From positions 38,936,001 to 39,000,000 of the forward strand of contig CM060731.1 in NCBI GenBank assembly GCA_030704615.1: DNA of 64,000 nucleotides, read 5' to 3'. Numbering within the stretch: position 1 is the first letter of the stretch; the number at the start of each line of letters is the position of its first letter. The translations under genes and the position numbers were made by a program. This document shows, piece by piece, positions 1 through 64,000 of this stretch. The notes under the pieces were generated by a model. It did no database searches. It worked only from the letters and a program-made list of their open reading frames with translations, and was not told where the DNA came from. The stretch is from Takakia lepidozioides (lineage: Eukaryota; Plantae; Bryophyta).

Positions 1-1165
1 ACAGGATTCCAGGTTCGGATAAAGTACCCGAGACTAGAAAAGATCAGATACAGGTTCGGGACAGCCGCGGCGCCGCTCCGAACCTCACCACTATAGGACG
101 ACAATGGGCCCACACGATGATGCCAACGTGTCTGTTTTCTATTCATTGTGACCCCTAAGAAGTGCGATCATCATGTTCGAGGAGGCTGACGTGGAGGTCG
201 GCAGTGAAGTGAAGGAATCGTGGAGGGCATACCCCACATAAATAATCGAAATGCGGGCCAGTAACAACCAGTAGGGTGCCGCCATGTGACACTTCCCAGT
301 TCGCTGCATCTGCTTTGCCAACCAGTCCTTCATCTGGAGACGCGTGGCCTGATCTCAGGTGCGGTTCAGATACGAGCGTGCGGCAGCATGTGCCACGCGC
401 CAGCTCGTGACAGGCGTGCCGCCAGGTTCCATTTGCCACGTACCTTCGCCCATACCCAGACGCTATCCCTACCCGAATATATCTCTAGATTTTCTCCAAT
501 ATTCTACATTATGGCCCGACCTACACTTTTCTAAGTATTCTCTCCAGCCCTATTATTTGCTCTGCAATTGGAGACCCAAGCTCGGCAATAGTGATGACAC
601 CCACAAGTGAAGCCTACATAAGAAGTTATGCAGAGGTCTAGTGGACTAAGCTGGTGGTTGCATGTTTGAAGCCTGCATCTGACCACTGCTACTCTTAAGG
701 TTTGGTCTGCCATGGCACATCGCTGAAGAGCATTTTGGCCTCCTATTGTAAACTGCTGGTGTTTCAGGAGTCTACGAGTTACACATTAGAGAGAGAGAGA
801 GAGAGGAGAGGCCAGGCCATAGCCCGCGTAATTAAGAGTCTCTTCACCTTGTGGCTACTGCCCCCTTTTGGAGGTGGCCATGTTACACATTACAGTTTTG
901 GGGGACTGTGCAAGATGTAAACGGCATATGGTGTATTTTATTATACTGTAAGGCGTAAGGTTTGTTCCTGACTACCCTTGTTTGAAGGAAAGCTTCCGAT
1001 CAGTTTAGTGAAGTCTGTAGTGTCTTGATTGTTCTCAAGAGCTTGTCGTGTCACTTGTCTTGGATTTACTTTCTTGAGTTCTCTTTACTTCGATCTACAT
1101 TTCCCGGACATTTTTGTGAGTGTATCATACAACTTGTGATGCATTGGTATCGTGTGAGCAGGGTG

Positions 1166-1768
1166 GGGGGTTGGTATCGCGTGAGCACAAAAAAATCGCC
1201 GCGTGAGCAGAATCCACGGTTATGGGGTTAATATGTACATCAGCGGAAATACAAATAATAGGCGGACATAGGGACTTTACTGCGCTAATAGGCAATACAT
1301 CGAATCTGAATATAACTTAAACCTGAAGATCGGAATCCACATGCACCTGTCGGATAGTTCGAACCTCTAGCCAAGTTTCGCTTGCGAAACTCCAAGTTTC
1401 GTTGGCAAAAATACAAGTTTTGTTGGCAAAAACCATTTTCATTTCGCTGGCAAAACCTATTTTCTGGGTGGTGATTGGGGATGTTCTGAACACAATGTTA
1501 CCAAATGCCACATTGTTTATGTGCGTTGATCTTTGAGTTCTGGCAGATATATTTGTGTTTCATTGTGCTCACACGACGTAAGCTTTGGACGATTAATTTC
1601 ATGAATTTTTTCACGTGAGCACAGTTTTCAGATAGTTTCGTATTTCTTACCGCGTGAGCGCATTTGGGTTTCGCAATAGTATATTTGCAAGAATATTCTA
1701 GAATATGCGGAATAATTCTTTGTGCTCACGTCCGCTGGCGTGAGCCTGCTCACATGCTACCCAACCCC
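1166..1768. mobile_element. Putative MITE with imperfect terminal inverted repeats and internal CGTGAGCA motifs
   Basis: GGGGTTGGTATCGCGTGAGCA (1166-1186) versus TGCTCACATGCTACCCAACCCC (1747-1768) is an imperfect inverted match. Many GTGAGC/GCTCAC copies lie inside. No coding capacity; no clear TSD. Confidence 0.4.
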
Positions 1769-2679
1769 AGCAGGTTGTGAGCAGCACCGGAATGAACGGT
1801 TATAGTTGTTATATGTTTGTATATGGAAATACAAGTGACAAATGGACATAGGATACCCTTAAGAGTTCCATGGTCTATTAATATATTTTAAGAAGATTGG
1901 AAAACTTACTTAGAATTATTAACAAGAAGAAAGTTGGTCTCTCATCTCCCGAGCTACTTTCCCAACTTGTGACTTTGTCCATTTGCCGTTTCTGAAAGTT
2001 TGTCCCACCCTTAGTGATTCCATGTTAATTTTGACATAGTAACCCCGGATCCCTCAACCACCCAAAGCTCTATGCAAATCTTCACATTTCGCCTAAGAAA
2101 TGTTCAGGTTCTTCATCATGCCTTCGTCCTAACTTGATTCCAACTTTAGGTTCAAGGTGCTCCATTACCACTGGCTCTACGTCCAACCTACTTATGAATT
2201 CGCTATTATGCTCCTGACACCTTGAATTTGGTCGATTGACATGTTCAATGTAAACCTCATCACCCACCAATCAGTTCTCTCTCAGTCTTCCTGATTCTCA
2301 AGCTCTCTGATTCTTTTCAACTCTCCCCCCAACTCCCATTGCGTTTTTTCTTATTACTATGGGTCCTAATACCATGTGGCAGTCATTTTGGCCGTGGATC
2401 GTGACAGAATGCTAATGCCCAAGGGCCCTCTGGCAAGCTTCCACCGCCATTGGTTTCTTTCTCGCTCATCAGGAACAAACTATCGCAAGCACTAGCTCTG
2501 AGCACGTCAGAGCGCCTTCCATCTCTGCCATCTGGCATCTTCCAATCACATCCCATGGATCAACGACCTCCTCCCCTCAAGGTGGACTTGCTAGTAGTGA
2601 CCTCTCCCCAACGCGGTGAGGATGGCATGAAGGACTTGTTTCAGCTTTAAGATTCAATGTATAAGGACTTCCCCCTCAT

Positions 2680-4615
2680 TGCAATGGACATTCATGTTTA
2701 CATTGAATCCCCACAACTGCGGGTTGAATGTGAGAGCTTCAGCAGCTGTAGCTCTTCCTTGGGTTTCAAAGACAATTGAATAAAATCCCATTTCTTTGGC
2801 ATGGCAGAATTACTTGCGTAGCTCGCTAGGACCACCAAGATGACATATTGTCTAGCCTCTCATGTAAGCTCTATCAACTTTCTTTCTTGGGAAGTGAACC
2901 AGAAGTCCATTCTCCTCCATGCATGATACTCTTCTCCCGGATATTGCAAATCATTTTGGATTCTATTTGGGATGTCTTGCTATCTTTGACCCCATATGGG
3001 CACAACATTAGATTGGACACAGTGTGGAAATCTATCAACATAGCGTCCAGATTACATGAAACAGGGTGTGCAAAAATGGTCATCATGATGCGAGATGAGG
3101 CAGTGCTGCCCAAGTTTGTGAGACTCCCCATTGATGAAGATGACAACCACTACTCCATTCGGTCAATTGGAATTGTTGAGTTGCAAAGCTATAAGAAAGA
3201 CAACCAAAACAATGCATGAAATGTGAACGTCATATTATCGATAAACCTAATTATACAGACCTTAAAACTTTGGTCTTCTGTGAGATATTAGTGGATGCTC
3301 AAAGAAATTCTTTCTCTTTATTTATACTTCCCCGCTATGCAGATCACAGCCCTCTTGGCAAAATGGATCCCCAGAGCATTGGCTCATCGCCACAGTCCCT
3401 GGAGCAAGTTAATTCAACCATATCTGATGGGTGCCCAGCCCTCTTCATCACCACTATGGGCACATTCATTGCGATGGATTGTCCAAGGGAAAATGCCAAT
3501 GTGGGGCTAGGATATTCCAGCCCCTGGCAATCTGTTTGGGCAGCATGGCAAGCAATCAGGCCCTTCCTTACCCAGAGGATTCCTTCCAATTTTGCTGAAT
3601 GCTTCCGCCAGCCTCTATTTGGGAATTATAACATGGAGTGCTGTTGTAGCAAAAACCTAAGTGGGCTTTTTTGGGAGTACTGTGGCTTTACACACATGGG
3701 CAGCATTTGGGAGAACGACAACTTCTTGCCAGAGCCATTGGTGAACTTACTGGTGGGCCCTAGGCGTGCTAAGGCTTGGCCTTCCCTGCTGGCTGAAGTG
3801 CCTCAATACATGGTCCTTTTGCTACAGAGGGAGGCCACACATGGAAGCTGCCAGCTTGGTTGGCTTCTACACACAATGGTGGGAACACGGTGATCCTGGC
3901 CCTTGCTCTGGATGACAACTTGGATGCCCTATAATATGACCCCATGGAGTGGAGCTGGATGGACAAACACCACTCCCCTTCTTCGCCTATTCTGTGAAGA
4001 TGGGCTACTCACTGCCGAAACCCACCAAATCATTCATGTTCAAGTGGAAATCAAAATGGGTTCACCTAAATCTGACCCAAAACGATTGGAATAAGGTGTG
4101 GAAAGACATCTGGAGAAAACCAAGGGCTGCAAAAATATCCGGTTTTTTATGGAAGCTGGCTCATAGAATTTTGCCTGTCAACTTGGCTACGCAGCTCAAC
4201 AACTCCTTATGCGCTTCATATCTGTTCCAGCCATAATCTATTGAGCAATGTCTGGCAGAATGTCAACTGCCTGCCAAGGTTTGGAGAGCAGTCTTAAATT
4301 TTTACTCTAACTGGGACTCGCTCCCTTCCCCTCCTCCTTCTTCATTGCTTCTCTTGAATTGGCTGCCTGCTGGTTCTCAAGTTTCATGTCATGTATGGGC
4401 AACTCTGAGGGCTCTCACTTTGTGGAACTTTTGGAAAGCTAGGTGCACCTTTATGTATGAGAGAAAGCCCCCCTAAATATTGTTTTGTATTTACATGCTT
4501 ACTGAGGGAAGAAAAACGTGGGGAATCATGTCTGCAGCTGTTTCCAGAACTTCTGAACAACACGGGCGCAAGCTCCTCAATCGTTTGCAGTCCTGGGGCA
4601 AAGACGACACTCTCG
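2680..4615 (+). mobile_element. Degenerate L1-clade LINE (ORF1 pieces, one inverted, plus 3' end of ORF2)
   Basis: 2930-3170 (IASRLHETGCAKMVIMMRDE..LPIDEDDNHY) matches the ORF1-like sequence at 21330-21570. 2680-2925 matches 21028-21235 on the opposite strand. 4085-4470 encodes zf-RVT-like WNKVWKDIWRKPRAAKISGFLWKLAHRILP and LWNFWKARC. Confidence 0.6.
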
Positions 4616-4619
4616 GCAC

Positions 4620-5821
4620 CTTATGTCAAGACATGCACCACATGCCAACAAAACCGGAGCGAGTACAAAAAACAAGCGGGGCTGTTACAACCCTTGCCGA
4701 TTCCAGAGGGGTCTTGGGAAAGTGTCTCGCTGGACTTCATGACTGCTATGCCGCTGTCAAAAGGATTCGATGCAATCATGGTGGTGGTGGATAGGTTCAG
4801 TAAAATGGGCCATTTCATCCCTACCAAGGAGACGGCAACGGTGCAGGAGACGGGGTGACTTTACTTTCGCCCACGTCTTCAAGCATCATGGACTCCCGAA
4901 GGATATTGTCTCAGACCGCGAGTTTACTAGTAAATTTTGGAGGGTACTTTGGAAGTAAATGGGGACCAGGCTCAAAATGAGCACCGCCTTCCGACCTACG
5001 ATGGACGGCCAAACGGAAAGGGTGAATTCCGTGGTGAAGCAGATATTGCGGAATAAAAAGTCGGCGGATCAATCGGACTGGGTGGAGCACTTGGATGTGG
5101 CAGAGTTCTGTTATAATAACACAAAACACTCCGCAACGGGAGTCTCCCCTTTCGTTTTGGTCTATGGAAAAGCACCTCTGGTGCCGACAAGTTGGGCCGC
5201 CCAAGACGCTGAGGAACCGGCAACAGCGGCAGTGCTGGAAGAATGCGAGCGTTTGTTGAAGCTCGCAAAGTACAACATTGTCAAAGCTAGGAAACGGTAT
5301 AAACGACAGACGAATTGGAAGCGGAGGGAGGTTAAGTTTGAGGCAGGCACGAAGGTCTGGTTGAACATCAAGAATTTTCGACTATCTCCGGAAGTGAGTC
5401 TGAAGTTCGTACCTCCGTATGCGGGACCCTTTCGCATCCGGAAGGTTATGAATGAAGATGTGTATGAATTGGAGCTGCCGGCAACAAGGTACATCCGGTA
5501 TTCCACGTCTCCCTTTTGAAGCCTTACTTTAAAGATGAAGCGCATCCGAATCGGCATCAAGTGTTGCGTCCGCCACCTGTGCTGTTGGATCATGAAAATG
5601 AACCTGAGTACGAGGTGGAGGCAATGCTTAAGTCGAGGAGGTTCAAGAATCGAGAAACGGAGTATCTCGTGAAATGGAAGGGCTATCATCATGTGGAGGC
5701 AACTTGGGTGCGTGCCTCAGAAATGAGAAACGCATCCGAGGCGGTTACAGCTTTCGAAGGGCGACCTCAAAAGCGGAAGAAGCGTTGATGGGGACATCAA
5801 CCTTGGATCGTGGGGGAGGAA
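4620..5821 (+). mobile_element. Ty3/gypsy chromovirus remnant: integrase plus chromodomain, followed by PPT
   Basis: YVKTCTTCQQNR, SLDFMTAMP..IMVVVDRFSK, IVSDR, TDGQTERVN-like and GPF motifs, then chromodomain EYEVEAML..EYLVKWKGY..EATW. Broken by stops and frameshifts. Purine tract GGGGGAGGAAA at ~5812-5822. Confidence 0.9.
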
Positions 5822-7019
5822 ATGCATGCTTAGCCCGGCTTAGCTAGCTCAGGAATCCGATTGCAAAAACTTGTATTGTACAAATTTTGTTATAAATGAA
5901 ATGGTTTCCAAATGTTGTGCGTCCTATTTTGTTTGGAATCGTGATGCATGGTATGGTTGGCTAGTGTGTAGAATGCATGCTAAGCTTACAAAGTGAGAGA
6001 GGTAAATTGGATTAATCGTGTGTTTGTGTAGTACCGAAATCGGGTGACTCCCACCCAAGGGGCAAGGAAACTTGCACCTTCGTTGGGAGTTCACGTGCTA
6101 GTGCGTACCTGGCGCGTGCGCGTACTATAACTGCGCTACCGAGGGGGTTGCCTTGTAGTGTCGGCTAACGCGGAAGCTACGTGCTTCCGTTCACGTACTA
6201 TAATCGTGTAGCATCGGGACGAAGTCACTAGAAGCATTCGTGTCTTTTCCGAATCGACTGCATGTCCAAAACCATTGAGGGAACAACTTTGAGATGTTTG
6301 TTACTACTGCACAGTCGTAACGGATAAATTCACATTTCTAATGGCGGATAGAAGTTGCATCAATGACTCCGCAGTCGGCACAATATTCGCGGCGATTTAA
6401 TTCAATTACGTATATTGTTTTTTTTTTTAAAACAGCAATTACAAGTGGTTTTAAGCACTAGAGAACGACTCTTAACAACTAGGCATTCATTGCACACCCT
6501 ATTCAAAAATGGAATTTTTATAAGTGCTCCACATGGCTCATGACGTGGAATATTTTAATGTATTTTAGGGCTTGTGTGGCTCATAGAGATTGTTCTAATC
6601 GTCGGATGTAAAATGATCTAAGGGTGGAAGAGTAACTTTGTCCTTTGCCTGAATTTCTCTAAGTGTTGGGAGAGGGATGGAGTCTTGAGAGAGAGACGAA
6701 CAAGTGATGCGAGAAGGACGAAGACCAAATCGAGGCCCATGTCCTGTTGTTGCAAGCGTTTATGGCGTCAAGAGCGCATTATGTGCAAATGTGGGCTCTT
6801 GGCTCCCCTTTGTACCATGATTTGGTATTCTTCTTGATGATCACAAGGTTCTTGGGGGAATCAGCTTGGTCTTAACAACCCATATTTTAATCTTTGCCCG
6901 CTCAGCTGCACCGTGGTGGTTCTTACGAACCAATCCCACATTACCTGACTAGAGATACAAACAGCACGTACAAGAGATCTTCTTGGGTTCATGGTCAGTC
7001 TAATCCGCAATGGGTCATG

Positions 7020-7950
7020 ACACAAGGTAGAGGACAATGTGGTGAGGGCACCTTCTTCTTCGAGCTATTTCAGCCTGTTTTGCCGAGATGTAGTGTCGTG
7101 GAGTGCGATGCTTGCATGGTATGCACAGCAGGGACGTAGGATGGAGGCTTTGGAGACCTATGAAGTTGCGAAGGGAGAGTTTGATAACATGGCTGAACAA
7201 GATGTTGTCTCAAGGAACACGCTGAATCTCGCAAGATATGGCCAGTATGTGTGCGGGATGAGGGCATTGGAGACATATGAGCAAATGTTGAGAAGAGGTG
7301 CAGCCTGACCGGGTCACGTTCATTTGTGTTTGCAATGCATGTGCAAACCTGGCAGCCCTGGAGACTTGGTAAAGGGAAAAGAGGTCCATCATGACATTGT
7401 CAAAGCTGGAAATGTACCAGATGTAACAATACCTCGTCGACATGTATGCCAAACGTGGGAGCATTCCCTTGTGGACAAGGAGTGTTTAACAATATGGCTG
7501 AGCGAAATGTGGTGTGGTGGAACGTGATGATCGCAGGACATGCACAACATGGGCGGGGATTGCGGGTTTTGGAGACCTATGAGCAAATGATGTGGGTCTA
7601 GGGGGTGAAGCCCGAGCACATTACGTTTGTTTGTGTTTGTAGTGCATGTGCGAGCCTGTTGGAGAAGGGCAAAGAGGTCCATGGTTGCATCGTCAAAGCT
7701 GGAATTGTGGTAGATGTCATTCTGAACATGAATACCCTTCTAGATAGGGAGTGTTCAACAATATGGCTGAGCGAAATGTGGTATCGTGGAAAGTGATGAT
7801 CGCAGGACATGCACAACAGGGGCGGGGATTGCAAGTTTTGGAGACCTATGAGCAGTTGATGTGGGAGGGGGTGAAGTCCGACCACATTACGTTCAGAGAG
7901 TTCAAATGCCTCTCCACCATGACCTTGCTTAGCTAACCATGCCTTGCTGA
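7020..7950 (+). pseudogene. Degenerate PLS-class PPR gene fragment
   Basis: RDVVSWSAMLAWYAQQG..EALETYE, VKPEHITFVCVCSACASLLEKGKEVHGCIVKAG, FNNMAERNVVSW; many frameshifts and stops; short inverted PPR piece near 7890-7945. Confidence 0.8.
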
Positions 7951-7999
7951 TGTTGTTGTCTTGCACTTGAGCTGTTTTTGGACACTGGCTGGAACATCC

Positions 8000-9900
8000 A
8001 CAAGGCGGCTCTGCTCGAGAGAGAAATCAGCTTGAATGCAGGGGCAGATTTTGAGATCACAATCGCCACTCAGAACGTTGTTCTTTGCACCGGCATGGCA
8101 TGTCAGCATGCATATCAGCCCAAACTCATTACTCCGTGAGCCTTCCACTGCCGGAGTGTGCCCATTCAAGCCAGATCTTCGAAACGCAGGGATGGAACAG
8201 GGTTTTGAAACCAGCATTGCCTAACTGGATACCCAATTCAGCTCCGCATCTTGGTCCATTAATCTGCTGCACATTGTGAAGTTTTCTGCCCGTTCACCGC
8301 AAGTTGAAGAAGGAGTATTCTTAAAACACGGGTACTCATAATCTGAAAATGGCTCCAGCTTATGTTGCTTGAGTGCGAATATGAGTGTGGTTGGCTTGGC
8401 AGCTTTACATCTGGTCCATCCCACTCGATATGATGAGCAGGTTCAGCTTGACTTCTCTCACACAAAAAACGCTGCCAAGATGGGGTTTGCTGCCCTAGAT
8501 GACTTCCCGTCGTTGTTCTGGGCTGCAACATACAATTAATCTGGCCCATGGCGAGGGGCCTTGCCTTCCACCAATCATCTGTAAGTCCTGTGAAACTGTT
8601 TTTGTGGCAGTTTGTAAGCAGTGGGCAGCGATGGTGGGCTGTTGTAGGATTTGATGAACTCAATGTCGTGTATTGACAACAACCCCTCATCTCTTATGCA
8701 AGCATTCAACAAGCCAAGTTGACTACATAGCATATTCAGCCCCCCACGTTTCTAGTTGCCTAATGTTCTTCATCTCCTGGGCAGAGCATTTTCCAGGGTC
8801 TCCATCTGTGATGAGACACTATCTTCTCATGTGGTTCAGCTTCTGGTCTTGCTCTTGTTTGCACCACCCCAATGAAGGGCAGTTCCCACCTGCTTGATTC
8901 TCTCTATATGGTTGTCTTGGGTCTTGGCAGGGTTTCCCACAACCGCCTTTCCTTTTTCAGACTGCCAGTCATCAGCCTCGTTCTCCAATGCTTCACTTTC
9001 TTCACCCTCAGATTTGACAAGGTATTGCTGCCCTTCCTTGTGTCTTTCCTCACTCCCAGCTGCTGGTTTTATCCCAGATTCACCTCTCATCCTTGCCTGG
9101 GGTTTTGCTTGCCAAACAGCCCTTGTGTGGGGAACTTCAACGAAAGGCAACATCTCATTCTCAGCTCCTGTCTTTGTACCTCTTTGCAGCAGTCCAACCT
9201 CGGGTGCCTCACTTTCTGATTGCTGGGTTGCATTCTTCGCCGCCAACCTTTGACAAGAAAGTGTGCTCCATCTTCCTCATCTCCTACTGGTTCCCTTGAT
9301 GCTTCACCTCGTATGTCTTCCTCCTCATGTTTTAGCAGCAGCTCCCATGCTTGAATTGCTACTTTTCCTCGTAGTTGATCTTGTGCTTTCCTTTTTCTCC
9401 GTAGCCTAATCAACAGTTTTGTCTTGGCAGCTTCCTTGCCATGAGTGCCTTGTCTCACTGCATCTCCTTTGGCTGCCCACCATCCGTGGAGTCTTTCTTG
9501 CACTATTCTGACCCTCGTTGGCATGCACTTTGCTGCGATGCCCCACATGTATTTGCTGCTCCCTTTAATCATCAACATAGTGCTCCAGTGCCAGTTCCTC
9601 ATTGTTGACCAGTTGACCTTCTCAGCCCTTGGACCCCATTTTCCCTTCTCCCATGTTGCCTCGTCTTTCTGCTTCATCGTTTGCTTTACTTGCACGATGT
9701 TGCTTCTTCCCTACAGCTCATCATGTGTTGTGGCTCTTTCCCATGTTGCACTCACTCCCATCATACGTTGTGCAGTTGATAAGACTGAGATGAGTTGATG
9801 CAGGATAGGGGGAGGGCTTGCTGGTGTATGTTGTCTGATAGGCCCTATGCACAGAGTCAAAGCTGGAAGTCAGCCTTGCAAGGACCCAAGTGAGAGAAGT
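8000..9900 (-). mobile_element. Probable degenerate L1 fragment (ORF1 tail and start of endonuclease)
   Basis: K/E-rich broken frames 8800-9700, then a degraded (W)NVGGLN endonuclease-start-like motif near 8740-8770 on the minus strand. Confidence 0.3.
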
Positions 9901-10074
9901 CTAGTGGGGGTAGCATCTTGGGGGATGGCAGTTAGGGCAATGTGTGTCTAGGGCAATATATGTCATAGCAGCGGGTGATGTGCTGCCAATTTTGAGGATA
10001 GAGACAGCCTGTAAGCTGTAGATTTGTATAAGTGATTTCTTCTGACACATATTGCTCCCAGTTTGCCACAACCA

Positions 10075-10222
10075 GTTGTTTGCGTTTTTAGTGCATGTGC
10101 AAGCCTGCTGGGGAAGGGCAAAGAGGTCCATGGTTGCATCGTCAAAGCTGGAATTGTGGCAGATGTCATTATGAACAATACCCTTGTGGACAGGGAGTGT
10201 TCAACAATATGGCTGAGCGAAG
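10075..10222 (+). pseudogene. Second copy of PPR fragment
   Basis: Near-identical to 7628-7775 (GTGCATG..GAAGGGCAAAGAGGTCCATGGTTGCATCGTCAAAGCTGG..ATGGCTGAGCGAA). Confidence 0.75.
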
Positions 10223-10242
10223 GATAGAGTGTAATGACTGCT

Positions 10243-11318
10243 AATGAAGGCACCTTCTTCAATTTCACCTTGTTTTCCCCTCTTATCAGAATCGCCCCTA
10301 ATTATTCATGTCTGAATTCTGCAAGTTAGCTGGTTGAGTGAAGCTTTGATAGTTTGGAGTGACTTTGACATGATTCTGCCAATGTGACAACAGGAAAGTA
10401 TCAGAAACAGGTAACACAAACGAGGAGAAGTTGTGGAATGAATATTTTTCTGACCCCAGTCAATGGTGGGACAATCGAGGCAAGAAGGTGAATGTTTGTT
10501 GGATTATAGAGAGTAGCAGATGCAATTGAGCGTAGGAACTAGTGTGATAAGTTGAGTTGGGTGCTTCCTAGAACAAGTCTAGGCTGTCATCGTCAACTGC
10601 TAGCAACAAGGCAAGGTTGTATGCATGATTCGTGCGAGGCATGGATAGTTGAAGGAGCAAGGATAGAGTGTGGGTGCAGATTCACCCAAGAGGGCCAGAC
10701 TTCAAGCTCCAGATTAACTATGAAGCTACAAGAAACCTGCATGGGTAGATGGTCAACTGGCAGCAACGGCACAATTGATAAAATCAGACATTGTTAATGA
10801 AGGCATCTTCTTCAGCACATTTCACCCTGTTTTTCCCTCTTATTAGAATCGGTCCAAAATTTCCATGTTGAATTATGTAAGTTAACTGGTTGAGTGAATC
10901 TAGTTTGGAGTGACTTTTACATGATACTGCTGTGTGACAACAAGAAAGTATCAAAAACAAGTAACAGACATGAGGAGAAGCTGTGGAATGAATATTTTTT
11001 TGCCCCCAGTCAATGATGGGACAACCGAGGCAAAAAGGTGAATGCCTGCTACATTTCAGAGAGTAGCAGACGCAATTGAGCATAGAAACTAGTGTGATAA
11101 GCTGAGTTGGGTGTTTCCTAGAACAAATGTAGGTTGTCATTGTCAGCTACTAGCAGCAAGGCAAAGATGAATGCATGATTTGTGTAGGGGCATGGATAGC
11201 TGAAGGAGCAGGGATAGAGTGTGGTCCAGATTCATCCTAGAGGACCAAATTTCAAGCACAAGATTTACCTATGATTCCCTGTGGATCAATAACTACAAGA
11301 ACCTCCATGGGTAGATGG
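10243..11318 (+). pseudogene. Two tandem ~550 bp units, each with a spliced OSB-type PDF motif
   Basis: Units start TAATGAAGGCA at ~10243 and ~10795. Exon 10394-10487 reads EEKLWNEYFSDPSQWWDNRGKK, then a GT..AG intron, then exon from 10680 IHPRGPDFK. Copy 2 exon ends 11037 (W to TGA); its next exon from 11230 reads IHPRGPNFKHKI-TYDSLWINNYKN-PWVDG with frameshifts. Confidence 0.7.
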
Positions 11319-11319
11319 T

Positions 11320-11545
11320 CTATTCCGTGGAACTCGCTGAAGTCTTGCATTATGAGGATCAGAACTGCTTGACTTGCACGAGGCCTTGACCCTTAGTCAA
11401 TCCCCAGAGCAGCAGTAGCTTTTGGGCTGCTTTTTTACTTTGTGTTTTTCATTTTGTCCCATAAGCTCTTTGAGCTTTCCGCAGATGTAATAAAGTAACA
11501 TTTTGTTTCATTTCATTCATTTTCATTTCATTTTGTTTCATGGCA
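11320..11545 (+). mobile_element. 3' end of RTE-like non-LTR family A with (CATTT)n tail
   Basis: TTTTGTCCCATAAGCTCTTTGAGCTTTCCGC followed by TTTCATTTCATT repeats; same end on the minus strand at ~39112 and ~55477. Confidence 0.75.
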
Positions 11546-11756
11546 TGTCTTTCATCGTTTGTGCATTTGTAATGCATGATTAGTTCTCTTGTATGGCATT
11601 ACTAGTCGACTCACTACAAACACCAAAACTCCAAAGCATGAATCACTATAAATGATTGTTCAAGTAATTTTGAGCACTTCATGTAAAGTAGTAAAGCAGT
11701 GGTTGCGCCAACTTCCGCAGTCGCAATTGCCACTGGGCATGTAGCACTGCAAGTTA

Positions 11757-13287
11757 TGTGGTCTACTATCACGTGGCGCCCCGGGACCGTGGCCACGTGG
11801 CAGCAGTGGTGCTCGTCGTGGCGCCGCCACGTCGGCATCCACATCGTCGTCCACGTCCGCGTCCATGTGTCACCGCGCTTCAGTGAGTCGGTCCACTCAT
11901 CCGGAGGGAAAAGTCAAAGTCAGCCCAAAAGGTCAGACACACGGGCGGCCCGCCTGGTTACGCCACGTGGTTCTTCAACATTAATCGCATTAATCGCTGA
12001 GCAGTTGTTCGCGCGTCTTCGTCCTTTACCACTCCAATCATTGGATGTCCAACCCAACTACCACGTCTGTTGTAACTTCCAGTCGATCCCAGTTTTTTGA
12101 CTTTTACGACTCAAAATGAGTCGTTACCCCAGTGGTAAATGACACGAATGCTTCTAGTGAGTCGTAGTGCGGCTTCGGCGTGTTCCCGTACCTCAGGCCA
12201 GCATTCCAAGGCGGACCCAATTGTAGTGATTGGGGCGCATGGTTGGTTCAAGGTTATCTTCCTAGTAAAAAAGGGTTCAAGGCGAATCCTTGCTCAAGGT
12301 GATGCCAAAAGCGACATCACGAGCGGTCGCAAGCAAATGTTGTTGCAGTAAGGCGATTCGATCCTCGGGGAGGATCATTCCTTGGCCCTGAAGTGGGTCA
12401 AGAAGAGTGCACTGGGAGGAGCTTGAGAGGCTCCACCCTTGGCCGGGACTTGGAGGAAGTCGGCCGAACTAGCTAGTGGAGAGTAGAGTCAAGTGGAGGT
12501 TTGGTTCTTAACCATGGGACGCCATGGTGCGGAAACAAACTCCTTGATGTGGGACGCCACAACTTGGATGTTCGTTTCTACAAAATGGACAAGTCGATGA
12601 GGACATCGACTCCCTGTTGGTAGGGGTGTGTGTTGCGGCCCTTTGCCTTGAGGGCAGGGGGTCGGGACACGTGAGGGGCTGCCCCTGTGGTAGGGGTAGT
12701 GGCAACATTAGTTGCGGGGGCTGAAGCACCCTTGAGTGCCCAAGGCACTCAAGGAGGCGGAGGCGCTCACTAGGTGGAGCCCCGCACATCGGGTTGCGGT
12801 GGGGGTGGTTCCACAAGGGGTGGTGGTAGCTTAGTGGGACTTAGTGGGGGTGGCATAGGACTCACCATGGGGGCGGAGACCTTGTGGTGGGAGTCGTGGG
12901 GAGTCTTGGGACTCATCACGGTCCAATGGGACCGTGGTGGGTGGGCCAAGACTCACCGTGACTTATCACCGGGAATCGAGGGTTTTCGTGGTGGTTCGCC
13001 ATAAAATGGCATGGTTGTTTGTGAAACCCCCACGGACAGTCACAAAAGTATATATAGGGGAGTAGTAACCCCGAGAACGGTGCAAGCCCGTTGGTGTCTA
13101 AAAACTAGTGAGTAAGCGTGCGAGCCGGAAAGCGACCAAGGTGTGGGGAGCTATTCCGGACTGCCATCGACCAAAGGGAATGTCCACTAGGCCCAAATTG
13201 GGTGTCGTGCGCATACATATCGCTACACAACTACATCACTGTCCAAACCACACCACACATATATGCACAATAAAGTAGTCTACCACA
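11757..13287 (-). repeat. 3' LTR (~1.53 kb) of the gypsy element
   Basis: On minus strand PPT AGGGGGGCGA (13298-13289) precedes TGTGGTAGAC at 13287. Matching end ..GTAGACCACA at 11757 gives TGTGGT/ACCACA termini. TATA-like TATATATA at ~13049-13056. Confidence 0.75.
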
Positions 13288-13546
13288 ATCGCCCCCCTAG
13301 CTGGTGGATAGGTCCCTCTACCTCCAGATAGCTACAAGACGTAATAGCCATAGCCGTACTAAGTTCTCTATCACTGTCCCTATCGTACTCAAACTCTATA
13401 GACCAAGAGGCCGAGTACAAGAGTAGCCCCATCGTTGGTCGCCGTCTTGCAATCTGTGAACTTGAGCCAGGACTTCGTGTATTCAAGGTCTCCTGTAGCT
13501 GGGCCTTGCGTTGCTTGTTAGCCTCCCATGGTTGTATCCACTCCCA

Positions 13547-16500
13547 CTATCCAATGCATTGTGGACATAACCAATCCCCATCTGGAACCATCTCAAGAGG
13601 TGGAGTCAAGCACCCCATATGCCAACCTCTAGAGCATCGATCACACACCAGCATGGTGGCTGCCCCTTTAGCAGACCCACACAACATGCACCTCAAACCT
13701 GCAGATACCACTGCCAGGTTTGGGTCAATCCTGCCATCGACATTCGGAAGGTGACATGGCGCACAATTACGCACATGGTCCTTCCAAGTTATGCCATCCC
13801 GACCCTCCAAGACCAAGACGCCTGAGGGCAAGACCTCTCGAACCCTCAAAATAACACGTCCTGCAGTCACATCCAGGGTCGTAGGAGCAGTCTGCTGCAG
13901 ATAGACATAGTCACCAGGGTTGAATCTCCGAACCCCAGGACGATAGCCCCCACCACGTATGGTAGCATACCTCAACGTATCACGGTGTTGTGCAATGGCA
14001 AGGTTCTCGAAAGCCATGGGCATGACTCTCTTGAACAACTCTGCACGCTGCTCACATGCACGTGCCCACACGTCCGGATCGTCAAGGTTAAGAACTGTAG
14101 CAGCTTCTCTGCGAATGGATGTAGGCAAATCCGGCTCTCGGCCAAAGAGAAGAAAGTATGGTGAGAAGGAGGCAAGTGATGCTTGCTTGCTGAACCTATA
14201 GCCCATGGCTAACCAGGGTAACTGAAGGTCCCAATCTCCTAGGTGTCCCTTCTGCAAGCCATACTTGCGCAAACCCCTCTTTACTGTCTGAACAACTCTC
14301 TCTGCCAAGCCATCGGCCTCAGGATGATCCCGAGAAGTGGTGCGGTGGTCTATCAAGGCCTTGTCACACAAAGCCTGAAACTCCCCCAAGAACTCTCTCC
14401 CTTGGTCCGTGAGTACCTCAGCTGGAGCACCGAATCGGCTAAGCACACAATCCAGGAATGCATACGCAGCTCCCTCACTAGCCTTATCAGGCAATGGAAC
14501 CAATTCAATCCACTTGGAGAAGTGCTCCACCATCACCAACACGTACTTGTTGTGGCGCATGGTCAGTGGCAACGGCCCTGCGAAGTCAAGACTCCACCTG
14601 TAGCCCAATCCCATGATCGGAAGAGGGTGCAATTGTGGAGTAGGGGCGTTGAATGAAGCACGCACCCTGTCACACACCATGCACCTAGCCACAAATTGTT
14701 GCACCTCTGTGTGCATACCACGCCACCAATACTGCCCCTGCAGTAGGCTATGGGTGCGTCGCACCCCAAAATGCCCCAACTCCTCGTGGGCATGCCGCAC
14801 TAACCGTGCCCGCTGTGTTGGGTGAGGCACAATCCTCACTCGACCATCCTCCCACACTCGGAGCAGGTGTGTCCCCTCCCACTTGAACCTCTTGGCTCGT
14901 TGTAGGATCCGATCCTTCTCCTTGGCAGTCACAGTGGCTCCCGTGTCTCCAGTGCGAAGATAGTCCAACACAGCTGAATCCTCATGTATATCTTTGGCGC
15001 CACCTTGCTCATTGCTGGCCTCAGGGTCCTCAGACACTTGATCCATAGTCATCCCTGTTGCAGGTCCAACCTGGCCTTCCGCTGCCAAGATACACAGAAA
15101 TGCAGATGCATGCCATCCGGGCACCATCTCCTCGTCCGTCTCACCATGCCACCGAGCTCCAGTCTCATCCTGCTGGCTCGTGCATGGATTGCGACTCAAC
15201 CCATCTGCATTGCGATTGACCAAACCCGGTCGATGCACCACCTGAAAGTCATACTCTTGAAGGATGAGTGCCCACCGTGCAAGCTTCCCCGTAAGCTTGT
15301 CTGACTCCATCAACCACTTGAGTGGTTGGTGATCCGTGACAAGGGTGAAGAGATTGCCGTATAGATAGCACCTGAAGTGTGCCACGGCCCACACTGCAGC
15401 TAAGCATTCTCCCTCATATGAGCTATACTTAGACTCGGCAGCATTGTTCGAGCGGCTAGCATAAGCCACTACGAACTCTCTTCCCTCATCATCCACCTGT
15501 GTGAGCACCGCTCCAAGCCCCAGCATGCTCCAATCCGTATGCAGCTGAAAGGGACGCCCCCTGATAGATCGTCTCAAGATGGGCGCCGAGGTCAACCTCG
15601 CCTTGAGCTCTTGGAAAGCTTGTTCCTGCTCATCTTCCCACTGCCACTCCTGGTCCACCTTGGTCAGCTTGGTTAGAGCCTTTGCAATGGCACTAAATCC
15701 CTTTACAAACCGTCTGTAATAGTTTGCTAACCCCATGAAAGCTCGAACTCGGCTCACATCCGTGGGGCGTGGAACCTGTGCAATGGACTCTACCTTAGTC
15801 TGTTGTACCCCCAATCCTCCAGGATATATCATGTGACCCAGATACTCAATCTGGTTGTGGAAAAACTTGCACTTGCCCGAATGTAACTTCAATCCGTGCG
15901 TCCTCAAGCGCTCAAATACCCCCTGAAGGTGTCTCTCATGCTCCTCCACCGTAGCACTAAAGATGATGATGTCATCTATGTAGCACCGAGCAAACTCCAC
16001 CCCTGCTAGAATCCTATCCATGACTCTTTGAAACTCAGCGGGAGCGTTTTTAAGCCCAAATGGTAAGAACCGCCACTGGTATAGGCAATCCTTCCCGTGC
16101 TCATTGACCCCCCAGAATGCCGTCTTTTGCTTATCCGCCTCCTTGATCGGCAACTGGTGATATCCGGATCGTAAATCCAACGTGCTAAAGACCTTGGCAT
16201 GCCCAATGGCATCAAAGATCTCATCTGGTGTTGGCATGGCATACCTATCGGACTTGGTCTGACGATTTACAGGCCGGTAATCACCGCACATGCGTCTCTC
16301 CGTCCGATTGCCATAGACATCCTTCTTGGCTGGCATCACTGTGGCTGAAGCATACTCTCCACCAGAGAGCTCCACCAAACCTGCCTCCCAGAGATCTTGA
16401 GTCCTCATCTGAATCAAAGACCTCTCCATGTCACTGTATCTATAGGGTCTCCGAAAGATTGGCGTGTCAGTGGCCAACTCAATACGGATCTCTTGACCCT

Positions 16501-16567
16501 TCAGTGCTCCCAAGTCCTTCAAACTGAAGGCAAAGCAATTCCTATAAGCCCTCAGGAACCGCCGCAT
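13547..16567 (-). CDS. Pol polyprotein: reverse transcriptase, RNase H, integrase, C-terminal PHD finger
   Basis: Uninterrupted 1006 aa ORF: RMCGDYR, LDLRSGYHQ, PFGLKNAP, YIDD; RNaseH HTDWS..ECLA..TDHQPL..NADGLSR; INT H-x4-H..C-x2-C, SLDFAGP, LTDQG, DGLAER; C4HC3 PHD at 13690-13556. Confidence 0.95.
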   Translation of the reverse strand: MRRFLRAYRNCFAFSLKDLGALKGQEIRIELATDTPIFRRPYRYSDMERSLIQMRTQDLWEAGLVELSGGEYASATVMPAKKDVYGNRTERRMCGDYRPVNRQTKSDRYAMPTPDEIFDAIGHAKVFSTLDLRSGYHQLPIKEADKQKTAFWGVNEHGKDCLYQWRFLPFGLKNAPAEFQRVMDRILAGVEFARCYIDDIIIFSATVEEHERHLQGVFERLRTHGLKLHSGKCKFFHNQIEYLGHMIYPGGLGVQQTKVESIAQVPRPTDVSRVRAFMGLANYYRRFVKGFSAIAKALTKLTKVDQEWQWEDEQEQAFQELKARLTSAPILRRSIRGRPFQLHTDWSMLGLGAVLTQVDDEGREFVVAYASRSNNAAESKYSSYEGECLAAVWAVAHFRCYLYGNLFTLVTDHQPLKWLMESDKLTGKLARWALILQEYDFQVVHRPGLVNRNADGLSRNPCTSQQDETGARWHGETDEEMVPGWHASAFLCILAAEGQVGPATGMTMDQVSEDPEASNEQGGAKDIHEDSAVLDYLRTGDTGATVTAKEKDRILQRAKRFKWEGTHLLRVWEDGRVRIVPHPTQRARLVRHAHEELGHFGVRRTHSLLQGQYWWRGMHTEVQQFVARCMVCDRVRASFNAPTPQLHPLPIMGLGYRWSLDFAGPLPLTMRHNKYVLVMVEHFSKWIELVPLPDKASEGAAYAFLDCVLSRFGAPAEVLTDQGREFLGEFQALCDKALIDHRTTSRDHPEADGLAERVVQTVKRGLRKYGLQKGHLGDWDLQLPWLAMGYRFSKQASLASFSPYFLLFGREPDLPTSIRREAATVLNLDDPDVWARACEQRAELFKRVMPMAFENLAIAQHRDTLRYATIRGGGYRPGVRRFNPGDYVYLQQTAPTTLDVTAGRVILRVREVLPSGVLVLEGRDGITWKDHVRNCAPCHLPNVDGRIDPNLAVVSAGLRCMLCGSAKGAATMLVCDRCSRGWHMGCLTPPLEMVPDGDWLCPQCIG

Positions 16568-16722
16568 ACGTCGTCTCTCTCCTCCGGTGACAATGGGTCC
16601 AATGTCAGGCTCCCAATTGTCCTCCGTAACTACAACCTTAAGTCCAGTGGGCTTAGAGGTAGAGGACGCGTCCCGTGGTTGCTATGCTGCAACCTCTTGA
16701 GCAATACTCCCTTCCTGCTCAG

Positions 16723-17511
16723 TCACTGCCCCATCATCTCATCATTGAGAACCTCCTCAACTCGAGAAGAATCCCCAACCTCATCCATCACAGCTGCTTT
16801 GGCTGCCAACTCCCTCTGGACCTCTAGTGGTAGTGCTGCTCCGCACATAAATCCCATGCCTCCCATATCTCCTCCCTCAGGAGCAGGAGGTGGACCATCC
16901 CGCCTGGGAGCCGGTACCGCCTGAGCTATAGCCATGGCAGCGAGCCTCTGCTCTAGCTGTTGAAGCCGATTGGCCATGCCTTGGTCAACACCCTGACCTC
17001 CGCGTCCTTGGCCATATGGAGCTTGCCCTTGGCCTGCACCTCGTGCCCGACCACCTCGTCCTCTTTGGGCTGGTCCACCTCGCCCCCGGCCACCATTGTT
17101 CCCTTGGAACTGGCCTGGGCGCAACTCAGGATGCAAGTCATAACACTAGGCATCTCCATGCCCATACTTGCCACAATGCCCACATTGCAACTGTGCAGGC
17201 TGTGCTTGTGCCGGCCTTTTGCCACTCTCTGGGCAATCTCTCTTGACATGGGGTCCTCCACATGTCCAACATATCACCCCTGGTTGTTGTTGGCCTGCAA
17301 AAGACGCCACGGGCCTCTGCACCTGAGGTCCCCTGTAAGCTCCATGGAACTTGGGCTGGGCAGCCTTGCCCCCCTGACCACGCTGTTGGGCAGTCCCTTG
17401 TGTCTGTGGGCTGACAGCTGTGCCCCGTGCAGGCATGTCCTTGCCAAATCCAATTGTAACAACTCGCTCCACCTTGGATATTTGAACAATCTAAGCCGAG
17501 AGTGAGCTTGT
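16723..17511 (-). pseudogene. gag C-terminal remnant with two zinc knuckles
   Basis: CWTCGGPHVKRDC and CGHCGKYGHGDA*CYDLHPELR followed by an RGG-rich tract. In-frame TAG at 17493-17491 and 17148-17146; frameshift toward the pol frame near 16740. Confidence 0.8.
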
Positions 17512-18787
17512 CTTGTTGGAAGCCATGGCCTGCAAATTCACCACCTGAACAACACACTGCATATGCCTTCTGGATATACCCCCACAGCGCACCTCTGGAA
17601 CAACTGGCACAAGACCTTCCTCTGGGATGTGAGGCTGCAGTCGACCTGCAATAGATTGCGGCCAGACTGGAACAGTCCCACCTGCACTCTCAGCAGGCCG
17701 TCCTGATGTGGATTCAGCTGTTGAGTCCAAATCACCATCCAGGCCTTGCACAGGCCGAGTAAACATCAGCCTCTCTGGTAATCCCTGACTGGCGAGTGGG
17801 TTGCTACCATGAACCCCATTTATGGACTCCGTGGGAGATGGGGGAGGCAGGGACGGTGTGGCTTGGTCAGAGTCCTCAACAGAAGGATTATCTTGGTGTA
17901 GAATGGATGCAGCTGCCTTCCGTTGGGATTCCGTTGGCATGGTTGGTACCAGCTGATCTCGGTTAGAACTTCCTGATTTGGCCCTGACAACCACCCTGTG
18001 TACATCCATTCTTTCATGGAGGGGGCCCCCTGTGCCTGACACTTCGAGTGTTTCTCCTAATCCCTCTTCCATCCCATTGGCCAGTATAGCTTTCAAAGAC
18101 GCCTCTCTCTCCCACATCTCTGTTAGTGATGCTTGCAACCGCTCTTTGGCAGCTGCAACCTCCACAATTGGCCTGGGATAATTTGCTCCTAGCTCAATTC
18201 CTGCAGCCCGAAGCACGCTTGCAGAAGCATCCCATGGATGGTGGATCCACTCAGTCGGCAATCTAGCGAGTTCTGGCAACCACCGTCGAACATACTCTCC
18301 CTCTGGATCAAACTTATATCCTTCAATCTGGGGATTTTCCATCCTATCCAGCTCGTGGCCATCTGGCAGACTTCCTGAAATATATTGCCAACCAAGAACA
18401 TCGCACTCTAAATCTGCATCCAAAAGGGTGTCCCAGAAGTACTTCATCCCCCACCTCCAAGGTAGCTGCAAAAACTTCACACAGAAGCTAGAAACCACAA
18501 TGCGTATACGATTGTGCAACCAGCCTGTTGCCCAAAGCTCCCGCATCCCCGCATCCACCAAAGGATATCCTGTGCGCCCTTGTCTCCACGCCTTGAAGTA
18601 ACCCTCATCCACCCGCCAGGGGAATGATTTCAAGTTGGCAAGAAGTGACCTCTCATGTGTGAAAGGGAAGTTGAAACAGAGGTATCTCGAGTATTCTCTA
18701 AAACCAATAGCCCTCAGAAACAAGTTTGCACTCTGGTCACCCACAGTGCTGCCCTCCCGAGCCCAGGCTACCTGTTTGCTTGCGGAC
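17512..18787 (-). pseudogene. CRY1: Intron-less cryptochrome fragment: FAD-binding domain plus CCT/DAS region
   Basis: KQVAWAREG..FLRAIGFREYSRY..WRQGRTGYPLVDAGMRELWATGW..LDADLECDVLGWQ..DPEGEYVRRWLPEL, then DQLVP, STAES and GGTVPVW motifs. Frame is open. Similarity to moss CRY1 (recalled) ends at MASNK. Confidence 0.92.
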
Positions 18788-18788
18788 G

Positions 18789-19143
18789 GCTCTTGCGTCT
18801 TGTCGCGCTACGGAGGGAGGACGAAACCCAGGTTTTCTACAATCATCTATACGACCCGGTGTCGCTTGTCCGGGATCATCGAGTGAAGCAAGGGTTGTCT
18901 CACCATGGAATTTCTGTCCATACATTCAATGGAGATTTGCTGTACGAACCCTGGGAGGTTTATGATGATGAAGGGCAGGCGTTTACCACCTACAACGCTT
19001 TCTGGCAAAAGTGTCTGAACATGCTCTACGAGCCTGAAGCGCCACTTCTACCTCCAAGGCAGTTAGTGGGACCTCTAGGCAAACTGTTGAGCTGTTCAGC
19101 TGAGGAGCTAGGGCTCGAAGATGCTAGCGAGAAGGGCAACAAG
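18789..19143 (+). pseudogene. CRY1: Inverted upstream cryptochrome fragment (photolyase-like alpha/beta domain end and linker)
   Basis: TQVFYNHLYDPVSLVRDHRVKQGL..FNGDLLYEPWEVYDDEG..PEAPLLPPRQLVGPLGK..AEELGLEDASEK, on the opposite strand to the adjacent C-terminal part. Confidence 0.92.
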
Positions 19144-19259
19144 TGATGGAGGAGAGATGGAAGAAGCTGCGGCAGAAGTTAGAGGGCAGCACGCGCTTCG
19201 CTTTGCCTGATTATGACCCCTTACACTGTTCCTTCTTGGGAAAGATGTTTCGGCCCAAC

Positions 19260-19760
19260 CCAGCTTTTGTATGGCCGCGTTCAACCAGTTCTTCACCTCA
19301 GATACAAACCAGCTGCCCCCTGAGCCAGGTTGGCACCAATTACAGACTAGGTTGCACACAAAAACATTGGAGGAGTGAACTTCGTTCCTTTTCTCAACTG
19401 TGCATCACCAGTCGCAATCCATAGCAACAGCCCTTTCATAAGGAACAGAGACACAAGTCCCCAAAGAGCACATGAAACCACATGCAGGTGAAGGTGATCT
19501 GCCTACAATTTGCTTGTCACAGCCTTGAGGCAACAGCCACAACATACCCATTGGACGGAGCAGAAATGGTCTTGTGCATTTCAGAGCTTTCCTGGAGAAC
19601 TCGTCTGACCATCCTTCTGCTACAATTGTGCATGTTGCTTGTACTAGATTGTTGCAGAAGCTACCGCAAGTGGACAGAGTGGCATTTAGCATTTGCAGCT
19701 GACCCCTACAACCTCGCAAGCATCTTGTCAAGAAAGCTGATGCATTCGGTAAAGCCACGT
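19260..19760 (-). pseudogene. Possible degenerate F-box gene fragment
   Basis: Across frames: LP..LDKMLARL*..CHSVHLR*, then MKGLLLW and VFVCNLVCNW. These resemble the F-box motif and the GLL..FVCNP motif of plant F-box proteins. Highly degraded. Confidence 0.3.
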
Positions 19761-20739
19761 TGCGCTGTGAACTGCCTCCACAGCTGAGCCTCTGCTTCAT
19801 TCAGTCTGGCAACGCCATTCTCTTCCCTGCAACAAAATCTTCTGCATCGTCCTCATCTCCTCATCGCAGAAGGGTGTGGCAGACGAGAACTCTCATGTCG
19901 CCACTGCTTAGGGCTGCTCCACGGACCTCAAAGCAGATTGATCAAGATTGCCCACACCAGTACAACCTGACGCAGGCCCTTCTGAAGATGTCGCAACAAA
20001 CTACAAACTGACTCGCTCACAGCCTCAAAAACACGGTAGCGGCTGTCAGCTCCAAGATTGAGTCCCTAGCATAGCTTGAATGAGACGCATAGTTGTGGTT
20101 GAGAGCCTTGGACAGACGAAAAGACCCGACTTCCCCAACAATGCAAGAGCCCACAGAGAAAATAGAAGAATGTGGGGATCTGCATATCTCTTGGACTCAG
20201 TACTCCACTAGATGACCCAAAAGACTGAGGACAGAGTACGGTCGCTGTGCAAACTAGAAACAACGTCCGTGCTTAGTCCACTGCTCGTAGCAACAGCATT
20301 CCATTGCTTGCTGCATCAGTATTGACCCCTTGCACATCTAGCTTCCAGCGAGCCTTGGCTACTCCTTCAAACGTGATAGCGTTGCTCCTTCTGCTGGGCA
20401 GACTCATAGATTACCAAGTTATATTATAATAGTGCTAAAAAAAAACATCATATCTAGCTTAGCACTAGAAAACTAGATAGCTCATCTCTCTCGAGTGAAA
20501 AGAAAGCTAACAAATGACACTGCTCTCCACACAAGAACAATGTGAAATCCAAAACCATCACTCTTTAAAACAGTAGTCGAGCCAGGGGCACCCCAAGCTA
20601 TGGGGACTCCACCCCACAACAACCTACACTCCCATCATGAGTACACTCAGATCTAAACGCACACAGGAGCTCGGTCGCGCAGGCTCAACTCGAGAGAGAT
20701 GAGCTGCGCGACTGCCGCTCTCGTGAAGATAAGACGGAC

Positions 20740-20811
20740 CAGGTGTCAAACTAAACTTGACACCTGATTTAACACTTGACCTAAATCCAAGTGTTAAATA
20801 CAAATAACTAG
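20740..20811 (+). repeat. Two adjacent perfect hairpins followed by CTAG
   Basis: CAGGTGTCAA/TTGACACCTG (20740-20766), ATTTAACACTTG/CAAGTGTTAAAT (20767-20799), CTAG at 20808-20811 followed by T. Confidence 0.7.
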
Positions 20812-20869
20812 TTTTATGCTAGCTGTTTTCACACTGTGCTTATTTAACTTGACATGGGAGAGGGTCTTG

Positions 20870-22800
20870 TGGAGGAGTAAAGGGGGACTGTTATGTTCCG
20901 GTGAGCAGCCGAAGCTCCGAGTTGGCCCGGCGGCCAGTTAGGGAGTTAGGCGCCTGCATCAAAGCGAGTAACTATGACTTGAAGGGGGGGAGCTTACCGA
21001 AGTGAGGTGTGCGACAGGGTGGCTACCATGGAGGAGTTCGGAATTTTGATTCATTTCCACGGGAAGAAGGTGGACAGAGCATTCGTGCGGGATTGGGCCA
21101 TCAGGAATCTGGAGGGCCAGGCGAACTTAGACAGCAAAGTGCGAGGCTTCTATTCTATTGTTTTTGAAACACATGAAGCTGCTACTCCGGCCCTACTGTT
21201 TAACCCTCACACTAAGGGGTTCAATGTTAACATCTTTCTGTGGTCTCTAAAATGGAAAACAAAAATGGGAAGCTATGGGGGCCTCGTATCATCTCGGTTC
21301 CATACATTCCAAACCAATACTTGGTCAACCTGCCCAATATTGCCAATCATTTTGGATCATAGCTGGGATGCCTCATAGTTTTTTACTTTCAAATGTACAC
21401 TTAGAATGTGAGGCAAGACCTACCTTGGAGCTGCGTTACCATTGCATCCCAACTCCACAAAACTGGTTGCGCAAAAATAGTCCTGATGATGCCAGATGAG
21501 GACACTCTGTCTTGCTTTGCAGTCAAATTGCCAATAGATGAAGAGGGGAACTACTTTACTATCCAACTAATTGAGGACACTACTTACGCAACATGCTTTA
21601 ACTGTGGCCAGCTTGGCCACATAAAGGTTGACTGCCCTACAGCTAAGAGAAAGCGTTCCCCAACCATCCTACCTTCCAATCTGCAGAGGCCTGGCCAAGC
21701 ATTTCCACCAGCATCCAATCACCCCATTAATCAAGGTATGCAAACCCCAAGTTTGGGGCAAAGTCTGACAGTTCCTCGGACTGAGCAATTTCCAGTTCCA
21801 CCTCAACAAGACTTTCTACAAAACAGGCCCTGGCTCCGTAATCCTGCCAAGAGCCGTACATCAGTCAAGACCCAATGCAAGATGAAATAAGAGCTCATCA
21901 ATTGTGGAAAGACTCATCAAGCAAGGGAAAAGCTAAACTCAGGGAGGACTCGCATGCTATTCAACTGACATCACCAACCCGCCAACCTGGCCCCAAGGTG
22001 ACCAGAGGTATTGCTTGCAACTCCGAATTCGCCAACGCCTGTCTTCGAATGCAGGCTTCCTTCCCAAGACTGGACCTCAAAGGATGCAACGCCCTGGAGA
22101 TTGTAGAGGCCCCCAAAGCATCATGCATTACACCACTCATCTTCAGGAAAGGTAACCCACATGCCATGCTCATTACATCAGACGACCGGGAGTGCATTGA
22201 ATCACTTTGGATTACAACTTCTGACATCAAACACTTTGTAAAGACTTGTCCCCCCGACAATAACCCAAAGATTCTATTCAAACAAAAAATTCAAGATTCT
22301 TTCCACGCATTCTTACCCCATTACTTTCTTGCTCCAACCATGATTTCCTGGGGAGCATACATGGAAGCTGACCACCCAGGCCTAAGCTGTTAACCGTCAA
22401 CGCAAGTACTGGCCTTTATGGAAGAGGCTCAGATTCTACTCCTCAACCATTGATAGCTATGTGGACCTATGAAGAATGGCTCGAAACCCCTGGAGGAAGT
22501 CATAAGCTGCAGATCCAAAATCAAGATACAGTGCTGTTTAATGGTTTCCAAATGCTAGGGGCTTTCCTTGAGTCTGAAATAGAAGAGGACAATCATAGAA
22601 TGGAGATCCAAAGGACTCGAGACTTCATTAATGGAGTTAAGGCACCTGAAACTTCCTCAGCCTCCTCGGACTCCCAAGTGGACTCTTCTTCGGCAGAGGC
22701 GAAGGTCAACAAGGATGATTTGGTGACTAATGTTAGTACTCTGCACATCTCCCCACCGTCAGTCATTGACACTACTCAATTCACTTCTCAGGAGAGCTCC
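20870..22800 (+). mobile_element. Degenerate L1 ORF1 region with CCHC zinc knuckle
   Basis: RRM/DUF4283-like GFYSIVFET segment and CFNCGQLGHIKVDC at ~21594-21635; frameshifted; homologous to 2680-3170. Confidence 0.65.
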
Positions 22801-23134
22801 CAACCATTGGTTTTAACACCTAATTCTCAACTCTCTCCTAATCAGGTTCTCTCCTCACTATCTCCCTGTTTTTTCGTCCAGGTCTTTTCCAGGTTCACTA
22901 ACAGATGCTGGATGTTGTGTGGCAAAGAAAAACTTCTCTCTAGCAGGAAAAACAGGCATTTGTTTCAGTATTCAACTTGCCAGATAACATACCCTTTGGG
23001 TACTTTACCCTCGGATGGTTCCCTTGCTGAGAGGTATCCGGATCTTCATAGTTTGTTAACGACAGATTTTTTCCCAATAGGTGTTACCATCCAGTCAGTT
23101 TCCATCTCCTCAGTACCCTCAGATCAATAGCCTT

Positions 23135-23492
23135 TAATCTGTGGCCATAGTGCTGGAGATTGCTTCGGACAATTGCAGGGCCAGTCTTAACAATGTCATG
23201 AATGTGTATTCCATGGATGATAATGTTCGAAATGAATTGTATAGTTAAGCCTGCGCCCCAGCAATGTGGACTTCCGCACCCCGGCCATTGATCGTTTTGT
23301 AGCTATTCATAATGAGTTCGTGCTGGAGTTGGATATTCATGTTGTGCTAAAAAACAATCCAGAGAGGCTCATCTTGAAGGACACCATACCGCAATGTGCC
23401 TGGGGCAGGGTTGATGACATCGTCGTCACTGTCATCAGTGACCGTGTAAATTTTGCCATTTTTTCAATTGGATGTAGTGGGCCCAAACCAGT
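23135..23492 (-). pseudogene. Pectate lyase (PL1) gene fragment
   Basis: [68 protein letters not shown], then after a frameshift [23 protein letters not shown]. Confidence 0.88.
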
Positions 23493-25335
23493 TCCCTCTA
23501 AGGGGCATTTTCTTCCAAATTAGCAAGAAAAGTCCAAAGCCCCTAGATCATCTAGACTGGGTTAACTCTCTTCGCATCGATGCAGACCTAATGAGTGAGG
23601 GGCCTGTAATTACAGAGTGACATGAAGAGGTAGCAATTTACTTACCTTAGCAGATTGTATGCAAGGTAAGAAGGAAAGGGGGTCTTGGGCACATTTCATC
23701 CATATTTCGGTGCCGAAATAGGGGATCATCTGGATTCAACTCCCAACTTTGGACCAACAATAAGGCATGGCTTTGTGTGGTTACAACGCTTCCTAGATGT
23801 GGAGAAAGGAGGAGAAGACAGCTACTTATATCGTCATTCGACAACACCTGGGGCAAAAACATTATCCTCTGCACCCGCATATCCACATCATCAGTCACAT
23901 GGCACTCTGACCTCCCCTCGTCCTGGCAGATCCCCAGCGGAAGGTGCAGATCCAGAGGTCAATTGGCACCACCGCAAACTCAGTCTTCCGAAGTCCAAGG
24001 CTCATTTAGATTTTGCAAATGTGGCCTAGGACTCCATCTTTCTCACTCAGCACAATTTATTGGCTGATGTTGCTTCTTTTCTTACTATCAACTTGTTTTG
24101 CTTCAGTTCTTCTGTGTTCTGATGAAATAGTTTTCCTCAACCTTCTTGTTCACTTCTCTTTTGTAGGTCCTAGAAGATACCCTATGTGTTCTTGCCTTCA
24201 TGGCCTTCTAGCGGTTACTTTTTCCACTATCTATTCCTCATTTACCTTTTAAACAAAGATTTTCAGGGCCACTGACCCCTGTTTATCAAAAGAAGTATGA
24301 AAAACAGTATGATCTGCTAAAAATGTGACTTTAATGTTTTTCCCCAGCAATTTCACATTTGGCTTGTTGAAGGGTGTTACAGCGCACCACCTTGAATGCA
24401 GCATTGGTAAGTAACAATTTGATAGAGTCACTGCCCATTCTCTTTACTGTTACTCACTTGTGCCCTTCCAAGTTGAAACTTCATCTGTGAGATATAACAA
24501 AATAAATGTATTTGGTAGAATGTGCTTTCGACGTAGTGATACTTAAATGTTTACCATTAGATGGTTTTCCCCCACCTCTCTCTTATTCAGTATTCTGAGG
24601 GTCTTTCACCCTGCCCAGAGATATGATTTTCTATAGTGTTGCTATGTTATTCCAAGCAAGGACAGATATCGATTTGATCTTACAGATCTAGATAACCACA
24701 ACACAGGAGTAGAGCACAGCAGATTGCCAATTATATTGGACTGGAGTGGACACCTGAATACCGCAAGCAAGTTGTGAAGGAAAACACTTCAACTGAGCTA
24801 CAAAATTTTCAATATCGACAACTCTTATCCCCTCTAAGACTCTGTCATATCTCTGGCTTGACTACTACCGTACTTGGACAAAATGATTCACAGATTTAGT
24901 GGGATTCCAGCTGAAAACTGTAAAAGTGCAGCAAGGCTTACCATCCTCAATGAAAGGTACCGATTGTGCTTCTGCAAACGCTATAGTTGAACTAAGGAGT
25001 CATCAGACATTCCATAATTAGCATGAGGTCTAATTTCATCAAGATAGATAGCGCAACATTTAAGAAACAATATGTGAGAGAATGCATTGTGATGATCCCA
25101 TCTCAATGAAGCAATTCAGGGTTCACATTGGACACTTTCAATTCAGGACGTCTAAGGACTGCAATACAAAAAAATTCATGGTATGGTTAGAAGAGTGCTC
25201 AAAATACACGAGGGACAGTATGATGATTATTGACAGGAGTGTCTGTGGAGGGCTGCACCGAATCTTCAGTTACTAAATCTCAATTCTCAGATTGCTGAAC
25301 AGCTGTGCTTATCTGGTCCAAACTGGCGGCCACCC

Positions 25336-27691
25336 TCACTTCCCTGAGAATGTTAGGACACAGTGTTGATCGTTGTCAAGAGTTTGTGTGGAGGGCTGCG
25401 CCACTGCATCTTCAATTGCTGAATCTGCATTCCCAGATTGCTGTGCATCTGTGCTTGTCTGGCCCAAAGTGGCTTCCTCACTTGAGGTTGTGTCGAGATC
25501 GTTGGGGTGCACTAGATCTGTAGCTTGTAACTCTCTCCTATCTCCGCCATCATCCAGCTGCTCGTGCTCATCAAAAACCTCCTGCGATGTTGGGACAAAA
25601 ATGTCTGGACCTGCAGCGGAGTCTATGTACGGTGGTGCTGAGAGTTGCAACTTTAGAATGCTTATCTCAGCCCCAGGATCTGCTCTAGCCGGAACCGCGG
25701 TGGAGTTCGACTGCTCAAGGTGGGCATGTCTGGCACTGTCACCATCACCAGTGTTATTTCGCTGGGCACCATCAGTAGCATCAGAATCAGGATGAGTAAT
25801 TGACAGGACATGTACAGAGAGTTGTGAAGGACCATCTCCGAAAGATTGCATGGTGGTCGGTTGTTCTTGTTCATTTCCATCATCGTTGCATTCCTCTCCT
25901 GTGGAATCGCTACCGCCAGCTTGTGTCCGCGAAGTTGACGCTGGGTCTCCAGTCAGCTGGACGGGGATGCTGGTTGCACCTGGGGGATGTCTTGCCAACG
26001 GGGAACGGCCCAGAGTCCTCAAGGCGAAAGCAAGCTCAAAGGCTGCCACAGTGCCCCGCGCTGCCTGCACAGGCGTAAGGAGAGCGACGAGCTCTTGTAA
26101 AGTCTGCAGCCGCAATCTCTCAGCCTGTATCGTGAGCCCTCGAAGACTTTCCACGTTGGCTTCTAATACCTTCCTCACTCGAAGACTATTGCCATGCCGC
26201 GAGGAATTGCTAGTTGAGGGTTCAGATGGTCCAGGAAGTGCGGACATCATCTGCTGGTCAGCCACAAGCATCTGCACAGCTTCCATCGCGATTGCACAAA
26301 GTACGGCAATCTTAAACTTTACAACTTGTCAAACGATACAAAATGAAAAAGGCCCTGGGGTGCCGGGCAGTACACCAGAAGAAGACGGGAATTACATCAA
26401 TAGTATTCTACGAGAGCGGCGTCTGTAAGAAAGGGGTGAGGGGACGGAACGGCGCTGGCAAACAGAGAGGGATGCGACAGAGAGATACATTTCTAAAACA
26501 AGAGCAACCTCAAAAGGATTGCCAAAGATTGCAAGGGACGACATGAGGGTCACACCTGAAGCATAGCCAGCCGATCAGTAAGCTCTGCCTCAGCCTGACG
26601 AGTGTGCCGCTGCAGAATGTCCATGCGTTCTTCCTGGCGGTCCGACAGCAGCAAGGCCGGAAGGAAGAGCTGCGAGTTGACAGGACGGGCACGCTCCACT
26701 TCATTACCCATCTCGACAGCCTTGAGAGAGAAGACAAGAAGTATGGCGGATGTTGGCCTCCACCCACCCAACCACATGAAGGCAACCTCCAGAGGCGAAT
26801 ACCGACGATCTGCATAACCTCAGCTTAGGACCTGGAATATTAGAGGTCAGCTGACACTGCACTCCCCTGGGACGTTAAGAAATCTGTCTTTCTTCCCTCA
26901 TCATACACTAGTGTGTTTGTCGCAAACAGTTTCTTGGTTCAGAATTTGTACCATCTTATAGCACTTCTGCATTCTAAGTCAGGGAACAGCGCCTTCTGGA
27001 CAGGGCCCATGAGAGTTGCCGGTATTGTTGGAATTTCCCAATATCAAAGTCTGCCGAGCATTTGTGCCGTGACTTGCTTCTTCTTACATGATAAGAAAAC
27101 TGGTCAATTTCTCTCTCGGATGTGAAAGTGTGGACACATTGTTGAAGTGGGTTTTCGATGTAAACCTGCGGCTGTATGGAAGTGGTTGCTTGAACTACCA
27201 AGCCAAACACCTTTATTTAAATGGGCGCTACACATAAGTGTCAACCAAGAAATAATCCTCGAAAACAGAGTATGATTCAAATTGATTCTACCGAGAGTCT
27301 GCTTCAGTCCGTGAGAGATGACCAAATGTGGTAAAGCCAATCACGCTCCAGTAACTCGACGGAGTGCACCACCTGGTCCTCGTGGACACTGCTGCTAAAA
27401 TTAAGCAAGTGAAATTTCTGTATCACCCAGAGAGGACGGACTGGAAGAGGAAATACCTGAAGAAACCGAGTGCACTGCATCCTCCTTGGAAGAGGGAGTT
27501 GCGTCAGGAGGGGAGGAATACAAAGAGAAGCACTCCTCAAGTAGTTGATGCAAGTCCGCATCCCGGCCTGGATCCTGGGACACCAGCATTGATCGCAGCT
27601 GCTTCACATTCACCTTCCATTTCCGCCACCACTCATCCTCTGAATCCCCACTCTCCTTCCCCCCTCGCCCTCCGCCCTCCCCCGTTGCCAT
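25336..27691 (-). CDS. DOG1-domain protein (DOG1-like paralog 1), 3 exons, ~474 aa
   Basis: Exons 27691-27457, 26809-26556, 26271-25336 with GT-AG sites and consistent phases. Motifs SPLEVAFMWLGGWRPTS, LSDRQEERMDILQRHTRQAEAELTDRLAMLQ, QAERLRLQTLQELVALLTPVQAA. No bZIP region. Confidence 0.88.
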
Positions 27692-28065
27692 CTCTGTTAT
27701 CTCAACCCTCCAGACAAACTCCCACTATATCGAAGAAATACGTGCGATCTTCTTGAGTAAATAGTGTACACGATCTCCACTATTTCTGCCGAAGGTTTCA
27801 CCGGGCAAGTAATCATGCCTTTCGAGATTCACAGCTTCAATTGTCAATCTTTCTCCCACCAAATCGCTCACATTCCCTTCACTAGCTCAGAAGAATCCTG
27901 TCAGACTCTCTCTCTCTCAAGATCAAATCTTTCAGTTTCAGCTCCTCCGAACAGCAATCCCGCTCAGCGCAGCTCGCAATTTCACTGTCGCAGTGAACAC
28001 TAGACACGGCCTTCAGCGGATGCGACTTGCTCGCCAGATATTTTGTCCGTGAACTCACACAACTC

Positions 28066-28417
28066 GACACGTTGCAGATTCGTAGCGCGCGTCGGTTGCG
28101 CCAAGGAGAAAGAGCCAGGTGGCGGTCACTAAGCACAAAAGTGAAGTTGACAGTTTCTGGCGGCGCGACACGTCGTCCGGCGATCCGGATGAGCTTTTGT
28201 CGTAAACCTGGATGAACTCAACGACCTCTGGATGAATATGCTCTGCATACAGCGGACATCGGATGAGAAATGGGCGGCCAACCAATGGCGCCCAGTCCGC
28301 GCGTCGCTTGCCGATGCGAGGCCCCGTCACATCCGACGGCCACAGTGTGATGTTGCCCTATCCAGAAGGCCACCACGTGCCCCCATCGACTCCGGCCACG
28401 AGAGGATGGTACGTGTC
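28066..28417. promoter_or_regulatory. ABRE/G-box cluster upstream of DOG1-like 1
   Basis: GACACGT at 28066 and 28167, CACGTG at 28374, ACGTGTC at 28411. Confidence 0.45.
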
Positions 28418-30110
28418 ACCCTTTTACAGCGCCAGATCGGGTGGCATTGTTGCAGTAGTGCCACCCTTTCAGACTAGTGCACCTACATACCCCTAGTAGT
28501 GGCAACGTCCTAGAGACATTACCTCCAGGACGGTTGCTTCAACGAGGAAGCAGGGTTGTGGAAACGCAAAACTAGGATGCATGTTCCAAGTTATAATAGA
28601 TGTTACACTAGGAATTACCTTCGGGGAGGTAAGGGTGTCTGTCTGGATCTGCTTTATAATTACCTCCAGGAAGGTAATATATTTACCTCCACAGTGCTTC
28701 AGAAAGTGGATATGCAAACAAGTGAATCACTCAGATACTGGAGGATCACTGTTTCAAGAGGGGTTGGCCTTCTCACATATCTGCTTCTGTGGATCTTGGT
28801 ATGTAGAGAAATGTAAGCGTGGAAAGCCGGTAGGCTATGTTGGTAGTACTTGATTTTGGCAGGGAGTGGCGATGGTGATGGGGAGGATCTGTGTCGGATG
28901 GCCCACACAGACCACACTGCATATTCAACTTCTCCCTTGCAATCCGCACTCATCTCCGGAAGTTGGTTCGCTTTTTCGCATTCTCCTTTACAGCTTCACA
29001 GGGCCCACCAGCACCTGAGCAAAACAGGCCTTCACAGCAGTGATGAGCAATTCTCGCCACATAACTTGTATAGATCTATGTAGCCTCATTATGTCATGAG
29101 CGTACTTCTCATGTGCCGTTTGAGGGCGCAAAACACATGATAATTGAGTGAAACAGAGACCTACACAAGGGTCAGAGAATAGCCTTGGTTTTCTAGGGAC
29201 AGTCCCTGGCAAAATCCAATGCAGCAGGAGCGGGATATGAGAGTGTCAGAGGGCGACCTTACGCTCATGAGAAGGTTAAGCACGGATCATCAGAAGCTGG
29301 CTGGCAGCAGTGTCATGGTACCGCAAGGGGGTTGGCCTTCATGAATACATTCACCAATCTCACAGGAAAAGAAAACCCACAGCCTGAGTCTTGTACTAAC
29401 AATAAGAGCTAGAGATCATGCGTACAACATGGGTTTGATAATTGGAGCTGATAGTTCCGTAGCTGGAACATATTTGTTTTGTATGATTAGTGTGACCAGC
29501 CAACAAGATGATAAGCAGCAGCCCACTTGAGATGCAAAGATGATGACGTTGGAGTGCTGTTGATGATGAGAGAGGACATCATTTCGATCATTGCACTGTA
29601 ACCGTGCCTATAATACCTCATCTAATGATGGTGGAAAAATCTAACCCTGAAGTTTCATGGTTGTAATCCCCTGTAAGATGCCCTACCGACCACGTCCGGG
29701 GCATCTGACTTAAAATAAATAAATAAAGAGGGGATACAAGCCCTCAATTTGGTTTTTGATTTTATGAAGGGCTTCCTGAAGGGAAGTTTACTAAAGTGTA
29801 TTGTTCCAAAGTACAACCAGAATGCTTGTATGCAATCTGACCCTATGACCAACCACACTTTTCCACAACTTTTTGAAGGTTTTTGGGGTGCGCAGCATGG
29901 TCAGCCTCGGTATGTATTGTATAGAAAGATGATATGGAGTGCATGTCCGAGCATGCTTCAAAAGATTTGGAGATGGGTTTTTGATAATGCATCTTTTGTC
30001 CAACAATTATATTATATTTGTTCCAAACAAGGGGTTGGAAGATGTTTCACATATTACAACAAAACTAGTGTCAAAGGGGGGAAAAAAGTGCGGACAAGTG
30101 TTACTATTCA

Positions 30111-30743
30111 CACGTGAACTTTTCGAAAGTGTTGGCCATGTGGCTGGACGGTAATGTACAAGTGTCCGTGTATGAAAAGCGCAGGTTTGGTTCCCCGGAG
30201 GTGAAGGGATCCAAGTCAATCTCCTCCGATGACATGTTACCGTGTTAGCTCCCTCGCTCCCATGCTCCTCCCCACGGGGACACGTTCAGTGAGGCTGTGG
30301 GCGACTCTCACAGGCTCCGATGATCTCGTGACGTAGAGTCTACCTACATGAGAGTGATGACCGTTAGAGTAGAGCTCCACCACGTTCACCTCTCATATTG
30401 GGTCCGAATCAATCACCATTCTCTGCTCGACAAACAGTAGGTCCCACCTCTTCCCTCGAATGTATGTGAAGGACACCTTGGTCCGACAGCGAAGTGCAGT
30501 GAGGCAAAATGGTGCAATATCCCTGCAAAAGCACAGCAAAGCAAAGCAAAGCAAAAGCCGGAACCAGGATGATCAACTGAGAGGAAGAATGAGAGAGAGA
30601 GAGAAGGCAGACGTGAGGAGTCAAACGCGCAGAGGTTGGAAAATATCTGCGCTTTTGCAGTCCAAGATTTTTCAGTTGCCGGGAAGGCCCGTGACCCCGC
30701 GGCCGTGATCTTCTCCCACCCGCGTGCCACCTGTCCGCCACGT
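30111..30743. promoter_or_regulatory. ABRE/G-box/CE3-like cluster upstream of DOG1-like 2
   Basis: CACGTG at 30111, GACACGT at 30279, CCGCGTG at 30720, GCCACGT at 30737. Confidence 0.35.
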
Positions 30744-31626
30744 CGCCGGAGCAGCCTTTCACCGACATCGCGTTTTCGTACTCTGTCTTGATCCTTTATG
30801 AACCGGCTGCGCCATCCCTTTTTGTGCAGGACAGATCTAGACTTTGCACAAGAAGCTGCCACATCTGTCTCTGTGGGTGAGATTGCGGAAGGAATTTCGA
30901 ACCCTTCGAATGCTGTGTGCTTAGCTGGTTGTCACATCCTCTTTTGTGTGAAAGGTGTGAGTTTGCCTTTCGGTAAGTTTTTGTGTAAGCATTGATGAAT
31001 GCTGGAGTCGTATGTGAAGAGAACTGAAAGACTTGTTTGCTGGAAGCAATCATAGGGTGCAGAGCAGAGCTCTCGCTTATTGTGTAATTGTAGAGCTGGT
31101 AGCTCAATTGATGAGTACAGTTTGCAAAAGGCCAGTACATTCCAAGACCTCGAGTCTCCTCTAGGTGTGTGCAATTCTGTTCTGTCGCATTCAGTTCCTT
31201 GAAATCTAGATGTCACTACATATCATCTGCATTACCCACATTGCGTGTGGCCTGAAAAGTTCATTGAGTATCGGGCCTCTTCGTGTCTCCTGGAAAATTG
31301 TATGGAATCACACCGGGTCGCTTGTGAGCACCCGAGGTGATCTGTTTACGGTTTTCAGGTCGCAGTCTGAGGCTAATACGGGAGTGACGGAATACCACTC
31401 GCGAAATAAGCTTTGATGCTCTTTCAGGTGCGAAAAACATTCGTTTTTCTCACTTCTCTTCAGTACACAGGGCTGTCTTTGAAATCTGAATCTTTCGGAG
31501 GTATGGGCAGTCAGTATCCGCTCTGAATTTTGTGTTCATACATACACTCCAGCCATCACGGACAGGATCCACACCGAAGCAAATTTTCTCGGCTTGTTAA
31601 ACACTGTCCCAGCAGTTGGACTTTTC

Positions 31627-33683
31627 ATGGAAGAGACAGAGATGGGGAAAGGGGAAACGAGCTCCGGTAAAAGTCCCATGGAATCGGATGGGGGTTCGTT
31701 GGAGGAGGTAGGACGGTGGTGGGGAGAGTGCCGGCCTCACATTCGGATGCTACGGTCTGCCTTGGTTTCTAGGACAGCTGCGAGAGATGTAGAGGGCCCC
31801 TTGCAAGGCTGTGTGACGCTATACATGGCGAATATTCAACATCCAACCTTAACAGATGAGAACACAGTCTTGGCTGCTTTATCTGGTATGCCATTCTTCC
31901 TCTTGACCAACTCTGTCTTTGAACTGGTTGAGACATTTTCGGTGTTTGTTTTTTTTCTATGCTTTTGGATGTTTTGAGAGAGTCGAGATAGGCACATCGA
32001 ACAGCCGCTAACCTTCGTCCGATCTCTTTGTTTTTTTCATTTCTTTGCAAGAAAGAAGAGACACTTTACTGAGAGAGCACATCAAAGCCAGAAAAACTTA
32101 GAGAAAAGGTGGGAGGAGAGAGGGGGGGGGGGGGGCGCGGGAGGGACCCTGGACCAAAAGACGCAGCGGGAGTTCATCTTTCAAGGAAGAAAAGGAACTC
32201 TTCATTTTTTTGAAAATCTTCCGAACTTCTCAGCCTTTCTTACGGACTTTGAAGACTTGTGGTTGAGTTTGGCTTTCCTCTTCAAGTTCCATGACTCTAG
32301 TATGGAATGCGTCAGGCACGCCAGTGTTTCGTCACCCAAAAGCGTGCCATCAGTGTGACAATGTACAAATAGGTGTTTTATAGCAGAGGTCAATGTTTGT
32401 GATTGTAGGGAGTTGGGCGACTCCGCTGGAGGCATCATTTATGTGGCTAGGGGGATGGCGGCCAACTTCAGCTCTTCTATTGGTATACTCGCTTATGGGC
32501 GTACAAGTTGAAAATGAGATTCTTAATTTCAAGAACGGAGTTCAAAAAGGAGTGGGGAGACCTGCAGCAGTCTTGTCAGAAAAGCAGTTAGTTAGAATGC
32601 AAATATTACAGAAGCATACACGACAAACTGAGCTGAAGCTGTCAAAGAGACTAGCAGTCGTACAGGTTATATCTCACTCTCTCGCTCAATCATTCTCTCT
32701 CCTCATCTTATGGGTTTGCCGCAAGAAAGGGGATTTTCCAACCCAGTGATTGTTATGAGGATAGAAGGGCAGAAACATAACTCAAGAAATCACAGTGAGG
32801 AAAACAGAAAAGAGAGAACGTGTGTGCGGTTGTGTGAGAGAGCCACTGCTCTCTGTAAACCATGTGTGCATGTGTGAGCAGTTTTTCAACTGTGTCTGCA
32901 GCATTTTGGTAAAGCAGAGCTGTGCCTGCTTCTGTGGTATGCAAGCCTTCAGCTGGTAGAGAAAAGCTGCTGCTGTGGACCTACCACCTTAACCGAATGA
33001 TGTGTGTCGTTGCTAGAGCGGCCTGCCTAAATTTGTTTGAGAAGTAGTAGAGAGAGTTGAGGAAATGGCAGCAGCACAATATGAAGCGGGTGGCATAACT
33101 GTAGGTTTTGCCATTTGATCCTGGGAAAATCTAAAAAGGTTGGACGGCACTCATGCAGATGCTTGTAAGCGATCAAGATGTGCACCAAGCCGTAATGCTA
33201 GATTTGTCGGCGTCTAGAACTGATGAAATGCTGGAGTTAAGACAAGTTTTCAAGCCTCGAATTTCAAGAATAAGGAAATTGCTGATTCAAGCAGAACAAC
33301 TGCGCTTACGCACACTGCAGCAACTTTTCATGGTTCTCAGTTCTGTTCAATTAGCCCATTGTGGAGTGGCAGCCTTTGAACTAGCCTTCATGTTGTATGC
33401 TTTGGGAAACGCACCCCCAGAGAAAAGAGCCATCTCTTCGTCTCATTGTATCATACAGTTACCTCCCAGTGGGTTGTGTCATCCGGGAGCTGGGCTCAGG
33501 CAGTCAATAGAAGTAGGCAATGAACCAGTTGGGGAACAACATAAGGGCGTAGATGACCAATTGCAAAAGGTAACTGCGATATCTTCTGGGTCATTTACTG
33601 CTAGCAGTGCATTGGCTGTGGCATCAACTTCATCATCGTCACCTGAATCAGCAGACAAGAGTTTGAAGGCTTGTGAACTTTGA
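31627..33683 (+). CDS. DOG1-domain protein (DOG1-like paralog 2), 3 exons, ~346 aa
   Basis: Exons 31627-31885, 32409-32665, 33159-33683; motifs WATPLEASFMWLGGWRPTS and QAEQLRLRTLQQL; same intron positions and phases as paralog 1. Confidence 0.88.
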
Positions 33684-34995
33684 CTGTGTGTAGTCTTAGA
33701 CCTTATGTGAAGTTTGACTCTCTTTGAACACTTGCTGCTGAACTTGGGCAACAGTGCAAATCATCAACATTGCCTTGACTGGCATGCTTGCGGAGGTAGG
33801 CCTTTCTGGGAAATTGAGCATTGCAAAATGTCATTTGGAAAATGGTGTGGTCAAGATTGGTAATTAGACAGGTTTACAGCAGCAGTATATTTCGGTCCTG
33901 TAGAGGGCTTCCACTGGTTAAGTTGATTGGTTAGACTTACACCCTGTGAGTAAGCCGGCTAAGTCAAATGCAGCTCTACATGCGTCTTCTGATTGGAGTT
34001 TCAAAGACATGGGAAGGAAAGGGAGCAATCAGGCAGGGCAGCACAAGACCATCAATGACAACGTCATCAACGGTAACATGGGTTTTCAGGAATGAACCTG
34101 TTTTCTTGAAGGTTTTGGTTTCTACATAATGTGTGTTGTCCATTTCATTCCCGTTGCTAGGTGCAATATGCAATTGCACTGCCAACGTGTTTTTCTAACC
34201 TGCATGTCGTGTGAAGTGGTTGTTGGTAATATGTCCCTAGAGAGTTTTGTTTGTTTACCTTGTGAACCTGGTGCTGGGGTAAACCAAAGCATTTTGAGTG
34301 CCTGCCCAACCATCAGCTCTTTTATACCTAGGTATTGGCTGTTGTACTTGGAAGGGTTTTTCATAGAAGTATCATTGTTCAGTGCTCTTTGAGGCAGCTG
34401 CTAAGCTTGCCAGCATGTACTCGGGCTTCATTTGTTCCAGGAAGGGTCCTATTATGGACATTTAATAAAATTGACTCATTTCCATCCCCTCAAAGCATCC
34501 GTTAGGACAAGTTGAGCTTGTTTTTCTTGACCTTCCAGTTACCAGTATCTGCAATGTCTTATTTACTTTTTCCTCCCCTTCCTTCTGAAAAGTGTATGTT
34601 GTTCGGCATTGCAGTCAACTTCATGGCTGCTTTCAAGTTTTATTTATAAATATCAGCAATCTCCTAAGACATTCTTCTGCACTGATTGTATATTGTATGT
34701 TAGGAAACATTACTTGCGCATCATCTTGCAAGATTCCTAGTACAGGGCTCTGCTTGACAAAAAAGGCTACATTAATGAACAACTCCCCTGTAAATCCTCA
34801 TTTCTGCCTCACGCTCCCCCCTCATTCTTCCATATGTGATAGAAAGGCTCATTCTTCCATATATGATAGAAAACTTCACTTTGCACCTTAGGCTTCCTTC
34901 ATAGCAGCATTCATAATTTATTACATTTCCTGTAATCATTAGGAGAACTGCACAAGTTCAGTATAGTGTTCTCCTAAGTTGTGCATGGTGCGAAC

Positions 34996-35113
34996 TAGAA
35001 TTACCACTTCTCTTCAACACCAGAAGGTGAAGAGGACAGTTTAAATGGTAGACATAGAATTACTACTTCTCTTCAACACCAGAAGGTGAAGAGGACAGTT
35101 TAAATGGTAGACA
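34996..35113. repeat. 59-bp direct tandem duplication
   Basis: TAGAATTAC(C/T)ACTTCTCTTCAACACCAGAAGGTGAAGAGGACAGTTTAAATGGTAGACA twice, one mismatch; abuts the foldback element. Confidence 0.9.
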
Positions 35114-35115
35114 TC

Positions 35116-36230
35116 TAGGGAATTCCAAAAAGGCCTTGATGTGCAATGCATCGCAATTCACTTGATCACCCCCTAAAAGTGCGCAAATCAATTGAATTGC
35201 AAGGGCAATTCAATTGAACTAACCCTAATTTGCAATTCAATTGAATTGCTGACTACAATTCAATTGAATTGTAATCTATAATTTTTAACTTATTTCTGTA
35301 GATAATATATATATGTATATATTTAAATTATACATATATACATACACAGGTATAAGCTAAAAATACATGTTGCCCCTCTATTCTTGCTGTCCGTCTGTCA
35401 ATCCTTTGCCCGTGGTAAGGCTTGAGCCCAAGATAAGCCTAAGGGAGAGCGAGAGAGGGAGAGAGAGAGAGAGGAAGTCACGAAGCGCTTGTAAAAGCGG
35501 GATTGTCTCTCTTTGTGGATGTTGGTGCCAATATATGGCTATGTATATATACCAAACATGATACCAATGTAAGAGTATCAACGTGTAAGAGTTTGATATA
35601 TTAAACTATAGAACACACATCCCAACTTCAACATGATACCTTTGTAAGGGTATCGAAATTTTTGATAATTCTCAAGATGAACATATTTTTTGTTTTCTTT
35701 GTCCTGGGCTAGATACTAGTGTTAGGGGACTACATGGTGATGCAGGGGAAGCCTTTCATCAATTGTCAGGTTTGATTTTGTCTGTTTTTTTCGGAGCCAG
35801 CCATGTTTATTTTGCCAGTGAATCACATGAAGCTGCTGATCCGTCTCTGGCTCTCCCTTTCTCGCTGAGGCTGAGGGTGGCTACACTCCACAATTTCCTC
35901 AAGGGCACAAGAAAGAGGACCAGCAAGAATAGACGGGCAACATGTATTTTTAGCATATACTCTTATATGTGTATAAATATAATTTGAATATATACATGTA
36001 CATATATATTATATATTATATACAAAAATAAGTTAAAAAATTATAGATTACAATTGAATTGAATTGTAGTCAGCAATTCAATTGAATCGTGTGCCGACAA
36101 TTCAATTGAATTGCAAATTAGGGTTAGTTCAATTGAATTGCCCTTGCAATTCAATGGAATTGCGCACTTTTAGGGGGTGATCAAGTGAATTGCGATGCAT
36201 TTCACATCAAGGCCTTTTTGGAATTCCCTA
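35116..36230. mobile_element. Non-autonomous long-TIR (foldback / Mutator-like) DNA element
   Basis: Inverted arms ~35116-35392 and ~35917-36230 (TAGGGAATTCCAAAAAGGCCTTGATGTG.. / ..CACATCAAGGCCTTTTTGGAATTCCCTA). TAGACATC is repeated at 35108-35115 and 36229-36236. Confidence 0.85.
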
Positions 36231-36402
36231 GACATCGCCTCAATTTTTAGATCCGATGTCTACCATCTAGTTCAATGTGTATCTTATGAAAACAAACCAT
36301 GTTGCCAGGTAGAAGAGTTAGTCGCAAGTAATCTCGTGGTCGGTAGACACAGACCATTACTGTCTACACCTGATAGAATCCAACAGATTAACTGGAGCAG
36401 AT

Positions 36403-36845
36403 AGGCAATTGACTACTTTTGTGGCAAAAAAAAACAGTTTTTCTCGATGCATACATCAAGTAATCTTTTATCTAGGTGCGACATGAAGACATTGATAGCC
36501 ATATGGGGAAAGTTCCCCTTGGGTAACAGTTTCTGCCTAATCCTACTCAAGCTTTCCTTTACTGAAGAGACTTGGTATAAAGTTGTCAAACCACATCGAC
36601 ATTCTTCCACTGAGGCAAAGGAAATTGCCAAACAACGTACACATCGACACTTCACTTCACCATGACCAGTGGCAAATGGGAGAAACATGTTCCCTAGAAA
36701 CTTAGGCAATTGACTACTTTCCCCTAAGTGAAGTTCTCAAACCACATCGACATTCTTCCACTGAGGCCAAGGATATTGCCAAACAAGGTTAGACACCAAC
36801 ACAGTGACCAGTGGCAAATAGGAGAAACATGTTCCCTAGAAACTT
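36403..36845. repeat. Imperfect local tandem duplication
   Basis: AGGCAATTGACTACTTT at ~36403 and ~36704; AAACCACATCGACATTCTTCCACTGAGG..GAGAAACATGTTCCCTAGAAACTTA at ~36588-36704 and ~36738-36846. Confidence 0.8.
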
Positions 36846-37276
36846 AAAAATGCTTGTAAACCTCTCAAAGACTCCTTGTAGTGCATCAAGAAAACCATCT
36901 CTTGTAGATGGAGGGCAGAAAAACTGCTGCAAATGTGGTGGATATTAACATACACCACACTGCTATTTGTCACAACTGTGCCAAGATACTCTAGCACCCT
37001 CAATGTAGAAATGAAAAAGTAACGGAACAGGATGTGTTTGCTGAGCTTAAAAAGAACATTGAATAGAACAGAATGTTGCTGCGGGCTTTTTACCCTCTCA
37101 ATGTTACACGTGCCTTGTATCTGAGCACATTAGAAGCTCACGGGTGGTTACTAAACTATCCATTTCGGTTGGACTACTTTCATTTGAAAGCAGAGCAGAG
37201 TATAAGGGCAGAGAAGAGTGACACAGCAACTTCCTCCCCAAAGCGTTGTGAAAACCTGTGTACACTGCTTCTGTGC

Positions 37277-40200
37277 TCAGATCACGTTTGTAGGAATTTG
37301 TTCCGAGTATGCAGGTCTGAAATGATTAGCCAGGACGGTTTTAGCCAATTGCACATCTCTCACAAAAGTTGTTCGTGCTTTTGCATAGGGAGCGTCACGA
37401 GCTGCACAACCCAAGTATGTCACACACCCATATTAGCTGCTGGAACAATTATCAGGACTGCTGTGACTAGGCTGCTCAAGGAGACATGTGCTGAAAGATC
37501 ATTCGCCTGAGCACTGGGTAGCAAGAGAATGTACTCATGAGATGTTGTTTGCCGTAGCCTTGTGACAAGAGACTAAGCAAAGTAGGGAGAAAGATGGAGC
37601 AGCTGGGAGGGGCCAGACCAATTAACCACATATGTCACTAGTTTCCTTATGTGTGCTTTCAATTAGGGGAAAGAATACTGTTCCATCCATTTGCCAAAGT
37701 TCTCCACTGTGACCCCAAAAGCACAACTCCCCTGGTACATTAAATAAGGAAAAAGGTTGCCGGATGATAACGCGATGAGAGAAAGACCTTCCCATAAACA
37801 TGGACCCTAATGACACCAGTACACTGGTTGCATACAAGAAAGCCTCTAGGGTGAGTATGCAAGCAAGGTGAAAGAAAGAGAAGACATACGTAGTCGTTGG
37901 GCTCGTGCAATATTTTTCCTCCTCTTCCAATAGCATATACCACAGATGATTAGCAGGAAAAGTCCCGTTATGGATGCGATGGCAACACCTACTTTAGCAC
38001 CATTTGAGAGGGTGCTGCAAGATTGGAGACCAGGACCACATAATCCAATGTTTCCTGCAAGGCTGCACAAATGGGTGAAGTCAAATCATCTGTAACCCTT
38101 CTACATCTTTGTCCCCATCTTATGTCCACCACTCCAGTTATCCGACCACCAACTTGTGTACACTTTCTTCCCTCACTCTTACCCTCCTCTGTGACTAGGT
38201 TTTAGAAATTTGAGAGATCATGAAATGGATGTATTACAACCTTCAAATCTCAACTTCACAACCAAAAAGTAGTCATATGGACTTTGATACAGTTCAGTTC
38301 AGTCGTGCCCAGAGAATCTCTCCCACACAGTGTTGGAAAATGAGAAGAAATTGGAAAGGTTAGAAAGATATACTTGAGAATGGCACCACGAATTGGGAAA
38401 GCACCCAGGGCAGCAGGCACCTCCCCACTTAACTGATTCTCATTTAGATACCTGCAACATGAGCCATTTGAGTTTAGCCAAAGGCACAAAGACTTGCAGC
38501 TGCCACCCTGGATTTGCATCCAGAGTGCAATATTTCCACCGAGAATCACTTCAGACAAGCTTGGATATCAAAGCAAGTAGAATCCCCCAAAGTAGGAAAC
38601 AACCTAGCCATTTAGTGATGTGTTTATCATGCAAGGAGGAGGAATGAGAGAAAGTGTGCTCACAGCTGTTGGAGGTGAGATAGTTGCCCAAGGCTCGCTG
38701 GGATTGATCCATTGAGAAGGTTACGGGAGAGATCCCTGCATATCCAGCAATTGCCGATGGACAGTCAACCATTTTGAATAATATACAAGGAAAAGAATCA
38801 TCTGGTAGATCAAATCAGTCTCCAGAATCTCTTACAAAGATGGAGGTAATGGGACGTACAGAGTAATGAGAGAAGAGAGGTTGCCGATGGATGGTGGGAT
38901 TGGACCCTGCAACCTGTTGTTGCTTAGATTTCTGCCAGCATTCTCTCAAACAGTAAGTCAATGTAGAAAAGTTCTAGACAGTTGGCAATCAAATGTCTAC
39001 CCCAACTAGATACAAGTTGATAGAAGGCAGTCAAGAAAATGCACTCTCTTTTCTTTGGACACCTCAGCGAGAGAGAGAAAGTAAGAACTTTGAAAACGTC
39101 CACAGAGAGAAGAAATGAAATGAAATGAAATGGTGCTTTATAACGTCCGCGGAAAGCTCATAGAGCTTATGGGACAAAATGGAAGAAAACATGAGAGGAA
39201 ACAAAACCAGAACCCTAGGATAAGAACTAATGTTCTAGAGATTGTCTAAGGGTGAAGGCCTCGTGCAGATAGGCTGCCAAGCATTTTTGATCCTCATAGT
39301 GGAAGACTTCAGTGAGAGATTGGGTTCCACTGAATAAACAGTGGAATCTCCCACGGATCTCGTAGTATAGAGGGCAGTAGAAGAAGTGTTCTTCAGTTTC
39401 AATTTCCTGGCTGCGCCCTATGCAAGCTGGACAAAGGCGGTCCTCCCGTTGCAGGTTTTCCCATCTGCCAGTCTCTATCTCTATTCCCGCTCAAACTGGG
39501 CGCGGGGTCAATGGCCACAAGGCTACGGCAAACAACGTCTTATGAGTACAATCTATCCATAGGTTGTGGGAACCCACCCTGAACCGCCCCAATGCCCTCA
39601 GGAGGGAAGGAGATAAGGATGCTGAAAGGTAATTTGGCCTCAAGATTCTATCATCTCGGAGCACCAAGAATGTCTCTCGATAGAAGTGGAGCTTTGTCGG
39701 GAGATTGGGTAGCTTCCAAGTTCTCTTGACATGTAATTCCATAAGCTCTCTCCTAATGAGTCTGTTGCGGTCATGTCTGGATGTGATGTCCACCTCATCT
39801 GGATTCATTGGTAATAGGGAAGCAGTAGAAAGTCCATTGCCTTGACATAAACTGTCCACTTGAGCATACCATGAGTTCCTGAAACCTGCAGCTTTGAGCC
39901 TCATAGATGTTGCGAGGGCCCTTGCCATGAGCCCCTTGGGTGGAAGGGCCTGTAATCTATGGAGAAAGATTGGAAGCCGGAAGAGGGCCTCGGTTTGCAA
40001 TGGTACACATGCGAACTCTGCACCTAGGATATGAGATGGAGTTGTGCTTCTGGTGCCAAGCATTGCTTGGAGAAAAGATGACTGCAATGGTTCCAGATTC
40101 TTTTCCCACCAGGAGACAGGGACACCAGGTGTCCAGAACTCACAACCATAGATGGTAGCAGGGCTGACAACAGGCCCTATGACAGAGAGTATGTACTCAT

Positions 40201-43200
40201 GAGGATATTTTCCATAGACTTGTGGCCATAGACTCCACGCCCAGTTTGGGCGGAACAGACACTACCTTAGTGAGGGGCTTATTCCAGTAGTGGACTTGCA
40301 TGGTATAAACAATTGGTTCAGGCTTTCCAGATTTCCTCTAGAAAGCCCTTCACACAAGCATCAATCTGCTGTGTGTGAGCTGCCCAGCAATTAGACGACA
40401 ACAGGACCAGGGCTTGAGGCTCAGCCTCGAGATTTTCGAAGTTGCAGGGACTGTGTTCTTCATGGTCCTGAAGAGGGTTGCTCTGCGATGAGTTACCCTG
40501 GACATTGTATCGACATTGTCTTCAGCCCGCCCACACATCTCCCTTTCCTCTCTGTTTATTGTTGAAAGGTAGACTCCCTGCCCTGAAATTTCATTCTAGT
40601 GCCAAGGGTAGGTAGCCCCTCAGATCATCCTTAAGGTCCTCACCCATGTCACAAACTGGAAACAAGTTCAGGGAAGTTTTATGCCTAACTTCGTCTTGTT
40701 TAGACATTCTTCGAGCTTTGGACATGGCCTTAGACACTTCAGCCTCCAAGTCAGCTTCATCTAGCAGGGTGAGCTCTTCCTGCCTGATATTCAGGTACTT
40801 GAAAATCTCCTCTAACTTTTTTCCGCCCCGACTTAGCCTCTTTAGCAGCGGTCTTGCTTCCAAGAACTAGAGTCGATCGTCTTAGGGTATTGAGTTTTCC
40901 CATGCGGTTCAACTGGCCCTACCATCTGACCTCGAACTCATCACGTCAAGAGCTCAAAGGTTGTAAGCGAACTCCCCTAAACAGCCAAATTAGCTGTTCA
41001 GGAGCATGCTGACATGCTCTCTTTGAGCACTGAAAGCTGAATGGATTCTGAAGTTTTAGCATGGTTGGAGTTGCCCTCCCACATGACAGATGCGTACTCC
41101 AACGTAGGCCCAATAGCATTGCAAAGCATGATCCTTTTACCGTCAATATTAGGAGATCTGCGTGAGAGAGAGAGAGAGGACATACAATGATTGAAGATTT
41201 GACAAGGATGAAATGTCAGCACTGAGATAGCCCTGCAGTCCTTGGTAGTCAAGATCCCTAGCACCATCCGTACAGTATTTGGGGTCTCAGTTGGCTGAAA
41301 TGAAATTATCTGGCATGCTCACACTCCCTTCACCAGAATCAAGCAGGCGTACACGAAGAAATTACGAGTTCTGATGACTAGTTCATTGATTATAACAAAT
41401 CACAGCACTGTGATAGGAGTGGAGATGGCAGTCACATTAGCAACTGTCTCCAGGATTGACATACTGGTTCAAGATCAAGGGATGCCCATGCACAAAAATA
41501 GACTAAGCCTCAAAGAAGTGCAGACAGGTTATAAACAATGAAAGCTACGAGAACAATGGGTGATGAGGAGTACAAGCCATCGATGAACCAGGCTCCATTT
41601 GTGGGGTCGAAACCGCAGTTTACACCATACCAAGGGTGTTCTTGGGGAACACAGGGATCTCCATTCCATCCGAGGCGTGGTGGTAAGTTTAATGACAGTT
41701 TCAATTTCTGTAAAGACCATACTGCCACCCCACCCAGTTACACCCATCAATGTCTCTCGAGATATATGACTAAGCAGGCACTTGTCTGTTTCTCTCGCAC
41801 TTCAAAGTATAGGGATAGCCTCAAAGACGAACAGGGGCCCTTAAAGCCTACTGTGTATAGTCCTCAAGAACTGCCAGTGACGTAAGATTGGAACTTGGAG
41901 TGCCAAAGCTTCTTTGTAGAAGAGACGAGTACTACATATGCTAGCAGTCATACCCACTGGCCACAATGAAAAGACACCTAAAACACCAGTCACTTGGAGG
42001 CCAGGCCATACCAAAGGGCAGACCTAGAAGTCAGTTGAAGAAAGTAAGGCCAGAGTTAGTAAGAAGAAAGACGGTCACTGCACTCTCGGTTTGAGAAGCT
42101 CAAGACAATGCCAAAAGCTGTAGTTTTTCTGGGGTGAAATTGTGCATCAAAGTGATCTAACAGTTGAGGTTATTCTTGAGAAATGTGGAAGGCCAGAATC
42201 AACTTCATCTTTACAGGTTAAATCTCACTACTTCAGAATTTCCACAATTATGGTAGTGCCATTGTGCTCTCCTCCCCTGAACTTCCCCCTCTGCTATCCC
42301 TTCCGGTCTCCTAAACTGGGCTTGGGCTATGGCTGCAAGGTTAGCACAAGGGAACTCTAATGAGTACATCACATTACCCATCACCATGCGACCACAGGAA
42401 GGAGAGAACTCTTACTGTTTGAATCCGATGTAGAGAACTCTGTCGGGATGACTTGGTATACCTCAAATGCATTGACGGCAATCGATCCTCGCACTGGGTT
42501 GAAAGTAAGAGTCAATGTTCTACTCTCCACCAACACAGTCTGGTTAAGTATCAATGCACTGAAATTGCCACCTGCAAGTTGTATGATATCTACCTTTGGA
42601 AAAATGGGTTGGCCGTTGGCCAATACATCAAAAATTCTTTCTCCTACCCCTGTCACTGTAGATGAAATCTCTGCCAAGTGCAGCCAGATGGAGTAGTTGT
42701 GATTGGCTTCAACGGGTACAGTGTAGGAAAGGCTTCGGCTGGAATCTGTTGTGGTTGCTGACTGGTAAATAGCTTGAGGGTAAACATTAGGAGGTACCGA
42801 GTAGTTGGTTATATTCTCTGTTGTCTGTATGACGCTCATAACAGAGCCAGGGATAAAGAGAGTGCTGTCTGTTGACCAGTACCGATCACCACCCCATGTG
42901 TCTGCATGAAAGTCGGATCCATAGCCTGAACTTGGCGCTCCAGCACTCACCCTCTTCACTGTTCTAAATATTACATTGAGGCTTGCGTTAGGACCCCTGT
43001 CATACGCATCATCATACACTTGAAGTATCTCAAAAGAGACAATGGTTGGGTTTCCATGGCCAGAGCTGTGGAAGCATGCAGTTGCAGCACCATCAGTGAC
43101 AAAGAGTAAGGAATCCGCATACTGATTGTCTATACTTGTACTCCACCCCTGGTCGAATCTGTACACCAGTGTTCCCTCCAACGAGACTTCAAACTGGGGC

Positions 43201-44786
43201 TCTCGGCCTGCGTTATCCTCGTCCCCATAAGCAAAGAAAAACCTGTGCAGTCCACTATTAGAGTGGATAAATATGTACAACTGAAGAGGGCCCAGTTTCA
43301 TGGATACTGCTAGCCTAAGAGATTAGCCACAATCTCCCCCTATTTCTACACATCCAGGGGAAAGAGGGGTTGAACTACCTTTGTTAAGGCCTACCCACTT
43401 CCGCAAATTCGTTAGATTATGTAGACACTCATGCACAACAAAAGGTCTGGAGTCTGGACCACTCCAATAAACACCTTGACACCTCCAATAGTACTCAATG
43501 ACAATTTTCCACATGTGCCCTTTATACCAGTGTCACATGTTATCAGTAACGATCTTTGCGAGTAAATGCATGTAAGGAGAAGGCAAGCAAGAAAGGAAAC
43601 CTAAACAAATAATGTCCATTTGGAACAGTGATGTTGTAGCAGTTCTCGGGTCCATCCGACAGCTGAAAGTAGCGTGAAGTGGTGAGCTGTGGAGCTATTC
43701 TATCTTGGACTGTTATGTTGGCAGAACTGCCACCTGTGTAGCCAAAGTCTGCAGACCAAAGATATCCATTGGCTGGGGCGTATGACTCTTTAGTTGCCCC
43801 ACAGGCGACGCGCACAACATAGGGCCCTGCACAGAAGAAAAGAGTGGTTACACCATCATTAGAATTGCCATCCGGATCATCATAGCAATATCAAGGACTC
43901 TACTACCGATCCTAAATATATCCCCAGGGATTGTTTGACTGTTGGAGTACTGAAAAGTGGCGAGAAGGAACTTGGAGAGGATATTTTGCGTTGCTGTTGT
44001 TTAGTTTTAGTCTACGTCCACTAGCTGGTTCTCAGCTCATGTCTCCACCTCTTTTCGAGTTGATCTTGCCTTGAGTTTGCGTCTCTTTCTGTATGACTTT
44101 TTGCCGATTCCCCTCGCTCCGCAATACCTCTCCCCACCTCCCCGTAGCTTAGCTGGCTGGGAGATCCTCCGGCAAACCTGTTCAACCCTTAACTTCGCCT
44201 GCCTCGGTGCCCCTATCTCTACTTCCCCACTCACCAATTCTTTCAAGGGCCTTTTCTGGTGAAGGTCAACTTTTCGGTCAACTATTTGGACCTGAGTTCC
44301 TTGCAATCTCACCGACAATTCCCGACCTGTTTTATGGCTGTCTGCCCGCTGGCAGTACTCCAGCCAGAAGTGTATACACCATTTCGAAATGAATGATCTA
44401 CAATATGTCACATTCAGAAGGAAGCCCGGGTATATTGGTACACTTAGTTCGCCAACCACCATAAACCCCTCAAGTCATGCCTCCTTGGACCGACCTTTCA
44501 CGATCGCTGTTGGTATGAGCGAAGCTGCCTTGACAGGAGTTCCTCTTCGTAAGTACGAGCGAATATGAATTGTGGCACATCACCCAGAAAGCTTCTGAAA
44601 CGCCAGAACTTCGTATATAGTTCTTGTCTGTCTCCTCCCCTCCATAGCCCAGAAAACAAAGATTGCATAGCACAAAAACAAAGTTTGGGTCAACAGCATA
44701 CCTCCAGAAGCTTGACCAGCAGCCAATGGAAGCTGAATGGCGCAGAAGACCGCGATTATGACAATGCCGAGTTCCAGTAGATCCAT
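37277..44786 (-). CDS. RLP4: Malectin-like domain LRR receptor-like protein (RLP4-like), 10 exons, ~625 aa
   Basis: Exons 44786-44702 (signal peptide), 43826-43601, 43242-42416, 41721-41574 (LGWNGDPCVPQEHPW), three 72-bp LRR exons 41257-41186, 38931-38860, 38735-38664, then 38451-38374, 38062-37890 (TM, WKRRKNIARAQ) and 37401-37277 (RDAPYAKAR). All GT-AG and phases sum correctly; no kinase. Confidence 0.9.
37530..37575 (-). mobile_element. Short 3' end of non-LTR family B in the last RLP4 intron
   Basis: Reverse complement of CACAAGGCTACGGCAAACAACATCTCATGAGTACA. Confidence 0.65.
39112..40160 (-). mobile_element. RTE-like LINE family A, 5'-truncated, with a nested family B end at ~39485-39551
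   Basis: LGRFRVGSHNLWI[insertion]ETGRWENLQREDRLCPAC..EEHFF C-terminal region; (CATTT)n tail at 39112-39131. Confidence 0.8.
40190..41155 (-). mobile_element. Non-LTR family B fragment in RLP4 intron 5
   Basis: IGPTLEYASVMW..ESIQ and CGRAEDNVD post-RT motifs; ends ..ATGAGTACA. Homologous to 52560-53650 and 55015-55460. Confidence 0.75.
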
Positions 44787-47609
44787 CTCCTCACCAGATT
44801 TGAAGATCTCTGTGACGTGATACAACTAGGGTGGAGTTCTCGGTACCTAGTTTGCTACAATACTAATTTACCTCCCTTCAAAGCGTCAGCCTAAAGAATT
44901 CTGAGGCAGACAGCGCGGGCGGGGAGCTTATTGCAAGCAACACACTTACACACAAACCCATCTCTCATAAGTCTTCGTCTACACAGAAGCCAGGCCGAAC
45001 CGGCAAACTGGCAAGAATGCCCTGCGACCCCGTCCCTTGAGTCATTAGAAATTCAAACAGAGTGTGAACTGAAATGGCTTCATTGCCTCCGCACACACAA
45101 GGCTGCGATAACTTACTGCCTTTCCTCTGTCAGGCAGCACCTCCTTTTCTCCAAAACCAAACCAAAACCAAACTAGTAGCTGTCTCCGACCTCACGCCAT
45201 CCGTGTCACTTTAGAAAAGTCGATGGAAGTCCCAAATTACCAGCAACTGACAGTGCTGCTCCTGCTGCTTCACCTCACAGCACCTCGATCTCAAAAATCA
45301 CAGATGCAGCACAAATGCCAGATCCACTCCACAAACCGCTTAGCTGATGTACGATCCTACACACGACGGTCTCCGAAAGAGACTTCCTCAATGCTGGTAG
45401 ATACACCCCCAATTTCCCTTCCAGCACGATGTTAGCTTCTACTTGACTCCACAGAGCTCACAACCCTTCTCCGACCTCCACAAACCTCAACAATCCTCGG
45501 CACCAGAGAGCAGCGAGCAGCCTCGCAGGCACCAAATCCTCGAGACACAAAAGGTGGCTGACGACGGAATGCGGCGAGCGGCAAGCGGCCAGTTTCCGTC
45601 GGGAATCCAGCGCACGCACAGCCGCACTCCCCCGGGCCTTTATGACCGCGCCGATCGCCGGGTGGCCCCCACCCGCCCCACCGGCCCCCACCCGCCACGC
45701 CGGGCCTCGGGCAGCTCCGGGGTGAAAATAACGCGGGACATGGGGCTCCGTGTAGAACATGGGGAGGGACATGCGCCACGGTATCCTATGCCAATACATT
45801 CGTTTTTCATACCCGGTTCTTCGGTGGGTGACCCGCTGCGGTTGGCAGCTTGTTGCCCTACCTAACAATAAGGGTGCTCCCTCTCATTCAATGATCCAAG
45901 TTGAGTGGAATGATCAACTTGGAATAAAGCCATAGTGTCAAGTATCCATATCTATAGTGTCAAGTGTCAAGTAATAGTGTTTAATTGCGTCGGATTGGAC
46001 GTTCGAATGGTATGGTTTAAAAACTGCTCTGTATGCGAACAAGGTCATTGGGCATCCCATACCCAAGCAATAGTTCTGAATGTATTTTGTGACCGCATGC
46101 AAATGCATTCACACCATAGCACCTTTGCACCATTGCACCATAGAAGGAGAGAACATTCTACTGTCACTGACAGGCACATGCAGTTCTCCCTAATAGAATG
46201 GATGATGATACAGTCCTAGTGTTACTCTAAACTAAACTCGGTCACACAAATAAATTCTTCTCTTTGGACTGCATCAAAAATGTTGGGCTGGAACTGTTGG
46301 GGTTGACTATAAACTATAAAGTTTAAACCCGCCGTCCAATGATTTGACTCAGCTGGTAGTGGGTTATGACTTATGACCCTGAACCCATGAAAAGAGGGGG
46401 TTAGGTGAAGGCCATGAATAGCTCCTTTAAGTTCAAATGCCCTGTATGAGTAAACTGAGATATGCTTTCAGATTCATCAACTCTTGCAGCTTTTTAAAGG
46501 CAGGTAAGTTTGGAACTTACAGTAAGTTAGCACTGCAATAGCTACAGTCCATCCTCAACTCCCAGGTTGTGGCACTAGTAGCCGCTCTGCAGTGCAAGCC
46601 AGCCTGTAAAGAATTCAAAAAATGCGACATTGTAGCAGGCTCCTTGTTGTACAGAGGTTTAAGCTGTATTTACACTTACTGTCAACATTGTTGCAGAGGA
46701 ATGTGAGATGTAGGTGTGGGGCTTTAGGATTTGGTGGAAGTCAGAAACTTTCTTCCTCAAAACCAGCTTCCGTATGTGCTGCTGAGTGATTGACTGTGGG
46801 AGCATGCCAAGTTTAGCGCAAGAGTACCCACAAAAGTAGCTGCTCCTCATCTCTCCGGTCTCCTCTCCACATGCCACTCCTGCCTAAAGCAGGCCACCAC
46901 AAGAGGAACAACATTCTCAGTGTGAAGCGTTTGCACGTGTGTGTGTTAGCTACCCCACCTCCTCCTCACACCCACAAGCAGTGTCTGGCATTGATTCTCA
47001 CTCCATAAAAAAGCACCCGCATGACACTGACGTCCTTGAGTGATGTGTGTTCGTTGTGGGCACGCTATAAGGACGAGGTGCTCTCTAGTTCAACATATAT
47101 TTCCCCTCTGTACACCGTCAAACAAACTGGGCTGCTGCTCTGGCAACGATGCCCTGCAGCTTCCTTTGAAGCACTTACTTGGAGTACTCACCACCAAGCC
47201 TTTCAATAATCTTCCAAAGCCTTTGAATCTTAGAATTCGTAGAAAAACCAAGTCCCCAAACATTTGGAACAAGGTTCTTGTCTTTCAAAACAAAGTCAGG
47301 CTCTTGGTGATACAAGAAGCCCCATTTTATTTTGGTGGGCTTCCCAACCACCCTTGCTGTCAGAATGGGTATTTGTTTCCCTCTCCATAACTTCTCTTTT
47401 CTGTTCTTTCCTTCCCCTCAGAAGAGACTAGAGAGGGGGGGAGTTCAGACTTCAGACGTAGTTATAATTCCCTTGTTCTACATTCTCGCTTGAGGTTACA
47501 AGGTATTTCTTCCGGGGGAAAGAAGCCACGTTGAAGTCTCCCATCAAACCCCTTCCCTTTTAGGTTTTGGGGTCCTGACCTGCTATCATCCGACCAAACC
47601 AGCTTTCTG

Positions 47610-49889
47610 TTACTCAAGACCATGTCTCGCATGTCGATGCAAAGCCTCAGTCCATCTAGAGAGCTTCCTCTCAAAGACTTCATCACTCCATCTATACACA
47701 CTGCCCAAGGAAACCAAGTGGGAGAGCCTCCCTAGGCGCTCATGGCGGGGGATGATCCGCTTAGTTAGACTGTAGCTGAAAAACTGCGGGAATTGCACCA
47801 GCTCTGCACGTGAACGTTTCATTGAGTCAACAAGGTATCTGTACTTGGGATCTATAACAGTGGCCACACAGAAGCCCAGCAGTGATGGTAACCTCCTCAC
47901 CATGTCTGCCAATTCTTCCCTAGTGAATCCGAGGTTGAGAAAATAACTCATCGTGGGTTTCAGATTCTTTTCAACACTGAGCGTGAGCAACTGGGGATGC
48001 CGCGTCACCAATTTGCCAATATCCTCAGGCTGAATTTGTATGCTTTCCAAAAACTTCACATTTGGTTGCAGCTTGCCCTCCACACTGTAAGCCAAAATCA
48101 TAGGCTTTGTCTTCAACACCTTCAGAAGGTCTTGGCCTTTCACACCAAGGCTGTGGAGGAACTTCACGGTTGGCACCATATTCTCATCCACACTCAAGCC
48201 AAGCAGTTGTGGGGCATTGTAAATGACCTTGCCCAGGTCTTTCTGTTCGAGGCCCAAGTTAAGAAGAAACGCTGTCTTCACCTCAAAGTTGTGGCGATTC
48301 TTCAGTAACTGTGGATGCCGCCTGAACAGCTTGCCCATCAGGCCTGGCTCCACACCTAGCTTTTCCAGGTGCAAAACTGTTGGGCGAAAGTCCTGATCAA
48401 GATCGTAGCAAAAGAGCCATGGGAATGATGTCACAATTTTGTCAATGTCATCAGTGCTTGCATTGATGCTCTTCAAATAGTCCCCAATGGGCTCTAAATC
48501 CTTTCCCACATCACTGTCCAGCAATACAGGCCGGCGCACAAGAAGACCACCAATGTGCTTTCTCTGCACCCCTATCTGCTCTAGGTACTTCACCAGAGGC
48601 CCAAGCTTCCTCTCTGCATCTTCAGTGAAAAGAGTTGGATCCCGGATCACCAGCCTTCTTGCATCTTTCAATGATATGCTCAAATTTTCAAACAGCGCCA
48701 TGGTGGAGTGGAGATCCCTAGCTACATCTCGACCTAAAATCTTTGGATACTTTGTGACTATCTTTCCTATCTCCTTAGGTGTAAGACCAATACTAGTCAA
48801 GTATTCAGCTACCAGAGCAAGGCTGTCGCATTGATAGGTCAGGAGTTGAGGCCAGCTGGAGAGAATGCCTGGAAGATGCTCGTACCTCACTCCAATGCTG
48901 CGCAAAAACTCCACTTTTGCCATCACCACGTCAATTCGCCGGCTCACGAAAGGGAGCAGTTGGGGGATGTCGACGGCCTTCATGCCTATCAGCTGGAAGT
49001 AGAAGACGAGTCTAGCCAGCCCTTGGAAATCTGCACACATAGTCACCCTGGCTGATAAAGATAGAACCGTTCCTCCCCTTGGGCCTTCAGTCTTATTGTT
49101 TTCCTCATCTTTAAAAATTCCTGCCCTTGACTCAAGATCAGCTCCTTTCTGTGTAGGAACTGCAGGGTTTGATTTCGAAACATTTCCTCTTGAAGCCAAT
49201 GTTTTTGATTTGAGCCCACCGCTAGCTACACTACTATCTCTGTGGTTGTGAGAGACGGACACCGGCAGAACGGCTTCCCCAAAGGATTCCTTGGCTTCTG
49301 CAATCAGGACATCGATAAGCTCCCCAGAGTGCCTCACAAACTCGAACGCATAGCCTGGAGTAACCCCTTTTTGTTCCAGCAAGTCCAGGAGGCCATTCAT
49401 ACCTTCATTTCTATCTCGGCGGGAGAAATTTGTGGAGCCTTCAAGAGCAAGTGCCTTTCTTTCCAGGAGAGTGGGCAACTGGCTGGCACCCACCTTGCTT
49501 GTTGCAGCTGTTGGCGGGGACACAATGAGATCTTGAATGTCATCAAATTCATGCTTCTCTGCGATGTCTTGTTCTTTCTGTCTCCGTAACGTCTCTCTCG
49601 TCGTCTTTGCTTCAACGCCCTCGCCGACAATCGCAGACCGTGCAAACTTAGCGGTTCTTGAATCTCTTTGGACTGCACGCCTGTGCATGAACAAATTGAT
49701 GCGCCGCTCATTGCATTCCCTTCTCGGTGAAGGCAAGAAAACTGACTTGCTTGAGATCCCGTCAGCATCGCACCGAACTGACTTGTGACACCCTCTGGAC
49801 TCGAGCAAATCCCACAGTGGGCTCGACTTCTGCTGTAAAAATGACACATTTCCACTGCATGCAGACCGAATACATCTGATCTCATTCAT
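47610..49889 (-). CDS. mTERF-family organellar nucleic-acid-binding protein, intronless, 759 aa
   Basis: Tandem ~36 aa mTERF repeats (..YL..IG....IGKIVTKYPKILG..) and terminal FPQFFSYSLTKRIIPRH; S/R-rich N-terminus consistent with a transit peptide. Confidence 0.92.
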   Translation of the reverse strand: MNEIRCIRSACSGNVSFLQQKSSPLWDLLESRGCHKSVRCDADGISSKSVFLPSPRRECNERRINLFMHRRAVQRDSRTAKFARSAIVGEGVEAKTTRETLRRQKEQDIAEKHEFDDIQDLIVSPPTAATSKVGASQLPTLLERKALALEGSTNFSRRDRNEGMNGLLDLLEQKGVTPGYAFEFVRHSGELIDVLIAEAKESFGEAVLPVSVSHNHRDSSVASGGLKSKTLASRGNVSKSNPAVPTQKGADLESRAGIFKDEENNKTEGPRGGTVLSLSARVTMCADFQGLARLVFYFQLIGMKAVDIPQLLPFVSRRIDVVMAKVEFLRSIGVRYEHLPGILSSWPQLLTYQCDSLALVAEYLTSIGLTPKEIGKIVTKYPKILGRDVARDLHSTMALFENLSISLKDARRLVIRDPTLFTEDAERKLGPLVKYLEQIGVQRKHIGGLLVRRPVLLDSDVGKDLEPIGDYLKSINASTDDIDKIVTSFPWLFCYDLDQDFRPTVLHLEKLGVEPGLMGKLFRRHPQLLKNRHNFEVKTAFLLNLGLEQKDLGKVIYNAPQLLGLSVDENMVPTVKFLHSLGVKGQDLLKVLKTKPMILAYSVEGKLQPNVKFLESIQIQPEDIGKLVTRHPQLLTLSVEKNLKPTMSYFLNLGFTREELADMVRRLPSLLGFCVATVIDPKYRYLVDSMKRSRAELVQFPQFFSYSLTKRIIPRHERLGRLSHLVSLGSVYRWSDEVFERKLSRWTEALHRHARHGLE

Positions 49890-50814
49890 TCAAGCCGAAT
49901 GCTCCGAACATGAGAGACCCTGGAAGCGAGGATTCTAAAGTTGAGAAGCAGAGGCAGGTCGATACAGGGCCACCCACCTCCCAAGCAAGATCATAAATTC
50001 AAGATTCAGCACGTTGGACGAAAATGCAAAATAGAATCTGCGACCCACCCACCATCGTTTGAGTCATGCACACCAATCTGTTCTGATCGACAAGCGTGGC
50101 GCATACCTCGGATGTTCTATTCGTGGGTTTCTCCACGAGGGATGCCACATGTCGTCAAAGAATATATCCACGTAATGCGATGATGCTTCGACGGTGGCTG
50201 AAACCTGAGGCCACCTCGCAGTACACAGACACGGCAACCAGTTGCAGTTTAGAGAGCTACATTCAACTCTGAATTGGAAACTAGTCTTTCTCCTATTTCT
50301 GAAGTTGTGAAGCTGTTTCAGTTTCTTCTTTGGGTTTTTTTGCTTGTATGTTTCCATTTTTTTGTAGTGAAAGGTGATCTATTTTTCCACCTGCAGGTAT
50401 AACTTAGTGTCCTGTGAAGTCTTGCTGTAGTCACAATCGTCTTTCTGTGCTTTTGAGTTCTGAGATGAGTTCTTATAGGTGGCAGATGAGGGATCGACTG
50501 TTCGTGTGGGGCTGCCCTCTCTCTATTTCTCCGTAGCTCTCTGTGTTCTGATCAGTTGTCTAGATTGTGGAGGTTCGGCTTGTGGATTCTCTTTCACACA
50601 GACACACACACACATCAGAATTAGAGTTTCCACGTGACTTGTGAGCCAGCTCGCAATCTCTCGCTCTGCGTTGCAGGTGGGTATTTAATCTGGGACTTCT
50701 GTGGCATACGCTGTGCAGTTGCAGTCTCATTGCAATTAGATCTTGCGTTCTCCTCTTTTCTGGATACGTCCGCACGGTAGCCTTTCCATTCTTCCCCACC
50801 AACTGTTTTGGTCA

Positions 50815-53800
50815 ATGGCATCGGAAGAGGGCCCGCCCTGTCCTTCTGGACAGCCTAAATCTTCGTCAATTACACCGCCGAATTCTCCTCCCAAGTATCC
50901 CCCGTCACCAGATTCGCCCCCAAAATATTCGTCCCCACCGAGCTCGCCCTCAGCCACAGTGCAATCTTCAGAGCCCCTGCCAGATTATCAAGCATGGAAG
51001 TCAGACGACTCAACACCAAAGGAGGTGCCAAATTCTTGCAATACTTCGAAAGCGTCCCAGACTCATTCATCGATTGCAGCCCTAGACTCCCAGCTTGGTC
51101 CGCAGGATTTAAAGCAAGAGGTGTGTCCAGTCCCAACCCTTGCAGAAATGGAGATTTTGGAGACAACGACTGCAGCTTTAAAGTATGGTGTGCACACTAA
51201 AAGTGCATCTGATGGTGCGGATGTCCGATGGTATTTTTGCAAGACTCCGCTACCTGCCGATGGTACATCACCTTTTACTTCCCTGCAGAGAGAGAGAATG
51301 AGATAGAGTTTGTCGAATCTGGGGTGTCCTCCCCATGCATGTCTAAAAAAGAGAGAAGAAGAACCAATGGAAACAAAGCAAAAAATCAAACCATCTTCCT
51401 GCAGGCCTCTAAGCACTTGGGTTCTCATAGCTGAGGGCTGCTGCTAGACAGAGAGAAAAAGAGAGATCAAAAGCACTTGTAGACAGAAGAGGTGGAGAAA
51501 ACCATCAACCAAATTATCAGATGTAGTATATTTTAGTCAAAGGAGTAAATGGCTTTGCGTTGCTATAATTCTGTTGGTTTGAAGCCCACTGAATCCTGTG
51601 TTTTGGAGGGCAAATGGGATGTTCTTTGAAGTTAGGGCATTAATTCAAAACTCAGTAAGACTGCATTTGATTCTGTAATCATTGTCATTCTTTGGAGTGT
51701 GGCAATTTCATTTGTGACGTGGAGTTTGTCTTCATAGTTGGGTGTTTATAGTGGTGTGCTATATAGGTGTAGGGGCAGCTGAATGGGGGAGGAGAGAGAG
51801 TGAAGAGGATGTGATGGAATGATTCGGTTGAAGGGAGGGGCTGCAGAAGTGGCGGCACTAGTTCCTGCATCAGAGGTGGTGGGCAAGGGTGACTACTTCC
51901 GCTTCAGTGTCCGTGACTCCCTTGCACTGGAGGCTGCATTTTTGCAGGTCTTCCCTCTCTCTCTCTGTCTCTCTAATTTGGTTTAGGGTTTAGCGGGTTT
52001 GGCGTGGGGTCAATGGCCACAAGGCTACGGCAAACAACGTCTTATGAGTACAATCTCTAATTTGGTTTTGGTGGGTGCGAACCCCACAAAAGCCTCCGGG
52101 AGGGTTAGTTTCCCGCGGGGTCAATGGTCGTAAGGCTTTGACAGGCCAACGTTCGCAGGGAATGGCGTGAGTACATTCTCTCTCTTGGGAGCCTACTTTT
52201 GAACAACTGACAGATGCAGAGAGGAAAAGGAGATTGTACTTGCCTGATGTGGGGGCGCCTGAGGACAATATCCATTTTTTGTTACATAGACCAGGGTGTT
52301 CTCACCAGAGAGTGACCCTCTTCAGGAACTTCAAGACCATTGTTCCTTCATCTCTGTTCACCAACTTCCAGAATCTCGAGGCTGAGCCTAAAGTCCTGGT
52401 CCTGTTGGGGTGTAATGGCTGGGCTGCTCACACACAGCAGATTGATTGATGCTCGTGTGAAGGGCAGGCTAGAGAATATCTGGAATCGTTTATATCAACA
52501 TCTTATGAGTACATTCTCTCTCCGTCCCTTTCTCTTCCATTCCGGTCGCGGTGCTCAAAGAAAGCATGTCTGCCTGTTCTAGAACAGCTAATGTGGCTGT
52601 TCAGGGCGAGTTTGGGACCTCCCTTAAGCTCTTGATGAGATGACTTTAAGGTCAGACGGTGGGGTCAGTTGATTCGGATGTCTAATACCAGATACCCTAA
52701 GATAATAAACACTACTTCTTGGAAGCAAGACTGGCCTGTTAAACAGGCAAAGTCCTGGCGGAAAAGCGTAGAAGAGATTTTCAAGTATCTGAATATCAGT
52801 CCAGAAGAAATGATGAAGCTGACCTGGAGGGGGTTGTGTCCAAAACCATGTCTGATGCCCAAAGACTGTCTGATGAAAATGAAGTTAGGCATAAAACTTC
52901 CCTGAACTTGTTTCCAGTCTCTGACATGGGCAAGGACCTTAAGGATGATCTGAAGGGCCTATCCTTGTCATGAGACTGAAATGTAAACTCAGGGCGGGGA
53001 GCCTACCTTTGAACAATAAACAGATGTAGGGAGGAAAGGGGATTGTAATTGCCTGATGTGCGGGCAACCTGGAGACAATATCCATTATCTGATATATTGT
53101 CCAGGGTATTCTCACCAAAGAGTGACCCTCTTCAGGAACATGAAGAACATTGTTCCTGCACCTCTGTTCACCAACTTTCAAAAGCTTGAGGCTCAGCCTA
53201 CAGCACTGGTCCTGTTGGGCTCTTCACTTCTGGGCTGCTACCAACACACAAGAGAGCTTGTGTGAAGGAGGTGCAATTCTGGTGGGCTCCTGAAGACTAT
53301 TCATTTTCTGATACACTGTCCGGGGTTCTCTCACCAAAGAGACGCTCTCTTCCAAATCTATTAAGGGAATTGTGCCTGTTACCCCTGTTACCAACTTTGA
53401 AAGTCTCGAGGCTGAGCCAAAAGCCCAGGCCCTCCTGAGGCCTAGTTTTGGGCAAATCACACACAGCAGATTGATGCTTGTGTGAAGGGATTTCTAGGGA
53501 TATCTGGAAAACCCGGATTAATTCTTTTATGGAGGTAATCTTACTACAACGTCAGCCCCTGACAGATGGTAGGTTCTGTCCCTTTGTTCCGCTCAAACTG
53601 GGCGCGGGTCATGGCCACAAGGCTACGGCAAACAACGTCTTATGAGTACAATCTCTTGCCTGCGAATTTCTGATACATTGTCCGGGATATTCTCACCAGA
53701 GACCCGCTTCATGACAATCAAGAACATGGTCTCGGCACCTCTGTTCACCAACTTTCAAAATCTTGAGGCTGAGCTAAAGCCCTGGCCCTGTTGGGGTCTC

Positions 53801-56800
53801 ACTTTTGGGCTACTCACAGCAGTGATGCTTTTGTGAAGCTTCCTAGAGGATATCTGGAAAGCCTGAACTAATTGTTTCAATCAAGGCATACTACCAGAGT
53901 GTGCCCCTCACAAAGGTAGTTTCTTGTCCCTTTTGTTCTGCCCAAACTGGGTGCAGGGTCTATGGCCACAAGGCTACGGCAAACGCAGTCTTATGAGTAC
54001 ATCCCTTGCCTGCCATGACCCTCCTCTCAATATCAACCATCATTCAGGGTGTGTGACAAGTGATCGGTATTTCTTAGCCTGGAGAATGCTACATAAGTTT
54101 GGCGTGACAAAGTGCTTGTTTCTCACATAACTGTAACTCTGCCATATTTTCGAACTGGGTTTTTGGTCTATCAGAGGGAAGAAGAGTTCGTGTCACAATG
54201 GTGGAAGGAGTATGCCGAATGCAGTGAAGGTCCGGTAGCAGCATCAGGGCGATCAGTTGTGCTTGAGACAGTGGAGCAAAGTGAGGCTATGGCAGGGGAT
54301 CAGAAGCCAGTTAGCCGATCGACCAGTTCAATCAGAGATCATATGTCCCATGGTGGCAACCAATCAGACTTTGACGAAGGGGAGAATGTTGGGGTGCTTG
54401 TGAAGGGCGGGCTCTATGAGGTTTGTGTAATCCTGAATATTCCAAATTACATTTGTCTCTTTGTTGTAAGAGGATAACATGCTAAATGCTATTATTTGAT
54501 GGGATGGAGGGTAGGTGGATCTATGGCGAAGGCGTTGTGTCCCAGTTTATTGGAGAGGGGAGCATCGGCGTGTGTTGCGAGGCCACTGGTATGCCCGCAA
54601 GGGTGGCCTTGATTGGCTGCCATTGCGCGAAGACGTGGCTGAGCAACTGGAAATCGCATATCACAGCAAGGTATGTCTGAAGGGGGACAAATAGAAAGAA
54701 GTAGAAAAGAATGAAGATATTGCCCCCAAACCTTCTTCATACAGATCTTTCCTTTGATCTCTTTCTGTGGTGCAGTTTGTTTCTGCATGTATTTGAAACA
54801 GAATATCATTAATTGGCATTGAACTGGCATACAGTGATGTTGTTGTTATGCTTTACTTGCCTGGAGAAGAAAACTGAATTTTTCCTGCTTGTGTCTAGTT
54901 ATGGCGCCGCCGAACTTATCAACCATCTGGACTCTATGCTGCTCGTGTCAATCTGCAAGGCAATTCTCTGGTCTGTTGCCCAACACCATGTCCACACATC
55001 CCACATAAGAGACAATGTACTCATAAGATGCTGTTTGCCGTAGCCTTGTGGCCAGAGACCCTGCACCCAGTTTGGGCAGAGTAAGAGGGAGCAGACACTA
55101 CCTTTGTGATGGGCTCATTCCATGGTGGGACTTACCTTGGTAGAAACATTAGTTCGGGTTTTCCAGATTTCCTCTAGAAAGCCCTACATCAATGTGTTGT
55201 GGCTCAGCCTCGAGATTTTGAAAGTTGGTGAATAGAGGTAGTATGTTCTTGATGGTCCTGAAGAGGGTTGCTCTGTGATGAGAATAAATATCAGAAACGG
55301 ATATTGACAATCTGCATCTTTTTATTGTTCAAAGGTAGACTCCCACCCTGAGCTCTAAATTCAATGCCGAGGGTGGTAGGCCCCTCAGATCATCCTTAAG
55401 GTCCTCACCCATGTCACAAACTGGAAGTTTGTGTTCAGGGAAGTTTTTTGAGAAACTTCGCTCCACACAAGAGATAAATGAAATGAAATGAAATGAAATG
55501 GTACTTTATACCCTCCGCAGAAAGCTCAAAGAGCTTATGGGACAAAATTGAAAAAAACAAGAGAGAGGAGACAAAACTAGAGCATAAAAGCAGCCCAAGC
55601 CCTACTATCGCGCCGGGATTGCCTAAGGGTCAAGGCTCGTGCAGGTAAGCTGCCAAGCATTTCTGATCTCATAATAGAAGAACCTCAGTGCAGAGTGAGT
55701 CTCCACGGAATAGACAGGTGAATGTCCAGGGATCTCATATACAGAGGGCCCTAATAGAATGGTCTTCATTTTCAATTTCCTGTTGGCGCCGGTGTGAGAG
55801 CTGGGCCCGCTGTGCGGTCCTCCGTTGCTGGTTTTACGAACTTGCCCAATGCCCATCCAGGAGGGAAGGAGATAAAGGCGCCGAAACCGGTAATGGTGCC
55901 GCAGATTCTCATCAGCGCGAGGAACCATACTGTCACTCCCAATAGAAATGGAGTTTTGTTGTGAGAGTGCCCGCTGAGCTTCCACCTTCTCCTGACGCGC
56001 GTAGTGTCCATAAGTGTTTATGCTAGGGTCTGTTGCGATCCTGTTATGGATGTGATTTCCACCCCTTCTGGATTTCTGTGGGCACTAGCGAAGCAATAGA
56101 GAGTCCATTGTGCTACAAACATATGCCACTTACCAGGAGTGCTTGAAACCCTGCTGTTTTCATGAGCCTAATAGATGTGGCGAGGGCTCTCGGCACCGCC
56201 CCCTAGTGGATTCTGGGCTTGTACCCTTTTAAGAAAGATTGTAAGCCGGAAGAGGGCTCGGTTTATAAAGTGGCCAACGCACGAAAACTCTGCACAAGGA
56301 TATCCCCGATGAGGGGGTGTCTCTGGCACCAAGCATTGCTTGGAGAAAGATGACTGTGCAGCGGTTCCAGATGTTTTTCCCACGGTGTGGCGTTGTTCGA
56401 ACCAACCATCAGTGGCGGCCGGAGGTGACAACAGGTGTCAACTAGCCACCATCTCTTGGTTGGGGGCGGTTCAGATGTATGTGTTGCATTTGGCCTGAAG
56501 TTGGAAGGAGGCAGCCGTCCCCTTGTCAAATCTGCTCCAGGGCCAGTTTAGGTGAACTGGAAATGTTGGGTGAGTGGATATCCAGACCAAGCATTGGTAT
56601 AATTTGACAACCTCAATTTCCTGTTGGAGATGAATCTGCCTAGTCCGCCTGGCCATTAAAAAGTATGATCTTAGTTTTGCTCAGACTGACCTGCAACCCT
56701 AGTCTTTGCGGAACTCTTCTAGGATGCGAAGATGGCGGCATTAGCACGTAGGCATATTGTACGGACGCCGACATCCACCCAACCAGGAAGCCAGGAGATT

Positions 56801-59800
56801 GTGCCAAGAGGGCAACATTAATCAGTATAGAGGAGTGCTGATTGCGTTGGCTCCCCCATCCAGAGCACCCAACTCCATGGTTCTTGACCCGATGCCGTAA
56901 CTCTCTCAAAGCGTCAATGTAGATCCGAAAGTGGTAGGTGAGACGGCGCCAGCCCCTTTTGGCCCAGTGTTGCCTGTGCACCTCTGCTGAGCATTCCCCT
57001 GCGACGTTGACATGACCAACAGACAATCTCATACATGGATCGTATGGCATAGATGATGTCTGGAGGGACCCACCCCATCCTGTGTGAGTACGCCCTGGAA
57101 AAGGTCTCGTTAGGACCCAAATCAAAAGCCTTCGAAAGTTTTACCACCCGCAAACAGTAACACCCATCTTTTGTCATAGCTTGCCCATTCTACCATAGTC
57201 TGAAAGTGACAATGTGGTCAAGAGTGATCAGTTGCGACGGAAACCTGCTGCCCATAGCTCTACGCACATCTGAGAGGATCTGATTCGCCCACATCATCCA
57301 GTGATGTTGGCCACACTGCCCCCAAACAATTTAGCCAGTAACGAAGACCCACTTATTGTGCGATAGCGGTGGTCGGTGCGAGCCTGTCACTCTCTTGAAG
57401 AGGGGGTGGATGATGCTCTTTGTTTCAATCTCGTTGGAAAGCCATGTTGCACTGCAGTATTCATGAAGAGATGGGCTATAAATGGGAGAGAGAGCCCATA
57501 AACCTACAACGAAAAGTCCACAGTGGGGCCTGAGAGCTATAGACAAGCACAGAAAGAGGAATACAGAGACTTTAGAACACGCATCAGGGCCCCAGTGCCG
57601 AGGGCCAGTTTGCAGCAAGATCACATTCGCAAACGACACTGTACATATGGCGGATAGACTTTGAAGTGCAGTAACCTGCCATTACAGCTTCATGCCCCTC
57701 TAATCCTCAAGTCCTTACCGAGTGAGCTCTCAAAGGAGACAGTAGTATTGGACCTCGTAGATGTGTGGGAAGCACAAATGGTTCCGTGGACACAAGGGTC
57801 ATATGAGTAGTAAATTCCATTACTCTTGTGAGAGCTGACTTGGAATGGGTCATTCAAGGCCGAAGAAGGGGTGAGGAACTGGCGAATGGTGAGTTGTTGA
57901 GGGAGCTGGTGTCCAGGTCCTCACATTCATTGACCGTGGATCCTCATGAAACCCTCAAGGATGAGCCGATCCCTGGCTTCTCTCGTGAGACTGGCCTCTA
58001 GTTGTGGAGCAAAGGGTGGGAAGGGCTCAGAAAAAGATACTGTTGCCCAAAGAATCTACCCCTGCTGAACAACAATGTGGATCCCAGTTTTGTTAATACC
58101 TGGACCAGCAAGTCTGGACTGGCAGCCTAGGGGATGGTAAGGGCCGGAGATGGTGAAGAAAGATGATGACCTGAAGACTGCCTCATATTCCAGTAGAAAT
58201 ACTGGAATTGACATCACTGATTGGCACAGGGAGATGCCACGCAACCATGGCTTTTCTTGGTGGTGCTTGAATGTTACTGAGAAAAGAATCATGACCTCTT
58301 CATGAAACACTGATATGCAGACCCAAAAGTTTAATTTCAGAGTAGGAAAAGCTTGTGAATTAAGAGAAAATTCTGGTTTTGGTTTTGGATCACAGGGCCT
58401 GCATGCGCGGTTCACGGGAGAGGATGACTCGTGGGAGGAATGGCTGTCTGTGGATGCTTCAGGCATCATTCGTACGTGTTTTGCGGGGTCTGAAGGGAAA
58501 TGGTGTGAGACTTCGCCGCGTTCTCCCTCCCAGCAGTAGTTACACCCACTACGAGCGACTATATCATAAGCAATGTTAGACTGCTAATCAGTTTGACAGA
58601 ACTTTATTCCCTGTTTGCGGCCTATGGTCTCAAGGTATTTCGCCAAACCCTATCCTCAGGGTGTTAAGGCCAATGCTTGCTATGACAATGGGGATCGTCT
58701 ACCATGGGACCTCTAAGAGCTCCATATGAGGTCCCAAACTCTGAGTCCCCCTATATAGGCCTCCACAACTGAGCTTTTGACTTCGCAGATTGTGGCACGC
58801 AGGATGAGTTGAAGCAGCGCAAGGAAGAAGAGCTGGACGACTATGCTTCCCAGGTTTGTCTTTCTCGTCGTCGAGGAAATTTATTATTTGCTTAACAGGT
58901 ACTTGTAGATATATTTCTGTGGACATTCCAGGTGCGGATGCAGCTACCCTGACCAGAGTTGGTTTTGATCAGTGGCCCAAGTACATTTGACACTTGGTCC
59001 CAGATTCAGGCATCTTTGATTTTGGATTTTCGAAAGCCTTAGCATGCTTGAGGAAATGCGTAAGGTAGTACCAAGACACATGAACTGAATTGGAATATAT
59101 GTACATGAGGCAGTCAACTTTGTGGTACCTGAGAACTGTTCTAGAAGGACTTTGCAAACTATTGTGATTTCAATGCCCAAGGTAGTAATCACTCAATTAT
59201 CTCCCTTTTAGAAACCGCGACGGAGTTTACCCTCCGGAAAGAATGTGCTTCCTGAGCCGCTTTTTCCCGGGGCTGGGCATAGATCCGTTTGGAGATACAA
59301 GAGTGTGGTAAAGAGTGGGTCAGCACATCACTCTGTTAATGTGCCATAGCATGGAGTAGGCATTACTCCATTTCCAAGGACTGTGCCCACAAGTTCCTTT
59401 TTTGTTGGAGACAACAATTCGACTGATGTGCATGTATTCTAGAGTTATAAGCCCGTGTGATGATAATGCATCGAATCATGCTTCTGATAGTTGTGTTACG
59501 ACCCAATGTATGGCTGCTACTATACGAGTCACAACTATGAAGTATGGGGATTGAAACAAGGTTCTGTGCAGGTGCCAGTGCGTCATGTGGTCTTTATGGT
59601 GCATGGAATTGGACAACGGATGGAAAAGGCCCAATTTGGTGGATGATGTGGGTGCTTTCCGGCAGATCGTCTCTGCATTATGCGTCGCAGGTCTATCACA
59701 TCAGCGCAACTGCGCATCGCCTTCCCTTATGCATTCTGAAACCACGTGTGTGCGAAGAGGTTTGGCGGCCCACTTTGGCTCAGTTCGGCGCTTACTCTAA

Positions 59801-62800
59801 TACCTCAGGTTTAGCCGCAGTCCGCCATAAACTGCTTATTTCGCTGATGTGTAGCCTGCTCAGGCTGATTCGTCATATTAGGTTTGCCCTACGACCGGGT
59901 GATTGCACTTCACCTGGCGCCCTGTGATGCTGCACTATTCTCCCGTTGAGGTTTTTTGGAGTGTAGGCCAACCCTCATCGTTTTTCTTTCAGTCCACAGG
60001 TCCTCAATGGCTTAGTAACCTAGAGATGAGCCTTGGTTATGCCAATCATGACTTCCCTCTTCATGGTTCGGGTATCAATCTCTTCTTAGCGTCTAGAGAG
60101 TGAGCTTTTTCCACTCTCCCTCCTCCATTCTTTTTTACTAGCGTTTTGCGGTGGTAACGGAGTAATCTTCCATAATAGGAATCTTCCCGGAGACTCTATC
60201 CTGGAGAGTGAAGTTGGCAATGGAGAATTCTTATTGGAGGGGGTTCTCGGGTTTCGCGCTACGCACAATGATCCTTCTGCAACGTACATGAGAGTGGTAT
60301 TTACATGAGTCCAGCGTACGCGGCCACCGGACTATGTTGGTCACTGATTTCAATCAGGACCTTTTCACCGACAAGTGGTGGTCGCGTCATGTCGCTATGA
60401 AGCTCTACCGTTCACGTTTTCTAGCTTTTTACGCTTCCTATTGTCTAAACACATGACCCTCATCCTGTAGTGCGTTGATTTTTTAAGCTGATCACTCTTC
60501 TTTTTCAATTGTGCAATGCGGGACTATGGACCAGAGACGGTGGCGTGAGTGGTAGAAAGGGTGGGCATCTTATCAGTCTTAAGAGTTTGACATATGTCAG
60601 CACATGATCAAATCTTATCATTTGATTTCACCGTTGAGACACCGTTGTGTTGATTTCCTAAGGTTTGACTTGAGTCAATTAGTGACAATGGGGTCGTTGA
60701 GTTGCAGGTGACACGAGCTTTGAATCGGCTCTATGCGAAGTTCATTAAACGGAACACAAAATTTGATGGCAAGGTACATATCTTCATGATTTTTCCATAC
60801 GATCACAGTAGTGTAAATCAAGTATTTTTCTACATGTTTTTCTCATGTGTAACTTTTGTCTTGCTTTTTCTTTTCTTTGTCTTTCTTATATCCTGCCTTC
60901 CTGTTGTCAGGTGGACATATGCTGCGCTGGCAAGGGCTTTCATCCATTTGTGAAAGTGTGGTGTTCTGGGTTCTCGGAGTTGGTGGGAAACTCACTCAAA
61001 AATCTGTGCTTGTTCCTTCTCCAGGTTTCACTCTATGGACACTCGTTGGGAAGTGTGCTGACATACGATATTCTTTGCCACCAGGACACGTTGACATCAG
61101 CTTTTCCTGTTCAAGACATCAATGCCTCAATCACCCGAAATAATGAGTGGGAAGAAGACACTAAGATAGATCAACTTCCAGCTGCTATAGAGGATCAGAG
61201 GGGGCTGCAAAATGTCTGTGGTACTGATGGTTCTGACCCTGGAGTCAGTACCTCTGCGAGTAAAGATGCTGCTCTTGCGGACTCTCCCCCAGTTGATGCC
61301 ACACCAGAGGTCGCAGAGAAAGATGATGCCACACCAGAGATCACAGAGAAAGACCAGCCCTTGCAGGTTATGGATGCTGTGACAGAGGCTGTTGGTATAG
61401 TTCCTGATAAGAAGGAGCTTATGGAGGTTGAGAAACTGCAAGCGGAGGTAAATCAAATTCACCTAACTACCCTAGCACGTGGACTTTACCAATAGTTGTT
61501 TTGGGGTTGATTTAATGGTTTGAACCAACCTGAGTCTACTCCTGGGACATCAATATTGAGGCAACAATGAGCTTTGTGTGCTTTACTGGTAGGAGGATTT
61601 ACCCTCACAACATTGCTTCCATGCTCTGCAGGTCACTGCTCTTCGAGAAAGGCTGAGGTTACTTGAGGGCAATCAGGGCAATTACAATGCAACCCAAAGC
61701 TCTTCAGAAGGTACTAGGGACCAATTGGAGGAGAGTCCTTTCACTGACGATATGGAAGAGGTTGCACAGCAAGCTCATGACACAAACCAGCCTCCTACAG
61801 CAGATGAGAAGAGACAGAATCATGAAAATGCAAAACAAGAGCATAATGATCAAGAGTTCCTGCAGAGCACTTCAGAGAACGACCATGCATTTGAGCGAGG
61901 TTTAGAATTTGGATCCACGCCAGGGAATTTGGAACCTTCCATCAGCTCACGCAAACAGCATAGACCTTTTATCATATATCCTAAGCTTAAATTCCAGGTT
62001 TGCTTTGTTTCCCTTTCTCACTCTGTTTATTTCTTTTATTTATGCATTCTCCAGCAAATGCGCTCATGGCTAACTTACATACATATGTTGTGTTCAGGTG
62101 GACACCTTCTTTGCAGTGGGGTCACCTTTGGGAATGTTTTTAGCTCTCCGCAATATTCGTATTGGACTAGGGACAGGTATGGAGTATTGGCAAGATGAAG
62201 GCATCGAGGAGGAGATGCCTGCGTGCCGCCTTTTGCTCAACATCTTTCACCCCTATGACCCTGTTGCGTATAGGTTTTTACTCTCACTCAAACCTTTCTG
62301 TCCCTCTGTGTCTTGAGAGCAAATTTACTGAAGTCTCTCCTGCTGTCAGGTTACATTGTGAGAAGATGTTTGTGTAAGATCTCCTGTGGTCCTCTTTTGC
62401 AACAGTTCTGTAGCTCACCTATATGTTTACCCTCTTCATCATAGACGTTTAAGAAATACCATCATCACCAATTTCTAGATTGTAAGAAAGCAGCAGATGT
62501 GACAAGGGTTGGCCTCCTATACTGACATTGTGGGCTCTTGTGTTTGAAGGTTGGAGCCACTTGTATGTAAGGAATATGTGGAGAAACGGCCAGTGTTCAT
62601 TCCATACCACAAAGGAGGCAGACGCTTGCACATTGGCTTACAGGTCAGCATGCCAGTGCACTTTAAAACACATAAATCAACTTTAGGTAGGACTTATTAT
62701 CAGGTGCACAATACTATGGCTGCATTTACTGGGTAAACAATGTTGTCTTGATAGACTCTTGTGGCTTTCTTGTGTTGTTCTACTGCGTTTCATAGGCCTC

Positions 62801-64000
62801 CAGTGGGCCTAATGGAGTCTCAGTCGTCATGGCACTATGTTTGTATCCAGCTAATGGCAAGTCATGGCAACCTCTTGGTCAACCCTTGTATAAAACCAAG
62901 GGATTAGGGGTGTGATTGCAAGAGGACCACAAGCTTCGTGGTAGGAAGGTGTATAGAAGTGTGCTCCTTGCAGGATGATATGTACAGGGTAGTAATCTTG
63001 TGCAAAATCTGTTGCCTTCTCAGGAGTTCAGTGAGGACTTAAGCACGCGCTCCAAAGCTTTTGTAACCTCTATAAGCTCAGTTGGTGTAAGTTGGCCCAT
63101 CCCTCCATCTTGTTTCAATGTCTGTCGTTTTCTCAGGCATAGTCTCACCAACAGTGCAGCCACACTCGCAGGTGTACATCTGTGTCAGGTTGAGGGTGGA
63201 TCAGCAGTGCAGGAATCACCATGCATATGCTTTCGATCTGACCTCCATTTGTATGGACCCTACAATAATAGATAGGAAATTGAGGCAAAGGAAACGTAAA
63301 GATAGGATGGCACTAAACTGTGTATTGTGGATGTGAGCAGACTCGTATGGCGAGTGCATTTACTGCAAAAAGTAATGAAGACAGAGCAGGTGAGTTGTTA
63401 CCCAATCCTTCCTGGCTGGGAATCCCTACTTTTCCATACAACTAGGTGGATGTATGGGAGTGGATGTTTGTTCTTTGCTCGTAACTGAACACAAGATGAC
63501 ACAGAAGTGGATGGAGGAAGAGAAATGAATAAAGAAAGGGAGAGGAGGGACTGTGAATGTTCTAATTAAGCTTGATAGTTTTGATTGGCTGAATTGCTGC
63601 ATTGGAATTGATGAGATCAGATGAAGAGGGAAAGGATAGCAAGAAAACATATGGAGCTATGGTGATGGAGCGCCTCACAGGAGATCCAGAAGGTCGCATC
63701 GACTGCATGCTGCAGGTTTGTTGTGTTAGACACTTCACACTGTCATTGCCAAGTTATTGTTTGGTAGAGGGCCTAGTCGCTTTGATTCCAAAGCACAGGG
63801 TGCATCTAGTTACCATGTGAATGGTCAAAGGGTTTTGGGATTTAGTCAATAAGGCCTTTGGGCTGTTGGGTCAGGTTCACTGGCCTTGACAAGTGGCAGT
63901 AAGGAAGGTGAGGTTCCTGACTTCCTCCCAATAAAGGGGACAGACTTATCCCTTCCGTACATTGATGTCTTGTTTATGCTCTGTGCAGGATTCCACATTT
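50815..64000 (+). CDS. SGR2: Phosphatidic-acid-preferring phospholipase A1 (DDHD domain), SGR2-like; runs off the window
   Basis: Exons 50815-51262, 51847-51947, 54175-54420, 54515-54670, 54899-54970, 58396-~58550, 58803-58853, 59572-~59740 (VFMVHGIGQ), ~60190-60340 (garbled), 60708-60773, 61025-61447 (GHSLG), 61632-61997, 62098-62273 (FFAVGSPLG..NIFHPYDPVAYR), 62550-62643, 63024-63086, 63341-63389, 63621-63715, 63989-end. Indels occur only in 58.5-60.3 kb. Confidence 0.88.
51985..54002 (+). mobile_element. Head-to-tail array of family B non-LTR 3' fragments in SGR2 intron 2
   Basis: TGAGTACA ends at ~52052, ~52174, ~52513, ~53650, ~54001; repeated CGQPGDNIHYLIYCPGYSHQRVTLF-type segments; 15-bp TSD TCTCTAATTTGGTTT at 51970 and 52054. 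Confidence 0.8.
55015..55460 (-). mobile_element. Non-LTR family B fragment in SGR2 intron 5
   Basis: Reverse complement of the GGCCACAAGGCTACGGCAAACA..TTATGAGTACA end; body matches 40190-40690. Confidence 0.75.
55477..58050 (-). mobile_element. RTE-like LINE family A with degraded RT domain
   Basis: SKAFD, VPPDIIYAIRSMYE, LGLQVSLSKTKII RT motifs at 56650-57180; (CATTT)n tail at 55477-55500. Confidence 0.8.

Follow-up and report, generated by a model that had tools for sequence, protein, structure and literature searches.

How did an intron-less stretch of a plant cryptochrome (CRY) gene come to stand at the place of the 5' part of a gypsy-type retroelement, and is the result a working gene? 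The window analysed here (the whole 64-kb stretch of DNA) contains, at 13203-19277, a mosaic in the order TAA aminotransferase, CRY N-terminal piece, filler, inverted CRY C-terminal piece, gag, deletion and pol, with at least five joints. It is proposed, with a probability of about two in three and on the evidence of one copy of the chimera, that this block is a single chimeric cDNA made by a gypsy-type reverse transcriptase and retained in the chromosome as a fixed, dead copy. Its features are as follows (^, splice site; asterisk, stop codon).

13203-13332, minus strand: 3' non-coding end of the element: polypurine tract AGGGGGG (~13298-13292), with the beginning of the 3' terminal repeat ('Y' block)
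13547-16567, minus strand: intact pol ORF, 1006 aa, with reverse transcriptase, RNase H, integrase (H2C2 and rve) and a C-terminal PHD finger (Pfam)
16682-16711, minus strand: end of ORF1, its last nine codons and stop, GSIAQEVAA*, stop at 16684-16682 (pol frame)
16712-16920, minus strand: zone of ~210 nt with an internal deletion joint (comparison with relatives)
16921-17472, minus strand: nucleocapsid part of gag, corresponding to L006 ORF1 residues ~265-463 (tblastn)
17463-17490, minus strand: CRY non-coding sequence past the stop (DNA alignment with the Marchantia and Sphagnum intron-4 alternative exon and with Calypogeia gag)
17491-17511, minus strand: CRY alternative exon 4b, TSSLSA with its own stop TAG at 17493-17491 (homologous proteins and the intron-4 exon)
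17512/17511, in the minus-strand piece: CRY intron 4 site (exon 4/exon 4b splice junction), seamless
17512-18787, minus strand: CRY residues ~263-690, FAD-binding domain and C-terminal extension (Pfam, tblastn, intron mapping)
18328/18327, in the minus-strand piece: CRY intron 3 site, seamless
18788-18825, no strand: filler of ~38 nt at the head-to-head joint of the CRY pieces
18826-19140, plus strand: CRY residues 94-198, part of the photolyase alpha/beta domain (Pfam, tblastn)
~18853, in the plus-strand piece: CRY intron 1 site, seamless
~19065-19080, in the plus-strand piece: CRY intron 2 site, seamless
19141-19277, plus strand: mRNA fragment of a TAA/TAR-type (Alliinase_C) aminotransferase (Pfam, tblastn)

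The minus strand of 17491-18787 encodes CRY from residue ~263 to a stop and is open over 1.29 kb. Its 417-aa ORF (17491-18744) matches FAD_binding_7 in Pfam (E=2e-70), and in tblastn the CRY proteins of Sphagnum and Marchantia align by their residues 263-695 to 18780-17506, with 70% and 65% identity, respectively (E=0 for both). The DQLVP (17958-17944), STAES (17724-17710) and VPVW (17673-17662) motifs were all located; the open frame, FAD pocket and C-terminal motifs reported by an earlier, sequence-only reading are thereby borne out. DQXVP, acidic and STAES motifs mark the C-terminal extension of a functional plant cryptochrome, and by the motifs located the window copy has such an extension. 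The first Met of the long ORF is at 18546, and no ATG precedes codon 79 of the piece. For the alignment and a quick tree, both CRY pieces were set in one row with X between them; at 170 highly conserved CRY columns the window copy has five unique changes, compared with three to seven in functional CRYs. The best identity in the CRY homologue search was 71-73%, with Sphagnum the nearest database relative, and the nearest database relative of an mTERF gene native to the window is likewise in Sphagnum (77%), which argues for a host origin of the CRY copy. Among 80 metagenomic CRY loci, none is more than 72% identical overall and none adjoins such a retroelement; a 30-mer across the joint has 0 matches in the metagenome contigs. 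In the database searches the pieces of the window were queried separately, never as a joined or read-through model.

The CRY tail in the window reads NK^TSSLSA* and comes from a conserved alternative exon situated within intron 4. The TSSLSA C-terminus is also found in Physcomitrium isoform X3 and in Sphagnum magellanicum and Riccia proteins, and homologues of exon 4b lie behind an AG acceptor in intron 4 of the Marchantia (L001, ~4364) and Sphagnum (L003, ~4671) loci. Judged by these homologues, the TAG at 17493-17491 is the natural CRY stop, and since it belongs to CRY there is no CRY-gag reading frame. Positions 18744, 17472 and 17136 do share one frame, with TAG codons at 17493-17491 and 17148-17146, just as had been read from the sequence. 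The description of CRY as in frame with gag and interrupted only by TAG codons holds for the shared frame, which is a one-in-three coincidence, and fails for a fusion protein, the first TAG being the CRY stop. About 28 nt of non-coding CRY sequence follow this stop, without an A-run, and meet gag at ~17463. The joint is placed at ~17463-17472 because this stretch overlaps the first weak gag similarity, a GGTGGAG common to the window, the flank of Marchantia CRY exon 4b and Calypogeia gag, all comparisons being with sequences of other species. Microsimilarity at the switch points is expected of LTR-mediated retrocopies, and this GGTGGAG is a candidate for it. The CRY-gag junction had previously been put at ~17512; 17512/17511 is instead the exon 4/exon 4b splice junction.

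The second CRY piece, residues 94-198, is inverted relative to the long one (Pfam DNA_photolyase, 2e-13; tblastn, 80% to Sphagnum and 73% to Marchantia), and residues 1-93 and 199-262 are absent from the window copy. This is at odds with a functional plant cryptochrome gene: the alpha/beta domain is incomplete, on the opposite strand and not contiguous with the FAD-binding domain. The filler between the pieces (18788-18825) matches CRY cDNA on neither strand. No hairpin between the two CRY pieces was found, because they stem from different parts of the gene without common sequence. At 19140-19143 the N-terminal CRY piece directly meets the fragment of TAA, an auxin-synthesis gene; it corresponds to residues 529-574 of the Sphagnum homologue (tblastn, 53%, E=6e-14; Pfam Alliinase_C, 1e-9), and restricted searches of the window up to E=20 gave no further TAA exons. 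Pfam searches on ten ORFs and blastn/tblastx comparisons with the fetched loci assigned no identity to 19278-21000 or 11500-13202. The right-hand boundary of the mosaic past 19277 is undefined.

The CRY genes of Marchantia and Sphagnum (the Sphagnum sites taken from HSP boundaries) have introns at residues ~102, 178, 414 and 690, and the first three are kept in at least 12 genomic moss-type loci from metagenomes. The window CRY is seamless at all four of these conserved sites, including the exon 4/exon 4b joint, and therefore derives from spliced mRNA; the earlier reading had named continuous intron positions and argued for an mRNA-derived copy, and the mapping agrees with it on both counts. 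The last TAA intron lies at CCAG^GTATGT in L089 and L090, and the TAA fragment runs seamlessly across this site (NP^AF). Its interpretation as a native exon that ended at PAF^gtatgg and had received the block as an insertion was rejected, as the true intron site in Sphagnum and L090, NP^AF (CCAG^GT), is read through in the window and no other TAA exon was found there. By these splice junctions, all three host pieces are shown to be of spliced origin. Two other sources of such sequence were considered and discarded. A LINE-type processed pseudogene does not fit post-stop CRY sequence that enters gag directly, with neither an A-run or tandem tract nor a target-site duplication; nor does capture at the DNA level by Pack-type TIR elements or Helitrons fit five of five tested intron sites that are seamless and a block bracketed by no inverted or terminal repeats.

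The pol ORF carries, in this order, RVT_1 (3e-32), RT_RNaseH (7e-36), Integrase_H2C2 (4e-16) and rve (7e-14) domains in Pfam, and its residues 960-1004 form a PHD finger (PF00628, E=1e-10) common to most close relatives. The end of ORF1 aligns with 'GSVASPEVVA*QPQ...' of L006 and continues into pol (63% identity, 120 aa); an ORF1/pol boundary with a single stop is a trait of the element family. The frame changes between gag and pol within 16712-16920, and ~825 ORF1 codons (~2.5 kb: linker, aspartic protease and DNMT) are missing in comparison with L004, L006 and L007; no protease was found in any frame over 16567-17250. The gag assignment made from the zinc knuckles is corroborated by tblastn, in which ORF1 of Calypogeia L006 (E=1e-21) and of L004 (E=5e-5) match 17472-16921. 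This part holds zinc knuckle 1, CWTCGGPHVKRDC, at 17271-17233 and zinc knuckle 2, CGHCGKYGHGDA*C, at 17184-17143, which contains the TAG at 17148-17146, together with a G/R-rich stretch and a MANRLQQLEQRLAAMAIAQ helix. CRY adjoins it at L006 ORF1 residue ~265, the N-terminal part of the capsid being gone; the view that CRY occupies the place of the 5' part of a gypsy-type element is supported. At the other end, 13203-13332 is 73% identical in DNA to Calypogeia L006 13127-13268, its polypurine tract and first terminal-repeat block, and no second 'Y' block was seen at the element 3' end. The absence of the 5' LTR and capsid region, likewise claimed before, extends to the whole 64 kb, where neither a 5' repeat nor the N-terminal part of a capsid nor a protease occurs; a repeat search and blastn (word 8) also found no second copy of 11500-13546 and no direct repeat pair. 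LTR-mediated retrocopies are recognised by terminal repeats on both sides of the chimera, and here only the beginning of the 3' one was found. Lacking a 5' repeat, the element is unable to transpose. Native genes and otherwise ordinary genomic sequence make up the surroundings of the block in the 64 kb.

The closest pol relatives are L004, L006 and L007 and proteins of Klebsormidium, Closterium and Marchantia, in which reverse transcriptase, RNase H and integrase are accompanied by a DNMT. In L004, L006 and L007, capsid, nucleocapsid, protease and DNMT lie upstream of pol; by Pfam, the interval from the zinc knuckles to pol holds Asp_protease_2 and DNA_methylase in the relatives, and the C5 cytosine methyltransferase domain, lost in the window, is encoded upstream of pol in L004, L005, L006 and L007. 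By pol similarity (68-78% identity at full coverage), the window element is assigned to a DNMT-carrying, PHD-finger gypsy lineage, of which it is, on the same comparison, a deletion derivative; its anatomy and its losses are shown by alignment with these intact relatives. KnitGypsy-Dnmt3, a DNMT-carrying gypsy element, has been described in Klebsormidium nitens (de Mendoza et al. 2018, PMC5890265), and the split, DIRS-like repeat layout of L006 is of a kind presented in that study. On pol similarity, the window element falls in the same kind of lineage as KnitGypsy-Dnmt3; the window copy differs in being without DNMT and protease, and the relatives found here are bryophyte elements with a C-terminal PHD finger.

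The order of the pieces along the plus strand fits a single growing minus-strand DNA with serial template switches. Synthesis would have begun at the element 3' end (polypurine tract/terminal repeat) and proceeded antisense through pol; a first switch would have skipped protease and DNMT, after which the nucleocapsid part of gag was copied. In a second switch, the nascent strand would have jumped onto a spliced CRY mRNA of the exon 4b isoform, ~28 nt behind its stop codon, and this mRNA would have been copied back to codon ~263, followed by the ~38 nt of filler. The third and fourth switches would have used a template of opposite polarity, most simply a nascent CRY(94-198)/TAA(529-574) chimeric cDNA. 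A chromosome break presumably took in the product, unless it was integrated by one end, and the capsid, primer-binding site and 5' repeat would be absent because synthesis never came back to the element 5' end. The joints lie at mid-gene positions, away from the element termini, and internal ORF sequence of the element is replaced rather than interrupted. The sequence-only reading proposed a recent capture of CRY by or into an LTR element. An mRNA-derived CRY joined to an element is what was found, in a mosaic of at least five joints and not as a clean capture; the recency is upheld, since the frames of pol (1006 codons) and of the two CRY pieces are uninterrupted and CRY shows no excess of changes at its conserved columns. 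The locus is probably a young, dead-on-arrival, single-copy chimera. We infer one reverse-transcription run for all joints, together with the mode of integration and the absence of function. Some observations speak against a single cDNA. Its canonical form predicts terminal repeats on both sides, and the 5' one is missing; two of the host pieces are opposite in orientation, which requires the template to have changed to DNA or to an antisense strand, an event rarer than a switch from mRNA to mRNA. The undefined right-hand boundary also counts against it.

One rival is a patchwork formed during break repair, in which cDNA fragments of the element, CRY and TAA, or short templated copies, were joined in random orientation at a double-strand break. 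Ty1 cDNA is captured at breaks in yeast, and filler DNA is known in plants. The mixed orientations, the direct joints, the 38-nt filler at 18788-18825, the missing 5' repeat and the lack of a recognisable element end on the right all suit such a repair, for which cDNA would still be the substrate, every host piece being spliced. Random ligation, however, does not predict an order of pieces that fits one nascent strand from the element 3' end, or CRY pieces that follow one another along the element in their native 5'-to-3' order, one of them flipped, and pieces of 0.13-1.3 kb plus 4 kb of element far exceed typical filler DNA, which is much shorter. We therefore consider a patchwork unlikely. 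A stepwise history, in which a full element was inserted beside or into an older processed CRY pseudogene and later suffered deletions and an inversion, appears distinctly improbable. Illegitimate recombination is a common cause of LTR element truncation, and the C-terminal CRY piece does have the orientation of the element; the 5' repeat, the capsid, the protease-DNMT region and the CRY 3' end would be the parts removed later. Yet at least four independent rearrangements would be needed in a sequence with hardly any point decay, in which the frames of pol and of the two CRY pieces are open and gag has a single stop; neither the poly(A) remnant nor the target duplication of a LINE-type retrocopy is present, and the joints lie in mid-gag, not at an element terminus.

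Contamination with transcripts or cDNA, or misjoined reads, could produce intron-less pieces and abrupt joints in a chimeric contig, but a simple misjoin would look different from joints that lead into the interior of a retroelement and to an inverted part of the same gene, and the even composition of the block (GC 0.50-0.58) and its ordinary surroundings with native genes make an assembly artefact hard to credit. Still less probable is a domesticated, expressed chimeric gene that yields a truncated CRY from the Met at 18546, or antisense or small RNAs acting on the parental CRY. In its favour are the 1.29 kb of open CRY frame, the presence of the three C-terminal motifs and the lack of excess damaging changes, and a truncated product, if made, would retain the C-terminal extension and the greater part of the FAD-binding region; an open frame is, however, equally expected of a neutral copy of very recent origin, the N-terminal domain is missing together with residues 199-262, no ATG occurs before codon 79, and there is neither a promoter-bearing 5' repeat nor a CRY hairpin.

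A chimeric cDNA fixed as a dead copy thus remains the preferred reading. Dead chimeric retrocopies are known to arise by this route, nothing points to a working gene, and its biological importance is modest because the locus is most likely inert as a gene. Its value is as a clean, young example of an LTR-element reverse transcriptase shuffling pieces of host mRNAs, in bryophytes, for which such events are barely documented in the literature searched. The geometry, in which all pieces fit one nascent strand with four or five template switches, among them one onto a template of opposite polarity, should be useful to students of retrotransposon replication errors. The copy is also fossil evidence that the mRNA of the short 'TSSLSA' CRY isoform was once present in heritable host cells, and the comparison brings to light DNMT-bearing gypsy elements in liverworts, apparently recently active. 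A far-reaching version, to which we give very little credence, would have the DNMT-carrying gypsy lineage, so far described in a charophyte alga, recently active in bryophytes and serving, in an early-branching moss-like host, as a vehicle of multi-gene retroposition, with the locus transcribed to give a truncated CRY or antisense RNA. Such a CRY would bear the COP1/SPA-interacting C-terminal extension of the short exon 4b isoform, and the antisense RNA would be directed against the parental photoreceptor.

Among known systems, a LINE-type processed pseudogene shares with the window an intron-less mRNA copy, whereas the window copy is fragmentary, partly inverted, cut ~28 nt past the stop and fused to gag. 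In retroviral oncogene transduction, the 5' joint arises by read-through or deletion and the 3' joint by a non-homologous switch of the reverse transcriptase. The window resembles this in that spliced cellular sequence in sense orientation adjoins internal viral sequence through a non-homologous switch, viral genes having been lost; transducing retroviruses, however, retain the LTRs at both ends and the packaging signals and need a helper, while the window lacks the 5' repeat and primer-binding site. The maize element Bs1 carries fragments of several cellular genes inside a plant LTR element (Jin and Bennetzen 1994; Elrouby and Bureau 2001, 2010; PMC13317346), and in both cases such fragments stand in place of element coding sequence. 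Bs1 has both LTRs, several copies and one hybrid expressed ORF (PMC13317346); in the window, CRY ends at its own stop and the pieces differ in frame and orientation. LTR-mediated retroposition is known to yield chimeras in which parts of more than one gene take the place of internal ORFs (Tan et al. 2016, PMC5131818, with yeast Ty1 examples cited there). Common to these retrocopies and the window are a partial, intron-less copy of host mRNA replacing part of an internal ORF, more than one parental gene, joints at arbitrary positions and no poly(A) tail. The retrocopies of that study are flanked by both LTRs and able to retropose again, whereas the window has no 5' repeat and differs further by its two inverted pieces and a second internal deletion in the element. 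Read as one growing minus strand, the block looks like LTR-mediated retroposition of the Bs1 or Drosophila kind, without the return to the element 5' end.

Two pieces of cryptochrome (CRY) coding sequence lie head-to-head in the mosaic block (about 13203-19277), separated by approximately 38 nt of filler of no assignable origin. The minus-strand piece contains a 417-aa ORF (17491-18744) matching Pfam FAD_binding_7 (E=2e-70); CRY residues 263-695 of Sphagnum and Marchantia align to 18780-17506 with 70% and 65% identity, respectively, and alignment to the DNA of a CRY cDNA contig carries the match on to about 18787. Its C-terminal extension possesses DQLVP, STAES and VPVW, and the CRY reading frame and motifs noticed in the sequence-only reading, like its frames and two TAG codons (17493 and 17148), are borne out. 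The plus-strand piece (18826-19140) encodes CRY residues 94-198 (Pfam DNA_photolyase, 2e-13; 80% to Sphagnum) and is fused directly at 19140-19143, in a different frame, to a fragment of a TAA/TAR-type aminotransferase (TAA) with an Alliinase_C match (E=1e-9) and 53% identity to residues 529-579 of a Sphagnum protein.

Intron positions were taken from the five-exon CRY genes of Marchantia (genomic locus L001) and Sphagnum (L003). The window is seamless at all four intron sites, the first three of which are also kept in moss-type genomic contigs from metagenomes (L042-L056 and others).

CRY intron sites in Marchantia and Sphagnum (slash, intron) and their seamless counterparts in the window
Site 1: residue ~102, FYNHLY/DPVSLV, phase 1; window ~18853, plus strand
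Site 2: residue ~178; window ~19065-19080, plus strand
Site 3: residue ~414, NPQ/IEGY; window 18328/18327, minus strand
Site 4: residue ~690, SHK/...; window 17512/17511, minus strand

These four sites indicate that the CRY copy is mRNA-derived, so that the retrocopy proposed earlier from continuous intron sites was right, and they argue against DNA-level capture. The last intron of the TAA family falls at NP^AF (CCAG/GTATGT in the TAA-family locus L089, likewise in L090), where the window reads an uninterrupted NPAFVW, indicating that the TAA fragment is spliced too. No further TAA exons occur within the 64-kb window, and profile and homology searches of 19278-21000, beyond the TAA fragment, found no recognisable sequence. 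Just past the mosaic is a run of four consecutive ORFs (21007-23130, plus strand), one with a canonical CCHC zinc knuckle (Pfam zf-CCHC 1e-7, ~21591-21638) weakly resembling the nucleocapsid (NC) of a retroelement ORF1 (L004); the run probably represents gag-like sequence from a different, unrelated retroelement.

The minus-strand piece ends in ...SNK/TSSLSA plus stop; one protein each of Sphagnum magellanicum and Riccia, and 'cryptochrome-1 isoform X3' of Physcomitrium, have the same or nearly the same C-terminus. Sequence matching this tail (cag/ACAAGTTCACTGTCGGCTTAG) sits within CRY intron 4 in Marchantia and Sphagnum, which identifies it as a conserved alternative exon, named 4b here.

Exon 4b counterparts
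Window: 17491-17511
Marchantia L001: ~4349-4372
Sphagnum L003: ~4660-4690

Exon 4b, which is short and shared among bryophyte CRY genes, encodes (T/K)SSLS(A/V/T) and a stop, so that its isoform lacks the basic C-terminal tail specified by exon 5; annotations for Physcomitrium (isoform X3), Sphagnum magellanicum and Riccia have it as the C-terminus, and it is conserved at the DNA level in Marchantia and Sphagnum. By this homology, the first TAG (17493-17491) is CRY's natural stop, and the window copies a transcript in which exon 4 is spliced to exon 4b, as far as that stop and ~28 nt beyond. The CRY-gag frame sharing pointed out earlier thus has no coding meaning, and its suggestion of a fusion protein does not hold. 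The retrocopy also shows that mRNA of the exon-4b isoform existed in the host. Gag is recognisable from 17472 on (VERVVTIGFGKD); GGTGGAG, common to both sides in a comparison that uses other species' sequences, is a possible sign of a microsimilarity joint near 17463-17472.

Downstream of CRY and in the same frame are two zinc knuckles, the second holding the sole internal stop, and a G/R-rich stretch, whose homologues tblastn finds in ORF1 (gag) of L006, an element of Calypogeia fissa (E=1e-21), and of L004 (E=5e-5). An intact pol of 1006 aa follows, now in a different frame; it encodes RT, RNase H and integrase and has a PHD finger at its C-terminus.

Parts of the element retained
ORF1 residues ~265-463 and onward
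16711-16682: last nine ORF1 codons and stop
13547-16567: pol
13332-13203: polypurine tract and first 3' repeat block

Pol has its nearest relatives (68-78% identity) in liverworts (Calypogeia, Riccia, Marchantia), other assemblies and metagenomes, with more distant ones in Klebsormidium and Closterium, and many of the relatives carry a DNA methyltransferase (DNMT) domain. The full plan is seen in L004/L005, L006 and L007: ORF1 with capsid, two zinc knuckles, linker, aspartic protease and C5-DNMT; a single in-frame stop; and pol with RT, RNase H, integrase and PHD finger. Against this layout, the window element lacks the 5' repeat and capsid, as the sequence-only reading had stated, and also protease and DNMT (~825 codons). 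In the relatives, and as a remnant in the window, ORF1 and pol share one frame, parted by the single stop (L006 9857-9869; L004 5408-5423; window 16684-16682), which suggests that this gypsy lineage expresses pol via stop read-through. The liverwort L006 copy (3782-13709) looks recent from its 99%-identical repeats, which have a split layout (block X at the 5' end, Y-X-Y at the 3' end) recalling the DIRS-like structure described for KnitGypsy-Dnmt3 (PMC5890265). Gypsy elements of this plan, with a DNMT, occur in liverworts; within the literature searched, they have been described from Klebsormidium (PMC5890265), and we found no report of them in bryophytes.

A dispersed repeat family (39104-40761, 52001-55565, 11438-11524; both orientations, 77-90% identity) has local tandem units at 52258-53797, and its copy at 11438-11524 marks how far left the retroelement block can reach. 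Elsewhere in the window, diverged tandem copies of ~270-420 nt (7084-7865, 10076-10177), with a 102-nt stretch at 7627-7728 recurring at 10076-10177 (93% identity), may be repeat units of a pentatricopeptide-type gene, judging by their motif. An ORF at 42381-43301 (minus strand; malectin-like domain, Pfam 2e-28) is probably an exon of a receptor-kinase-type gene. Inverted repeat arms of 135 nt (35114-35248/36098-36232; 98% complementary, 849 nt apart) enclose a second inverted pair (35305-35399/35911-36005), and the unit is a young foldback or MITE-like element.

In 170 columns at least 95% conserved among 54 CRYs, the window CRY has 5 unique changes (functional CRYs, 3-7), and there are no frameshifts or stops in 1.6 kb of CRY or 3 kb of pol, pointing to a young copy or, less likely, a constrained one. 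A quick ML tree places it sister to Sphagnum and Physcomitrium-type mosses (aLRT 82), and the native, intron-less mTERF-family gene at 47610-49889 (minus strand; 759 aa, Pfam 3e-85) has a Sphagnum protein as its best database relative (77%); both placements indicate a host origin of CRY, the host being a bryophyte of the moss lineage. No parental CRY was found in the protein databases and metagenome contigs searched, because the host's own proteins are not in the databases.

Followed along the plus strand from 5' to 3', the block passes from the element's 3' end through pol, a deletion and gag NC to CRY from 28 nt past its stop back to codon 263 (all antisense), then through the filler to CRY 94 to 198 and TAA 529 to 574 (both sense), the order expected of one growing minus-strand cDNA. 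Once the first strand transfer had taken place, such a cDNA would begin at the 3' end of the element and change template four or five times; the final changes would take it to a template of the opposite polarity, for which a second nascent cDNA, a CRY/TAA chimera, is the simplest candidate. Synthesis would never have returned to the 5' end, so that the product would have no 5' repeat and would have entered the chromosome via a non-canonical route. That separate cDNA fragments were instead end-joined at a chromosome break is unlikely, and stepwise genomic deletions plus an inversion are more doubtful still, the near absence of point decay counting against a long course; misassembly is very improbable. 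Joints in mid-gene and the lack of poly(A) argue against a LINE-type pseudogene beside a normal insertion.

The locus is most likely a single dead chimera; a function, as a truncated CRY or through small RNAs, may exist but lacks support. LTR-mediated retroposition in animals, yeast and plants yields partial, multi-gene, poly(A)-less retrocopies replacing internal ORFs (PMC5131818), with Bs1 as a plant case (PMC13317346). The window block matches these in make-up but differs in that synthesis would not have returned to the 5' end, hence its lack of a 5' repeat, and we regard it as a new example of a known process.
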